Source: Felis catus (lineage: Eukaryota). Taken from it: a DNA stretch of 64,000 nucleotides. Every line of letters begins with the position of its first letter. Positions within the stretch are counted from its first letter, which is position 1. The notes below the pieces were generated by a model. It had not been told where the DNA came from. It worked only from the letters and a program-made list of their open reading frames with translations, and did not search any database. Positions 1 through 64,000 of this stretch are shown piece by piece. Both the position numbers and the translations under genes were made by a program. The DNA lies in assembly GCF_018350175.1 (NCBI RefSeq), contig NC_058368.1, positions 6,944,001-7,008,000 of the forward strand, in the 5' to 3' direction.

Positions 1-784
1 ATCCTTTCATTTATTCAATTTCCAACTCTAATGATTGAATGCTCTATTTTAGAGAAATTACGTCTATGCATTCCTCATTTTTCGAATAGTTTTTAGCATC
101 TTCTAGAAATACCTACATTCTTTCTACTGGATTTTCACTGGGTTACTGCATAATGAAATTAAACTCTGAATAGCATCCTTCCCACAAATTTCACACTAAG
201 CTGCTGCTTTTGGAACTAGACAATGGCACAGGAGAACAATATTAAACAGTCTAGAAAGGAAGAAGAAACACCTATTTTCAGTTGATATTTCATTGGAGGT
301 GACGTGCTAGTCGGATGGTATTTAAAATTATCCGGAATAAAAAAAGAATGAGTAGTTTTATGAACATTTCCTTTGTTCAATCTTAAGCACTTCCTCAAGG
401 AATTATGCAGAATGAGCTTTCTAAGTGACTTCAGCTCTGGGGCAGAGATGCAGACCTCGGCGTTTATCGAATGCTTTCAGAAAGCAAGGTAGAAAGTTGA
501 AGTTTTACTCTTGCTGTGGAATGTCCTTATGGATGTCTCCCTAGGCACACGTGCAAAAGTCACGATGGTATACACACAGGCGGAACTGCTGGGTTTCAGG
601 GTATGTGAATGTTCAACTACCAAGATATTACCAAATTGTGTAGTATTTATGAAAGTGCTCGTGTGTATTTATCATCCCACCAGCAGTATGGTAGAGCTTC
701 TATTCACTTCTGAGACTTGTGATTATGAATTCTTAATTTTAGCCACTTTAGTAGGTTTTGTGTGTTATCTTGTTACAGTCTTTC

Positions 785-950
785 TTTAAGTTTATTTTGA
801 GAGAGTGTGTGTGCACAAGTGAGGGAGGAGCAGAGAGAGAATCCCAAGCAGGCTCCATGCTGTCAGCACACAGCCCAATGCGGGGCTCGAACTCAGGAAC
901 CCCAAACCCTGTGAGATCATGACTTGAGTCATAAGCAATAATCAGACACC
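785..950 (-). mobile_element. Can-SINE (SINEC), truncated
   Basis: gagagagaatcccaagcaggctcc...gagatcatgacttgag consensus on minus strand. Confidence 0.8.
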
Positions 951-952
951 TA

Positions 953-1125
953 GGGCGCCTGGGTGGCTCAGTCAGTTAACCGTCCCACTCTTGATTTCGG
1001 CTCAGGTCATGATCTCTCGGTTCAAGGGATCAAGCCCCACATCAGGCTCTGAGCTGACAGTGTAGAACCTGCTGGAGATTCTCTCTCTCCCTTTCTCTCT
1101 GCCCCTCCCCCCACTGTCTCTCTTA
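953..1125 (+). mobile_element. Can-SINE (SINEC)
   Basis: gggcgcctgggtggctcagtc head, (CT)n tract. Confidence 0.85.
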
Positions 1126-1376
1126 AAGAAGTTGAGCAATTTTTCATGTTTATTCTCCTTTTGTGTTTCGTCTTCCTGTGAAACATCTGTTTGGATGGTT
1201 TTTCCATCGGTTGTTTGTCTTTTTCTGTTTGTTTCAGAGTATTAATCTGAATACTATCTTCTTTGCCAGCGACAGGTGTTGCAGATATCTTCTTCCAGTT
1301 TGTAGACTGTTTTTGTACTTCCTTGTTGGCATCGCTTGATGAACAGAAGTTCTTAACTATAATACAGGCAGATGTA

Positions 1377-1587
1377 GGGGCACCTGGGTGGCTCAGTCGG
1401 TTAAGCCTCCGACTTCAGACCAGGTCATGATCCCATCCTTTGTGGGTTTGAGCCCTACATCAGGCTCTGTGCTGACGGCACAGACCCTGGAGACTGCTTC
1501 AGATTCTGTGTCTCCCTCTCTCTCTGCCCCTCCTCCGCTCACATTCTGTCTCTCTTTCCCGAAAAAATAAACAAACGTTAAAAATTT
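1377..1587 (+). mobile_element. Can-SINE (SINEC_Fc-like)
   Basis: ggggcacctgggtggctcagtcggttaag head, CT tract, A-rich tail; TSD-like ataggcagat/acaggcagat. Confidence 0.9.
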
Positions 1588-1752
1588 ATAACATAGGCAG
1601 ATACATCAATCTTTCTGATTTGGGCTTTTTGTGTCTTAAGCACTTTTTCCGTACACAAAGATAAGATAGTCTTCTATTTCTAAATGTTTAAAGGTCTTAC
1701 CTTTATACATTTACATGTTTAATTATTCTGGATTTAAGTATCAAAAGGCCAC

Positions 1753-1776
1753 TTTTTTTTTAAATGTTTATTTATT

Positions 1777-1812
<36 letters not shown>

Positions 1813-1981
1813 TATGAGTGGGGGAGAAGCAGAGAGAGAGAGGGAGACACAGAATCCAAAGCAGGCTCCGGGCTCTGAACTGTCAGCACAGAGCCTGACG
1901 CGGGGCTCAAACTCACAAACCATTAGTTCATGACCTGAGCCAAAGTCAGACACTTAACCAACTGAGCCACCTAGACATCCC
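1753..1981 (-). mobile_element. Can-SINE (SINEC_Fc-like)
   Basis: Reverse consensus with (GA)n; degenerate TSD atcaaaaggccact/atcaaaaacccact. Confidence 0.9.
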
Positions 1982-3305
1982 ATCAAAAACCCACTCTTCA
2001 GGGCTGATTCACATGTGGAAAAGGTATCCGTAAATTCCTCCCAGGAAAAGTTGCCTGGTGTCTGCTCTATGCTTATGAGATCCTCCCCTTATACATATTT
2101 TGAGCTTGTCACTTGCAGGCCAGGAACAGTCTAACATGGGGACCCTTACAGTCATAGTTACTTCAGGGTGACCTGGTAGAGTAGATTAATTTCTCAGTTC
2201 TCGATCCCAACAGATCTGATAAAGGAAGTAAAATACTTCTGAACATGAAAGGCAATTATAAGGCTACGGGCTGAACAAAATCCCCCAAAAAGCAGAGTTT
2301 TAGACCTCCATATGATGTGACTGCATTTTTGATAACCGTTCAAAGGATCTTCTATGAAAACAACTCTAGTTACTCCTGTACAAACAAGTCAGAGGACACA
2401 AAAACAATTAATGATACTGAATTTAAAAACAACAATCACCACCACCACCACAGGCCAACCCTGCTATCAAATCCACATCTTAATGGCAGGAACTTGACCA
2501 AAAGAGGGAAGCAGGAAGCCAACACTGATACATGACTCTACTCCCAACACGACTGAGCACTTCAGAGACGGCAATACGGAAAAAAGTAAAGCACTTTGCA
2601 TTCTGAGCTAAATTAAAAATAACAGGACCACCCTAACTGGCGTGGGTCTCCAAGCTCTTAAAATAGTGAACATCCCATAAACCTGGTTTCCAAACAAGAG
2701 CAATTCCGCTCCTGATCTTGTTATGTTGGCATCTGAGACTATGACTTGGTCTTTGTGACTATAACGTCACGTGAGGAAGTTGTCTGTTGCCAGCATTAAC
2801 ACACGGATATAAACTTGGAAACCTCGATAACTTTATGGTTTCTTGAATCAAATGCCTACCAGGTTCTCTACTGGGGGAGCAGATCTTTCTGAAATCTGAC
2901 TTCCTTCTTGTCTTTGCAAATCCTTTCCCTTTGAAAGCCTTCTGTTTCGGAGTCCGCCTTTAGCCTGTGCAGTTGGGTGCTTCATCTGCCTATTGGTCAT
3001 CTTTCTCGCTTGGCACGTTGAGCCTTCAATGTGATGACGTCTTCTTTGTTCGCAGCTCACCCACACACCTCATGTTTTGACTGGGAGTATTTTCATTGGC
3101 ATTTTACACAGATTCCTCCTGGATACTGTCCACAGGCTAGCTCTTGGTTTCCTTCTAAAGCAGCAATTCACAGCTCCGTCCTCTCAGAAACATGTAAGAG
3201 GAAACAAAAGGACACTTGTAATGCCACCTCTTTGGTTTGTTGTGGCTCAACCTAAGCAAAACCTAGCAGTTGGAGGTAAGCCAGTCATTAGATTAGTGAC
3301 TTCTT

Positions 3306-3570
3306 GGGGCGCCTGGGTGGCTCAATCGGTTGGGCGTCTGACTTCAGCTCAGGTCATGATCTCACGGTTCGTGAGTTCGAGCCCCGCGTCGGGCTCTGCT
3401 GACAGCTCAGAGCCTGGAGCCTGCTTCGGATTCTGTGTCTCCCTCTCTCTCTCTGCCCCTCCCCTGCTCTCTCTCTCTCTCTCTGCCCCTCCCCTGCTCT
3501 CTCTCTCTCTCTCTGCCCTCCCCTGGTCTCTCTCTCTCTCTCTAAAAAAAAATAAACATTAAAAAATTAA
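3306..3570 (+). mobile_element. Can-SINE with triplicated ctctctctctgcccctccc unit
   Basis: Full head, internal tandem duplication of the CT region, AATAAA tail. Confidence 0.9.
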
Positions 3571-4954
3571 GTTAATGACTTCTTTTAGCAATTTTTATCA
3601 CAAGCCTTCCTTATCAGGAGAAAAAAAAACCCCAGTATTCTCAACTTTATAAACACCTGTAATAACAAAAGATCTTGGGCCTATAGGAGTCAACAGTTTT
3701 CTCTCATTTGCTCTTTACTTTGGACAGAGTTTACATGTCTTCTTGGGGTGACTGTGGCCAAAGTGGAATATCTGTGGCTCCCTTGGGACAGATCTTCACA
3801 TTCTTACCCCTAGAATCCGAGAATAGAGGGTTGATGCAAAGGCCCTGAGGTAGACACATTTTTTTTTAATGTGAAGAGATGGAAACCATCAGAGGCATCA
3901 TAAAATGAGTTGACTTTTAGGTCAAGCCAGGAAGATGCTCACCTTCAGTAACTTTCGGTGCATGTGGAGAACAGTCCTGGGTTCGGATAACACAACTTCA
4001 CATCCTCCTGTGAGGCTCCCAACACTAAATCTGAGCTCTGAAGACACAGGGAATGTTCCTTGACAATGGGCAGATGCCAAGCATTTCTACCTCCCTCCCA
4101 TTTCCATCTTCTAATCGTTGCGGCCAGAAGTGAAGTAGAGAAGCCAGGACACCAGCGGCGGAGAGGAACGTCTCAGGAGTCTCTACCGGACTCGAGCAGA
4201 CATACCCTTCTGACACCTCACATGTCTCAGAGGATGTGAGACAGTCGGTGGTGGTTAGTGAACCCAAGTTCACATTCACATAAAATCCGAGCATACAGCA
4301 GCACAGGCTTAGCGGAGGCGTGAGCACCTTCGTCTCAGCCACCCTCCCAAGGGCCGTGTTGATCCGGATCTTGCGTATCTGAGAAATGTCAAGAGGCTGG
4401 CGAGAAATGAATAGCCCGTCTGGTGCTTTCTCACCAAATGCTGAAAGCAAGGGAAGCATAAGTTCTTTGCAAGATGTCAAGCAGAGGTCTTCAAAACAGT
4501 TCAGGTAAAAGGAAGAGATGAGTCTTTTCCGGTTTTCTGTCACGGTCACACAGAAACCTGCCGACCTAAGGCCCATGCTCAGTGCTCGACTCCAGAGTCC
4601 AACTCTCTGAAAACGTCCGCCAAACGTCCTGCTACCAGGTTTTCCTGGCCTTACTTATTCTGGGAGAACTGAAAGCACCCGGAGTGGATGAAAAGCCTCT
4701 TGTCAGTCTGCATCACCAAGGAGCCCAGGCGCCTTGGACAGAAGGTGCGTACGTTATGGAATAGGGTTCCTCGGAGTAGACCCCACAGAAGGGGTAGGTC
4801 AATGATTTCCAGGGCTCGGCCACAAATCTCCTCAGGCATCCAACTCTCAAGACTCCCAGATAAGTCGGAAGGGATCTGGACCGGATGCTGCCCTTTTGTT
4901 GGAATCAGGAATACCACACCCGTGTCACCCATTCTCTCCACAGGACAGACGTCT

Positions 4955-6399
4955 CTGAAAACAGCAGAGTAGACAACTCCAAGCCTTCATCCCTTCATAA
5001 AAGCAGTGAACAAGCTGGCAAGAATTGTCACGATGAAGTTTTTCAGAACTCTACAATCTAATAAAAGAAACTTTCAGCAACCAGAATAAAGCTCACTGGA
5101 AAAAAAAAAAAAAGCCAGCTGAATTTTGGTAAGAGAGCATTTTGACTTACCTTGTTACCATTGCCAACACAGCTACAGACTTGAAGACAGAAGTCCATTT
5201 TCCTGGTGCAGGTTACTGGGATCGGAGGGACCAGAACCAATCTTATCTCACCTCAAAGAACCGTGGATCCACGTTTTGACCTGAGTAGCTCCCTGAAGCT
5301 CCCGTAAGCTCCTTGAAGGATCTGCTCAAGGACTTGCCTTTGTTTCACACGCCTCAGCTCCAAGGCAGTTTCCTGGGTGACGTTTGCAAATGCATAAGCG
5401 GCTGCCATCTGTGGCAAAGGGTAACAATTAGGGCAAGCAACAGAAAAACCAAAATACTGGGAAGAAAGAGGCTGGAGAAGGGCATATTTCAGGGAATAAG
5501 GGCTTTGAGAAGCTCCCATTTAATCCAGAGAACTAGAAGACTCCCTGCATGCCTGGGCTGGATACATGCTCAGAAAAGACCCGAGAAGAGTCAAAGATCT
5601 TCTCATTGGCTGACCTTCAAGCTCCATGCAAGCAGGAAGTAAACGGCCCGGCCAAGTATCGAGGAGTGCCACAACACAGAGCCCGTCTGAAAAGACTGGA
5701 GAGAGTTTTTAGGGGGCTTTTTTTTTTCTTTTCTTTTTTTACTCCAGGGATTAAAAGAACTCTCTGCCTGACCACTAGCTGACTAGTAAACTAATGGAAC
5801 AGAAACGTAAGTGACCACACATGACAAAGAATATACTTTGAAAATTAGTTCAGAAAAGCCATTTAAAAAACAAGCAACAACAGCTACAACAAACAGCAAC
5901 AACACGTCATGGAGAGAGAGGGAAAAAGTGATTTCCAAAGTTGCCACATGAGAATATTCAAAATATTAAGTTTTCAATGAAAAGATTACAAAGTCACATG
6001 TGAAAGAAAGAACCATTCATAGGAAGAAAAAAGTTAATAGTTCTTGAGGAAGCCCAAATATCAGACTTAACAGACAAAACTTTACTTTTTTTAATATTTG
6101 TTTTTGAGAGAGACAGAATGCGAGTAGGGGAGGGGCAGAGGAGAGGGAGACACAGATTTGGAAGCAGGCTCCAGGCTCTGAGCCATCAGCACAGAACCCA
6201 ATGTGGGGCTCGAACTCATGAACCTGTGAGATCATGACCTGAGCCAAAGTCGGATGCTTAGACTGAGCCTCCCAGGCACCCGAGAGCCACTTTTTAGAAA
6301 ACATCTATATACTCATTGCCAGTTTTAATATTAACATCTTGCCATCTCTGTTTCATCTATTTGTTTTTTACTGAAGTGTTTGAAAGTAAACGGGGTGTA
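4955..6399 (+). mobile_element. Ancient L1M (L1M4/L1MC-like) 5' region insertion, containing a later SINE
   Basis: Motifs aaaagcagtgaacaagctggcaagaattgtc...tttttcagaactct and gctgaccttcaagctccatgcaagcaggaagt resemble old L1M 5' UTRs; flanked by ACGTCT (4949-4954) and ACATCT (6400-6405). Confidence 0.65.
6080..6281 (-). mobile_element. Can-SINE
   Basis: Reverse SINEC consensus. Confidence 0.9.
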
Positions 6400-6990
6400 A
6401 CATCTGTCAACGTTTTGGTTATGTCCCACTTCGTCTTGGCTAAAGTTTCTCATGTTTCCTGGCTTTCTCAGGGAAATCTCCTGACCTTCTTTCCTCCCTT
6501 TCCCTCACATAAAATGTCCAACACTAGTTCCTTATTCATCGTTTAGTCCCATTCTCTCACACTTCTTTCCAATAATACCATGGGAGGCTCACATGTAATT
6601 CTTTTCTCAGAATTGCCTCCTTCTTCTGAGAACAATTTCCCATCATCCTATCCAAATTGTTCTCTCAGGATCTCCAGTTATGACACAACGTCACACACAC
6701 ATCTCTCCTCCTCCTATCACAGTTGCTGTGTCTAGATCTTGTGGCCCAGAGAGGGTTTTCCCACTGGTCTTGGACCTAGGGCCCAGAGAGTTGAGGTGGT
6801 TTCTCTGCAGGTGGCCAACTTGGTCAGCTGCAAAGCTCAGGAGCTATCAGAGGTCAAGTTTCTCTCATGTGTTGAAAGAATGCTTGCAACGAGAGAGAAG
6901 AATGAGGTTGACACTCAGAAAAAGTGGAGCAAACAATCCTTTATTGTTGGGAAACTTTTTTTTCTAACCTCACTTGAATTGGGATTCTGT

Positions 6991-7122
6991 GGGCACCTGG
7001 GGGTCTCAGTGGGTTAAGCATCTGGCTCTTGGTTTCGGCTCAGGTTACGATCTCACGGTTCATGAGTTTGAGCCCCACATCAGGCTCTGCATTGACAGCA
7101 TGGAGCCTGCTTGTGATTCTTG

Positions 7123-7162
<40 letters not shown>

Positions 7163-7252
7163 CCCCCACTTGTGAGTGCACTCTCTCTCCCTCTCTCAAA
7201 ATAAATAAACTTTTTAAATAAGTAAGTAAGTAAGTAAATAAATAAATAAATA
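6991..7252 (+). mobile_element. Can-SINE with (TAAG)n/(TAAA)n tail
   Basis: SINEC head, CT tract, microsatellite tail. Confidence 0.9.
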
Positions 7253-7846
7253 AGGATTCTAGCGCCTGCAGCCAAAAGAGCATGTAAGTGAGTGTGGTCT
7301 GGCCTAGGGGATATCGATAGGGAGAATTGGGTAAAACCTTTAGTCTACCCCCAAATAAAAGTTATAAAGACCACTCTAAACAATCCATCCAACCTCAAAT
7401 TCAAAAGACTTGAAGAGAAGCTATAGTTCTGTGTATGTTTTCAAGGTCAAATATTAATACATAAATCTATAAAACTTAAAAAAAAAAAAGAAAAGAAAAG
7501 GCGGCAAGGAGCTCACCAATGTATGTAGGACATAGGATTTCAGATTGTTACTTTTGTACATTACACGTTCATTTAAAAATCGAACAAAATTTTATTTTGT
7601 ACCTACTTTTTGTAGAAAGCGCCTCAGAAACTATAGTGTGTCTGCTATTGAACCGGAAAATTTAGTTTGTGGTTCTGTATTTTATTCTAAACGTGATCAA
7701 ATACACCTCCACACACACACAAGAGACAGGAAGGTGTATACATTTTATGACTTGTTAAACATACCAACAAACAATAAAAAACAACTGACAAGCTAGAACA
7801 ACATTAGTAAACTGAAAAATTCAGTTAATAATTCTTCTTAAAAATA

Positions 7847-8070
7847 GGGGCGCCTGGGTGGCGCAGTCGGTTAAGCATCCGACTTTAGCCAGGTCACGGT
7901 CTCGTGGTCCATGAGTTCGAGCCCCGCGTCGGGCTCTGGGCTGATGGCTCGGAGCCTGGAGCCTGTTTCTGATTCTGTGTCTCCCTCTCTCTCTGCTCCT
8001 CGCCCGTTCATGCTCTGTCTCTCTCTGTCCCAAAAATAAATAAATGTTGAAAAAAAATTAAAAAAAAAAA
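7847..8070 (+). mobile_element. Young felid SINEC_Fc
   Basis: ggggcgcctgggtggcgcagtcggttaag...ctgatggctcggagcctggagcctgtttc...cccaaaaataaataaa. Confidence 0.92.
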
Positions 8071-8496
8071 TCTATGTAGCCACAGAAATTTGTGAGTCTT
8101 TTTCCTAGACCATACACTGCTGAGCCAAAGTGATTACTCACTTTTGTATCCTATGGTGAAACGTATACTTCTCAAGGGTACAGATATAATCATATAAATC
8201 AACACAAATCAAAACGTGTTGAGCACATGTGCCGATACCGTCTGTCACCTACTCCAGCAGGTCTTTCCTGATCTCCCGGATAAGGATCGTGCCCTTAATG
8301 TTCTCATAGTCTCAGCTGGTCTTTCGTTGGCACATATAAAAATAATTCTTAAATTATCTCCCAATGACTAGTTCAGTATTGTCTCCTGGAAAATACATAA
8401 TCTCCCAAAAGACACGGGCTTTGTTCCCCTCTTCAGGAATGGGCCCCAGTATCAAGCAGGCACATAATGAAATGCTTAGTAAAAGATTAATGAATA

Positions 8497-8725
8497 GGGG
8501 CGCCTGGGTGGTCCCGTTGGTTGAGCATCTGACTTCGGCTCAGATTATGATCTCACGGTTCGTGGGTTCAAGCCCCGCGTTGGGCTCTGTGCCGACAGCT
8601 CGGAGCCTGCAGCCTGCTTCCGATTCTGTGTCTCCCTCTCTCTCTGCCCCTCCCCTGCTCATATTCTCTCTCTCTCTCTCACTCTCTTTCTCTTAAAATA
8701 AGCATTTTTTAAATGAAAAAAAAGA
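8497..8725 (+). mobile_element. Can-SINE
   Basis: SINEC consensus; TSD-like aaaagattaatgaata/aaaagattaaggaata. Confidence 0.9.
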
Positions 8726-9127
8726 TTAAGGAATAAATATGTCACACCACAGAGAATTTTATAAAGGAAGGACTCCATAATTTCTGTCGGTTGTCTTATT
8801 TCTGGCTTGTGCAGAGAATGAGAATGGAGAAAGGAGCGCTTACTACTGAGGGTGAGCGAATGTGAGGCTCTGGCATTTGCGGGCTTGTTTCTCTCCCAGA
8901 GTCCCGTCAACTGTCAAGTGCAGCAAGGTGTGCTTTGTCCTACATACAATCATAGGAGTTTCTCAGTTCGGTGTCCTGTGTTTCCAAATCTTTTTAACTA
9001 CATGGTGATGGATGCTAACTAGACTTATTGGGGTGATCGTTTCACAACATGTACAAATACTGAATCATTATGTTGTCCCCCTGAAACTATATAATATTCT
9101 AAGTCAATTTATGTCAATAACATAACA

Positions 9128-9545
9128 TTTCTTTCTTTCTTTCCTTCCTTCCTTCCTTCCTTCCTTCCTTCCTTCCTTCCTTCCTTCCTTCCTTTTCAGA
9201 GAGGGAGCAAGTGGGCCAGAAGAAGAGAGAATCTTCAGCAGGCTCCACACTCACCCTGGGATCATGATCTGAGCTGAAATCAAGAGTCAGATGCTCAACC
9301 TACTGAGCCACCCAGGTGTCCCTGATGACTCTATTTTTAACATTTATTCATTTTTGAGAAACAGAGACAGACAGAACGTGAGTGGGGGAGAGGCAGAGAG
9401 AGAGGGAGACACAGAATCCGCAGCAGGCTCCAGGCTCCGAGCTGTCAGCACTGAGCCCAATGTGGGGCTCGGACCCACGGAGTGCGAGATTATGACCTGA
9501 GCCGACGTCGGAAGCTTACCCGACTGAGCCACCCTGGCGCCCCCC
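9128..9545 (-). mobile_element. Two tandem minus-strand Can-SINEs, the first with a (TTCC)n tail
   Basis: (TTCC)n 9130-9195; SINE bodies ~9195-9322 and ~9333-9545. Confidence 0.85.
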
Positions 9546-11735
9546 AATCACTCTATTTGAAACTGTGATATCTCATTTCCTCTTTCCTGCTTGATTTTTT
9601 TTTCTCTATGGCACTTGTCTCCATCTGTCTGAATATACACATTGTAACACAATAGTGTAAATAGTGTACCGTTTACTGTCTTTCCCCCACTAGAATGTAA
9701 ACTTCGAGAGGATAGGGATTTTTGTCTGTTTTATTCCCCTGTATCTCTAGCATTCTGCCATGTAGTAGGTGCCCAATGAATGTATGCTCCATGAATGACT
9801 GAATGAACGAATGCCCTGAGCACTGCTTGAGGAAACCCGTCAGCTGGGCAGCAGACTACGTTGGATTAATTGTCAATCTCAAATGGATCCTAAATATCAA
9901 ATCATTCTGTTACAAAAGATGCTGCTACTGTGAACGATCATTTTCTTCAAACTCCATTCATGTTATTAAAATTACCCCTATTAACACTGATTCAGTGGGG
10001 TCAGCTTGCTGCTCCCTTTTCCCCCGTATTTTCCATCTCGGTGTCCAAATATTTTTGAGCCTTTACTATACGGTATGCTACGCACTGGATACAAAGTGAT
10101 AGGCCTAGAGTGACAAAGTCCTTACCTTTATGAAGCTTACAGTTTTCTGAAATTCACCGTGTGAAAGTCACCAGACCACTACCTCTCCCCAGTTTCAAGT
10201 ATCTTCTCTCAGATCAACTAAAATTAAGTAGAATTCTAGCAAATTATTTCAATTCAATCTTGTCCAATGTCACGCACATAAACCAGCTTTCAAAGACCAC
10301 CGAAACCTAGCTTGCAGCACCACAGATATCTAAAAACTAGTCTGAATAGATAGCACTGGGATCGCGTCTATACAATATGAAAGCTGAGTGCAAATTAGCA
10401 ACATGAAACCGCTATCTGACGAAGGTTCTTCATGTAATTTTATGCTTCAGCTTATATAAATCCCAGCGCTAAAACCTTTAAAAGCATTTGTATCAATTAT
10501 TTTACAGAAATATTTTGATGTCATTGTGGTTCATTATAATGGTTATTGTCAGTTTTCCAAAAAAAAAAAAAAAAAAGAGTTTATTTCAATAATTCCGGGC
10601 ATATATGAAACTGTAGCCAGAGTAATTTTTCTAATGGCTAAAAAGGTTTTAGTCTTTTGTCAGCAAGGACTGTAGTTAAAATATTTCAACCGCAGAATCT
10701 TCTTATCCCGTCGGAGTACAGCCAAGTACCTGCAGAATAGTTCGGAGGTAGAAACAGGACACTGCCAGTCAGCAGAAAATTTTGACTCTATCATAGGACA
10801 GAGGCCTAATTGCTCCCCTATTTCATTTGACAACCAGAATGGCTGTTTTGAGAACACTTTTGTGGGTTTCTTTTTAAAGTGTTTCCAAGTTTAATTTTAA
10901 CAGGCACAACAGAGTGCCAGTCCCCTATCTGATTGTCCCACAAAATTTGACCTGCTTGACTTCACCAGCAGTCGCACTGGAAATCTAAGGACATGACAGG
11001 GTAACAGCGAAGCAAAATCAGTTTAGTTACAGGATAAATTAACAACTGCAGACCGTCAGCTCAAGGCAAGTCAGCAAAATTGCACCAAAGCTTGTTCAGA
11101 ATCCACAGGGCAAAATGGAAAATAATCCCACGTGCCCATGTTTCTGAGTTACTTTGCAGGGGCAAGATTACTGTGGGAACATGCATATTTTGACGGGGAA
11201 CTCACCCTAATAGTGTAACAGTCAAAGTTTGTGACAAATAGGGATTACTTCCAGAATTTGCAGGGACATCTCTGGCAGCGGTAGCAGAAGTAGGGGACCA
11301 GGACAGTGTTCATAAGCTTTTTGATCCCAGGACCCCCTTACCTCTTAAAAATCACTGAACTTTCATTTATGTGGATTTTCATCTATCAATATTTACCAGA
11401 CATTAAAATGAAGACTTTCTAGAAATATTCATTCACTTATATAAAAATAAACATAATAATAATAGAAACCTCATACACGGTCACATAAATATTTTTATGA
11501 CAAGTGACTGTGTTTTCCAAAATAAATTCTTTTTCACTGCATTTCTTTTTTGCTGCACCATTTGGTGAGAAGTGTGGCATTGTCTTACCTTTTTGTGACA
11601 TCCGTAAGCTCTAGCTCGGTCGAAAACAACAACTGGACAGTCATCTGCCTCTGCATTGGATCTATTGCCATATGCATTTGGTTGAAGTATATGAAGAAAA
11701 CCGTCTCACACAGGCATGCTAGGAAAGGGAGCAGT

Positions 11736-11968
11736 ATTTTTTAAATTTTTTTTTCATTTTTTTTCAACGTTTTTATTTATTTTTGGGACAGAGAGAGACA
11801 GAGCATGAACGGGGGAGGGGCAGAGAGAGAGGGAGACACAGAATCAGAAACAGGCTCCAGGCTCTGAGCCATCAGCCCAGAGCCCGACGCGAGGCTCGAA
11901 CTCACGGACCGCGAGATCGTGACCTGGCTGAAGTCGGACGCTTAACCGACTGCGCCACCCAGGCGCCC
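11736..11968 (-). mobile_element. Young felid SINEC_Fc
   Basis: Near-consensus; TSD gggagcagtatttt on both sides. Confidence 0.93.
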
Positions 11969-12140
11969 GGGGAGCAGTATTTTAATAACTTTTTCAGGTA
12001 ATTGTGGCTAATCTTATTTGATACCACACCAACACTCCACAGTAACAGATTTTTTTTTTTAAAGAGTAGTTGCAACGTGAAATCTAAATAGTATCAGTGA
12101 CATTTTCATACTGGTACATTAAATTCTATTGGCCCGTGTA

Positions 12141-12303
12141 GGAGTGCCTGGTGGCTCAGTTGGTTGAGCTTCCGACTTGCTCAGGTCATGATCTAGCAGT
12201 TCATGAGTTCGAGCCCCGCGTTGGGCTCTGTGCTGATAGCTCAGAGCCTGGAGCCTGCTTCGGATTCTGTGCCTCCCTCTCTCTCTGCCCCTCCCCTGCT
12301 CAT

Positions 12304-12343
<40 letters not shown>

Positions 12344-12370
12344 AAATAAACAAACATTTTAAAAAGTTTT
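12141..12370 (+). mobile_element. Can-SINE
   Basis: SINEC consensus; TSD-like aattctattggcc/aattccattggcc. Confidence 0.9.
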
Positions 12371-15105
12371 TTAATTCCATTGGCCTTACACTTCAAATGA
12401 TCTTTTCCCATTTCTTATTTCGTAACATTATGTACTGATCATTTGAAAGTATGGTTCACTCCGCTATGCAGATAATCGAAATGTGGAAACATTTAACTAT
12501 ATAAAACAAACTGCGTTTGTTCCTATCACCAATGATCTTAACAGAAAAGTATCTCAGTTGTAGGAAGCTGTCAGGCTCATGGTGGTGGATACAAGTTTTC
12601 CAAACTGTAACTTTTACTTAAAAGCTCAAATTTTCTCCCTTGTTTCCCTTGAAGTAGCAGTAGTCTGGTTTAGGCCGTCAGAAGATGTCAGCCAAATACT
12701 CAACTCCGAATAACCCTAGTTTGTCTGTTCTTTCAAGTAAAAATAGTATTCAATGGGAAAGGTGGTGTTAGTTCAGCTTGCAACTCAAACAACAGAACAG
12801 GTGCTTTTCCTCCAGACAATCATTGTACTGATTATATAGCACAAATGTCTTATCCACAGTTCCCATTTTGTCACATAGTGTATTTAAAAGATGTGTACTC
12901 AGATATGGAGATCAAATAAAATTAATGATTTTTACTGCCCTCATCACACCTATTATTAAGTGAACTGCTTTTATGTTTTTATCTTAGGAGTGCATGGTGG
13001 CGAAAAGTACAATAATGGCCAGTGCCACTGCCTTGATTCGTGGTAAAGCACTAGGTTGTTTTTCCCATTATAGCTTTTGCATCACCAGAGAAATGGCAAT
13101 GCAGTAAAAAAGGCAAATAACGTCTTAACACTATTCTGAAAATAGTTTTGACCTCACACATCCCTTACAAAGGTCCCAGAGACACCCAGGGGCCCACAGA
13201 CCAGACTCCAAAGGCGAGCAAGGGAGAGGACATGCTTTGGGCCTCCCAGGTGCCAGTGCTGTACAAAATGGAAAAGATGTTCTACATTCATTTTCCCAGG
13301 TGGGCTTATAAGTCCGAGATTCTCTTCAACAAGTATCTGTGCTTCCACTTTAAGGACAAAGAAACAGGCTTTAGGAAGTGACAGAACGTAGAATCTAGTC
13401 TGTCGGGCTCCAAAACTCATGTTTTGCCTCCACAGTGGAAAAAGATACCTTCTTTCCAGCTTTGATTTAGGGACCCTCTTGCAGGCTGCCCACCATGATA
13501 AGCCATGCCCCACACTACCATCTAACCTGTTTCCAAGTCTGGGCAAACCTTTTCCTCTAGCAGTAAAACTACTTCTCTTATACTAATTACCTAAGCCAGA
13601 AGTGAGAAGAATAAGGCATAAGAGGTCTTCCCCCCCCCCAATAAGCCCCCACTGGACATTAATAATCTTTACTTTTCAGTTAGCCTGGAATTGGCCTCAG
13701 AAACATCTCAACTCAGGTCCAGGTAGCCATAATCAATCAATCAATCAATCAATCCGAGCTAACAACAGACTTGAAATTTGTCAGCCCTCATTTCTAAATC
13801 ATTATGAGGCAAGTATGTGGGAACAGAGCACGAACCTCTTCCTTTGTTACTAAGTTTACCAGGAAGTGACGTGCACAGCTCCAAGTGATCGAATTACCTA
13901 GGAAAAAAACAAAACAAAACAACTAACATAATCATCAAGAGCAAGGACTGTTGACCCCAACTGACGAGTCTCCTGGAATTTATTACAAGTTCAACGGCCC
14001 ACTAGATGTTTCCTACCTACTACAAAACTCTACATCGTATCTTTTCCCACTTTTCCAAATTGCACTTGACTGTCTAAAGGTAACTAGGCTTCCGTAACTC
14101 ACTGCAATGGCTTCTCCTACTCTCACCGCAACACTCTTCCTGTCTGAACGCTTCTGATATTTGACTAGCTTCTTCCTCATGTTGCACTGGCCTTAAAGTC
14201 TAAGGTAGTTGAAGGTATTTTGGAAGCTGGAGCAAACGCAGGATTTGGGAACAGAAACATCTGGAGACAGACAACGAAGACCTGGGTTAGAGGGCTGAGA
14301 CTCAATCAGAATGTCCAATCACATGGTCACAAGCCGGGTAATGCTTCACGGTTTGCAGGTAGAAAAATTCTGGAAGAGTGCAATCCTTGCCTCCTTGATT
14401 AAAAAACAGATTTTATCTTGTTCATTTCCACCTCCCCCTTCCCCTCGCTTCTCAGGATCTCAAATGAAAATTTTTATGGGGAAAAAAATGATTCTTTTAC
14501 ATAATTATTCTTCACTATACATTTTCCCATTATTCATAGTATTTCAGTTCCCATGACTTCAGTTATCATTGCTGACATTTCCCTGGAGACAAGAATTCTC
14601 ATTATATACTTTCCACCCCGGAATTTCCTAATCAGTTCTCGTTTGAAATCGTCCTCCTGCCAACCTACCAAGACAAAGGGCAAATCAAAAGGAGTCGACT
14701 GAGACTCATATGGACTTCCTAACCACAGCCTCACACAGAAGGTGGATCCAGGTTTCCTCTCAGCTTGGAAAAATTTTTCCTGCTGGAGTTAAACTGCCAG
14801 TGTCTTCTGAAAACCAAAATAAAACAAAACATACACTGAACTTTATTAAAATTCCTTCACAGAAGAAAACATGAAAATGGACATAGCTTTAGCTTATGAC
14901 ATTAGCTTAATGACCAAAAATTATGGGTTTTGTTTCGTATTTTTATTCAAGGCTGGTGCACAACTAATTTCCCTCATTTTAATAAGTCATGTTCCTGTTC
15001 ATTTGTTGACCTTATTTTCTAAAGCTGTTGGATGACCTTCATTTCCCCGAGTTTTGAAAGTTGTTATTCAAAACAACTGTGCTTTTGCAAAAGTTAGAAT
15101 ACCTT

Positions 15106-15335
15106 GGGGCGCCTGGGTGGCTCAGTCAGTTAAGCGTCCAATTCTTGATTTCGTCTCAGGTCTTAGTCTCACGGTTTGTGAGTTCAAGCCCCAGGTCGGG
15201 CTCCGTGCTGGTGGCAGAGCCTGCTTGGGATTCTCTCTCTCCCTCTCTCTCTGCCCCTCACCTACTTGCATTCTTTCTCTCTCTCTCTCTCTCTCCCCTC
15301 TCTCAAGACCAATAAACTTAAAAAAAAAAAAAAGT
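15106..15335 (+). mobile_element. Can-SINE
   Basis: SINEC head and A tail; TSD-like aaaagttagaatacc/aaaagttaaaatacc. Confidence 0.9.
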
Positions 15336-15899
15336 TAAAATACCCTCTACCTAAAATACCCTTACTACTTGTTCTATGGTCAAAGCGTTACTGTTTCCTC
15401 AAGTCCAACCTCCCCCGTGAGGCTTCCTTCTTGTCCGGGGGCTCGTCTCTCATCCACTCCCCCCTCTGACGTACACACACAGTGTCATCCACATAATGCC
15501 TGCACTGCTCGTGTTCAGTGTCCTCTCCTAGACCACTTAGAATATTGGAACACACTCACCTTTTTCTTCCACCAAACTCTCTGTGGAGTCCTTGAGGGCA
15601 AGGGTCATGTTTTATTCATGTTTATAGTCTCATCACTCAGCACAGCACCTGACTTAATCTGGATGCTAATAAATATTGAATGACTTTCGAGTTTTCCTTC
15701 TTTCCACATTCAATTACTGCACATTTCTTTTTAAATTTCAACGCTTTTCTTATTCTTTACATTAATGATCTCAAAGTAGAGACAAATTGACTGTTAGAGA
15801 CTCAGGAAACCACTTTGTTTTTCAGATGTGTATGACAGAGCTAGTGACACAAACCGATTTTAAAAGCCTGCAGTAGAAATAAATGCCTTACATTCTTTG

Positions 15900-16500
15900 G
15901 AGGAATATGCTAAATAAATAAAATGGGGTTCACTTGGAAAAACCATTTGGCAATTTTATATGAAGTTAGAGATACACCCACCTTATGGTCAAGCAACGTT
16001 AAATCTAGGTATTTCCCCCAAAGACATTAAAACATACTCACAAAATGTTGACGACAGTTTTATTTATAGTATCAAAAAATTGCAAACATCCCACTTTCCC
16101 TCTAGAAAAGAATGTCTACATAATTTGTGGTATATTCACACGGCGGAATACTACTTAGTAATGCAAAAGGAATTGCACTATTGGTCCCGATGACGTGGTG
16201 CAATCTTGAAAACACTGAGCTGAACAAAAGAAGATAAGTAAGAGTGCAGACTGTAGGGCGCCATTTATGTGAAATTTCAGAAAAGGCAAAACTACTCTAT
16301 AATTGTAGAAATCAGGATATCAGATGGTTGTGGTGGGGAGGAGGGTTAGCTGGAAAGGGTCATCAGGGAATTTTCCACAGGGATGGCAATGGTCTATACC
16401 TTTGTCGTAAATACTGGTTGTAAAGTTATAAAAATTAGTCAAAGACCATCCACGTATACACTTAGATGTGTGCATTTTAGTGTATGTATTTTAAAAAAAT
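15900..16500 (+). mobile_element. Old L1 (L1MC/ME-like) 3' end
   Basis: ctaggtatttccccc, tgtggtatattcaca...ggaatactact, ccatttatgtgaaatttcagaaaaggcaaaact, tgtgtgcattttagtgtatgt. Confidence 0.75.
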
Positions 16501-16959
16501 CTCTCAGCCTCTCTCTCTGATGTATGCACACATATATACCTATGTGTCCATATGTGTATACACACATATACGTACATTATACCGGGGTTCAATTATTTAT
16601 TATTCAAGATAGTCAAGAACAATATACAAAGTCTAAAATGGTGGGCCACACCAAGAACACATTAATTCTGGATTTGTTGTACTATTATTTTTATCTTCTT
16701 AATTATGATTTTCTTAGGCTAAAAGTAATATGATTCTGGTTACACTTAGCCTGGACCAACTGATGAGTGACGTAAAAAACTATGCTAAAAAACAACTGCC
16801 ACCTTCCAATTATATTTTCCTATGACAAAAATCTTTAAAATCTCTAAAAAAGATTTTTAAAGAGTTACCTAAAATAGAAGCACAAAGTAATTGCCAATAC
16901 TTTGGTCACAGCATCTGGATTTGTTCTATAATTTAAACACCTTACTAAATTCCTAACTA

Positions 16960-18350
16960 TGCAGATGCTAATGCTTAGGAAGCAAAAAAGATAAGAATGA
17001 GCCATGGGAAAGGCAAAGGGGAAGAGTGTGCATAAAACCCCTGAGGCTAGAGAGCCCTGGTCCGGGTTAGGGAACCACAGAAGGCTACAAAGGAGCTGGG
17101 GCGGGGAAACCAAGTGACCCTGAGAAGATAACCCAGAACTGGTTTATACAGGACCTTGTAAACCAAGGTAAGGAGTATAGATTTTATTCTAAGAGCAACA
17201 GAAAGCCTTTGGAGGACTTTAAGCAAGGTTATGACACAACTGAGTTCACATTTCTAAAAGATCATTCTGGCTGCTATGTAGAAAATGGACAGAGCAGAAG
17301 CAAGAGAGAAAAAAGTGACCTTAATGGGGCCACTGCTAGTCTGGGGGAGAGATTCTAGTGGTGGTGGTGGACATGGGAGGAGGTAGGCCATCCGGAGATA
17401 TATTTTACAGGTATTACTGGATAAAAATATGCTGATGGATGGGATATGGGGGCGGGGGGGGGAGGAAAACTTAAAAATGAAACTGAGGTTTCTGGCTTAT
17501 GCCACTCACTGACATGGGAAACACTGCACTGAAAACAGGTTTGGGGGTGGAAAGGTAAGTTTTATTTTGGACACATTAACTTTGAGATGCCAAAATGTAT
17601 CCAAGAAGAGATGTCAGGCTGAATAGTTTTGAGAAGAGTCTTGAATTTCAAAATAAATGTGGTAGTAAGCAGGATAGAGACGAAATTTAAAATTATAGGT
17701 AGACGTGGATTTCCCCCAAGAAGAAGGCGTAGAAAGAGAAGAGAAGGGAACCAGTTCCAAATCCTGAAGAAGCCTTTTAGAGGACAGGAAGAAAAAGAAG
17801 ACCAGCAAAGCAGGCGGTGGACTGGTCAGAAAGGGTAGTGTTTCAAGGAGGGAGTGGCCAAAGCTTCTCAGAGATTAAGAAAACCACGCACATCGACTAC
17901 CTTTTGGTCTTGGCAACGTGGAAGCAGTCTGAAGAGCATGATTGGGGCAGAAGTCAGATCAAACTGGAAACAGAATGGGATGTAAGGAAGAGATCATAAT
18001 GATCACGTATTGGGTTAAATCATAGGACACTGCTGAACTCTGACGGTTTCTGATGTACAGAAACAGTAATTTCCCATGATTCTTTTCTAAGGAGCTTGAT
18101 GGAAGAACATAGAAGGGAAGATGAGGTCAAGTAGGGCCCGGAAGGAGAGGGGAAAGACCAAAGCGTGTTTGTACATTGATAAAAATGAAGCAACTGTCGG
18201 CTGAAAAAGGGTGAAGTTTCGAAAGGGACGGAAGATTTGGTTACTGAAGAAAAAAAACATGAAATAATCTTCACAGAGAGTAGGAACGTAAATTAACTGA
18301 ACTGCAGTGGGGATGTCAGGCACCACTTGAGAGTTGTTGACCATGAATTT
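16960..18350 (-). mobile_element. L2 LINE relic
   Basis: ggaccttgtaaaccaaggtaaggagtatagattttattct, ctaaaagatcattctggctgct, tttggacacattaactttgagatgcc. Confidence 0.7.
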
Positions 18351-18354
18351 GTGG

Positions 18355-18560
18355 CACAGGCTAAAAGCTCAAATGCCTACAGGGGCCAAGACAAGTGAAC
18401 CTGAAGCAGGCTGAGTGGACATGAAACTCAAGAATCTATATCCAGTCTCAAGGGGGTGGCCACTGGACTGCTGCCACCAACAGTGCCAATCCTATGTTGT
18501 CACATCCTCTGATTTAAGAGGAGCCAGAAATCTTGATTTTTATGTAACATACCTTAATTT
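18355..18560. mobile_element. MER103C-like hAT MITE
   Basis: ctcaaatgcctacaggggcca...gagccagaaatcttgatttttatgt. Confidence 0.55.
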
Positions 18561-18574
18561 AAAAAACACTCTAT

Positions 18575-18792
18575 GAGCCACCGGGGTGGCTCGTCAGTTA
18601 AGCATCTGACTTAGCTAAGCTCAGGTCATGATCTCCCGGTTCATGAGTTTCAGTCCCACATCGGGTGAGTTCAAGCTCCACTTGTGGCTCCACACTCTCA
18701 GTGTGTGGGATTCTCTCTCCCTCCCCCTCTCTGCCCCTCGCTCACCATGCCCTCTTTCTCTCTAAAAAACAAAACAACAACAACAACAAAAA
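18575..18792 (+). mobile_element. Can-SINE
   Basis: SINEC body; TSD-like aaacactctatg/aaccactctatg. Confidence 0.85.
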
Positions 18793-19017
18793 CCACTCTA
18801 TGTGTTGAAGAAAACAGGTTGCATGTATCCAAGGTGGTACATTTTTTAGGAGAGTGATATGGAAGACTGATTTGAGTTAGTTGAGATAGAGTGACTGTAA
18901 CAATGAACTACTAAAAATGAAGCTGGATAAAGAATATAGAGACCAAAGGAGGGTATAATACAGTGAAGGTAGTGGACCAGTTTTGTACATTGTTGAGTTT
19001 CGGGGGGGGGGGAGGGC

Positions 19018-19206
19018 TTTTTGTTTATTTTAGAGAGACAGAGAGGGAGAGAGAGCGTGGGCAGGGGAGAGGTGCAGGGAGAGAGAATCTTAAGCAGGCT
19101 CCACACTGAGTGTGGAGCCCAACATGGGGCTTGGTCCCATGACCCTGGGATCATGACCTGAGCCAAAATCAAGAGTCAGATGCTCAACCAAGCCACCAGA
19201 TGTCCC
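19018..19206 (-). mobile_element. Can-SINE
   Basis: Reverse SINEC consensus. Confidence 0.85.
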
Positions 19207-19706
19207 AAATTTTGTACAGTGTTGTTAACTGAAGGCCATAGTTTATTCAGACTTCCTTAATTTTTACCTAATATTATTTTTCTGTTAAGATCCCATCCAA
19301 GAAACCACATCACATGTAATTATCACGTCTCCTTATGCCGTGGCAGTTTTTCAGACTACCCTTGTTTTTTACGAGCTTGACAGTTTGAGGAATGCTGGCC
19401 AGATATTTTGTAGAATGTCCCAATAGCGGAATTTGTCTGATCCTTTTCTCATGATTGTATTATTTTTATGATGTTTTTTTCTAAAAATAATCTAAGCAAC
19501 AAAAATCTTAACCTGCTTGAATTTAAATAATGTTATTCCGTTGATTTTGAAATTTGACTTACAACCCCGAAGCATCTGGAACTTGTAATTTTTAAAAACT
19601 GCATAGGCTTCAAAATTTTGAATTTATACATTCTGTCTGTAGTTTCTTGCCTTGAGCTCACTTGCTCAAGAACTTAAGGAATCAGGAGACAGTCTTTATC
19701 GAATCC

Positions 19707-19963
19707 TTTTTTTTTTTTTAATGCTTATTTATTTTTGAGAGAGAGATAGAGTGTGAGCGGGTGAGGGACAGACAGACACACACAGAGAATCTGAGAGAGA
19801 CAGACAGAGTTATCAGTGGGGGAGGAGCAGAGAGAGGGAGACACAGAATCCCAAGCAGGCTCCAGGCTCTGAGCGGTCAGCACAGAGCCCAACAACCCAC
19901 TAACCACAAGATCGTGACCTGAGCCAAGTCGGATGCTTAACCCACTGAGCCACCCAGGCGCCC
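19707..19963 (-). mobile_element. Can-SINE
   Basis: Reverse SINEC consensus with partly duplicated GA region. Confidence 0.85.
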
Positions 19964-20559
19964 GCAAAACCCTTTCTTGTACTACTTTCCAGTTCTTTTC
20001 CTACTGGAGGTAAAAATTCTAAGTACGATTTTTACCCCCTTTTATTTCTTGAGTACTCCCAATACATATGCATATATACCTAAGCAACATACGGTAGTGT
20101 TACAAGTTTTAAGATCGTGTGTATATAAATTGTCATGCTATATACATTCTACATCTTCCTCTTCTGGCCTCATATTTCTGGGTTTAGTACTGATTTACTG
20201 GCATATAATATTCCCTCATATGAGCATCCCATTCATGTATTTGTTCTCACCAGGGGAGGTTTCTAATCTTTTGCTTCTACTCAGTGCTGTTACGCATTCT
20301 TGCCTACATGTCAAAGGTTCTGTAAGATACAAACTTAGAAGCAGAATGCCAGGATACAGTATTTGAAAATTTGAGGTTTTACTTCAATCTGACAAAGCGC
20401 TTCCCAAAATGGATGTAACATTTACGCACCTACCAGCAAGAACGTGGTTATGCCGTGACTCATAGAGGAAAAAAGAACTTTTGAAAGACACAAACTGGAT
20501 AATATGCTTTCCTCATTGTAATCTGCCCTCTGTGCTCACGTAATCATTTCTGCAAGCAT

Positions 20560-21700
20560 ACGACTGCTAGGAGCCCCGCAAAAGGCTTAAACTCCGTTAG
20601 ACCAGCCTCTCCCCGGCGCCCGGAGACGCCTGTACACGCCCACTTCCGGCGTAAGCTCAACGTAAAGGCGAACGTCGGCACGCGTAGGACGTAGGCGCCC
20701 TGTTTGACGTCCTTGAAGGCCCCTTTCCGGGCTGTCTGGAAAAATCCAAGTGTCAGCTTGTGTAGGTCTATTGCCTCTTTTTGACAAAAAAGAAAAATAT
20801 TCTAAGGGTTCCCCTTGTTCTCTGAGAAGATCCTTTTCCCCGGAAGAGTTGCTTTCGGCTGGCGTTTCTTTCAGGCAGTGCCGCGGGCAGCCCGTAGGCC
20901 CTTGTAAGGCGCGCGCTGCAGCCCCGCCTCTTTCCTTTCGGCCGGAACCGCCATCTTCCAGGTAGGGCCTGCGCGTGGCTCCCGGTGCCGCTTGCCCCCC
21001 AGACCTGAGTCCTGACCCTGTGACCGCTCCGGCTGTGCATTGAGGCCTGAAAGGGACTGGTTAGACTGTTCGGGGCCCACCGGCCTGGGCGGTGGAGCCA
21101 TGTTCAATCAGACCGGGAGCGGCGTGCGCCGGGCCTGGGCCGGGGGGCTGAGGACCGGACCGCGAGGCCAGGGCCCTGCGGGGGGAGAGGCTCCAGAGAA
21201 GCGAAGTCGAGATACAGCGGGGAGGCGACTCGGGTCAGTTTAGGGAATCGTTGGTTTTTCTTGGGTCCCCGCGGCTTTAGACTCCGTACTCTGGGCCTTC
21301 GGACAGGCTTTGTGGGGCCGCGTGGCCCAGGCAGGCCTTTGGAACTCCGTGTGGAGTTTTGGCCCCTAATGTGCAACCTAAACTTGCAATGGGTTGGGTG
21401 GGGACTTACGGTCGTTTGGGACGGGTTTAAAACGGGCTTAAAGTCAGGAGTTTTAACCTCCAAGGAGGTCTCGGGGTGTGTGTGAAAGCCCAGGCCCGTG
21501 GTCCGAGAAAAGAGTAGATGCCCGCTTAGTCGCCTCGCAGGATGTGAACCCCAGACCCCTCGGCGTTAGTGCTTGTGAAATTATCCCGGTTGTTACAGAT
21601 TTTAGGCCCAAGTCGCATTTGGACAAACGGAAAGTACGTTCAGGTTGCCGTAGGTATTTTAAGGCCGGGGCAGCCGGTGAAAGGATTCCCGAATAGTTGT
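20560..21700. promoter_or_regulatory. RPL21 CpG-island promoter (probably bidirectional)
   Basis: CpG-dense; ETS/GABP CCGGAAG at 20840-20846 (+) and 20641-20649 (-); TGACGTC at 20705-20711; TCT initiator ~20927-20935; YY1-type CGCCATCTT ~20949-20957. Confidence 0.85.
20928..20961 (+). other. RPL21: RPL21 non-coding exon 1 with 5'TOP
   Basis: ctctttcctttcggccggaaccgccatcttccag|gtaggg: pyrimidine-tract start typical of ribosomal protein mRNAs, followed by a GT donor. Confidence 0.9.
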
Positions 21701-22489
21701 GTGTCTCAGGTAGACTCTTGGGGGGAGGGGGAGGAGTTAGTGAATTACCACTTAATCTTAGGTGTTTTGGGGGGGGGGGGGGTTTAGTTTGCTAATTTTA
21801 GCTACCAGAGCTGAGCAAACTGCAGGTGGCGTGCAGGTTGGTGCTTTTGGAGACTAAAGAAAGCATCGCTATTCCCTACATCAAGTATCATTTTCAAAAG
21901 CGTGTGTTGGGTGATTTCTTACTGGGGAAAATGGATCTGGTGAAAGAATGGTTTCTGGAGTCCGAAATTGCTTCCATCATCAAATCTGCCACTTTGTGAC
22001 CCGGGGAAGTGATTTGGACCTGCAGAGCATCTCTTGTATATATGATGGACTTCACGCTTTTGTATGCGCTGGGTACAAATGTAGAGAATTTGAGGATTCA
22101 CGCAGCGTAGCTGGCACTTCATAGATGCTTAGTTATGTTTTTAACCCCGCTTTGGGGGGTCGGGTGAAACATTGTGTCCCTTTGCGTCTCAGGTTCCACG
22201 AAGAAGGTGCTTTGGAGTCACTTTTCTTTTAAGAAGTGTTCATAAGTTAAGGGATTTATGTTAGGGTCTCATCAAGTTAAGCCTGACTTCCATATATTTT
22301 GCCTTGTGGTTGGAGTAATTCCCAGCGGTGGGAGTTCTGCTCTCCAGCGACCTGAAGCATAAAAGCCATTGTTTCAACCTTTTGGGGAACAGTGAAAGAT
22401 GCAATTTGAAATGCCTATATGTGAATTCTTAGATAACGATGAATTAACTACCACTTAATATTAGACACAGACACTAGAAGTTGCTCGGT

Positions 22490-22674
22490 GGGGGCGCCTG
22501 GGTGGCTCAGTTGGTTGGGCGTCGGACTTCGACTGAGGTCACGATCTCAGGGTTCGGATTCGGACCCCACGTCAGGCTTTGTGCTGACAGCTGGGAGCCT
22601 GCAGCCTGCTCCAGATTCTGCCCCTCCCCCATTTGCACCTGCAGGCTCCCTCTCTCTCAAAATGTTAAAAAAAG
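22490..22674 (+). mobile_element. Can-SINE in RPL21 intron 1
   Basis: SINEC head; TSD aagttgct. Confidence 0.85.
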
Positions 22675-23175
22675 TTGCTGAGTGCTTTGTAGACCTGACC
22701 CTGTGTAAGAGATACAGGGTCACAAAAAATGACCTCTTTAAGAGAAGGGGTTTAATCCGCCACGTAAAAATGCAGGGCTGAGTTGTTTTGCTCTCCGACA
22801 GTAAATTACTGTCCGTTAGTAATTCCAGTGCCTTTGGCATTCTCAGATGGGTTCTACAAAAGTGGGGCAGAAGTTCTGTGTTTTATGTTCTAACAGGGAA
22901 AGTACTGGTGTGGGTTCCAAAATCCAGGTCTTCGTAGCTTTAATGTTGATAGCACTTAGGCAGTTTGCGTGAAGATCTACATGCCAAAATGATGGGGTTT
23001 TATCCTTTATGGGAAGTAATTGGTGAGTCAACTTAGATTTTTTTGTTGTAAAGCAAGCATTTGAAATTTACGGGGTTTGATTGGGTTTTTTTTGTTTGTT
23101 TGTTTAAAAAGACAATTACCAATTTTGCGGTTTTGTTTGACGTTTTATACTTACTGTTTTCAGTAATTCGCCAAA

Positions 23176-23242
23176 ATGACCAACACAAAGGGAAAGAGGA
23201 GAGGTACTCGCTATATGTTCTCTAGGCCTTTTAGAAAACATG
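23176..23242 (+). CDS. RPL21: 60S ribosomal protein L21 (eL21), coding exon 1 (exon 2 starts at 23164)
   Basis: ATG at 23176, MTNTKGKRRGTRYMFSRPFRKH+G|gtaag; acceptor ttttcag at 23163. Confidence 0.98.
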
Positions 23243-23433
23243 GTAAGTAGATACTTCCTTCTTGAGAGCAAACATAGTATATATTTGTATAATGTGTTTT
23301 TAATAAATGGTGTTAGTTAACCAGCATCTACCTAACTTGTTCTCTGTAGTAAGTAAAAAGCATAAATTTCATATAGTTGTTTTTTGTCAACAAGATTTTA
23401 AAAATACAACTGTCAAAGATAAGAGTATGTTGA

Positions 23434-23592
<159 letters not shown>

Positions 23593-23972
23593 TAAATAAC
23601 CTACAGAACAACATTAGAAGCTAGAAAAGTGTAATACTGAAATTCAGATACTAGTGTATATTGTATTTCACCTGTTGACTTTTTATTCTCCTAAATAGGG
23701 GGACATTTTTGGCCTAAATAAGAGCTCATAAATGTAGAATGGCTAATTTAACTTCCAGAAACCAGAGTTTTTAAAGTGCTATTCTTGAATCTGAAAACTT
23801 TACTACTTGTTTGTTAACAGGTAGTGGAAAAATCAGGTTTTTTAAGGTGGAAAGGAATAATACGTTCGTACAAAATTTAACTGTTGATGAAGATGGAGAT
23901 TGCTGTTTTCTAAAAAACGGTGAAAGTTACGTTCTTTTGTGATGGGTGTTTAAAAGAATCCTGGCACTCTAG

Positions 23973-24043
23973 AGCTTAATGATGATTGTCTTTTTGATTG
24001 CTTAAAGCAATGTGAAAAACCCATTTCACCGGCTCTGAAAGCT
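23973..24043 (+). ncRNA. SNORD102: C/D box snoRNA SNORD102 (U102)
   Basis: C box ATGATGA 23979-23985, D box CTGA 24035-24038, terminal stem agctt/aagct, guide atttcaccggc complementary to 28S gccggtgaaat; the known host is an RPL21 intron. Confidence 0.93.
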
Positions 24044-24147
24044 CTGGAGTTGCCGTTTAAAAGAAAAATTCTAAGAGTATCTTAGTTACTTTAAGAGTCA
24101 GGATGTAAAAAGGGGAGATTGCTGGCATAACTTTGACCTCCTTTTAA

Positions 24148-24264
<117 letters not shown>

Positions 24265-24307
24265 TAAGTAACGCCTGGTGTCTTTCCAGCTGATTAGTAT
24301 TCCCTCA

Positions 24308-24434
24308 TACCCCCGTTTCACTTTGCCAATTGGACTTATGTCTTTATTGGTCATTCAAGTGGGGCAAAGGAAATATCCTTTCAAAACTCAAGCAAACTGG
24401 GTGTTTGTCTTGTATCCTGTCAGAGGAAACAAAT
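24308..24434 (+). ncRNA. SNORA27: H/ACA box snoRNA SNORA27 (ACA27)
   Basis: 5' hairpin cccc...gggg, H box AAAGGA 24366-24371, 3' hairpin tcct...agga, ACA at 24429-24431 three nt from the end; matches my recollection of SNORA27 in an RPL21 intron. Confidence 0.9.
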
Positions 24435-24727
24435 TGAACTAGACCTAATGAAAAATGTTCATTAGAACTTGGTGTTAAGCAACTCTGATGTTCAGAGTGT
24501 AAAAGGATGTGTAACACGGTGTGAATCTAGTTAGCGATTTGGTTTGCGTATTTAGTATTGTGAGGTCTGTCACCTCGTTAAAAGAAAGCTTACAAATGGG
24601 GGGTGTTTACCTCAACACCTCTTCCTTCCAGTACGATTAATAAATGATTGTAAATTAGCTGTACCTTGCTCTTTAATCCTATTTGTTGGTAAAAGGTTCG
24701 TGGTTGATTTATTTTAAATGGATTGTG

Positions 24728-24912
24728 GTTTTTTTGTTTGTTTTGGGGAGAGAGCACATGGGAGCAGGGGAGGGACTGAGAGAGAGGGAATCCCAGGCTC
24801 CACGCAGTCAGCACAGAGCGCAGTGGGGGGCTTGATCTCCCAAATTAGGATATTGTGGCCTGAGCTCACATCAAGAGTGGGACACTTAACTGACTGAGCC
24901 ACCCAGGTGCCC
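24728..24912 (-). mobile_element. Can-SINE in RPL21 intron 4
   Basis: Reverse SINEC consensus ending ...gccacccaggtgccc. Confidence 0.85.
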
Positions 24913-25002
24913 TTAATGTTTGTTTTTTCTTTTTTTTTTTAATAAATGAAATTGGCAGAAGTGCTTTTGGACTTTGTTACATTTTTGCTGGAGCATTTAT
25001 AG

Positions 25003-25200
<198 letters not shown>

Positions 25201-25354
25201 TGATCTTGGGAATTTTAAAACTTGCTCAGTGGTCATTTTCTTTTACATGAAAGTTAATGAATTGACTATGTTACTTTTTTTTGGTTCTAGAGTACTTTGA
25301 AATTGATGATTGTAGTTTACATGATTGTTCCCTTGCCTTTTTCTTTTTTAATAG

Positions 25355-25444
25355 CCTGCCCCACCCAGAGAAGCACACTTTGTGAGAACCAATGGAAAGG
25401 AGCCTGAGCTGTTGGAACCCATTCCCTATGAATTCATGGCGTGA
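25355..25444 (+). CDS. RPL21: RPL21 last coding exon
   Basis: [32 protein letters not shown]; exons sum to 67+62+113+151+90=483 nt = 160 aa + stop. Confidence 0.98.
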   Translation, partial: [29 protein letters not shown]

Positions 25445-25457
25445 CAAATGTAAAAAA

Positions 25458-25463
25458 AATAAA
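25458..25463 (+). terminator. RPL21 polyadenylation signal
   Basis: AATAAA 13 nt after the stop codon, U-rich element downstream (tgtttctttt ~25484-25493). Confidence 0.88.
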
Positions 25464-25596
25464 AGATGTCAAGACTATAAAAATGTTTCTTTTAATTGAG
25501 TAGCAGCATGGTATTATCTTCCCCAAAGAAGTATTTAAAGCAAACTTCATATCCTAATTCAGTGGGGGATGGCTTTATTCAAATTTTGTGGGTTTT

Positions 25597-25785
25597 GAGG
25601 CACCTGGATGACTCAGTTAAGCATCGGACTTTGGGTCAGGTCATGATCTTGCAGTCCATGAGTTTGAGCCCCGCGTCAGGCTCTGTGCTGACAGCTCAGA
25701 GCCTGGATCCTGCTTTGGATTCTGTGTCTCCCTCTCTGTCCTCCCCTGCTTGTGGTCTCTCTAGAGTCAAAAATAAACGTTAAAA
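25597..25785 (+). mobile_element. Can-SINE just downstream of RPL21
   Basis: SINEC consensus with AATAAA tail. Confidence 0.85.
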
Positions 25786-27056
25786 TATGATGGGGTTTTT
25801 GTTTGTTTTGTTTTTGCTGAAAGATGTGAGGTGGTTTATTGTACAATATACTCAATTGATTAGGAACTGCCAGATAGTACCTGTAACATATTTTATAGTA
25901 GTTTGAAAATAGTTCCTCTAAATCACTAAGAAAAAAGATTTTTTAAAAACAAATGAAAGGTTATCTGTTGAGATTGCATTTAAGCACGGAAAGTTGAGTA
26001 CTTGTAATTGTATCAAGTCTTAAGTAGCTATGTTTTAAGGATAAAGAACTTCCCTTTAAAGCCTATTACTTAAAAAGATTGTTTAAAGCATTCTGGTTCC
26101 CACTAAATTGTTTTCCCTGTCATTTCCTGTTAAGTGTTTTTCTATATGGTGTTAGGAAGAATTTGTTTATTGGAAACGCTCTTTGTTGCCCCAGGTCCTT
26201 TGCACTTGCCTTTGCCCAAGACTGCCTGTGCTTTCTAAAGTTGGTGAATTCCTGATTGTCCTTTGTTCACCTTGCATGTCATAAGTGAACCTTCCCTAAT
26301 GTATTTTAAGGAGAAAGGAGAGGAATGAAACTGGAATCAAAGGAGAAAATCTGCTTTGGGATGATAGAATTAAATCCCTTATATCTATTACCACGGCAGG
26401 TGTGTTTGCTTTTTTTTACAGTGTTTATAATTTTGAAAAACTTGTCTTACCCATTACACCTGAGGTTAGAGATTGTCTTAGTAACTTTGCACTCCTAAGG
26501 CCTGGCACATAGTAAGCATTTAATAAATGCTCTTGGGATTAATGAGAAAGCACTGTCTTTTTTTTGATGTGCATTTTCTCTTTCGTTTAATCTTGTTTTC
26601 CGGGATTATTTAAATCTCCCACATGCTGTGGAAACCTCAAGAAACCTCAACAGTTCTTGGCTTGTCTTCCAGCAGCTCGTGTTAACCTCACTTTCTGTTG
26701 TCCCCTGTGAAATGAGGGTGTTCCCTGCAGGAGTATAGGGATTGGACCACACGGTTCCCGGAGGTCCTTTGTGCACTCAGAGCCTGTGATTTCCTGTTAA
26801 ACCGTGACCCCCATGGCATGCTTGTGAGAAGAGGCCTGGCGGAGGACAAGATGCGCTCGGTGCGGGAGAGCTGGCGAGGCTGAATGTTGAGGGAAAGAAG
26901 GGCCGCAAGGAGAGCTGGCTTAGGGCAGTGACCTTCGGGCAGTTCATCGGGACCCGCGAGCTCCCATCTGGGGTGCGGTGCAGTCCGTGGCAGCGGTGGT
27001 CCTGCGAATGTACGTAAGGCATTTGGGGCTTTTCAGATTACGCTTTAAAGATTGTT

Positions 27057-27283
27057 GGGGCGCCTGGGTGGCGCAGTCGGTTAAGCGTCCGACTTCAGCC
27101 AGGTCACGATCTTGCGGTCCGTGAGTTCGAGCCCCACGTCAGGCTCTGGGCTGATGGCTCGGAGCCTGGAGCCTGTTTCCGATTCTGTGTCTCCCTCTCT
27201 CTCTGACCCTCCCCCGTTCATGCTCTGTCTCTCTCTGTCCCAAAAATAAATAAACGTTGAAAAAAAATTAAAAAAAAAAATAA
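27057..27283 (+). mobile_element. Young felid SINEC_Fc
   Basis: Near-consensus; perfect TSD taaagattgtt. Confidence 0.93.
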
Positions 27284-28299
27284 AGATTGTTCCTCGCACA
27301 CAGCGGGGAGTCTAAAATGTGTTTTCCGGATTCCCGACTCATTGAGAATAAATTGTTTTCCTGAAGGATTATACTAGTTTGCCCTCCCGTGAATGAAAAT
27401 GCCGGTGTCCGCACTGTTCTCATTCAGTCTTTGCTAACTTGGTGGGAGCATACTGCATTCATTACGGACTTGGCTTCACCTTCTGCAGCACTTGCCTGGT
27501 TTCCCTTTGCCTCTTAGTGCAGTCTTTGCTGTGTCTTGACTACCTTTCCGACCTCCAGATTCTCAAGGGCCTTATAAAAACCCACATCGTCTGGTCAGTG
27601 CCTGCCTTTCTGACCTCCTACTCCTTGAGCCCCAAGGTCCAATTCAATTACACTACCTTTGCGGTGCCTCAGATAGGCCAAGTTGCGCGCTTGCTTTTGT
27701 ACTTGGTGCATTTTGTTGGGGTGGTTATCAACTTAACATTCTCAGGGTAGGGAATACTTGTTACCTACTCTACCAGAGAAGTGGGGACAAACTGCAAAGA
27801 GGACAATCTAGGAGGAGCAGTTAAGACTTCAAGCTGTGTAAGACAAGGTAAGCCAGGAGGGCGCGGTGTGTAAAGGGACAGCAGAGGGGAGAACGTTGGC
27901 GTTGACGTGCGTCTGCTCTGGTTTCGTTGATTATTCCTGGATCTTGCACCCTTGACCCTTTCCACTTGCTTTTCCTTGACTTCAGCCGGCAAATTAAATG
28001 AAGCCGCTTCTCTTGTGCCTGCCTTGTCCCATCTGTAACTTAATTTCCTAGCGCCCCAGTGCAAATCTGGCTTCTGCCCCCACCGTTCCTATGAACCTCC
28101 TCTCAAGGGTCACCAAACACGTCAATTTTGATTTTACCTCCTTGATGTTGGACGTGCCAACGACTAACTTTCTGTTCCAGAGGCTTCTGCCATCCTACTT
28201 CACCCAGGTTTTTCTACCTGTCTGACCCTGCACCCTGTTTTTCTGGCTTCGTGATGCTCCGCATCTGTCTCTATTCTCTGTATTTTCTGCATAACCCAA

Positions 28300-28445
28300 G
28301 CCAGTGGCTCTCAAGTATGGTTCCCCACATGGCATCTACGTTTTTTGGAAATTCGTTAAGAATGTGGGCCTACTGAATCAAATTCTGGGGCTGGGCCCAG
28401 CACTCTTCACAGCCTCTCTGGGTGGTTGAGATGCTTGCTCAAGTT
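28300..28445. mobile_element. MER5-like hAT MITE
   Basis: cagtggctctcaagtatggttcccc...ggcctactgaatcaaattctggggctgggcccag...gctcaagtttgag. Confidence 0.65.
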
Positions 28446-28696
28446 TGAGTCCTCTCTAATACACTTGAGACTCAAATTTCAGAGCGCACATTCTCTGGAG
28501 CTCCGACTGTATTTCCAGCTTCCTCTTGGGGAGCTCCATCTTGATATCCTGCATAGACTACCCAGATTCATTTGGAGGGGTTTTATTACTGGTGAAATAA
28601 ATTGCATCCAATTCCCTGAGCTTTGAGTAATGTGTGTGTGCACTGGTAGATTACGTACCCGCCTTGAAATGCAGGTCCTTTTAAAAACGAGTAATT

Positions 28697-28930
28697 GGGC
28701 GCGCCTGGGTGGCTCAGTCGGTTGAGCGTCTGACTTCAGCTGAGGTCACGATCTCGCGGTCCGTGAGTTCGAGTCCCGCGTCGGGCTCTGGGCTGATGGC
28801 TCGGAGCCTGGAGCTTGCTTCTGATTCTGTGTCTCCCTCTCTCTCTGCCCCTCCCCCGTTCATGCTCTGTCTCTCTGTCTCAAAAATAAATAAACGTTAA
28901 AAAAAATTTTTTTTAATAAAAAAATAAAAA
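28697..28930 (+). mobile_element. Felid SINEC_Fc
   Basis: Perfect TSD aaaacgagtaattg. Confidence 0.93.
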
Positions 28931-30501
28931 CGAGTAATTGTTACAGGTTGTGAAATTGTAAGTGAATCTCTTACCATGCAATTCCCTTTTCATACACTTG
29001 ATGAGAATGAAGGAAAATGTTCTAACTGTAAAACTTTTCACCCTGCTTTTCAGTTAGAGCCATGACCATAAGTGAAGGTGCCTGGCTCTTTGAACTTTTA
29101 ATTCTTTTCTCATCTAGCTAGGTGTCTTTTAAGGCCTCTGTTTTTGTTCAGTTGAGCCCAATCCCGAGGGTTGAATAAAATTTGTCCCACTCTGTGGTAG
29201 GGGGGAAAAAAAAAACCCATGGTTTGATATCTCTTTGATGTTCTCACTAATGTCTATAGCATCTTCTCTGTACTCTGGTGGGAAAAGAAATAGGAAAAAT
29301 ATAAACAATGTTGCTAAAATATAAACAAAGCAGGTTCATTTTTTGAGTGCAAGAGAAATAATTTTAAACAATTGGTTTTGGAAGACCAGTATTTGTCCCA
29401 TCCCCACTGAAAAGGAAAACGGTTGGTATTGTTCGAACGAAAACCTCCACGGAATGTGCTCGACAGGTTATTTGGTTACGAGTAACAGTGAGGCAGCACC
29501 TGCTTGCTGTTCTTGCTGAGGTGGAAAGCGTGTGCAGAGGAGGGAGTAAGCAGCCCGGGGTTTCTGTGTCGTGATTCTTTTCAAACTGCCGGAGTGTGTG
29601 GTGAGGAGTAACCGACAGGCTAGCTCATAAAGCCCCAAATGGAAAAAGCACAGAGAAAATGCTCTCATACGTCCTTGGCTAGCAAGACTGGAATGTATGG
29701 AAATCATTTGACTTGGAAAAGAAATGCGGTGAGGTACTCTGTTGTCTCTGAAATGGGGTGATGATGATGGCTCAGCTCAAGGGAAGATGTGATTGAACTT
29801 TTTGCTCCTGAGCCAGAAGGAGATCCAGAAGAATTGCTTCTGGGAGATGAATGAGTAAATAGTCTCAAGATCCTTGGGAGCAGAGATGATACTCTGTTTT
29901 TCACATGCTCCTAGCACTGACAGTTACATATCGTTCCTCCTCGAGAACAGTTCAGTGGTTTTCCATGGGCTCCAGATACATTCCGGAGCGAGGGTAGCAT
30001 TCATCGCCATCCGTGGCGGGGTCGCCAACTTCTTGGATCACGCTCCGTCCTGATATTGGAGTCTGCCAGCTCCCCGAACTTGAATTATACTTTCTACCTC
30101 CATGGTTTTGCTCATGCTCTTCCTTCAGCTTGACATGCTATCTCTTGCCCTCTGTGCTTCCACCTATCAAATGTCATTGAAGCTCAGAGACCGGGCCATT
30201 TCTCCGTGTCGCTTTCCCTGATGACCACCACCACCCCCGCCCCCATCAGATTTAATTCTTCCCGTTGTAGCTCTGCTGGGAGTTGGCACCCTGACCTGCT
30301 TTGTCACTCCTTGTCCACGACTGGCGCGTTTCCCATCCTGCTCTCTACCTTGATGGGAAGTGCCAAGACTGGACATCAGAGGGGCTGGGGCATCTGCTGA
30401 ATGGCTCTGTGACTTTGGGTAAGGTACCAAACTTGTCTGGATCTCAATTTAGGAGATATTTAACCCATTTTACAGGCTTAATCTAAGATTAAGGAAGAAA
30501 T

Positions 30502-30690
30502 GGGGCGCCTGGGTGGCTCAGTCAGTTAAGCGCCCAACTTTGGCTCAGGTCATGATCTCGTAGTTCGTGAGTTCAAGCCCCATGTCAGGCTCTGTGCTGA
30601 CAGCTTGGACCCTGGAGCCTGCTTCAGAGTCTGTGTCTCCCTCTCTTGCTAACACTCCCCTGCTCACACTCTGTCCAAAAAAAAAAAAAG
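30502..30690 (+). mobile_element. Can-SINE
   Basis: SINEC consensus; TSD-like aagattaa. Confidence 0.88.
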
Positions 30691-32779
30691 ATTAAAGAAA
30701 AAATGTATGCGAATTTTTTTTGTACATTAAGCAATTTTATAAAAGGGAATTAATTTCACTGTTTCACTAGGGATGTCTGTGATGGCAGGCGGGAATGTCT
30801 TCTACTTTGTCTCCTCAGTAAATGGTAACAAAGCTGTTCTCTCTGTTTTGTACCAGCACTTAATAGAGCTTTGCAATGAGTAGATTTTCAATAATTTTGA
30901 AGATTGAAATAAAGTAGGGAGCTGGTACAGAAGCACAATTTTTATTCTGGGGAAACTACCAAAAGATAGTCTGTGAGTTTCCAGTAAGCTCAGTGTTCAA
31001 GGATTTAGGATACGCAGGAAAGACAGTTGATATTAGGAGATGATGGACGGTGGGGGGAGAGATGTTCTTGAACTAGACAAGTACCCTCAGCAAAGTTTTG
31101 CCTGAGGGCTAGAAATCAAGCTTACTTGGCTGGTAAAGGGTTGTTAACTTCCTGAGGCTGATATTTGCAAATTACCAAATTCTGCCACTCACAGGTATTC
31201 TAAACACCCACAGGATTTGTGTATATCTGTGCCTACGCATCTCCATTATGTTAAAACCACTTGAGTATGCCTGTGTTATATTGGTTGCAGTACAATTTTA
31301 CATCACTCTGGACACAAAGAAATCCAAAATGAAAGAGAACACAAGCTGCAACCATTTAAGGAAGGCTATTTATAATGTTCAGCAACAGTCGGTAACATAT
31401 TGTCTGTATTAAAAGGTCATGGATTATCTATCTGCAAATGCAAAGAATAACATTTTGAGCTCTCTGAGCAAAGGTGCAACATGAATGCAAAATGGAACAT
31501 AATCATCAGTGGACAGAGGAACAGTCTTAGGAATCTTACTTCTTGGATGACCTTAAATTGAAACGATCTTATTTCTGACGGAATGTGAGATGGGGAATGT
31601 GAGGTGAAGAGAGAAGTCCAAGATTCAGCCAAGAAAGTGCTGTCTTTTCCCTTGAGAGTTCTGCATTTTAATGGGAAAGTGAGGGGTGTTTGTGGCAGGT
31701 CCCGTGGACTCCTGCTCCACAGTGATCCCCTCTTCTATTTCTTGATTTTTAATGGGGAAGCAGTGTGCCTGCTAGCTCCCGGGAAGGGACGACGGTTGTC
31801 CTAAGGGAGTGGCAGTCCCGGTCTTTTCGAGATACTCGGATAAACTCTCAACGTCTCAGCTCTGGAGATTCAGAGATAAGAGAAAGTCTGCGGGTTCTGA
31901 GAATTATTTTGTCATAATAAAAAAGAGACCAAAGAATAGAGTCCCACCCTCCCTGCTTTGCTGAGGACTTGGTGTTTGGCGAAGCAGGGGCCCTTTTGTG
32001 TCCAAGGAGAGTCAAGAGAATCTGGGAGACAACAACTTGGACCCCTATTACTGAGCAGCTGAAGGACCCTTGGAACCGGATAGTTTCAAGGTTTTGTAAA
32101 TAGTAGCTGTCTTTATGGTACCTTCTCCCCGACGAGGAAGGAGGCGCCCTGCTTCAAATCTTTCCAGTTAAACTGAGGTTTAAAAGACTGCCTTGTGAGC
32201 CGGCAAAGGTCCGTGCAACTGAGATACGGCAGTTCATCTCAGGACACTTCCTGGAACACTTTCTCTTGAGAGCATTTTGCTTTCAAAACCGGGGTATTTG
32301 GATGATGGTTGTACCTACGATTTCTGCCCTTTCCAGTTCACACAGGGAAGACTTCATTTACTCACTTACTCATTCAGAAAGTCGGTCAGTGAACAAAGGA
32401 CCTTGTAAGTCCCAGCTACCACTATGTGCTGATGCTAAAGGCACAAACGAGAGTCTCTGCCCTCCTGGAGACAGGCAGGAAACCAGTTCAACAGAAAGTG
32501 ACAGTTGAGACCCCTGCTGCCAAGGGCGTCCCAAGAGAGAGGAACTGGGAGACAGGGGTGGGGGTGGCAGCAATGATCAAAGAAATCTGAGAGAGGAGAG
32601 ATTCCTAGTCTGCTGCAGGAGCCCTGAAGAAGTCAACTGAGAAGCGAGGACAGCAGTGGGATGGAGAGGGGAGACACCCAGGTGTGCAGGCCGTAGAAAT
32701 GGTGGAACTCAGAAGAGAGAGTGGTTCGAATCAAGGATGGCTCACAGGTTGCCGGTCTGGACACGGGGAGACGGAAGGA

Positions 32780-33305
32780 GCATGCCTTAGTGTGGTCGGT
32801 TGCAAACCTGGATCCCACTCTCTGCCCCTCCCTGCATACCCTCAGCCCTTTCAAATGTGACTTCAGCTCCCTCCACTGAGGAGTGGGGTGTATCTTCCCC
32901 TCTTGAATTTGGGCCGCATGGTGGCTTGCTTTGGCCCACAGAACGCAGCAGGGGTGATGGGTTCCGCCATGGAGCCCGGGGTTCAAGAGGCCTTTTCTGC
33001 TTCTGCTTCCGCTCGCTGCCCAGCCACCACAGGAGCAAAGTCGGGCCAGCCTGCGGGGTGGGGCGAGACCTGTGGCTCCGTCACTGCTCCCCCCCCATCA
33101 CAGCTGACTGCCTGCCCGCCACCGCCCACCCCCTGCCAGCTCTCCGCGGATACGCGAAAGGACCCAGCCTAGGTCAGCTGATTCTGGCCTGGATCAGGAT
33201 AACCCCTCCACTGACCTACAGACTTGTGAGCAACTGTGGGGGGTTGTCGTTTTAAACCATTAAGTTTCATGCAGTTTGTCATGCAGCCAAAGCCAAGTGA
33301 CTCAA
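32780..33305 (+). mobile_element. MaLR LTR (MLT1-like)
   Basis: cagctccctccactgaggagtggggtgtatcttcccctcttgaatttggg...ttgtcgttttaaaccattaagtttcatgcagtttgtcatgcagc. Confidence 0.65.
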
Positions 33306-33625
33306 CCAAGAGAAAGGGGCGAGTAAGGGTGGGGCCGCCCAATAGGCAACTGGACATTTGAGGTGGGTACACAGGAGGCCAGAAGCATGAAGTTCTGAAC
33401 CTACAAGGATAAAATCCCAAGGCTTCTGCCTTCCTACGGGGGGCTCCCCAAACCCGAGAGCAGGCCACTTTTCCCTTTTGCGTCCTCTTCTTCCACTCCC
33501 CATCCTCACCGACCTTCATTTTAGTACTTGAGCAATGAAGCAAATGCCTGACTCAAGTGCAGAGAGCAATGGAGAATCAGTCCAGAGCCAAAGCTCCCAG
33601 GGGACGGGATGTGCATTGAGGGTTC

Positions 33626-33698
33626 GGGGCGAGGGGCGAGGAGCGAGGGGCGAGGGGCGGGCGGGGAGGGGCGAGGGGCGAGGGGCGGGCGGGGAGGC
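33626..33698 (+). repeat. (GGGGCGA)n / GC-box tandem array
   Basis: ggggcgaggggcgaggagcgaggggcgaggggcgggcggggaggggcgaggggcgaggggcgggcggggagg. Confidence 0.9.
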
Positions 33699-33949
33699 CG
33701 AGTTGCAAACTATTACTGCCCGGAAGGGGCCTTCACATACCCGGAGCCAGGTCACCGTGACCGAGTTCCCTTATACTGACACGAATTCAGGACTCCACCC
33801 CCGTCTTTCTTCCCTATTAATGCCATCCCTTAGCACCTTTGGAAACAAACAGGCCCACTGCACTCAACAGGAATTTATCCCTCCCGTTGTTGCGGAGACA
33901 GCCGACTGAGTGCACCTTTCCCTCTTTCGTTCCTGCTCCAGCTCATGGG

Positions 33950-34960
33950 GCTCTCAGCTTCACCCACCGGCCCAGGGACCCGGGTTCGTCTCTGCGGGAA
34001 GGAGGGGCCCCCAGGGCCACGCAGGCACAGCCTGACGCGGGGCCTCCCACGCACTCGCGGGACGGCGGCGGTCCTTCCAGGGGCCGGAGGCGGGAGCCGC
34101 GCACAGCGCGTCAAGGGCCTAGGCGGCGCGCACGCCCGCGGCCACCGGCCCCCTCGGCTCTCCCAGCGCGTCCCCTCCCGGCCGCCGCGGGAAGGGGCGG
34201 GAGGAGGAGGAGCCGGAGGCGGCCGCCGCGCCCCCACCGCGCGCGCCGAGCCCTTTAAAACCCGCGGGGCCCCGCGCGCTCCGCCGGCCGCCGCGCTGCC
34301 CGCGCTCCCGCGTCCCCGCGCGCTCTGCTGGCCGCCGCGGCGCTGCGGCCGGGCTCGGCAGGCTTGCGCTCTCGGCGGCGGGTCCCGCTCGGCCGGCGCG
34401 CCCTCCATGCGGCCGCCCAGCATGTCCGGGCACTGTCTGCTCGCGCCCATCCCCGAGTCCTCCTCCGATTGCCTCCCGCCCAAGGACATCAAGCTGGCCG
34501 TGCTGGGCGCCGGCCGCGTGGGCAAGAGCGGTGAGTGCCCGGGGGGCCGCGCCGGGGGTGGGGGATAACCGGGCTTCGGGGAAGAGCCGGAGCTCTGGAG
34601 CGGAGGGGGGCGGGGTGGAGCGCGGGGAGGAACCTGGAAGTTTCGGCGCGGGCCCCGGCTCTCCCCCGCCAGCCCGCTTTTCCCGCTGCTTCCCGGGGGC
34701 GTCTACTCCAGGGCTCCCTCCCGCCCGGGTTGGCACCTGCTGGAGAATGGCGGGGGGCTGGTGCGGCAGGCCGGGCACCTGCAGTCACACCCCGACGCGC
34801 GGGAGACCGCGACGGCCGCACCCTGGGTGTTGCAGAGCCGGAGGACTGGGGCAGTACCCGCTGCCCTGCGGCCCATCGCCCCCTCCTTTTCCTCGAGAGC
34901 GTCCGGGGTGACTGTTTGGTTCCAGTCGTTTAGCGGACTTCCCCATGGTTCCCTTTCAGC
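33950..34960 (+). promoter_or_regulatory. RASL11A CpG-island promoter with TATA-like box
   Basis: Very GC/CpG rich; GC box GGGGCGGG ~34194-34201; TTTAAAA at 34254-34260, ~150 nt upstream of the ATG. Confidence 0.85.
34407..34530 (+). CDS. RASL11A: Ras-like protein family member 11A, exon 1
   Basis: MRPPSMSGHCLLAPIPESSSDCLPPKDIKLAVLGAGRVGKS (P-loop GxxxxGKS) +G|gtgagt. Confidence 0.96.
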
Positions 34961-35016
34961 AATGATCGTGCGCTTCCTCACCAAGAGATTCATCGGCGAC
35001 TATGAACCGAATACAG
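34960..35016 (+). CDS. RASL11A: RASL11A exon 2
   Basis: ccctttcag|(A)MIVRFLTKRFIGDYEPNT+G|gttaga; switch I region. Confidence 0.96.
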
Positions 35017-35128
35017 GTTAGAATAATTTCGTGCTCTCTGCTTCCGTGGCTGCATGCTCCGAGCTCCGGCTCTCTCTCTCCTGATAGGAGGCTAGGAATT
35101 TAAAAGCAAACTCTCCTTCACTCTCCAG

Positions 35129-35208
35129 GCAAGTTGTATTCACGGCTCGTCTACGTGGAGGGGGACCAGCTATCCTTGCAGATTCAGGACACCCCCGGGG
35201 GCATCCAG
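35129..35208 (+). CDS. RASL11A: RASL11A exon 3
   Basis: ctctccag|(G)KLYSRLVYVEGDQLSLQIQDTPGGIQ|gtaagg; G3 DTPG. Confidence 0.96.
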
Positions 35209-36156
35209 GTAAGGACTGCCAGAAGCAAACGGCTCACCACCTTGCACACACGGGGGCGGAGGAGGGCTCCCAGGCTTGAGCAAGATGTCCAAACACACCC
35301 GTTTTGCCTTTAGATATAGAAGCGGGCTGTCCCGAGGTGGGGGCTTAGAAACCCTCCTGGGGGCTCGGGCAGGGTGGGTGGATGGTTAGGGAGGCAGCAT
35401 CCTGGTGTCCCTCACCTCCAAAGGAGAGAGATACGTGACCTTTCTTTACAACCCTAGTGGGGCATCACTGCTTGTAGGGATGGGTCCTCCCCAGCTTCCA
35501 GAACTGGGCCAGGAAACCGTTAACAAAATTATTGGGGTGGGATTCTGGGGAGGGGCTCCTCCCCTAGCAGGGACTGCTGACGTGCTTCTAACTGTTCCCT
35601 CAAGTTAGTAATTGCAACCAGATAAGCCCTTGGCAAGCAGTCAGGAATTTAACTTGATTAACAAGTTATTAATTGCGCTCCCTTCTAGGGAGGCAAGGTC
35701 TAGTGGAAGAACAGAAAGAAGGAATTTGTTTCTGTAACATTCTCAACAAGGGCATGCTAAAAATATTTTTATGGGCTTGGGAAAAGATATTTATCTTGGC
35801 TTGTTTTCAAAGTTTTGTTTATTCCCAGTTCCCTAAAGATTGCGCCATTCTAATTTGAAAGTTCTCGTTGAAGTCATCCTTCAGTCAGCCAGGGCTCACC
35901 ACAGAATACCTGCCAAGCAGGGGGCCGAAAGATCGAGCATTAGTGGCAGCCAATAAAATATCCCAGGCAGGGAGCTGGCCGGAGAATTTGTTCTCCCCGC
36001 AGCCAGAGCCGCCTTCCGCAGAAGCTAGGTGGAGTCTGAAAACTGTACTTACGATTTCTTTTTCGAACTTGTTTTCCCGAGGGTCCCTTTGATCTTATTT
36101 TGAGTCCGCTCCCACTGCGGGCTTCCTTGATCCAGACGCGTGTTGATCTTCCTCAG

Positions 36157-36624
36157 GTCCAAGACAACCTCCTCCAGGTAGCTGATCCTCTGTCCAGGTG
36201 CGTGCAGTGGGCAGACGGCTTTCTGCTGGTCTACTCCATCACGGACTACGACAGCTACCAGGCCATCCGCCCCCTCTACCAGCACATCCGGAAGGTCCAC
36301 CCTGACGCCAGGGTCCCCGTCGTCATCGTGGGCAACAAGGGGGACCTTCTGCATGCCCGGCAGGTGCAAACGCATGATGGCGTTCAACTAGCCAACGAGC
36401 TGGGCAGCCTGTTCCTTGAAATTTCCACCAGTGAAAACTACGAGGACGTCTGCGATGTGTTTCAGCACCTCTGCAAAGAGGTGAGCAAGTCACACGGCGT
36501 CAGCGGGGAGAGGAGGAGAGCCTCCATCATTCCCCGGCCGCGCTCTCCCAACATGCAAGACCTCAAGAGACGCTTCAAGCAGGCTCTGTCTTCCAAAGTC
36601 AAAGCCCCCTCTGCGCTGGGATGA
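36157..36624 (+). CDS. RASL11A: RASL11A exon 4
   Basis: VQDNLLQVADPLSRCVQWADGFLLVYSITD...VGNKGDL...EISTSENY...KVKAPSALG-TGA; exons sum to 124+57+80+468=729 nt = 242 aa + stop. Confidence 0.95.
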   Translation, partial: VQDNLLQVADPLSRCVQWADGFLLVYSITDYDSYQAIRPLYQHIRKVHPDARVPVVIVGNKGDLLHARQVQTHDGVQLANELGSLFLEISTSENYEDVCDVFQHLCKEVSKSHGVSGERRRASIIPRPRSPNMQDLKRRFKQALSSKVKAPSALG

Positions 36625-36808
36625 ACCCGGCTCACCCAGACTCGCCTCCTTTTTACTGAGCGTTTGTGCAGCCGAAAAGACTGGGGATCTCCCTTTTTAG
36701 CCGCACATTCAAAGTTTATTTTTATACAGACCGTTGGTTTTCGAGTGTATGTGTGTTTCTGAAAATTCAGTGATTGCCTAGAAGTTGGATAGTTTGTTTG
36801 TTTTTTTT

Positions 36809-36814
36809 ATTAAA
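36809..36814 (+). terminator. Probable RASL11A poly(A) signal
   Basis: ATTAAA ~185 nt after the stop, flanked by U-rich tracts. Confidence 0.65.
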
Positions 36815-37610
36815 CTAAATTTTTTTTTTTTTTTTTACTGTAACTGCTAGCCACTTTTCCATTAAAGGCAAATGGCAACATGGCTCCTTGTCTTCTAAAT
36901 GTCTTTTTATAGATCATACTTGCACCAGAGCCCAGAACGGCTCCACACTTGCCCTCAGTCTGAACTCCTGTTGGTGTCTTGCGGTAAGGGGGTTGATGTA
37001 GGGGGATCTGTTGTGGGAGAAAGGAAAGAATGTGCAGGAGGAAAGACTTGAGCAACTGTAGGATGTCTTTAATTAGGGCGCTTTGCCACAGGCATGAAAT
37101 TGACACCATGTGATTTTCAAGGAAAGGGGTTCATTATCCGCTGGTGCTACAAAATTACAAACAAGAGTAACAGTTTTATTTGTTGGTGCAAATGCTCGTT
37201 TATCCTCTCCACCCTGTTCTAAAAACTAAAAATGCCTTAGGTCAGTAACCGCACCCTACCCAGAGTGGTGAAAAATTCTTCCTGCTCTGCCTCCCGGACC
37301 CTCACATCTGACAGGGCATCTGAAGGGTCCATTCGCCTCTTTTTCTCTAAAGCCTCACTCTGCCACAATCTAGGCCTGTACAGGTGTCGCCCAGACTGGC
37401 AGGGAAGGTGAGACTGGTTTCTTGGTTTCTGGAATGACACCCCTCGCGTGCTTTCTTCACATCAGGACCACCTGGCTAAAACCAACCCTAATCTCTTTAT
37501 TTTCATGGCTAAAGAAACTCAGCTGTTTTCCCCTTATCTGCTGGGTAAAATATAAACGAGGCATGAGATCATTTACCACCTCTCCAGCCTTATCATCTCC
37601 TCCAAGCACG

Positions 37611-37615
<5 letters not shown>

Positions 37616-37667
<52 letters not shown>
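37616..37667. repeat. (CA)n microsatellite
   Basis: About 25 CA units. Confidence 0.97.
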
Positions 37668-37669
<2 letters not shown>

Positions 37670-38320
37670 TGGACTGAAAGCCCATTCAACAGAACGGTCT
37701 GCCGTTCTCAATACATACCAGGCTCTGTCACGCTTCCTGCCTTAGCACGAACCAGTCCCTGTGCCTTGAATACATTTTCCTCTTCTCCCCCGAAAAGATC
37801 ACAAACTCATTTTTCAAGCCCCAAGTCCTGTGCTGGGCTCAGCTCCCGGGGTGCTGTCTCTCAGTCTCCCTGTAGCATTTGTGTGAAACCCAGCCACACC
37901 ATGGAGCTACTTGTCACCTCCGTTGCAACTGCGTTTTATGACTTCGTATCCCAAGCTTCTGGCCTCCGGCTTGCACAGGGTGGTAAGTTTTCAGTAAATA
38001 CTTGATGAATAATACGAGCTGCATGCGTTGATTTTGATGCCAAGGGACAGTGATGGGAGGTTACGATGAAACAATGTCACTTCCGCAGAATAAGGAAAGG
38101 AGGTGTTCCGAGTAGTTAGAGGTACTTGATTGGCAGTGACAGAGAGGAAGTGACACATATGTAGCTTCTGGTCATTTCAGACCATTACCCTGCCTTCCAG
38201 AGACCCCTGTGTCCACATCTGTGCTGTTACCACCATTCTTCCCTGCACTTGAGGGGTGTCTACCTGGGGTGACTACCTGTGCTAAATGGCATGAAGGATT
38301 ACAAAAATCAGATGGTTCAA

Positions 38321-38545
38321 GGGGCGGCTGGGTGGCTCAGTCAGTTAAGCATCGGACTTCAGCTCAGGTCACGATCTCGCGATCCGTGAATTTGAGCCCC
38401 GCGTCGGGCTCTGCGCTGACAGCTCGGAGCCCGGAGCCTGCTTCGGATTCTGTGTCTCCCTCTCTCTCTGCCCCTCCCCCACTCGCGTTCTGTCTCTCTC
38501 AAGATAATAAACATTAAAAGACACTTTTTTAAAATAAAAAAAATT
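38321..38545 (+). mobile_element. Can-SINE
   Basis: SINEC consensus. Confidence 0.9.
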
Positions 38546-40956
38546 GAAACTCCCCAAATTAGATAGTTCATGCCTAAAGCAGCATCGAAATAATCAAGGG
38601 AAAATAATATAGTTTTGGATTCTATTATGTTTGAAAAAGTGCCTACTCCTCCTTGCTGATTCGCAAGCACAGAACTAAAGCAGTCCTTTCTATCATCGGC
38701 CATTCCTGCTTCTAACCATACATCTTCCCTTCGGAGGTTAGGACATGAAAACCACAGTTGTGCTAGTTACTGCTATGCCCACAGCCTGCCGAGATCTCCA
38801 CTCTGCGCAGGGAGGGGGCTCCTTTGCGCTAAGGAGCTGAGCCCAAATCCCATGGGAATAAGGCATCCCACATCCCAAGGGGAAAGCCCTACTGTAGCAG
38901 CGAAGGAACAACACAAGAGATGTCCCAAGGCTGCCTGTGAAGAAGTTCCAAGCGAGGGAATGTTGAGGACAGGAAGTACCCTTGAGCTCTCCAGGGGAGA
39001 GCACAGTGTGGACCAGAGGGGTCAAAAGTCATGGGGCAGTTCCAAAGGGAGGAGCAGAGCCGCTAGGGACCCCGGGGCCAAGCAGAAAACACCCCGCATG
39101 GTATTTTTCCTGGCCTCGGCATCACAAATAACTAACCTGGGCCTCAAAGCTTCCTCTCTTTCTGGTTGCCAGAACGGACCCAGGGGACGACCCGGGTCCC
39201 TGGTCTCACAGGGACCTCCATGCCTGTTCCCCAGACCTCCTGCTGAGGGGCGAGGTGCAGGGGGCAACATCCAGAAGCCCCCCCCCCCCCCAGCAGCCGT
39301 GCAGATGTGAGAGGGGAGCATGGAGTTCATGGGGGGGGGGCACTTAGGGTGGGACGTTGTTGGATTTGTGTGCAGGAAAGAGGATGTGAGGATCTGGCCT
39401 TGACTGGGTGCCGAGGAGGCCCTTAGAGTGGAAGCTGAGCTCCCAGCTAGCGTCCCTCTGCCTCAGGAGTGGGGGAGGTAGAGCCCTGGGTGTCGCTCCG
39501 CCCCTGGTGGGGACACACCTCCTGGAGCTTTGGGGAGAATATTGGGGAGGTGGGGAGGTGGGGAGGAGACTCTCTACATCTCCATCATAGGTGTGCCGTA
39601 CCTCCGGGGTGTCATCCTCGCTGTCACCTCCGTCCTCACGCCCCGCCCCCGCCCCTCACCCCCAACCCCCCCCCCCACATCTGTTTTTGAGATTCTCCTG
39701 TCTCCACTGACACCACTCATCCCCCTTCCGGTCAAGGCTCCGTGCTAATGCTGCTCTGAAACTGCAGAATGATTTAATTAATGAGCCTATTTAATTAATG
39801 GTCCTGGAGATAATGGAGAAGCTCCAAATGACTACACTGTACATCCGGGAAGCGTTCTGTACGCCATGTGCCACTCGTGGAGAGCAAACTCGAATAATGG
39901 AAAACGAGACCCATTATAGCCTCAGAAGATAAATCTGCTTTGCCTGGGTTGAGGTGAAGGGCACAGCGGAAGTCCCGAAGTTTATTCGTATCTCCTTGGA
40001 GGAACGGATGAAAATAAGTCGCCGTGGAAGGCAATGGAGCAGATGGGAGAGACAAGAGGACTGTTTAGTCATGAACTTGGGGCTCGAATCGCTTTTTTGT
40101 TCCACGTGTGTGTTGTCATTTCGGCTTCTCGCCGTGCACAGTCACCAGTCCGAATTTACGATGCGATGAAATTTGGGATGATTTCATAACTTATTCTTAC
40201 CATTTGACCCCTCTCCAAAGGGTGGAGTCTTTTTCAGGACTTTGTTAAAATTGGTCTTCAGCCACTCCGACAGGCAGTGAGAATGGGGTGATACATAAAA
40301 AAAATCCCAACCACCCTGAAGTTCTCTAGGGGTCTAGGAAAAATGAACCGTCGTAAGCAATGATTAGTTGCTGCAATGATATACCGCGCAGAAATTTGCC
40401 CATCCTGGCTCGGTGGGCCCTCGCCTTCGGATGCCCGCACGCACCTCTGCCCCAGGAGGAATGAGCTCCTCTAGTGCTCGTCTGCTGGCTCATCCCCAGC
40501 CACGGCACCTGCTGTAGTGTCCGGTAGAAGCCAGGATCCTCAACGTTTGCTAAGGTGAGCCATCAGAAAACTTAAGGCGCATTTCCAGTTGCTTGGGTAC
40601 AGCCGGGAGGGCAGTGCTGTGTGTATCTGTATTCTGGGCTCCCGCTGTCAAACGATCCGAATTGGCCCTTTACCCATTCTCCACGGCGTGGCTACGTGAA
40701 CAAAATGAGTATTAATTGCTTTTGGTTTCCCTCCTATCTTTCTAAAGACCACCACGGTAGTGATTTGCACGGTTTCAAATCACATTTATGGAGAACCTGC
40801 TTCCCACAAAGCTCTGTGCCAGATGTCATTGTGATCAAGAGAGCTGTCCCTCTCCGGAAACACAGTCCCAAGGGAGTTCTAGGGAGTCCGCCTTGAGGGT
40901 GGGACTCGGGAGGATGAAAGGCGAAAACAAGATTCGGACCCGAATCTCAGGGTGTT

Positions 40957-41170
40957 GGGGAGCCTGGGTGGCTCAGTCGGGGAAGGGTCCGACTTCAGCT
41001 CAGGTCATGATGTCACGGTTCGTGGGTTCGAGCCCCGCGTCGGGCTCTGTGCTGACAGCTCGGAGCCTGGAGCCTGCCTCCGATTCTGTGTCTCCTTCTC
41101 TCTCTCTGCCCCTCCCCCGCTTTCACTGTCACTCTCTCTCAAAAATAAACGAACATTAAAAAAAAAAAGA
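40957..41170 (+). mobile_element. Can-SINE
   Basis: SINEC consensus, A tail. Confidence 0.9.
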
Positions 41171-42699
41171 AACGTTGTTAACAGCAAAGCTTACTTACAT
41201 AAGCAAATTTTGCCTGGAAATACTACCGTGTATTTATGACTGTGGAAAATCAGGGAAATTTAGGGAGCTCCTGCTGATGAGACAGTTACCAGCTTTATGA
41301 AGGTAGCACAGTGTGGCTCCCAGACTGAGATTGGGTTCAAAGCCCACTTTACCTGGGTCAAGGTGCAGTGTGGGTTTCCTTCTCTTAAAACGGGCATAAC
41401 AGTACCCATCAGGCAGGATTGTTGACAGAACTTGACACATAGAAGGCATTCAGGAAGTTGTAATTTATTATTATTATTATTAATAGTTTCAGTTTTTTAT
41501 TATTTTTAAAGGTACATTTACGAAGCTGCTTTTGGAAAAAGAGTGCTTTTTGAGCTTGCTCGTGTACTCCAAAAACTATAGTAGATGCTCAGCAAGATGT
41601 GACTTTTTCCATTTCACATGTGGGAGAAAGAAAGTTTGCAGGGGAGCCGTTGTTCCCTCAGTGATAATGCCTAACAATTACTGATCCTTGACTCTGCACC
41701 GAGCATTTTTATTTTCTCTTGAATCCTTTGAGGAAGAGCCATGATCACTCCCATCTTTCAGATGAGGAAACGAGGCTCAGAGAGGTCCTGCGATGGCCAC
41801 AAGCCATATAAACCCAGGAAGCAGGAGGTCTGGCCCCGGGGAAGGGGAGAGAGTGCCTTTCAGCTCAGGGCTGTTTCCCTTGGCTAGACGCGTGCAGGCC
41901 CACGTCTTTTGGAGAAGCTGTTCAAAGCAAAGATCCCGGGGCACAGTTCCAGGGATTCTGTGGGTCTGTGGAGGAGGAGTCTGCTTGTTGACGAGCTCCC
42001 TGAGTGGTACGGAGGAGGCCGGATATCTCACATTTGCAGGTTTCAGCAAGATCATCCCGGCTTCCTGTTTCCCCAGGGGAAAGTGGCACCTGGAGGGGAG
42101 GGCAGGAATGCCACAAGGGACCGGCGGGGGACCCCGTGGCTGGCCTGGGGGCCGGGATGGGCTGCTCTGCTGAGTTTCTGTCTTCAGCACCAGCCGGTAG
42201 AGTGCAGTCTTCTCTAGGCTAGGAGGGTCTCTCCCAGAGTCACCGTTTTGGAAGCCATCTGGGGCGGGGGGGCAGGGGGCACTAAGTCAGAGGCCCCGGG
42301 GCACCCCACCCCCCCCCCGGCCATGCTGTCTCTTGAGGCTCTTCTCTGACCGGGGCCCTGAGAAGCAGCCTGCACAGCGGCCCCCAGAGATTCAGGCATT
42401 TTCTTTTCTCCTGGAGCACCTGGCGGCTGATGTCAGCGTCCCAGGGGGCTGTGGGAGCCAACGGTGTAGGGAAGGTGCCAGAAGCAGAAATTGCCAGTGC
42501 ACATCCGGGAGCTGAAGACGCCTCCCCACCCCAACTCAGTGTGGCGCAGGGCAAAGTCTGAGGCTGCTATGGCGATATTCGAGGGGGCTTTGCTGGGGCT
42601 GTGTGTTGGCTCCATCATTTATTTGTAGCAGAATACTAGAACTCACGCAACAAACAGCTACTGTAATCGCTGAATGGGCACTATTGTTCCATGTATTCC

Positions 42700-43654
42700 A
42701 GTGTATTGGGATTCCCCAGCGAAATAGAATCAACAGAAAAAAAAAATATATATATAGTATAGTGTATGTATACTATAGCATTATTTTATTATATAGTATA
42801 TATAGTATAGTATTATATACATAGCATTACATATACATAGTCTAGTGTATATATAGTATAGCATATATATAGCATTATATATACGTAGTATAGTATTATA
42901 TAGTGTATATATATACTATATATTATATAGTACATATTATATAGTATGTATAGTATAGCATTATATACATAGCATTATATATACATAGTATAGTATTACA
43001 AAGTGTATATATACTATATATTATATAGTACATACTATATAGTATATATAGTATAGCATTGTATACATAGCATTACATATACATAGTATAGTGTATATAT
43101 AGTATAATAGTATAGCATATATAGCATTATATATACGTAGTATAGTATTATATAGTGTATATATATACATATACTATATGTTATATAGTATATATTATAT
43201 AGTACATATAGTATAGCATTATATACATAGCATTACATATACATAGTATAGTGTATATATAGTATATATAGTATAGTATTATAGTATTATATAGTATAGC
43301 ATATATATAGCATTATATATATGTAGTATAGTATTATAGTGTGTATATATATAGTATATATTATATAGTATATATTATATAGTATATATAGTATAGCATT
43401 ATATACATACCATTACATACATAGTATAGTATATATGTAGTATATATAGTATAGTATTATAGTGTTATATAGTATATATAGTATAGCATATATAGCATTA
43501 TATATATGTAGTATAGTATTATATAGTGTATATATGTATTATATAGTATATATTATATAATATATATAGTATAGCATTATATATAGCATTATATATACAT
43601 ATAGTATTATATATAGTATATATATATATAGTATATATATATAGTATATATATA

Positions 43655-43686
<32 letters not shown>

Positions 43687-43918
43687 GAGGAGCTCCACTT
43701 ACAGGAGGGAAGTCAGCCTTTCTAGTCTACGCAGGGCCCCCCAGGGACTGGAGGGGGCTCATCTACATTCAGGAGGGCAGTCTACTTTTCCCAGTTCACT
43801 CATTCAGGTGCTAACCTCGTGTGGAAACACCCTCACAGACCTGCCCAGAATAACATTTGACCAAGTATCTGAATATCCCATGACCCCGTCAAGTTGACAG
43901 GTCAAAGTAACCATCACG
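42700..43918 (-). mobile_element. MLT2 (ERVL) LTR containing an expanded AT-rich repeat
   Basis: gtgtattggggattccccagcgaaatagaatcaacag at one end; gaaacaccctcacagac...gtcaagttgacaggtcaaagtaaccatcac at the other. Confidence 0.75.
42746..43687. repeat. ~940 bp (TATAG/TATA)-derived complex repeat
   Basis: Almost pure tatag/tatatag/gcatta/tacatag units. Confidence 0.97.
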
Positions 43919-44092
43919 GCGCAGTAAGAGTCTCAGGCGTATTATCTCATTTAATCCTCCCAAGCAATTCTGAGCAGCTGAGTATTACCATCGCCATTTG
44001 ACAGACCAGGAAAACGCGGCTCAGAGAGGTCCATCAACTTCCTCATGGTCTCTCAGCCAGTAAGGGGCACAGTTGAGATTTCAATCCACAGC

Positions 44093-44320
44093 TTTCTTTT
44101 TTTTAAAAAAACTTTTTTAATGTTTATTCATTATTGAGACAGAGACAGAGCATGAGAATGAGCAGGGGAGGAGCAGAGAGAGAGGGAGACAGAATCCGAA
44201 GCAGGCTCCGGGCTCCGAGCTGTCAGCACAGAGCCCGACGCGGGGCTCGAACCCTGGAACCGTGAGATCATGACCTGAGCCGAAGTCAGACTCTCAACCA
44301 ACTGAGCCACCCAGGCGCCC
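44093..44320 (-). mobile_element. Can-SINE inserted in a MIR
   Basis: TSD tcaatccacagctttct on both sides; MIR core 43935-44090. Confidence 0.9.
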
Positions 44321-44902
44321 CATCAATCCACAGCTTTCTGATTTGGAAGCCACCAGACTGTGTTGCCTCCCATGCCAACGGTCCTACTCTCTGCACCCCG
44401 AGGTCACCTGGAAGCTGCTACATTCTCCTAATCAACCATCTTGGCCTTGAAAATGCCACGGGGTATCACTAGGGAAGACTCTGCCTCATCAGTAAAAAAG
44501 GGCGAGTGAGTTGTTACTGCATCACCGGGTGAGCTGGAGAACCACAGCTGGGGCTGTGCAGCTACGAGAGAGGCCGAGAAGGTGGCATTTTCAGCATCTG
44601 TTGTGGCAGATGGTCCCTGTCCCCGACGCGTAAGGTACAGGCTCACCCCAGACCCTGGAAAGGGGTTTGGGGGACGAGCAGGCAGAAAAGTTGGCAAAGG
44701 CCACTACATACGTCTGATGATTAGATGATGCGAAGGGGCACCTGTCCTCAAGTGTAGACGTGACACTGACACAGGCCAGACCCAAGGCACGGCCCGGGGA
44801 CTTCCTAAATACTAGGCCTTGAGAATGAATATATAAACCTAACATTGGGGAAACAGGTAATAAGGCATTAAGTAAACACCCAAATTTTATGAGCAAAGTG
44901 AG

Positions 44903-45480
44903 TGTTGTGGGCTGAATTGTGTTCCTCAAGAAAACCCATACGTTGGACTCCTAGGACCTCAGAACGTGACCTTATTTGGAAATAGGGTCTTAAGGGAGCT
45001 AATCAAGTTCAAACGAGGTCATTAGGATGAGCCCTAAATCAAAATGGCTGGTGTCCTTATAACAAGAGGAAATCTGGGGCCTGGCTGGCTCCGCCGGTAC
45101 AGCATGGGACCCATGATCTCGGGGTCGTGAGTTCAAGCCCCACGCTGGGCATCGAGTTTACTAAACAGATGAATACATACATAGTTTTAAAAAGACACAG
45201 AGACAGACGTGAACAGAGGGAAGGTGATGAGAAGAGACGCCGGGCGAAGGCCCTGTGAGGGTGGAGGCGGAGATTGGGGTGAACGCCCACAAGCCGAGGG
45301 ACCGCCAGAAGCTGGAGAGAGGCCTGGAACGGATCCTTCCTTAGAATCAGAATTAGGCGTGGCCCTGCTACCAACCTGACCTCGGCCGTCCAGCCTCCAG
45401 AAGCAGGAGACAATATATTTCTGTGGCTTAAGCCACCTGGCTGGGGTGCTTAGTTACGGCAGCCCGAGCTGACTGGTACA
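44903..45480 (+). mobile_element. MaLR LTR (MLT1A-D-like) with nested short SINE (~45075-45190)
   Basis: tgttgtgggctgaattgtgttcc...gtgaccttatttggaaatagggtc...ttaagccacc...ttacggcagcccgagctgactggtaca. Confidence 0.8.
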
Positions 45481-45990
45481 GTTAATAGACGGCTGGGCCC
45501 ATATTTGAGTCTGAACGTAAAGCCGGGGCTCTGCCCACCGCACCCTTGCGGCCAGGCACGGCAGCCCAGAGCAGGGGGAACCATGGCTCTGTCCTCCAAG
45601 TACAGTTCTCCGCGTCTGTGTCAGGATTGGGGTTAGCTGCCCTGACATCTGCACGGCCTGACAAGAGACAGTTTGCGTCTCCCACACGGGCAGTTCGCGC
45701 TGGGTGGGTGGCTCTGTTCCAACACTCCAGGGGCCCAGGAGGCCCGGGAGGGGCCCAGGCTCCACCTCTCTGTCACTCTGCCTTTCCTGGTGTCACCCTC
45801 ATTCCGGGGTCTACGATGCCTCTCAGCCAGTCTGCAGCCAGAGAGCAGGAAGGGGCCAAGACAGGAGGCTCTGTCTCTTTAAGGTGAGACCCAAAAGTCG
45901 AGGCCGTCCCCTCTGCTGTCCTTCCCTCGTGTGACTGAGGGATGCAGACTTCAGCTGGGCTGTTGGCTCCCTGCCAGAAATTCCACTGCC

Positions 45991-46113
45991 GGGGGCACCT
46001 GGGTGGCTCAGTCGGTTGAGCGTCCGACCCTGATTTCTGCTCAGGTCATGATCCCAGGGTTATGGGATCCAGACCTGCATTAGGCTCCACACTGGGTGTG
46101 GAGCTTGTTTACG

Positions 46114-46155
<42 letters not shown>

Positions 46156-46208
46156 CCCTGCCCCTCTCGCCCATTCATTCTCTCTCTCTCTCTAATAAAA
46201 TTTAAAAA
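45991..46208 (+). mobile_element. Can-SINE
   Basis: SINEC head, long (CT)n. Confidence 0.9.
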
Positions 46209-46561
46209 TTCGACTTCCATTTTTTAAGGGACCAGAGAATGGATATTGGAGACAGCTAATGGTCACTGCTACAAAATCCACCTCAGGACAGATTCATTCT
46301 CTGGGTTTTCACGATTTGGTAAAGGACAAGGAAGAGAAGGGAAGAACTTCCTTCATGTCTGGCTGGAGAAGGAAGGGGAATTTTGCCCCCAAATGGCTCT
46401 GCCCAGTGTCCTCTCAATGGCTTGTCTGCTCCTGGTACCTGAGAAGCCTGGGGACTCTGGGAAGCCACTTCAGCTTCTCCCAGGCCACGCACACAAATCA
46501 TAGCAAGGTCCTCTGCCTTGGAGGGACGGGGTCAGACGGACGAACAGTCTGATAGACATTC

Positions 46562-46778
46562 TTTTTTTTTTTTAATGTTTGTTTATTTTTGAGAGAGAGA
46601 GAGACAGAGCACGAGTGGGGGAAGGGCAGAGAGAGAGAGGGAGACCCAGAATCCGAAGCAGGCTCCAGGCTCCGAGCTGTCAGCGCAGAGCCCGACGCGG
46701 GGCTCGAACTCACAAACCGTGAGATCATGACCTGAGCCGAAGTCGGACGCTTAACCGACTGAGCCACCCAGGCGCCCC
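46562..46778 (-). mobile_element. Can-SINE (SINEC_Fc-like)
   Basis: Near-consensus reverse copy; TSD cattctt. Confidence 0.92.
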
Positions 46779-47911
46779 AAGGGCATTCTTATTTATGAAC
46801 TTGAGGAACTTAGGACGGAGGAAATGGAGTAAGTGGTAATTCGTGGGCTTTGCTTCTCTGGCTGCAGATAGGAAAGGAGTTGGGTGTATCGGCCAAAGCT
46901 GGACTTCCTGCCCAGGCCAGTTCTGTGGCCCTGGTCCCCTCTGGGCTGCCCTGGGTGGGGAAAGCATCTGAAAACCAAAAAAAGTTGGTCTTCTTGAGCG
47001 TTCAAGCTCCTGAATGATGAAAGAGACACTAAACAGTGGCTTATGCAAGTCCTTGTGGGGCCTGGGTGAGTCACTTCCCCTCGCTGGTCTCCAAGCTCCT
47101 CTTTTATGAAACAAGAGGTTTGGGTTTCGTTAGCGGTCCACACATGCCGGGATGCAGTGGACTCGCCTGGGGGTGCTTGCTTAAAATGCAGTCTCCCGGG
47201 CCTACTCCCAGAGACTCTGATACAGAAATTCCACGTGGAAATTGCCCAACAAAAATACCTAAAACCTACTGAGTCCTTGCCGTGTGCCAAACACTACTTA
47301 AAAGAGTTTTTCGTGGATTAACTAATTTTATCCTGCAACGATCCCGTGACATATACTATTGTTAGTACATTAGGGCTAATTAGTATTATCAGTACATTAT
47401 TAATAGTATGAGCGATGATTATCCCCTGTTACAGATGTGCAAATGGAGGCACACGGCTGCGGAGAGGCTGTCCCAAGTCACGCCCCCGTTGGGAGAGGCA
47501 GAGCTGTGACGCAGGCCTAGTCGACCTTGGCTGTGGGTCTCAGCTAGTGCTTTCCCAAGAGGCTGTCCTCAGCCACGCCCCACCCATTCTGCTGGCTGCT
47601 TGAATACACAGTCACCCTGAATGGATGACTTTGGTAAAAAAAAGATAAGATAGACAGACACCTCACAGAGTACTGGGCAAACTCGACAGAAGCAACCAGA
47701 AAGGGACAAGCAATGTGCTCTGGGAACAGAGGGGGTGGTCAGTGAGGGGGTTCCAGTCTTTCTGACAGGAGGGGTGCAAGTAGGGATCAGAGAGAAGGAG
47801 GCATTTAGAAGGAGTTGGGTGTATGGGCCCAAATCAGTTGTTTGGACTCCCTCTGAGTAGAACCTTCAAGAAATGGTTGGTCTTCTTCCTCTATCTTGTC
47901 TATATCTAGAT

Positions 47912-47915
47912 AGGA

Positions 47916-47999
<84 letters not shown>

Positions 48000-48049
48000 G
48001 AAAGAAAAAGGGAGGGAGGGAGAGAAGAAACAAAGAAAGGGGGAGGGAA

Positions 48050-48086
<37 letters not shown>

Positions 48087-48289
48087 AAAAGAAAGAAAAA
48101 GGGAGGGATGGAGGGAAGGAAGGAAGAAAGAAAGAAAGAGAAAGAAAAGGGGAAGGATGGAGGGAAGGAAGGAAGAAAGAAAGAGAAAGAAAGAGAGAAA
48201 GAAAGAAAGAAAGAAAGAGAAAGAAAAAGGGAAGGAAGAGGGAGGGAAGAAGAAAAAAAGAAAGAGAAAGAAAAAGGGAGGGAGGGAGA

Positions 48290-48338
<49 letters not shown>

Positions 48339-48437
48339 AAAAGAAAGAGAAAGAAAGAAAAAGGGAAGGATGGAGGGAGGGAAGGAAGAAAGAAAGAAAA
48401 AGAAAGGGAGGGAGGGAGGAAAGAAGGCAAGAAAGAA
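47912..48437. repeat. Compound (GAAA)n/(GGAG)n polypurine tract
   Basis: About 525 bp with almost no pyrimidines on the + strand. Confidence 0.98.
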
Positions 48438-48439
48438 AC

Positions 48440-49170
48440 CCAAATGAACAAACAAAAAGCAGAATTGGACCCATAAATACAGAGAACGGACTGACGGCTG
48501 CCAGCGAGGAGGAGGGGCGGGCAAAACGGGTGAGGGGGAGTGGGAGATACAGTCATGGACTGAACAAGTCACAGGGAATACAGTCAGTGGCCCTGGAATA
48601 GAGCTGTCTGGTGACAGGTGGCGGCTGCACTGTGGCGAGCACAGCAGGACATACAGGGTTGTGGAATCACTATGTTGTACACCTGAAACTGTCACGCTGT
48701 GCGTCAACTGAGGAGGTTTGGGGGTGATGGGTTTTCGCGGGGTCCGGAGCCAACGGCCAAGAACGAATCCTTGAAGACGTCTTTGGTGCATAAAGGTGAT
48801 TTGATTAAAGCGCGGGGACAGGACCCGTGGGCAGGAAGAGCTGCCCGGGACCAAGAGCAGAGACTGGTTATATACTATGGAGCTGGGGTAGGTCAAGTCC
48901 AGGGGAAGTTTCCGGTGAGATTTTCATATGCTAAAGAAGACTCACTCGGGGTACTGGAGGCCTAGCTATTGCCCAGCGAAGGTGGTTTTTCCCTCCAGCA
49001 AAGCATTAACATTAAGGCAGTAGGAAGTTTCTGGAGGAATATTTTACTCTGCCAGCCCAAGTTATTTGTCAACGGGCAGCAGGTTATAAGGAAATTTAAT
49101 TTTATCTGCCATTTCCTTCTGCCTTTGTTTCCCATGTCATCAACTATACTTAAATAAAAAATAAATAGAT
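48440..49170 (+). mobile_element. Carnivore L1 3' end interrupted by a solo LTR
   Basis: caaatgaacaaacaaaaagcagaa...gaatcactatgttgtacacctgaaact...gtcaac | tatacttaaataaaaa. Confidence 0.8.
48709..49139 (-). mobile_element. Solo ERV LTR (~431 bp)
   Basis: TG...CA termini with 5-bp TSD TCAAC (48704-48708 and 49140-49144); TATA-like TATATAA on the minus strand near 48870. Confidence 0.8.
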
Positions 49171-50059
49171 AAAAAAGAAAGTTTGAGCTTGTCAAGCGTG
49201 GAGGGAGGTGAGCACCCTCAGGCTGAGGGAGGGGCCTGAGCCCAGAGTCCCAGGTGCTCATGGGACCTGCCTACTCTAAGGAACAGGCCCTATGGTTTGG
49301 CGGGTGTGTGGGGGCCAAGCAAGAGGGGAAGGGGTAGGGGTGGGGAAGGGGGGGAAAGGCTGGGGTGGGGGGGTGGAGGTGAAGTGAGCCTGTGAGCAGG
49401 ACTGTGAGGAACTTGATGATCTCCTAGGTCGGGAAGGTGGAGACTTCATCCTGCAGGCGGGAGGGAGCTGGTCACAGGAAGCTGTGCCGTCTCGACTGTC
49501 TCTAATCTCTGGGCCGAGGCAGGGGTGTGGGCAGGAGGCAGCAGGTGCAGTGGGACGGGGGTGGCTCAAAAGTGGAGTCCACAGGAAAGAGGTGGCCTGG
49601 AGGTTTGGAGTGAAGGAGACAGGGGTGTCACGGGTGACCCAGCCTATTTAGTACGGGACAACTGGAGGAAAAGAAACACTCTTTACCAACGAGGGCAGCC
49701 CCAGAGAGCTGGGTGGAGCAGAGAGTTCAGTCGAGGAGATATGAAGATGCCCTCACCTTGGAAGATGACTCGGGGACAAGCAGGAGGAGTCGCCTGGGGA
49801 GGCGCTCGTCCATGTGAAGTGGGCACTTGTGTAGCCCCGGAGCAGAAGTTACTGCCCACGAAGAGTGTCATGTTCCCTGGCTTAGAATTTAATGTCGATC
49901 TTTTTCTGTAAAGTCACTTAATTTTATAGTAATTATAATAAAACTTTCAAGAAGGAGAAACTAGGTTGTTGTTAAGACTCTACTTTTCTCAGCATAAGGA
50001 ATAGGTACACAGAAAGCAGCGTTTGTTTGTTTTTTTTTAAGAAATCTCTAAAAACAATG

Positions 50060-50105
50060 TTTTCTTTTTTAAAAAAAATTTTAAACCTGTATTTATGGTT
50101 GGGAA

Positions 50106-50159
<54 letters not shown>

Positions 50160-50329
50160 ATGAGCAGGGGAGGGGCAGAAAGAGAGAGAGGGAGACCCAG
50201 AATTGGAAGCAGGCTCCAGGCTCTGAGCCATCAGCACAGAGCCCGACGTGGGGCTCGAACTCACGGACCGTGAGATCGTGACCTGAGCTGAAGTCGGACG
50301 CTCAACCGACTGAGCCACCCAGGCGCCCC
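50060..50329 (-). mobile_element. Can-SINE
   Basis: Reverse consensus, long (GA)n. Confidence 0.9.
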
Positions 50330-50837
50330 AGCTTATTTCTTTTTATTGCTGCCTGGGCGTACCACCTTTCATGGGTGTGTTTGTCAGTTAATGGACATTT
50401 GGGCTGTTTCCGTTTTTGGGCTGTTATGAATATGCCGCCATGAATGTACGCGCACATGTTTTTGTCTGGACATATGTCTTCATTCCTCTTGGGTACACAC
50501 CTAGGTACGCCATGTTACGTTCCCACTAGCAATGTGTGAGGGTTCCATTTTCTCCACCCCCTTGCCAACACACGTGCTTATCTTTGGTTATAGCCATCCT
50601 ACTGCGTGTGCAGCAGTTTCCTACTGTGATTTTGGTAAGGGTCTAGTATCCAGTAATATTTTTAAGGCATTTTTTTCCATCTCTAGCAGAAGATCCAGAC
50701 ACACGATGTATTCAATTATCAGGTCTTAGCCTCCCTTAATCTAGCTCTAATGTTCTGAGATTCCTTTCTTCCCCAGCCCAACATTTCCTGACGGAGGCAT
50801 TTTTAGAAAACAACGTACTTCAAGTAGCGTTTTGCAT

Positions 50838-51064
50838 TCTTTTATTTTTTTTATTTTTTTTTTCAACGTTTATTTATTTTTGGGACAGAGAGAGACAGAG
50901 CATGAATGGGGGAGGGGCAGAGAGAGAGGGAGACACAATCGGAAACAGGCTCCAGGCTCTGAGCCATCAGCCCAGAGCCTGACACGGGGCTCGAACTCAC
51001 GGACCGCGAGACCGTGACCTGGCTGAAGTTGGACGCTTAACCGACTGCGCCACCCAGGCGCCCC
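50838..51064 (-). mobile_element. Young felid SINEC_Fc
   Basis: TSD gttttgcattcttt. Confidence 0.93.
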
Positions 51065-52586
51065 GTGTTTTGCATTCTTAACACAACCTACCTGAACAGC
51101 ATCACCAGATCTTTCCAGTATGGTGGTGTCTCACTTTGGCACAAAGCAGTCCACCCCTTTTTGGTTTTCGTACTCCAGAAGGGAAGCAACAAACATTTCA
51201 CAAGTTTCCCGTTATTGTTTCTTGGGTGCCCCGAAGACCCTGAATCCCACGGACAAGCCAGAAGGAGCTGCCTGGTTGACAATTTGGGACAGGAAGCCCC
51301 TGCTTACTTGAATCATCCAGCTGCATTGAACACTTAGGACAGGCTGCCCGGGAACCCCATCGGTGCTCTCAAACTCCCCGCAGAAGGGGCTGTTCTGCAG
51401 TCGACAGACCCCTCTTTTTCATTGTCCCACCCCACCCCCACCCCAGCATACTTTAGGAAGCCAACGTGTTCACCTGTGATTCTGTTCTAGAACTGGCAGG
51501 TGGGGGTGGGGAGCTGTCTTATAATAGGAACTAACTCCCGTCTAAGAAGCCAATCTAAGCGTAAGCGTCTCTTGGCTGCTATCTAACTGTGCTTTGAAAG
51601 GAAGCATCTGCACGAACATGTATACCATCCGGTGAATGGTACACAAACAAAATCGTTCACCCGGTGAGAGATTTAGATGCTCGACCATAGACAATCAAGT
51701 CACGTTTCCCACACTGCCATGCATATCTGAACGCCCACCAGGATGGTCAGAGTCCAGGTACAATACATTCCAAATAGAGGGATACTTGGCCGTTATAGTC
51801 AGAGCACCATTTGATTGTCACTGTTCCCTTCCTGTCTCCATCCTTCCCTGGAAGGAGGAACGACCTGCCTGCCTCCGGGTCTCCCGCCCCTTCTCCTTGG
51901 TCTCTGCAGGTTGACTTCAAACTTGTGGGAAGTGAAGGGCAGGTGGTGAGGTGGGGTACCCCTCTAAGGCACAATCACATCTTACCTACCCTTCTAGACT
52001 GGCTCCCTGGCTGCCCTTACGCAATCCTCCCTCCGTCCCCGAGAGACCTTATCTACTCATTGACCCTGAACATGGTTTGTCTTTCCTGTTTCCTGGCATC
52101 TATGCATGTGCTCTGTCCACCTGGAGTCCCTTCTGCTCATCCAGATCTCAGCCAGTCTGCAAGAGCAAACTCAAACGCCACTTCCTCCACGGACCCTCCG
52201 CACACCTCCTTCCCCCTCCACCCTGAGCACCGAGCACATAGTAGATGCTTGATCAATACGTGTTGGGGGAGGGAGGGAAGGAGGGAGGGAAGGAAAGAAC
52301 AAAATGTTCACTGCCTGAGTTGCCTGGAGACACTGATTAGAGAGACAGAAGATTTGAGCACAAGTGGTCTTGGGGGGCATCCAATCCATGGGATGCTGAT
52401 GGTTGTCACGGGCTGGGCTGAATCAATTTCACATGTTCCTATTCTATTTGTGCCAGGAAGCTGGACCCGGAGATATGCTGTAGCGGGGCACGTGGCCCCG
52501 GTTCTTCTGTTTTATGCGGTCAAGGATGTGGTCTTGCTGATCCTAAGTTTGTTCAGGAACCTGAAGTCTGATGTTGGCAAATAGCC

Positions 52587-52812
52587 TTTTTGTTGTTGTT
52601 GTTTCATGTTTGTTTATTTTTGAGACAGAGAGACAGAGAGACAGAGAGACAGGGCATGGGCGGGGGAGGGGCAGAGAGAGACGGGGAGACCCAGAATCCG
52701 AGGCAGGCTCCAGGCTCTGAGCTGTCAGCACAGAGCCCGATGTGGGATTCGAGCCCACGACCTGTGAGATCATGACCTGAGCCGAAGTCGGACGCTCAAC
52801 CGACTGAGCCAT
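52587..52812 (-). mobile_element. Can-SINE
   Basis: Reverse consensus. Confidence 0.88.
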
Positions 52813-54777
52813 CTTCGTTCTGTCCTCAGTGTCAACATCAGTCCAAGGCTCCTCTCTTCTTGGAGGCAAGATGGCGGCCCAAGGGCACTGGGGCTTCATG
52901 GCAATCAGGAAAGAGCAAACATCTTTCCTCCACCATGGAATAGATTTTTTTACTCAGTCTGGGCCATTTGAGGACTCATACCAACGCCCAATCCATGTCA
53001 AATGTCAGGGGGTGCCTGTGCTGATGGACTTGACCGAGTGGGACGTTGGGAAGGTGGACGCGGACCACTGCTTCTCTGTCTTCCCCTTACTGCGGCATTA
53101 CATCACACCCTTATGAGCGAAGTCTTATTATCACCCCCCTTTTACAGACGAGAAGACTGAGGTTCAGAGAAGTTAAGTATCTTGCCCAAGGTTGCATGGC
53201 CGGTAAGAGGCAGACTCGGAATTGACACCCAGGCTGAACGGCTCCAGAATACTCCCTTAGCTGCCAAGCGAAGCCATCTCTTTCGATTAGCCTTTGTCTG
53301 TGGTCAAGGACATCCGCAGACCGGGAAGGTCACTACTTGCCACCCCTTTCTACTTGCTGGAGGGGCAGAGAGCATCGAAGGGCGTTGGAGAAGACATGAG
53401 TGCTCTGTGTCTAGAACCAGATTCCTCGGCTGCTGTCCCTCCCGCTAGGGTTGTGGCTTAGTGTCCCCAACCCGGTGGCCACGTGGTCAGCAACAGCGAG
53501 AGCGAGAGGCTCGAGCTTCCTGCTTCCTCTTGCTGCTGAGCAATCTGGTCCAGAGCCCAGAACAGAATCTTCCCATGCTGCTGAGAGGCGCCGTTGACAA
53601 GGACGGTGATTCAGGCTGACTGCCTCGAGGTTTAGAACAGGCTGAGTGCATCCTGATGGTTCCGCCCGCTCCTTTTCTGTGTGTCAGGGACAGCTGAGCT
53701 GTTGAAGAGGCTTTATCAAGCTAGTAGAAACAGATCCTGGTAGTCCTCTGGTTGTTGTTAGTGGATTTGCATTCACCAGAGGGGACAGGTGTCTGTGTGG
53801 CTGGGGACAGGGCTCTTCAGGGGACAGTGGGACACTGGGGCTGGCTGGGAAAGGGTCTGTTACACAAATGGCTGGAGGTGGAGGTGAGAGCAGAGAGAAG
53901 GGGCTCGGATGTTGAGCTAACAGGCGTGTTTTACGCCCGTGGTCCTCACCAGCTCTATGACCCTCATCAAGAGTCATAACAATAGCATGTATGGACCACT
54001 CATTATACAATGGGCCCTATGCTAAGCATTTTATCCATATTTATCTCATTCAGTGTTCACAACAACCCTGAGTGGAGTGGCTGCCTCGTTTTACAGACAA
54101 GGACATCAAGGCTTAGAGTCAGCGAGGCTGAGTCACTTACCCAAGGCCATAAGTTTAGTATAAATTGCTGGGTTTTGAGTCAAGATTGTTTCCATCTTTG
54201 TTCCCTCTTTCCTGGGCTCCCTATCCCCCTCTCCTTTCCTCCTACCCTTTCCTCCTCTCAACAAATGTTCGTGGCATCTGAGGTGTTGGGGTGCTTTAGA
54301 AGCTTCCGGAGATGCAGTGCCGAATGAACACAGGCACAGATTCCTGCTTACTCTTCCTGTCTCCCAGGTCAGGCAAGCCTGTCCCAGCAGGGCGCCACGT
54401 GGACAGCTCGCTCTGTGAGGCCTCCCAAAGGCTTCGCTTGGCTCTTAGATGCATCTGGAAGCGGGCGTGTTGAGACTGAGGAGCCTGCAGGGCACGTGAG
54501 CTGAGCTAGTGGGGCCCTTGGTTCCACCTTTCGAAGCTTGGGGAGAGACTTGGGAGTGAATCCCTTTGTCCAGAATCCGGCCGTGGCAGAGCTGTGGGAA
54601 TTAATGGGCGAGCAAAGAAGGGCAGCCCAGGACAGGACCAAGGAGGAACGTCAGAGATCGAGGGGGAGCTAGAGGAGCACACTGTTCCGGAAGTCAAGGA
54701 AGGCTGGAGCGCCAAGTCGCAGGGTGTGGTCAACAGTGTCACCTGTGCATGGCAGTTCGGCCATTCTTCCGCAACAT

Positions 54778-54813
54778 TTCTTTTTTTAAAAGATGCTTAT
54801 TTATTTATTTAGG

Positions 54814-54855
<42 letters not shown>

Positions 54856-54981
54856 CCCAAGCAGACTCTGCACTGTCGGTATGGAGCCCAACCCGGGGCT
54901 CAAACTCACAAACCGTGAGATCATGACCTGAGCCGAGATCAAGAGTCAGATGCGTAACTGATGGAGACACCCAGGAACCCC
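54778..54981 (-). mobile_element. Can-SINE
   Basis: Reverse consensus; TSD-like catttctttt. Confidence 0.88.
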
Positions 54982-56429
54982 AACAGCATTTCTTTTTGGG
55001 GGTCTGTCTCGCTGATTGTTAGTTCCCAACGATGATTTCTTCCGAAATCGTTTTTTGTTTTTGATAGGAAGTGAGCGATCAATCTCCCTCCTAACTCCAA
55101 CTCTTCAGCCACCAGGACCACTTCCCTGAACCCAACCTCCACTCCACCAGTGAGTGCCTTGTCTATCCCTTCCAGAGAGGTTCTCTCCGGTTCATTTCTT
55201 TGAAGAGCAAAACCCTTCAGGTACGTACCCATTCACCCCTCTGACGTGCTTGTGTTCAAGTCCCGTGAACCCAGAAATACCCCCAATTCTAGTTTTTGTG
55301 GGTTTTGCATTTTTCTTCATGTACTGCTTTAAATATTGCAAGTTTTGTACTATTTTCAACCTACGGTAGGGTTGGTGGTTTGAAATAGTGTGTGCCTTAA
55401 CCGCTCGTAGGCGTTTTAGTTATTTCAAATGTATAGCATTCAGATGACGCTTGATTTGAGCCCTGTTTTTCCCCTCCTGAAATGTGGATTCATTTGACAA
55501 TGTCAAATAGTTTAGGGAGGAAAACACGCCTGTTAAAGCTAACTTTTGACTTTGAATTCAAACAAAAGATCTTATTGTAAACCCTGTGAGTAGTATTTTT
55601 TGTAGAGTTATGGAACTGGGTTTTTCTTTTCACCTTGCCGGAAAAGCAGTCCGTCCCCCGATGTTCAAGTGTTTATGGTGTTCAAACTGCCTTTTGAACA
55701 AATTACATTCCCCAATGAATAGTCATGCCTCTTGACTCAGTACCTCAAGGACTTTGACCCAATAAATAATCTTCCCATTGGGTTACAAATTGTCTTTTGC
55801 CAAAGGGCATTCCACAGTGCCTGTTAGGATTCAAAACAAGGCAGAATGAAATACTGTGTGTGAGTTCCCAAGTGCCTTGAGTCAAGCTGTCGCTGTTTCT
55901 GGTGCAAAACCAGGCACAAGGTACACAGTGATATTAAAGGCTCGTGGGCAAAACACCTTCCTCAGCCCGGGAGCGACACCTGTGGCAATATAATTTGATA
56001 AAGGAGGCATCGCTGTTGAGTTATTGGCTTTCTTCTTTAAGTAAACACTTCAGGCGTCCTATATCTGAGTGAGTTTTGGGCTTCAAAAGTAGTGCTCAAA
56101 CAATGATATATTTCCCCCAAAGATGCTTAAATTCTCTAAAGTGTTTTACGACTCTAGGTGCTCTCTGAGCCAGGCTACAAACTGTATAATAAAACCAGTC
56201 TCATTACTTTATATTTATACCGGATTTATAAATCAAAATGGCATTTCCTTATCTGGGAATAAAATATAGTTGTATTCTTAGCCATATCTTACACCAAAAG
56301 ACAAAACAAACGGGTAAAGCCTTAAACATTAAGGAAAGAAATCATAAAAAGGGTGAAAAAAATTTATGGCAGAAAATGGCTTTAATAATCTCAGTGTGGG
56401 GAAGGTCTTTCTAAGTATGACATAAAACA

Positions 56430-56541
56430 TCTATTAGTCAGGGTTCTCTTGAGAAACATAACCAACAGAAGACACACACACATATACATACACATATACA
56501 TTATAAATATTATACATAGACACATAACAATGTATGTATAT

Positions 56542-56588
<47 letters not shown>

Positions 56589-57017
56589 GGGAATTGGCTC
56601 ATGGGATTGTGGGGACCTTCAAAGTCCAAAAGCTGCATGGTGAGCCAGCAGTCTAGAGAGTCAGGTAAGAGTCGGCATTGTAGCCCTGACTCAGAGTCCG
56701 GAAATTCAGGGAAGACTTCTACATTGTAGTCTTGAGGACAATTTTTTCCTCTTTGGGGATCCTTAGTTTTGCTCTTAAGATACTCAACTGATTGGATGAG
56801 GCCCACCCGCAGGATGGAGGGAAATCTGCTCTACTCAAAGCCTGCTCCTTTAAAGACTAACCACACCTAAAAATACACTTTCGTTTGCGGTTCACAAAGA
56901 TCACTCAAAAAGCAACAACGAAAACAATACACTTCCATGGTAACATCGGGGCTAGAGGTTGAGCAAACAAGCAGGTCCCATGGCCAGGCCAAATTGACAC
57001 ATGAAATTCACCATCAC
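56430..57017 (-). mobile_element. MLT2 (ERVL) LTR with internal (CA)/(TG)/(GA) microsatellite
   Basis: tattagtcagggttctcttgagaaacataacc...caactgattggatgaggcccaccc...caaattgacacatgaaattcaccatcac. Confidence 0.8.
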
Positions 57018-57464
57018 GGCAGAGAAGATGGAAAAGAGGGGACGAAGGAATGTGACCAAAGACACGAAAGTGATGGCAGCCGTGTGTCACAGGACTTGCA
57101 ATTCTTGCGTCATGGCTGCTGGTGCAACTTTGTCCTACCCTTGGAAGTGGCAGCTTGAATGAACCATGAACTTAGGAAATGCTCCTCTTTCTAATGGTGT
57201 TTTTAAAGGGGCGTTTTCAAAAGAAATTCTTAGGCTGAGAATGGCACCCGGGTGATTCTCCTGGAGTGAAATGATCGACTTGTTTGGCACCTGGAGCATC
57301 ATGGTTCCTGGGTCTGTTTGTGGTTTGGGAAGTTTTTTGAATGAGTTACTTTGTATTTGATGTTATCTTGCCGGATCAACTTGAAACTGACATTTTCTTA
57401 TTAAAAGAGTTTTTTTCTTCTTTTTTTAGGGACTCCATTTAATTGAATTTAAGAGCCCTCAGAA

Positions 57465-57885
57465 GGGGTGCCCATGTGGCCCAGTTGACTAAACGACTGA
57501 CTTCGGCTCAGGCCATGATGTCGCGGTGCGTGAGTTTGAGGCCCTCACTGGGCTCTCCCGCTCTCAGCACAGAGCCTGCTTCAGAGCCTCTGTCTCCCCC
57601 CTTCCCCTCTCTCCCCCAAATATATAAACATTAAAAAATTTAACAATAAATAGGGGCGCCTGGGTGGCGCAGTCGGTTAAGCGTCCGACTTCAGCCAGGT
57701 CACGATCTCACGGTCCGTGAGTTCGAGCCCCGCGTCGGGCTCTGGGCTGATGGCTCGGAGCCTGGAGCCTGTTTCCGATTCTGTGTCTCCCTCTCTCTCT
57801 GCCCCTCCCCCGTTCATGCTCTGTCTCTCTCTGTCCCCCCCCAAAAAAATAAATAAAAACGTTGAAAAAAAAATTAAAAAAAAAT
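57465..57885 (+). mobile_element. Older Can-SINE (57465-57651) with a young SINEC_Fc (57653-57885) inserted in its tail
   Basis: Duplicated tttaacaataaata flanks the young copy. Confidence 0.9.
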
Positions 57886-58369
57886 TTTAACAATAAATAA
57901 ATCAAAGCTCTTCGTGAGCAAAAAATCCTGCCTTCTGTGGCTTCCCTTTATAAGTACCTGGGAATTTTTATTGGCTGTTCATTGCTATCACACAATTTCT
58001 GGAGGATGGTTAGCAATGTGTTTCTTTATGGGGCGGATTTGCATAAATCTTCCCTGAGAGTTTCTAACCCTTATGGACCTACAAATATGCATATCTCTTA
58101 ACCCCAGCTCCTCATGAAAGGAAGGGGAGGGATCAGTTGCTGGCTCACACACTGCAGACCGAGGACGTGTGGGGACACCCAGCTGTCTCACTGAGGCCGT
58201 GCGGGATTAATTGTCGTGGGCCTCACGTTGAGGAGGTCAGACCCCACACCGGTGATCTCTCCCTTTCTAGTTCTGCGTTGCCACCTTTTTGCCGGTGGAC
58301 CCTTCAAAAGCACCGCCAGGGTAAAGCTGTTACAAGGATCAGTCTCTGGGGAGCAAAGTAGCCACAGTC

Positions 58370-58596
58370 TTTTTATTTTTTTTTTAATTTTTTTAACGTT
58401 TATTTATTTTTGAGACAGGGAGAGACAGAGCGTGAACAGGAGAGGGGCAGAGAGAGAGGGAGACACAGAATCGGAAACAGGCTCCAGGCTCTGAGCCGTC
58501 AGCGCAGAGCCCGACGCGGGGCTCGAACCCACGGACTGCGAGATCACGACCCGAGCTGAAGTCGGACGCTTAACCGACCGAGCCACCCAGGCGCCC
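58370..58596 (-). mobile_element. Felid SINEC_Fc
   Basis: TSD ccacagtctt. Confidence 0.92.
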
Positions 58597-58977
58597 CCAC
58601 AGTCTTATCTTTTTAAACTAGGTGGGAATTTATGATGCAGTTGTCTTTCTTCTAGAATGGCCTCGTCCTATTCGTGAAGCCAAAGTCCCTCTTGGGGCGA
58701 TTTCTTTTCACAAAGGAAGAACGACCACGGCGTTAATAATGACCGGGAAAAAGGGAGCAAAATCATGTAAGATAAAGTATCACCCCACATGTGCTCCAAG
58801 CACAGCAGAAAAGAAAAAGGGATTGTAACGCCTCTTCCTTGCTAAGTATGGTCTCGTCGCAGCGAAGGCCGTGGGTGCAGGAGAGAAAGGCTGGAGGCTG
58901 CAACGTTGAAAATCATGTTGAAGGGCAACATAGCAGCTGACAGGTGGTGAGGCCAACAGCATCACAGACACAGGAAC

Positions 58978-58979
<2 letters not shown>

Positions 58980-59020
<41 letters not shown>
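58980..59020. repeat. (TG)n microsatellite
   Basis: About 20 TG units. Confidence 0.96.
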
Positions 59021-59021
<1 letters not shown>

Positions 59022-59199
59022 CTACTCTCCTACCTTCCTCATCTCCCAACACCTCCCACTGTCGCCTGCAGTGGTACCGACAGACCCTCACCCTCACCCT
59101 TCCTCACCCTGTAGGAGAGGAGAACTGAGCTGAACACTTCCCGGCTGGCCCGACACAGGACCGAGGCTGACATTTGCAGAGAAGGCCAGCAGCCTAGAG

Positions 59200-59752
59200 G
59201 GGCAGGTACGGCCCAGACATCCTTCAGTAGGTGAATGAATAAAATTAAGGAAGACCCCAAATTAAACCGGGGGCCGTCCAGACAGCAGGGCAGTCTTCAG
59301 CAATAACACAAAGCGAGCTATCGAGCCATAAAAAGACACGGATGAAACCGATGTGCAAGTTGCTAAGAAGACTGCGTACTGTGTGCTTCCCAGCACGTGG
59401 CATTCTGGAAAAGGCAGAACTATGGAGACAGTAAGAAGACCTTCAGGGAAGGGAGGGATGAACAGGGGGTGTACCAGACAGTTTCAGGGCTGTGAAACTC
59501 TTCTGTTTGGTATTATACCGGTGGACACCTGTCATTATCATTGTCGAAACCTACAGCATGTACAACATAGTGACCCCTGATGAGGGACCTTCGTTAATAA
59601 TAATGCATCAGTATTGGTTCATTGATGGGTAACAAATGTACCACCCTAGTGCGAGATGTTAATAATAAGGGAAACTGTGGTGGGGCGGGGGGGGGGGGGG
59701 TGGGGAGGAGAAGAGGGTACGTAGGAACTCCGTACTTCCCACTCAGCTTTTC
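59200..59752 (+). mobile_element. L1MB-like 3' end
   Basis: catccttcagtaggtgaatgaataaa, cattctggaaaaggcagaactatggagacagtaa, taacaaatgtaccaccctagtgcgagatgttaataata. Confidence 0.8.
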
Positions 59753-60469
59753 TCGTGTGTGTCGCCCTTGTCCTCCAGGTCAACCTCGTGGTCCAGGATG
59801 GCTGCTGGAGCGCCAGCCATCTAAGTTCCAGGAGGCAGGAAGGAGCATCCCAGGTGGCCTAGCTTTCGTTAATTCACCTTTCTAGAAGTCCAACCCAACA
59901 CGTGCGCTTCGTCACATGGTCACTCCCAGCTGCAGGGGAGGCCCGGGAAACGTCGTCTCTTCTCTGGGTGTAGGGACACCCCTCGTGATACTGGAGGTCT
60001 GTCACTAAGGGAGAACGGGAGGGTGGGCATTGGACAGCCAGTGGCTGTCTCTGCCTAAGGAAGGCGCCCCCCTGTTCCTGAGAGCTTAGAGGCTGGCCTT
60101 TCAGAGAAGCCCTGTGGCTTCTCAATGACCCTGCTTGAGGGACACTGCTGAGTCTTTCCCAGCCCGGAAGATTCCAGAAGAAATGCCTGAGTGGTGGGGA
60201 GGATCGCTCTCCTGCCAAGAGGGCTGGGAAGGACCGCTGTCTGTGCTTTGCCCCTTCAGAGGAAGACCTCCCTGGACTGTCTTCTGACGTCACTGTTTCT
60301 CCACTGAGGGGATAAGCGAGGCCCCCGGGGACTTGTGTAGAAATATAATGTGCTGGTGAGGCACAGGCCTCCTGCTCTTGTTTCAAATTTTTTATTTTCT
60401 TAATGTTTACTTTTTTACATTGATATTTATACTTTTATAAAAATATATTTCTATATTATTATAAGTTAT

Positions 60470-60692
60470 GTATGAAAATGTTTTCATATTTATTTCTTGA
60501 GATAGAGAGAGACTGAGCCGGGGCTGGGGAGGGGCAGAGAGAGAGAGGGAGACACAGAACGGGCAGCAGACTCCAGGCTCCGAGCGGTCAGCACAGAGCC
60601 CGACGTGGGGCTCGAACTCACCAACCGTGAGATCACGACCCGAGCCAAGATTAAGAGTTGGAGGCCTAACCGACTGGGCCACCCAGGCCGCC
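60470..60692 (-). mobile_element. Can-SINE
   Basis: Reverse consensus. Confidence 0.88.
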
Positions 60693-61071
60693 CCCCCCCC
60701 CAACCCCGGGATGCCCCCAGGCCTCCTAAGGAAGGGGAAACCTTGCCTACGTGCCGGGCAGGGCCTGAGAGCCCAGGCCGCAGGCTACAGCGCTCCGTTT
60801 TGTGCTCAGTGGGAAGCAGGAGCCTGGAAGGAGCCAATGCCTGAGTTCCTCAAGCCAGGCTGGGCACCTCCCCTGCAAGGACAGTGGATCACAGGCCCCT
60901 TGTGGGAACGGAATGGCCCGGATGGGGTTTCCATCTGACTGCACTCACTGTGACCTTCTGGGTGCTGGGCTAATTGCCTTAAGTGATCGCACAAGCACGG
61001 AGGGCAGGGGAGGAGGGGGGAAAAGAGTGTGTGAAAGTCGCTGAGTGTACCTGGTGCTTTGCACACATTTC

Positions 61072-61252
61072 TTTTTCTTTCTTTCTTTCCTTCTTTCTTT
61101 CAGGTGGAAGTGGGATTTCTTTTTCCTTTTTTCTTTTTTTTTTTTAATTTTAATTTTTGAATTTACATCCAAATTAGTTAGCATATCGTGCAACAACGAT
61201 TTCAGGAGTAGATTCCTTAATGCCCCTTCCCCACTTAGCCCATCCCCCGCCC
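61072..61252 (-). mobile_element. 5'-truncated felid L1 (L1_Fc-like) 3' end
   Basis: aatttacatccaaattagttagcata...gatttcaggagtagattcc; 18-bp TSD gtgctttgcacacatttc (61054-61071) / gtgcttcgcacacatttc (61253-61270). Confidence 0.85.
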
Positions 61253-61397
61253 GTGCTTCGCACACATTTCAGGCAGAATTGTCCTGTAAATGGGACACCT
61301 ACTTCTCCGCCCCAGCCCCCTTTGCTGACCCCACCAAAGGGACCAGAGCCCAGGTAAATAAGGTCACGTATCTCTCGTGTGCGTGTGAGGAAAGCGC

Positions 61398-61617
61398 TTT
61401 GTTTTTTGTTTTAACGTTTATTTATTTTTGAGACAGAGAGAGACAGAACATGAATGGGGGAGGGTCAGAGAGAGAGAGGGAGACACAGAATCGGAAACAG
61501 GCTCCAGGCTCTGAGCCGTCAGCCCAGAGCCCGACGCGGGGCTCGAACCCACGGACCACAAGATCGTGACCTGAGCCGAAGTCGGACGCCCAACCGACTG
61601 CGCCACCCAGGCGCCCC
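61398..61617 (-). mobile_element. Felid SINEC_Fc
   Basis: Near-consensus reverse copy. Confidence 0.92.
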
Positions 61618-62445
61618 AAGTCTGCCTTTCTTAAGAGATACGTTGTGTTTCTGTATCAGCGGAGAGAAAGAAGTTTAAGGTAATCTGGGGGCAAAGCATC
61701 CATGATAAAAAGTCACTGTTGTGGTGTTTCTCTACCTTCACTCATTTAAAACACACCGAATGGCTATCTCCCAGTAACAGGGCCCGGTGCTGTTTTGCCC
61801 ACCAGTGAGAGAGGGTACAAGGGAGCTATGGGTGGGGCTGTCTGATCACCAGGGACAGGTCCTGGCTGGTTACTGCTGAGATGTCGTGGTTGTGGACAGT
61901 GGGCCTGCCGGGTCCCTGCGGTCTCTGTGCTGGGCTGGGAACACCCTCTTCCTGAAGATTGCTGTGCCTGTCAGCGTTTCCCCTCGGGGCCCAGCCACCT
62001 GCCCTGAGGCCTGGTCTGCAACACTACTCGCCCCCACCCCGGACTCCTCGAGTCAAGGGACCCTTGCTTTGGTGTAGGAATAAAGGACAGTCCAATTCCT
62101 ACCATACCCTAGCTTCCCCAAAAGATCATTTGTCTTCCCCAAATCAGCTCCTGAGCTGACGTCGGACGCTTAACCGACTGAGCCACCCAGGCGCCCCAGA
62201 TCATACGTGCATTAAACGAAGGGTCATTTTGGCTGCAGTGGGATCCGCTGGTTAGGAAATTCACAAGAGCTGGGGACAAGTTGTGGGCACTGGAAGATCC
62301 TAGATGACAAGGAAAGATGAGTTCTAGCCATTCATCAGGGAAAACCAAGCCTGGGCAAAGAAGATCCAGATAATAGTTGGAATGTATCATCAAATTATTT
62401 GTGAGAGTTTGGTTATACTTAGCCCTAAATCATAAGTAACTTTTA

Positions 62446-62652
62446 GGGGCACCTGGGTGGCTCAGTTGGTTGAGCGTCCGACTTCCACACAGGTCATGAT
62501 CTCGCGGTTTGAGTTCGAGCCCCATGTCGGGCTCTGTGCTGACAGCTCGGGGCCTGGAGCCTGCTTCGGATTCCTTGTCTCCCTCACTCTCTGCCCCTCC
62601 CCCGCTCACGTTCTGTCTCTCTCTGTCTCAAAAATAAAAACATTAAAAAAAG
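62446..62652 (+). mobile_element. Can-SINE
   Basis: SINEC consensus. Confidence 0.9.
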
Positions 62653-62667
62653 TTATTTATAATATAC

Positions 62668-62825
62668 CTTTTTTTTTTTTACATTTATTCATTTTTGAGA
62701 GACAGAGTGTGAGCAGGGGAGGGGCAGAGAGAGGAGAAGACACAGAATCCGAAGCAGGCTCCAGGCTCCAAGCTGTCGGCACAGAGCCCGATGCGGGACT
62801 CGAACTCAGGAACCGCGAGAAGATA
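62668..62825 (-). mobile_element. Can-SINE, head-truncated
   Basis: Reverse consensus up to ...aaccgcgaga. Confidence 0.85.
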
Positions 62826-62930
62826 GTTACAAGCAACAATGGAATGAAGTCTCAAGGTGGTACAAGTGTGTCCCATTTGGATTAGGATTAAAGAACTCTT
62901 TGTTGCTATTGGAACACTTGTAAACATCTT

Positions 62931-62933
<3 letters not shown>

Positions 62934-62977
<44 letters not shown>
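62934..62977. repeat. (GA)n microsatellite
   Basis: About 21 GA units. Confidence 0.95.
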
Positions 62978-62980
<3 letters not shown>

Positions 62981-63334
62981 TGGTAATAGACTTTGAAATG
63001 AATGAGAACCTAATAGCAAGATCACATAACAACAGTTCTTGTTGTCAGATCAGCTGCTCTGCCCAAGATTTTCCTTAGCAAAACCATTTCCCATGTTATT
63101 GTTCCAAATGGTCGTTTTTATCATTCATTGTTCATCTTAAATGCAGGCTGGACAAGAGGTTCTGTCTTTTCTCATTTATCACTCACATCAAGTTGCATTT
63201 TACGGTAGTGTTGGGGGGTTTTCCATGAGGATAAGGCTAATTTAGGATGATTCTCCAACCCAATCTTGGGGTGAGGATACTGTCCATCTGTGAAACGTTA
63301 CAGGTTCTTCTACTAAAACAATGTTTCAGTTGAC

Positions 63335-63538
63335 TTTATTTTTCTTTTTCAACGTTTATTTATTTTTGGGACAGAGAGAGACAGAGCATGAACGGGGGAG
63401 GGGCAGAGAGAGAGGGAGACACAGAATCGGAAACAGGCTCCAGGCTCTGAGCTGTCAACACGGAGCCGGATGCGGGGCTCAAACCCACGAACCGTGAGAT
63501 CATGACCTGAGCTGAAGTTGGACACTTCACCGACTGCC
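63335..63538 (-). mobile_element. Felid SINEC
   Basis: Reverse consensus. Confidence 0.88.
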
Positions 63539-64000
63539 ATTTTTGTTGTGCATTCTATGGGTTTTAGCAAATGTATAATGACATATGTCCACCATTACAG
63601 GATCACACAGCATAGTTTCCTTACCTTGGAAGATCCCCTGTGCTCTGCCTGTTCATCCGTCCCTCTCTCCCTCCCTCCTAACTCCTGGCAACCACCAATC
63701 TTGTTACTGTCTCTATAGTTTCGCCTTTCGCAAAATATCATACATGTAGTTGGAATCCAGCATGTAGAATTGGTTTCTTTCGCTTAGTAATATGCATTTA
63801 AGTTTCCCTCCTGTCTTTTCATGGCTTGATAGCTGTTTTCTTTCCACTGCTGCGTAATATTCCATTGTGAGATGCGCCACCGTTTGTGTATCCATTCACT
63901 CACTGAAGGAAATCTTGGTTGCTTCCAAGTTTCGGCTATAAAGCTGCCGTAAACATTGTAGCAGGATTCTCGCACAGAGAGTCATGATGTTGAGGTTTTT
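63539..64000 (-). mobile_element. L1MB/MC-like 3' end
   Basis: ttgtgcattctatgggtttt, ctcctggcaaccaccaatc, cttagtaatatgcatttaag, gaaggaaatcttggttgcttccaagttt. Confidence 0.8.

Follow-up and report, generated by a model that had tools for sequence, protein, structure and literature searches.

Positions 350–14806 of the window (the whole stretch of cat DNA analysed, 64,000 nucleotides) very probably consist of repeat-rich intergenic DNA and one small dead relic of an RFPL-type gene, with no large gene remaining. The original prediction had read this interval as the fossil of a multi-exon minus-strand gene of >1000 codons, which could be assigned to no protein family and which lay head-to-head with RPL21. 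Dead coding sequence is indeed present on the minus strand of the interval; the size, introns and segments attributed to it do not stand. The actual fossil is ~0.9 kb long (~270 codons), has no intron between its RING and B30.2 parts and belongs to a family that can be named: RING plus PRY/SPRY, RFPL-type. The features of the window are listed in Table 1.

Table 1. Location of the relic, repeats and neighbouring loci (positions in the window; aa, amino acids).
Feature	Position	Strand	Basis or remark
Carnivore SINE cluster	818–1989 (818–1112, 1361–1591, 1752–1989)		Genome comparison
SINE	3296–3514		
Whole RFPL-like (RING + B30.2) pseudogene remnant	3785–4719	−	DNA homology and frameshift-aware alignment
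PRY/SPRY (B30.2) remnant, three frames, in-frame stops	3785–4279	−	Cat B30.2 HMM, tblastn, frameshift-aware alignment
GTGAGC "donor" of the original prediction, inside the SPRY coding remnant	3943	−	
209-aa open frame: follows the ancestral frame across RING and PRY and an alternative one in the SPRY part	4028–4654	−	
RING-like remnant, Cys/His zinc ligands mostly replaced	4394–4516	−	A1 profile alignment
Old interspersed repeat, 64–77% identical copies	5386–6078		43 other places listed, 213 candidates
Further SINEs	6081–6296, 6980–7225, 7840–8077, 8464–8723, 9224–9545		
Two-copy block (second copy, 74% identical, on contig C16) interrupted by SINE 6980–7225; includes the "acceptor" at 6882	6300–7335		
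Short old repeat	9671–9753		Matched by 19 other places
Flagship ORF of the original prediction, 76 aa	10663–10890	−	Relative not found
Old interspersed element broken by two SINEs	11308–13207		Tested: 11308–11740, 12400–13207
Further SINEs	11737–11971, 12138–12365, 15102–15333		
RPL21	20501–25441	+	CpG island 20.5–21.5 kb, L21e exons
SNORD102	23973–24043		Within RPL21
L21e exons of RPL21, examples	24148–24264, 25003–25200	+	
SNORA27	24308–24434		Within RPL21

The interval appears to combine unique sequence with carnivore SINEs and fragments of old transposons. Eleven SINE stretches lie inside 350–14806. SINEs and old interspersed repeats make up ~1/3 of the interval; several of the listed segments are single-copy in the genome. 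The short repeat at 9671–9753 is presumably MIR-like, and the element at 11308–13207, which we take to be hAT/Charlie-like, was found at 33 other places in one comparison and at 44 (488 candidates) in another. The locus was correctly placed upstream of RPL21: SNORD102, SNORA27 and L21e exons are present, and a Ras-family exon lies downstream. The head-to-head claim is correct as to orientation only, the RPL21 CpG island (~20.5–21.5 kb) lying ~6 kb beyond 14806.

The individual signals had been read accurately. On the minus strand, positions 14806, 10984, 6882 and 2215 each mark the end of a pyrimidine-tract+AG motif, GTGAGC follows 7517 and 3943, and all four quoted translations were reproduced, internal stops and frame change included. 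Acceptor-like sites, defined as at least 11 pyrimidines out of 15 followed by YAG, were counted in 350–14806; 100 dinucleotide shuffles served as the null model for motifs and 200 block shuffles as that for ORFs. The minus strand had 38 acceptor-like sites, the plus strand 45 (35.2 ± 5.9 in shuffled sequence); in the same order there were 39 and 26 occurrences of GTRAGN (33.5 ± 5.6), 6 and 2 of GTGAGC (3.9 ± 1.7), and 57 and 67 ORFs of at least 50 aa (44.6 ± 5.0 in block shuffles). AGGTRAG alone was mildly high: 7 occurrences on the minus strand, against 3.0 ± 1.6 in shuffled sequence and a single one on the plus strand. Contrary to the claim that all signals share one strand, the plus strand is just as rich and the motif and ORF counts are at chance; since these counts are no better than those of the plus strand, the same-strand pattern is a product of reading one strand. 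The listed splice-like motifs and short frames would be the normal yield of any such 14 kb, on either strand. The sole exceptional ORF is the 209-aa frame at 4028–4654(−), which had gone unquoted; it was matched by 3 of the 200 block shuffles, and its length was reached in 0.5% of 1000 local shuffles. Outside 3701–5000, the longest minus-strand ORFs were 130 and 142 aa, the latter length being reached by 24% of shuffles.

None of the listed segments gave a hit, let alone a collinear series on one protein whose exon borders coincide with the splice motifs. None of the four peptides quoted as parts of the gene belongs to the fossil, and for none was a relative found. The flagship peptides remained without a relative in protein, Pfam, PDB and genome searches, whose scope varies by peptide: large protein collections and the genome were searched with two of the ORFs, the remaining ones being compared with Pfam and PDB only. 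With the 76-aa flagship ORF, none of 18 candidates was a longer relative and no paralog was found; a genome search retrieved no paralog of the 125-aa piece at 13208–13582, and five peptides of the quoted type matched PDB entries at best at E 0.56. Pfam matches at E ≤ 0.01 were obtained with 0 of the 141 ORFs of at least 48 aa in 1–16000, relic ORFs included; since Pfam misses even the relic, this blank leaves room for other equally decayed relics among the listed segments.

In the relic, which runs on the minus strand from ~4719 to 3785, a RING-like remnant directly precedes a PRY/SPRY one, with ~40 codons between the end of RING and the start of PRY in the same open frame. Its upstream limit was set by DNA homology to paralog L003, and its downstream limit, 3785, is the end of the frameshift-aware alignment to L025, a cat B30.2 exon. 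At the DNA level, 4025–4986 is single-copy in the genome, and 3580–5385 has no match elsewhere. The SPRY part can be followed only with at least two frame changes, there are in-frame stops, one of them at the Trp of the YWEV motif, and the B30.2 remnant has a 15-nt deletion relative to the related ORF P0001. When the window copy is aligned to the RINGs of TRIM31 and of L028 (a 271-aa single-exon RING+B30.2 cat ORF, presumably RFPL4B-like), the ligand positions are mostly non-Cys/His and the C3HC4 pattern is absent. Judged from its sequence, the relic is an ordinary old pseudogene and apparently dead, with frame changes, stops and most zinc ligands lost. It would have no protein function now, and the 209-aa frame would be in part ancestral and in part an out-of-frame read-through.

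A phmmer search of 1.84 billion representatives with the 209-aa ORF returned five proteins only, all unnamed ORFs on contigs of ~1–1.8 kb, and profile A1 was built from these relatives. All nine PDB matches of A1 were RING/B30.2 proteins, the best being an RFPL1-like PRYSPRY domain (2fbe, E 0.015), followed by the TRIM31 RING, TRIM21, pyrin and butyrophilins. The TRIM31 RING was aligned by A1 at 4394–4516(−) with E 0.3 and 0.42, and A1 also aligns to the RING of four of the five RING-bearing cat ORFs. L028, with L025 the best cat relative, is collinear with A1 over profile positions 11–167 (L028 aa 5–164, E 1.8e-7). The relative P0004 matched four RING models of Pfam, with zf-C3HC4_4 the best (E 3.6e-4; 21 bits, below the cut-off of 30).

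The B30.2 part was approached from the cat genome itself. With an HMM from 24 cat B30.2 ORFs, pieces of the relic ranked first and second among 555 pieces of the window; these top matches, 3925–4086(−) with E 0.0024 and 3813–3938(−) with E 0.027, are adjacent and collinear. Altogether, three collinear pieces cover HMM positions 4–51 (weak, E 4.3), 76–128 and 136–155. When the same 24 ORFs were compared with the 64-kb window by tblastn, the top 6 of 136 rows all fell at 4134–3822. Frameshift-aware alignment of the relic with L025 scored 99, against 35.1 ± 4.1 with shuffled protein, with 40 of 104 positions identical over L025 aa 74–182, reaching the C-terminal "ICP". L025 itself matches 2fbe best in PDB (E 2.2e-71; TRIM21, E 3.1e-46), and the SPRY part of the relic is closest to L025 among the 24 ORFs, by margins that are small on the relic itself. 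The collinear PRY-SPRY profile match argues for membership in the B30.2 family, and the direct succession of RING and B30.2, with a B30.2 part nearer to RFPL than to other TRIM/butyrophilin types, points to an RFPL-type gene. The relic ORFs gave no Pfam match at E ≤ 0.01, and none to PRY (PF13765) or SPRY (PF00622) even at E ≤ 1, as expected because the copy is frameshifted and heavily decayed. Since no relic ORF reaches Pfam, the family assignment draws on three lines of evidence that are modest one by one: profiles, rank and frameshift-aware alignment.

An equally decayed paralog with four TGA stops is present on another chromosome, at C17:161157703–161158161. It shares 36% amino acid identity with the relic and 67.6% nucleotide identity over 290 bp, and no common homology except SINEs was found in the flanks. 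An equally decayed paralog of ~68% identity points to an origin by dispersal, which may have taken place roughly 100 million years ago, an age that we infer, and would have been followed by neutral decay. Most likely, an RFPL-type mRNA was retroposed, or an RFPL-type gene that already lacked introns was copied. By eye, neither a poly(A) tract nor target-site duplications were seen downstream of 3785 or around 4719, so retroposition is something that we only infer; at the age of the relic such marks would be erased. RING and B30.2 are contiguous in the relic, whereas the 1.47 kb preceding the L025 B30.2 exon contain no RING ORF, an indication that the L025-type gene is split. The L028-type gene is natively single-exon, and contiguity is thus no proof of retroposition.

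Could the interval still represent one dead intron-containing gene of >1000 codons, spread over ~14 kb of the minus strand with the unique segments as its exons? We consider this extremely unlikely. The motifs and peptides are there as written, the minus strand has a mild excess of AGGTRAG, several segments are single-copy, and the Pfam blank is weak evidence, a true relic being missed as well. Against this, motif and ORF counts match those of the plus strand and of shuffles, no relative was found for the quoted peptides, the remnant of SPRY coding sequence surrounds the "donor" at 3943, the "acceptor" at 6882 falls within a block whose second copy, 74% identical, is on another chromosome, and the sole coding fossil found is compact and of different architecture. 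In the excerpts at hand of gene lists for cattle and human, which cover named genes only, RPL21 adjoins USP12 with no named gene between them (PMC9247466, PMC3476997). A large multi-exon gene in 350–14806 is unsupported. Somewhat different is the proposal that certain of the listed splice sites are genuine and come from a spliced non-coding RNA crossing the relic and the repeats, divergent from the RPL21 side or of USP12-antisense type; the frames would then be meaningless. The mild AGGTRAG excess speaks for it, as does a human lncRNA known in the literature, LINC00412, which we take to lie between USP12 and RPL21, but overall motif counts are at chance, and we regard such an RNA as rather unlikely. 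It would be compatible with intergenic DNA plus a relic.

Two further readings concern the relic itself. Most fetched cat TRIM-type loci carry B30.2 as a separate open frame of ~200–290 aa, and the B30.2 remnant might represent the final exon of a TRIM gene whose RING, B-box and coiled-coil exons would be found farther upstream, among the listed segments. This is very unlikely, given that the same open frame already contains a RING-like remnant just upstream, that the relic is collinear with a single-exon RING+B30.2 ORF, and that no ORF of at least 48 aa in 1–16000 has a B-box or coiled-coil match in Pfam. Alternatively, the 188–209-aa frame might encode a lineage-specific protein still produced in cats, in which a degenerate RING and a PRY part precede a novel tail. 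Open ORFs almost identical to it have been recorded (P0001 and P0006–P0009, 89–100% identity to the relic ORF), and the frame is kept open in these five related sequences, contrary to what simple decay predicts, in a collection that admits open ORFs only, so that the count of open relatives is biased. The ORF is also unusually long for its composition, but it departs from the frame of the ancestral B30.2 part, its RING ligands have gone, and the related sequences differ by a segregating 15-nt indel, which makes such a protein highly doubtful. Also very improbable is a combined reading, in which an RFPL-type gene of early placentals, resident between USP12 and RPL21, was lost there (a unitary loss, as opposed to a stray retrocopy) and the 188–209-aa frame still yields in cats a lineage-specific protein made of a PRY part and a novel tail, without a RING. 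An ordinary old pseudogene is the reading that we prefer.

The alternative frame is also open in intact RFPL-type genes (118 aa in L025, 96 aa in L028), and the ORF of the paralog and P0004 enter the same frame. This may be a hint of an old overlapping frame in the gene family.

The biological weight of the relic is small, dispersed dead copies of RFPL/TRIM type being known genomic debris, and there is no lost large gene beside RPL21. The lesson is a practical one: splice motifs and "protein-like" short frames picked by eye on one strand are as common as chance predicts in repeat-rich mammalian intergenic DNA. The true fossil in the interval was missed by Pfam; searching an ORF collection of very large size recovered it, once profiles and frameshift-aware alignment to paralogs of the same genome had been added.

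With TRIM21, TRIM31, pyrin and butyrophilins the relic shares the B30.2 fold family and the RING type; unlike TRIM-family B30.2 proteins, it has no B-box or coiled coil, and its scores with them are weaker than with RFPL-type ones. In the RFPL genes, represented in the cat by L028 and L025, RING is directly followed by PRY/SPRY without B-box or coiled coil, as in the relic, which differs from them in being dead: it has frameshifts and stops, its zinc ligands are lost, and it has diverged so far that searching 1.84 billion proteins with it does not lead to real RFPL proteins. Comparable by description are human pseudogenes of RFPL4A such as RFPL4AP3 (chromosome 4p15), which excerpts of two sources list among the genes near PPARGC1A (PMC6906185, PMC13702204): these RFPL4-type copies are, like the relic, dispersed, dead and situated between unrelated genes.

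The interval 350-14806, upstream of RPL21, is ordinary repeat-rich intergenic DNA whose minus strand carries a single RFPL-like gene copy, which is small, old and dead. The original prediction placed a large multi-exon fossil gene there, on the minus strand, from splice-like motifs and broken protein-like frames. All the quoted motifs and peptides are present in the DNA at their positions, and none of them, taken as a gene signal, rises above chance in the interval. We compared motif counts with 100 dinucleotide shuffles. Acceptor-like sites (at least 11 pyrimidines in 15 positions, then YAG) number 38 on the minus and 45 on the plus strand (shuffled 35.2±5.9), GTRAGN sites 39 and 26 (33.5±5.6), GTGAGC sites 6 and 2 (3.9±1.7) and AGGTRAG sites 7 and 1 (3.0±1.6). 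AGGTRAG alone is somewhat high, a single mild excess among several tests. Stop-to-stop reading frames, compared with 200 shuffles in 1-kb blocks, gave 57 minus-strand and 67 plus-strand ORFs of at least 50 aa (44.6±5.0), and four on each strand of at least 100 aa (2.4±1.5). Outside positions 3701-5000, the longest minus-strand ORFs have 130 and 142 aa, and a length of 142 aa was reached in 24% of shuffles. The peptides of the original prediction span 36 to 76 codons, with internal stops or a frame change in two of the four.

Searches with the individual segments were blank, and each such blank is weak by itself. None of the 141 ORFs of at least 48 aa on both strands of 1-16000 matched Pfam at E≤0.01, and at E≤1 only scattered, unrelated sub-threshold names appeared among 32 ORFs; since Pfam also missed the true relic described below, this result counts for little. 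The 76-aa ORF at 10663-10890(-) had no paralog in the genome and no match among PDB sequences, and none of the 18 candidates from a protein-homologue search was a longer protein relative. The piece 13208-13582(-) likewise had no paralog in the genome. For the ORFs at 13157-13582, 14016-14192, 2012-2185 and 14537-14788, the best PDB match had an E-value of 0.56, and the names retrieved were mutually unrelated. With motif and frame counts at chance and no relatives of the tested segments, the large multi-exon gene is not there.

The make-up of the interval was determined by a comparison against two further loci from this genome, which mapped 11 SINE stretches within 350-14806 and one more at 15102-15333, and by searches of the whole cat genome. 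SINEs occupy 2,728 of the 14,457 bases and the tested old repeats approximately 2,000, together about one third. We read 11308-13207 as a single old DNA-transposon-like element, presumably hAT/Charlie-like, interrupted by a pair of younger SINEs; Pfam detected no transposase domain in it. A terminal 'ggggtcctgggatcaaaaagc...cactg' end lies near 11300. The block at 6300-7335, in which no coding or LTR features were obvious, may be either an old repeat present in few copies or a duplicate dispersed long ago; it measures about 790 bp, and its other copy is found at positions 4661-5421 of locus L034 on contig C16.

Features of the window, with copy numbers from searches of the whole cat genome
Feature	Position	Strand	Evidence
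No other copy	1990-3310		
No other copy	3580-5385		
Relic, aligned to L025 B30.2 exon residues 74-182 of 199	4103->3785	-	score 99 vs 35.1±4.1 (n=12); 40/104 identical; three frame changes
Relic, aligned to L028 residues 111-170	4242->4056	-	score 77 vs 40.2±7.3 (n=12); 25/59 identical; stop at 4113 replaces Trp of 'YWEV'
Old interspersed repeat	5386-6078		at least 43 other places; 213 candidates
Two-copy block	6300-7335		exactly one other copy (C16), 74% identical; SINE splits window copy at 6980-7225
Few matches	most of 7230-7840		only three short matches elsewhere
Short old repeat	9671-9753		19 other places
No other copy	9754-11289		except one 39-base match
Old element	11308-11740		33 other places
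Old element	12400-13207		at least 44 other places; 488 candidates
No other copy	13208-14900		
Only CpG-rich stretch nearby	20.5-21.5 kb		observed/expected CpG 0.95 and 0.73
SNORD102	23973-24043		Rfam score far over threshold
RPL21 exon ORF	24148-24264	+	Ribosomal_L21e, E 3.4e-17
SNORA27	24308-24434		Rfam score far over threshold
RPL21 exon ORF	25003-25200	+	Ribosomal_L21e, E 1.3e-4
Ras-family last exon	36040-36621	+	E 2.7e-19; downstream of RPL21, beside very GC-rich 32-36 kb

The window, at G000:C1:6944001-7008000 in a mammalian assembly of 2.4 Gb, is rich in tRNA-derived SINEs of carnivore type, and the presence of RPL21 on its plus strand is confirmed. The only CpG-rich stretch nearby lies close to RPL21, and the interval therefore stops approximately 6 kb short of the RPL21 promoter. 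From its position, we infer that the Ras-family exon belongs to RASL11A. Farther along, at 48-50 kb, there is a strong purine skew (GC skew 0.40, AT skew 0.34), and several frames are open on both strands of 47808-48923, with ORFs of up to 372 aa; none of these had a Pfam match, and the stretch looks like a low-complexity G/A-rich repeat. The literature searched yielded no paper describing a lost gene between USP12 and RPL21. As far as gene lists for cattle (Table 2 in PMC9247466) and human (PMC3476997) go, which hold annotated genes only, RPL21 adjoins USP12 with no named gene between them.

One ORF of the interval is statistically unusual. It encodes 209 aa at 4028-4654(-), a length reached in three of 200 block shuffles and in 0.5% of 1000 local shuffles. 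A phmmer search with this ORF against 1.84 billion representative proteins returned five matches, all of them unnamed ORFs from ENA or Logan contigs of approximately 1-1.8 kb: the near-identical P0001 and the weaker P0002 (E 3.6e-9), P0003 (1.5e-6), P0004 (5.1e-6) and P0005 (2.3e-4). Further searching for homologous proteins with the ORF and with profile A1, built from six sequences (the ORF and its relatives), yielded nothing beyond the pseudogene ORFs themselves, and the named clusters of the ESM Atlas gave no usable match. When A1 was searched against PDB sequences at E≤10, all nine matches were RING or B30.2 proteins: the RFPL1-like PRY-SPRY structure 2fbe (E 0.015, profile positions 101-173), the TRIM31 RING twice (positions 10-63), TRIM21 twice, pyrin and three butyrophilins.

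Searching the genome with the PRY model (PF13765), we obtained 53 matches and retrieved 30 loci from them. A set of 24 cat B30.2 ORFs was formed from those carrying both the 'D..TA' and '[YF]WE[VI]' motifs; L016, L022, L024, L030, L032 and L033 had no qualifying ORF and were left out. The PRY search also brought up a cluster at G000:C11:63.02-63.17 Mb (L017, L019, L023 and L027), where approximately 150 kb contain at least four full-length TRIM-type ORFs, each in a single exon and 482-509 aa long. An HMM of the 24 ORFs was run against all 555 stop-to-stop pieces of at least 20 aa in window 1-16000. The top two matches were adjacent minus-strand pieces in different frames, at 3925-4086(-) (model positions 76-128, E 0.0024) and 3813-3938(-) (positions 136-155, E 0.027), and the 209-aa ORF was a weak, collinear third (positions 4-51, E 4.3). 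With tblastn of the same 24 ORFs against the whole 64 kb, the best six of 136 rows fell at 4134-3822(-), the best query being the B30.2 exon L025 (E 5.3e-4, two collinear pieces). A purpose-written local alignment that allows frame changes, with shuffled protein as the control, aligned both L025 and L028, a 271-residue ORF, to this region with scores above the controls (see table), and under stricter scoring the values were 84 versus 32.4±4.2 and 61 versus 35.0±3.8 (30 shuffles each). The L025 alignment reaches the C-terminal 'ICP' motif.

The architecture of the relic follows that of L028, a single-exon ORF in which a clear C3HC4 RING is followed directly by PRY/SPRY. Positions 11-167 of A1 align to L028 residues 5-164 collinearly and in one stretch (E 1.8e-7 in a 357-ORF set). 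With the N-terminal part of A1 alone, four of the five RING-bearing ORFs of that set were among the top six sequences, aligned at the RING; each match is weak (E 0.07-0.4), and the same ORFs are the longest in the set. The other two of the six are ORFs of a paralog of the relic on contig C17. P0004 was matched by four Pfam families, each a RING type; zf-C3HC4_4 came closest, with an E-value of 3.6e-4, but did not reach its cut-off. Against PDB, L025 matched the RFPL1-like 2fbe best (E 2.2e-71), followed by TRIM21 (3.1e-46). L028 and L025 presumably correspond to RFPL4B and RFPL4A; an exact look-up of the L028 protein in the protein collection returned no named record. The relic thus combines a RING with B30.2 and lacks both B-box and coiled coil, the arrangement of the RFPL type. 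A B-box considered in the 111-aa ORF at 4654-4986(-) was dropped, as no profile backed it and 24% of local shuffles produce an ORF this long.

The ancestral reading frame stays the same from approximately position 4576 across the RING-like part and PRY as far as 'VLAS', continues in a second frame as 'FTSGRND*KMEMGGR*KCLASAHCQG…VSIFL' and then in a third as 'SFYDASDGFHLFTL…'. Approximately the final 60 codons of the 209-aa ORF are out-of-frame read-through. A by-eye pairing of 'REVEM..LGICPLSRN' with 'WEVEVG..LGVC' was dropped because that stretch lies in the alternative frame, the ancestral one there being 'FTSGRND*KMEMGGR*KCLASAHCQG'. For the tail of A1, an out-of-frame L025 ORF gives a match (E 8.4e-7), which shows that the pseudogene ORFs run into an alternative frame of the same DNA. 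Over the SPRY part, this frame is open in the intact L025 (1548-1901(+), 118 codons) and L028 (1548-1835(+), 96 codons). The window ORF (4028-4200(-)), the paralog ORF P0002 and P0004 share the switch from the ancestral frame to this same alternative one. Ascertainment may explain it, since an ORF must be long and open to be included in the collection. In that collection, P0008 is exactly the window ORF, with which P0001, P0006, P0007 and P0009 share 89-97% identity. At approximately 4100(-), these four carry 15 additional bases, read in the open frame as the five codons 'GYRCL', which are missing from the window and P0008; this is an indel between close relatives.

Elsewhere in the genome there is a single further copy of the relic, at C17:161157703-161158161, of which P0002 is a 97% match. 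It has four TGA stops and shares 36% protein identity with the relic; at the DNA level, identity is 67.6% across 290 bases and 70% across 124. The 32% DNA difference corresponds to approximately 0.42 substitutions per site (Jukes-Cantor). Had both copies changed neutrally at a rate near 2e-9 per site and year, they would have diverged on the order of 100 million years ago. The 10 kb around the C17 paralog and window 1-16000 have SINEs alone in common. The copies are dispersed without common flanks and no intron separates RING from B30.2, which together suggests that the relic arose by retroposition. This falls short of proof, however, as genes of the L028 type are natively single-exon, and no poly(A) tract or target-site duplication was seen at the relic. 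In the human genome, RFPL4A pseudogenes are dispersed as well, RFPL4AP3 being listed on chromosome 4 near PPARGC1A (PMC6906185, PMC13702204).

Follow-up and report, generated by a model that had tools for sequence, protein, structure and literature searches.

In the present study, we found that the minus strand between about 4576 and 3730 of the analysed DNA very probably holds a dead, intron-free copy of an RFPL4A-type gene, which is part of a dispersed unit, has decayed neutrally and shows no sign of function. The DNA comes from Felis catus (GCF_018350175.1, NC_058368.1, forward-strand positions 6,944,001-7,008,000), and the window means this whole stretch of 64,000 nt, which sits on C1. The first-pass annotation had described 3943-6882 as a relic exon of a multi-exon lost gene. 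A dead gene is indeed present at the locus, with an RFPL-derived coding remnant at about 4576-4139; the exon itself fails, and the gene remnant there is an RFPL4A-like pseudogene without introns. The apparent rejoining of the reading frame across a putative L1 insertion is a coincidence. Since the locus is a decayed RFPL4A-like copy and the rejoining is coincidental, the finding is an ordinary one. Within the window, the locus is situated upstream of a Ras-family gene at 34-37 kb. The pseudogene is part of a unit that measures 2.5 kb or more, and three copies of this unit were found in the Felis catus genome, on C1 (the window), C17 and C22. The features of the window copy and its surroundings are as follows.

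4139-4576, minus strand: pseudogene frame 1, with the ATG at 4576, a RING relic, an RDM-like stretch, the PRY and the start of the SPRY (RFPL profile, blastp, Smith-Waterman)
3925-4137, minus strand: pseudogene frame 2, with the SPRY core, two in-frame stops and a donor-like AAG GTG AGC (tblastn, profile, blastp)
3726-3923, minus strand: pseudogene frame 3, with the C-terminal SPRY strands and tail and two stops (profile, DNA homology)
4577-4942, minus strand: 5' flank or leader preceding the RFPL-like coding region, containing most of a 111-aa ORF (homologous in 3 of 3 copies)
4955-7481, plus strand: later insertions that together form a composite of about 2.5 kb, with boundaries accurate to about 20-50 bp (break in homology to both paralogs)
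7482-7839, minus strand: upstream block 2 of the unit, where the sequence broken off near 4950 truly continues (upstream pieces of the C17 and C22 copies)
7840-8076, no strand given: SINE of carnivore type inserted into the unit (many matches at 70-87% identity, with copies at the C16, C17 and C22 loci)
8073-8495, minus strand: upstream block 1 of the unit, non-coding flank (blastn to C17 and C22)
3300-3570, no strand given: SINE of carnivore type in the 3' flank of the unit (matches at 72-86% identity; C22 homology on both sides)
2802-3192, minus strand: 3' flank of the unit, common to the C22 copy (blastn to C22 62801293-62800933, E 3.7e-19)

RFPL proteins are built of a RING, the RFPL-defining motif (RDM) and then the PRY/SPRY (B30.2) region. 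A local RFPL profile of 287 positions was built from 95 proteins, and in the six-frame window it gave three matches only, which were adjacent and colinear, each in another frame. Profile positions 53-144 fell on 4393-4136 (51-147 in the read-through version), positions 111-221 on the frame-2 stretch and positions 223-251 on 3923-3834. A read-through of these frames, which were picked after the profile matches had been viewed, with X at both joints and at the stops, scored 67.4 bits over profile positions 51-251, and the best of 1000 shuffles reached 5.7 bits. By blastp, the read-through matched 105 of the 120 RFPL proteins (best E 2.9e-9), and a 209-aa ORF matched RFPL4A of Suricata (P0008) over ORF residues 35-200 (E 7e-5). 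In addition, tblastn with the B30.2 exon of the Felis catus genome's RFPL4A found 4134-3928 and 3908-3849 of the window (E 5.8e-4), and DNA homology to this exon covered 4279-3833 (E 3e-9). The DNA similarity to the RFPL4A locus was confined to the B30.2 exon, with dissimilar flanks.

The part ahead of the PRY (RING and RDM) of the window copy alone scored 1.6 bits, where shuffles reached up to 6.8, and the same part of the C17 copy alone scored 13.5 bits, where shuffles reached up to 6.7. Since this part of the window copy lies within the shuffle range, the assignment of the RING and RDM rests on the C17 copy, on one Smith-Waterman test against RFPL4A exon 1 (z 4.4 for the window, reached by 1 of 2000 shuffles; z 10.4 for C17) and on the full read-through, within which profile positions 51-95 align over the RDM region. 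The C-terminal PRY/SPRY (B30.2) region of RFPL is recognised in the window read-through, although Pfam PRY and SPRY were not reached by the window pieces; no Pfam family appeared at E <=10 for any of these pieces, RDM included. PF11002 (RDM) was not matched in the window or C17 pieces, zf-B_box was not matched in the window copy between the RING relic and the B30.2 region, and neither TRIM nor RFPL chains appeared when PDB sequences were searched with the three window pieces.

The C17 and C22 copies, which are equally decayed, also gave matches. The C22 piece alone touched Pfam SPRY (E 3e-5, under the curated cut-off), and the SPRY piece of the C17 copy had 74 PDB matches, the best 60 of 74 being all TRIM, butyrophilin, RFPL or pyrin chains, with TRIM11 (E 7.9e-8) at the top among the matches listed. 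The best intact relative of the C22 copy in the genome was the exon C39:2880310-2880642 (E 5.9e-18, 40% identity), above all other B30.2 exons. This exon shares 96% identity with 'ret finger protein-like 4A' of Prionailurus (P0001), and its own match list was overwhelmingly RFPL4A, RFPL3 and RFPL1, the majority with Pfam RDM PF11002. Word-based searches of the protein collection with the 209-aa ORF and the C17 SPRY piece ('longer' length class) gave no match, nor did Rfam on window positions 1-12000. Pfam DUF4729 (plus strand) and DUF2968 were far under their cut-offs and were taken as chance.

Mapping with the RFPL profile showed that the ancestral frame breaks twice, near 4138 and 3924, and that the stops total at least four. 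From the ATG at 4576 the ancestral frame stays open over 146 codons, and the ORF continues to 4025. The 209-aa ORF is in the ancestral frame only as far as about 4139, and its final 38 or so codons lie outside that frame; its segment at about 4576-4139 is truly derived from coding sequence. The PRY starts near 4283, 98 codons after the ATG, and the gap between the RING relic and the PRY is only about 45 residues, which align with the RDM region of RFPL. The RING pattern is absent from the window copy, profile positions 1-50 are unaligned, and few cysteines occur in the first 60 residues. The zinc-binding residues of the RING have been lost, a decayed state as expected of a pseudogene. The motif AAG/GTGAGC at 3945-3937, which had been proposed as the splice donor that ends the exon, is present as described. 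It does not hold as a donor, because the SPRY homology to RFPL runs through it: AAG GTG AGC ATC TTC CTG reads KVSIFL, aligned to HRVGVFLD of RFPL4A, and the supposed donor consists of the K-V-S codons of a SPRY strand.

Both minus-strand ORFs of the first-pass annotation exist, at 4654-4986 (111 aa) and 4028-4654 (209 aa; 4025-4576 from the first ATG, stop included), the latter in the -1 frame relative to the former. In the 4577-4942 stretch no match to the RFPL profile, Pfam or PDB was found, and the stretch diverges as fast as the coding part. The region of the ORF at 4651-4941 had been taken as coding; the 111-aa ORF is a chance ORF upstream of the RFPL coding region, and is non-coding because the intronless coding region begins near 4576. 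Two other readings of this ORF were also rejected. Read as a retroviral protease that shifts by -1 into the 209-aa ORF, it found no Pfam or PDB support, and, because the two ORFs share only 4 nt, there is no space for a slippery site. As a TRIM RING with a B-box it conflicts with the profile, which puts the coding start near 4576 with no match upstream, and with the non-cysteine codons that 3 of 3 copies have in common at the supposed C-x-x-C.

Comparison of the copies extended the unit well beyond the coding part. Window 4942-3647 matched C22 (E 6e-80) and 4547-3911 matched C17 (E 1e-47). Upstream, block 1 was found by blastn at C17 161155759-161156115 (E 1e-11 and 4e-5) and C22 62808413-62808688 (E 2e-6), whereas for block 2 the C17 upstream piece matched 7665-7482 (E 1.4e-10) and 7839-7716 (E 0.009) and the C22 upstream piece matched 7660-7505 (E 3.6e-10). 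The window-C22 alignment fades near 2820. The copies have in common a minimum of 1.1 kb ahead of the ATG and some 0.9 kb beyond the end of the coding part. A genome-wide DNA search with 8077-8471 and 2700-3299 gave only self-matches; because this search also missed the core copies on C17 and C22, it is blind to copies near 60% identity.

The lengths of the three branches were 0.33 (window), 0.22 (C17) and 0.21 (C22), the window branch being the longest, and within it the coding N-part (0.35) was compared with the upstream part (0.33). The mismatch rate did not differ by codon position in the three pairs (p = 0.14, 0.98 and 0.36), and no third-position excess was seen. These values show that the divergence has been neutral since the copies split, for coding and flanking parts alike. 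Branches of about 0.2-0.33 substitutions per site in each copy point to an old inactivation, and in this the earlier proposal of an ancient loss agrees with ours. There is no indication of a present function of the pseudogene.

Homology to the C17 and C22 copies ends at about 4942 and restarts at 7482. The composite between these points holds at least five pieces.

4955-5113: piece ending in AATAAA and a run of A14
5386-6079: old interspersed repeat (43 other matches, 64-77% identity)
6084-6311 and 6990-7246: SINEs
6300-6989 plus 7247-7341: two-copy element, with the second copy on C16
7479-7499: A-rich run

That one relic exon of about 1.5 kb at 3943-6882 was split by a single ancient L1 (4955-6399, with a 6-bp duplication) and ended at a donor at 3943 now appears extremely unlikely. 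The ORFs, hexamers, in-frame join and donor-like motif behind this proposal are all present: the plus-strand hexamers ACGTCT (4949-4954) and ACATCT (6400-6405) were found, the translation quoted for about 6680-6400 is correct, and excision of 4955-6399 with one hexamer does join both frames as a matter of arithmetic. Foreign DNA also starts beside 4955 as claimed, where the homology to the paralogous copies breaks. Furthermore, a longer copy of the old repeat at 5386-6079, on C47, is followed after 1.2 kb by an L1 ORF1 relic of matching orientation (Tnp_22_dsRBD, E 8e-5), and part of the inserted DNA is plausibly L1; Pfam on the six frames of 4955-7481 found no family, L1 domains included. However, 6399/6400 is refuted as a true junction, because the paralogous stretch on C16 (C16:63913060-63913834) passes straight through it, uninterrupted and colinear with window 6300-6989 plus 7247-7341; 6312-6983 has this one other copy, at 75% identity. 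The supposed upstream half at 6400-6680 therefore lies in inserted DNA with a paralog on C16, and 6400-6900 is unlike the upstream parts of C17 and C22 (z <=0), which resemble each other (z 19) and have their counterpart in the window at 7482-7839 instead. The interruption is accordingly a composite of about 2.5 kb and not one L1 element with a target duplication. In addition, the upstream frame has 4 stops in 94 codons, close to the 3 in 64 expected at random, and the continuation of RFPL homology through the donor and the intronless coding region from near 4576, with a non-coding 111-aa ORF ahead of it, speak against such an exon. Across the window, 11 stop-to-stop ORFs reach 209 aa or more and 72 reach 111 aa or more, the chance of an in-frame join is 1 in 3, and a 6-mer with one mismatch would easily be found if both boundaries were freely chosen; none of the ORFs, hexamers and join goes beyond chance. 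We also consider it very improbable that the window copy is still used, either through its 183-codon frame as a short RDM-like/PRY/SPRY-start protein without a working RING, or as a regulatory RNA. The open ancestral frame from the ATG, with the ORF running onward, would fit such a use, and antisense or non-coding partners are known for RFPL loci, for example the lncRNA RFPL3S. Against this stand the longest branch of the three, a coding N-part that changes at the pace of its flank, the absent third-position excess, the ORF codons at the end that lie outside the ancestral frame, a part ahead of the PRY that alone is not recognisable as RFPL, and the abundance of ORFs of similar length in the window.

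With regard to origin, RFPL4A has a phase 1 intron of about 1.6 kb between the RDM and PRY (...KFQ/GT...AG/VDVTLD), and at this site the window, C17 and C22 copies are contiguous. Because the intron that divides RFPL4A is absent from 3 of 3 copies, the founder was most likely a processed copy. No A-run was found in the window where the window-C22 homology ends near 2820, and C22 has an A-rich run slightly beyond this end; the marks of a retrocopy may have been erased after roughly 0.2-0.3 substitutions per site. The common sequence upstream of the ATG is long for a leader. It is possible, if doubtful, that the three copies arose by DNA-level duplication of an RFPL-type gene that was ancestrally intronless and had its own promoter and flanks, and that all three died soon after duplication. 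The common flanks on both sides and the poly(A) tail not seen near 2820 are in favour of this, and an intact single-exon RING and B30.2 ORF of 274 aa on C13 (L014) indicates that members of this kind without introns may be genuine genes. However, RFPL4A, the nearest intact relative, has its intron exactly where the copies run contiguous, the copies are on three separate chromosome-scale contigs, and purifying selection after the split is undetectable. Since the copies share more than 1 kb upstream and nearly 1 kb downstream, all equally diverged, it could also be thought that an RFPL retrocopy became trapped in, or was transduced by, an ancient low-copy mobile unit, which afterwards reached three or more chromosomes early in placental mammal history. 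We regard this as improbable; if true, it would mean an uncatalogued gene-carrying repeat family instead of three ordinary pseudogenes.

Under the preferred reading of a dead RFPL4A-type copy, the history of the locus may be reconstructed as follows. A founder of RFPL4A type, probably processed, would have come to exist in three copies with more than 1 kb of common flank, and these would have decayed neutrally after the split, the window copy gaining two frame shifts and at least four stops and losing its RING zinc ligands. Later, about 2.5 kb of retroposed DNA (SINEs, the old repeat and the two-copy element) would have been inserted about 370 bp upstream of the start codon, and another SINE on the 3' side. 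The long ORFs and the apparent rejoining in frame, as well as the GTGAGC that resembles a donor, would be by-products of this decay history and of chance.

The biological weight of the finding is little, as scattered dead RFPL4A copies are already a known kind of object and this copy is without functional sign. It carries a caution, because GC-moderate mammalian DNA yields by chance ORFs of 100-200 codons, in-frame joins over insertions and perfect-looking splice donors. Moreover, a long open frame of former coding sequence can lie partly outside the ancestral frame, and the true boundaries were recoverable from paralogous copies of the same genome alone.

Among known systems, TRIM11, TRIM7, TRIM21 and the butyrophilins BTN3A1 and BTN2A1 belong to the same PRY/SPRY fold family and were the top PDB matches of the C17 copy among the matches listed. 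TRIMs differ in having a B-box and a coiled coil between the RING and the PRY, where the window copy has about 45 residues only, and butyrophilins have Ig domains and a membrane span. The human RFPL4A pseudogenes (RFPL4AP#, for example RFPL4AP3) are likewise dead RFPL4A-derived copies scattered over other chromosomes. Apart from the gene list cited next, RFPL4AP symbols also occur in other published gene lists. In one list of PMC6906185, RFPL4AP3 is given among the genes near GBA3 and PPARGC1A. The closest comparison is with the intact RFPL4A of the Felis catus genome (C39:2878230-2880766; 96% identical to P0001 of Prionailurus bengalensis). From this gene the window copy differs in the missing intron at the junction of RDM and PRY, in its damaged frame, with two changes and at least four stops, in the loss of the zinc ligands, in a protein identity of about 30-33% and in its unrelated flanks, and the alignment of the C17 copy has a 9-residue gap inside the RING. 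The window copy shares with RFPL4A the order of parts, here a RING relic, an RDM-like stretch and the PRY/SPRY, uninterrupted by a B-box or a coiled coil, and RFPL4A is the best intact match both of the paralogous copies and of the window read-through.

The minus-strand segment that the first-pass annotation had described as the relic exon of a lost gene holds, at about 4576-3730, a real but ordinary pseudogene of the ret finger protein-like (RFPL) family. Searches with its open reading frames were of little help: Pfam gave no family for the 111-aa (4654-4986) or 209-aa (4028-4654) ORF, a PDB sequence search with both returned nothing relevant, and a large protein collection searched with the 209-aa ORF gave no match. 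The DNA of the ORF region was single-copy at high identity in a genome-wide search. A six-frame protein search of the 2.43-Gb Felis catus genome itself found a first paralog on contig C17 (E 5e-10, 36% identity, 4 stops). With this paralog as query, a second was found on C22, together with weak off-frame matches to two intact B30.2-coding exons. Two different window frames matched C17 equally well, a first hint that the similarity lies in DNA and not in a selection-kept protein. In DNA comparison, the window is colinear with the paralogous copies from 4942 down to 3647 and, after a SINE, again from 3192 to 2802. The C17 copy has a private insertion of about 445 bp (C17:161157245-161157690; locus L010, 1037-1481), which neither the window copy nor the C22 copy has, and its homology to both stops within the C-terminal part of SPRY.

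The family was identified through these copies. The C17 SPRY piece had 74 PDB sequence matches, with TRIM11 as the best (E 7.9e-8), and the best 60 were all TRIM, butyrophilin, RFPL or pyrin chains. Among intact sequences of the genome, the C22 copy is closest to a B30.2 exon on C39 (E 5.9e-18), which shares 96% identity with "ret finger protein-like 4A" of Prionailurus bengalensis. Relatives of this exon were overwhelmingly RFPL4A, RFPL3 and RFPL1 proteins, most with Pfam RDM (RFPL-defining motif), PRY and SPRY plus RING; the domain description in PMC7575581 gives the RFPL3 order as RING, RDM, then B30.2 (PRY plus SPRY). The C39 gene carries a RING and RDM exon 1.6 kb ahead of the B30.2 exon, with the junction ...KFQ/GT ... 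AG/VDVTLD, and the P. bengalensis RFPL4A protein (P0001) reads through the same junction.

A local RFPL profile was built from the 95 of 120 fetched RFPL proteins with 270-330 aa. When all 64 kb were searched with it in six frames, it gave only three matches, adjacent and colinear, in three different frames:

Matches of the RFPL profile in the window
4393-4136, minus strand, match 1, in its own frame
4242-3925, minus strand, match 2, in a different frame
3923-3834, minus strand, match 3, in a third frame

The read-through of the three pieces, with X placed at the two joints and at stops, scored 67.4 bits, with the alignment covering profile positions 51-251 of 287 (best of 1000 shuffles, 5.7 bits). 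Of the 120 RFPL proteins, the SPRY-frame piece matched 105 (best E 2.9e-9) and the 209-aa ORF matched 43 (best E 7e-5, ORF residues 35-200 against RFPL 14-173), while at the DNA level 4279-3833 matched the RFPL4A B30.2 exon (E 3e-9). Pfam reported nothing for any window piece of the relic. Since the window part before PRY scored by itself 1.6 bits against the profile, within the shuffle range, the reading of a putative RING and RDM there leans on the same part of the C17 copy (13.5 bits, higher than any of 2000 shuffles), a Smith-Waterman comparison of the window with RFPL4A exon 1 (z 4.4; 1 of 2000 shuffles did as well) and DNA homology among the copies.

The features from which the exon had been assembled are present in the sequence: both stop-to-stop ORFs, the quoted translation of about 6680-6400, the plus-strand hexamers ACGTCT (4949-4954) and ACATCT (6400-6405), the frame kept once 4955-6399 and one hexamer are excised, and the donor-like AAG/GTGAGC at 3945-3937. 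None is unusual for the window, where 11 ORFs reach 209 aa or more and 72 reach 111 aa or more, and the 6680-6400 frame has stops at random density (4 in 94 codons). The longest ORFs of the window (180-372 aa, several frames, both strands) lie in an extended purine/pyrimidine tract of low complexity, built of (GAAA/GGAA)-like repeats, at 47808-48923 and are clearly non-coding. A Ras-family coding exon, which we take to resemble a RASL11-type small GTPase, was found at 36040-36621 on the plus strand (Pfam Ras, E 2.7e-19); it is preceded by a CpG-rich, GC-rich stretch (about 33800-35000) where both strands carry ORFs of 220-275 aa, several in all.

The coding relic begins near an ATG at 4576, so the 111-aa ORF, which lies upstream of this start and had no matches, is not coding sequence. 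The 209-aa ORF, which is shifted by -1 against it, keeps to the ancestral frame over 146 codons from the ATG, as far as about 4139, and its next 38 or so codons are out of frame; the true frame resumes, past two stops, in a 54-aa ORF (3922-4086) and is then carried on in a third frame until about 3730. The supposed splice donor at 3943 is coding sequence, AAG GTG AGC ATC TTC CTG (K-V-S-I-F-L), which aligns with HRVGVFLD of RFPL4A, and its GTGAGC is also present in the C22 copy.

The interruption, placed by the annotation at 4955-6399, truly spans about 4955-7481. In C17 and C22, the 400 bp preceding the start resemble each other (E 4e-27, z 19) and show no similarity to window 6400-6900 (z at or below 0); these pieces match 7665-7482 (E 1.4e-10 and 3.6e-10) and also 7839-7716 (E 0.009), with more blocks of unit homology at 8495-8073. 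Window 6312-6983 has one other genome copy, on C16 (75% identity), whose alignment runs unbroken through 6399/6400 and on to 7341 across a SINE. Thus 6400-6680, taken as the upstream half of the exon, is inserted DNA, and the rejoined exon was an artefact. The block contains:

Components of the inserted block
ending 5100-5113, plus strand, a short piece with AATAAA and A14
5386-6079, an old repeat with matches elsewhere at 64-77% identity
within about 4955-7481, two SINEs
6300-6989 and 7247-7341, a two-copy element, other copy C16:63913060-63913834 (L042)
7479-7499, an A-rich run

The old repeat had at least 43 other matches at 64-77% identity, with 40 of 210 first-look candidates scored. The two-copy element (about 775 bp) is split by a SINE in the window, and just one further copy was detected genome-wide, at 73-75% identity; the element may be a retrocopied transcript, an LTR or some rare repeat. 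Though the block retains no L1 protein domain, a longer copy of the old repeat on C47 is followed 1.2 kb downstream by an L1 ORF1 relic in the same orientation, and part of the block may thus be of L1 origin. This C-terminal ORF1 relic was detected by Pfam Tnp_22_dsRBD (E 8e-5; L043, about 2955-3098, minus strand).

In the three-way alignment, Jukes-Cantor branch lengths were 0.33 for the window, 0.22 for C17 and 0.21 for C22. On the window branch the coding N-terminal part (0.35) was no slower than the upstream flank (0.33), and none of the three pairs showed a difference in mismatch rate among the three codon positions (p = 0.14, 0.98, 0.36). Hence, the copies have drifted neutrally since their split. 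Commonly quoted mammalian neutral rates would put their divergence at the order of a hundred million years. This figure, based on general rates and the Felis catus genome only, fits the suggestion that inactivation is older than the carnivores.

The RFPL4A intron is missing from all three copies, which points to a processed founder. A less likely origin is DNA-level duplication of an intronless RFPL-type gene, which would agree with the long flanks shared among the copies, the missing poly(A) and the presence in the genome of an intact single-exon RING plus B30.2 ORF on C13. The C13 ORF (C13:100936171-100936992, L014) encodes 274 aa, starts with a RING and closes with a B30.2, has no intron between the two, and is probably another RFPL-type gene of Felis catus. 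In human, dispersed RFPL4A pseudogenes have official symbols, such as RFPL4AP3 in the gene list of PMC6906185, and the window copy is a further example of this known object, a dispersed RFPL4A pseudogene.
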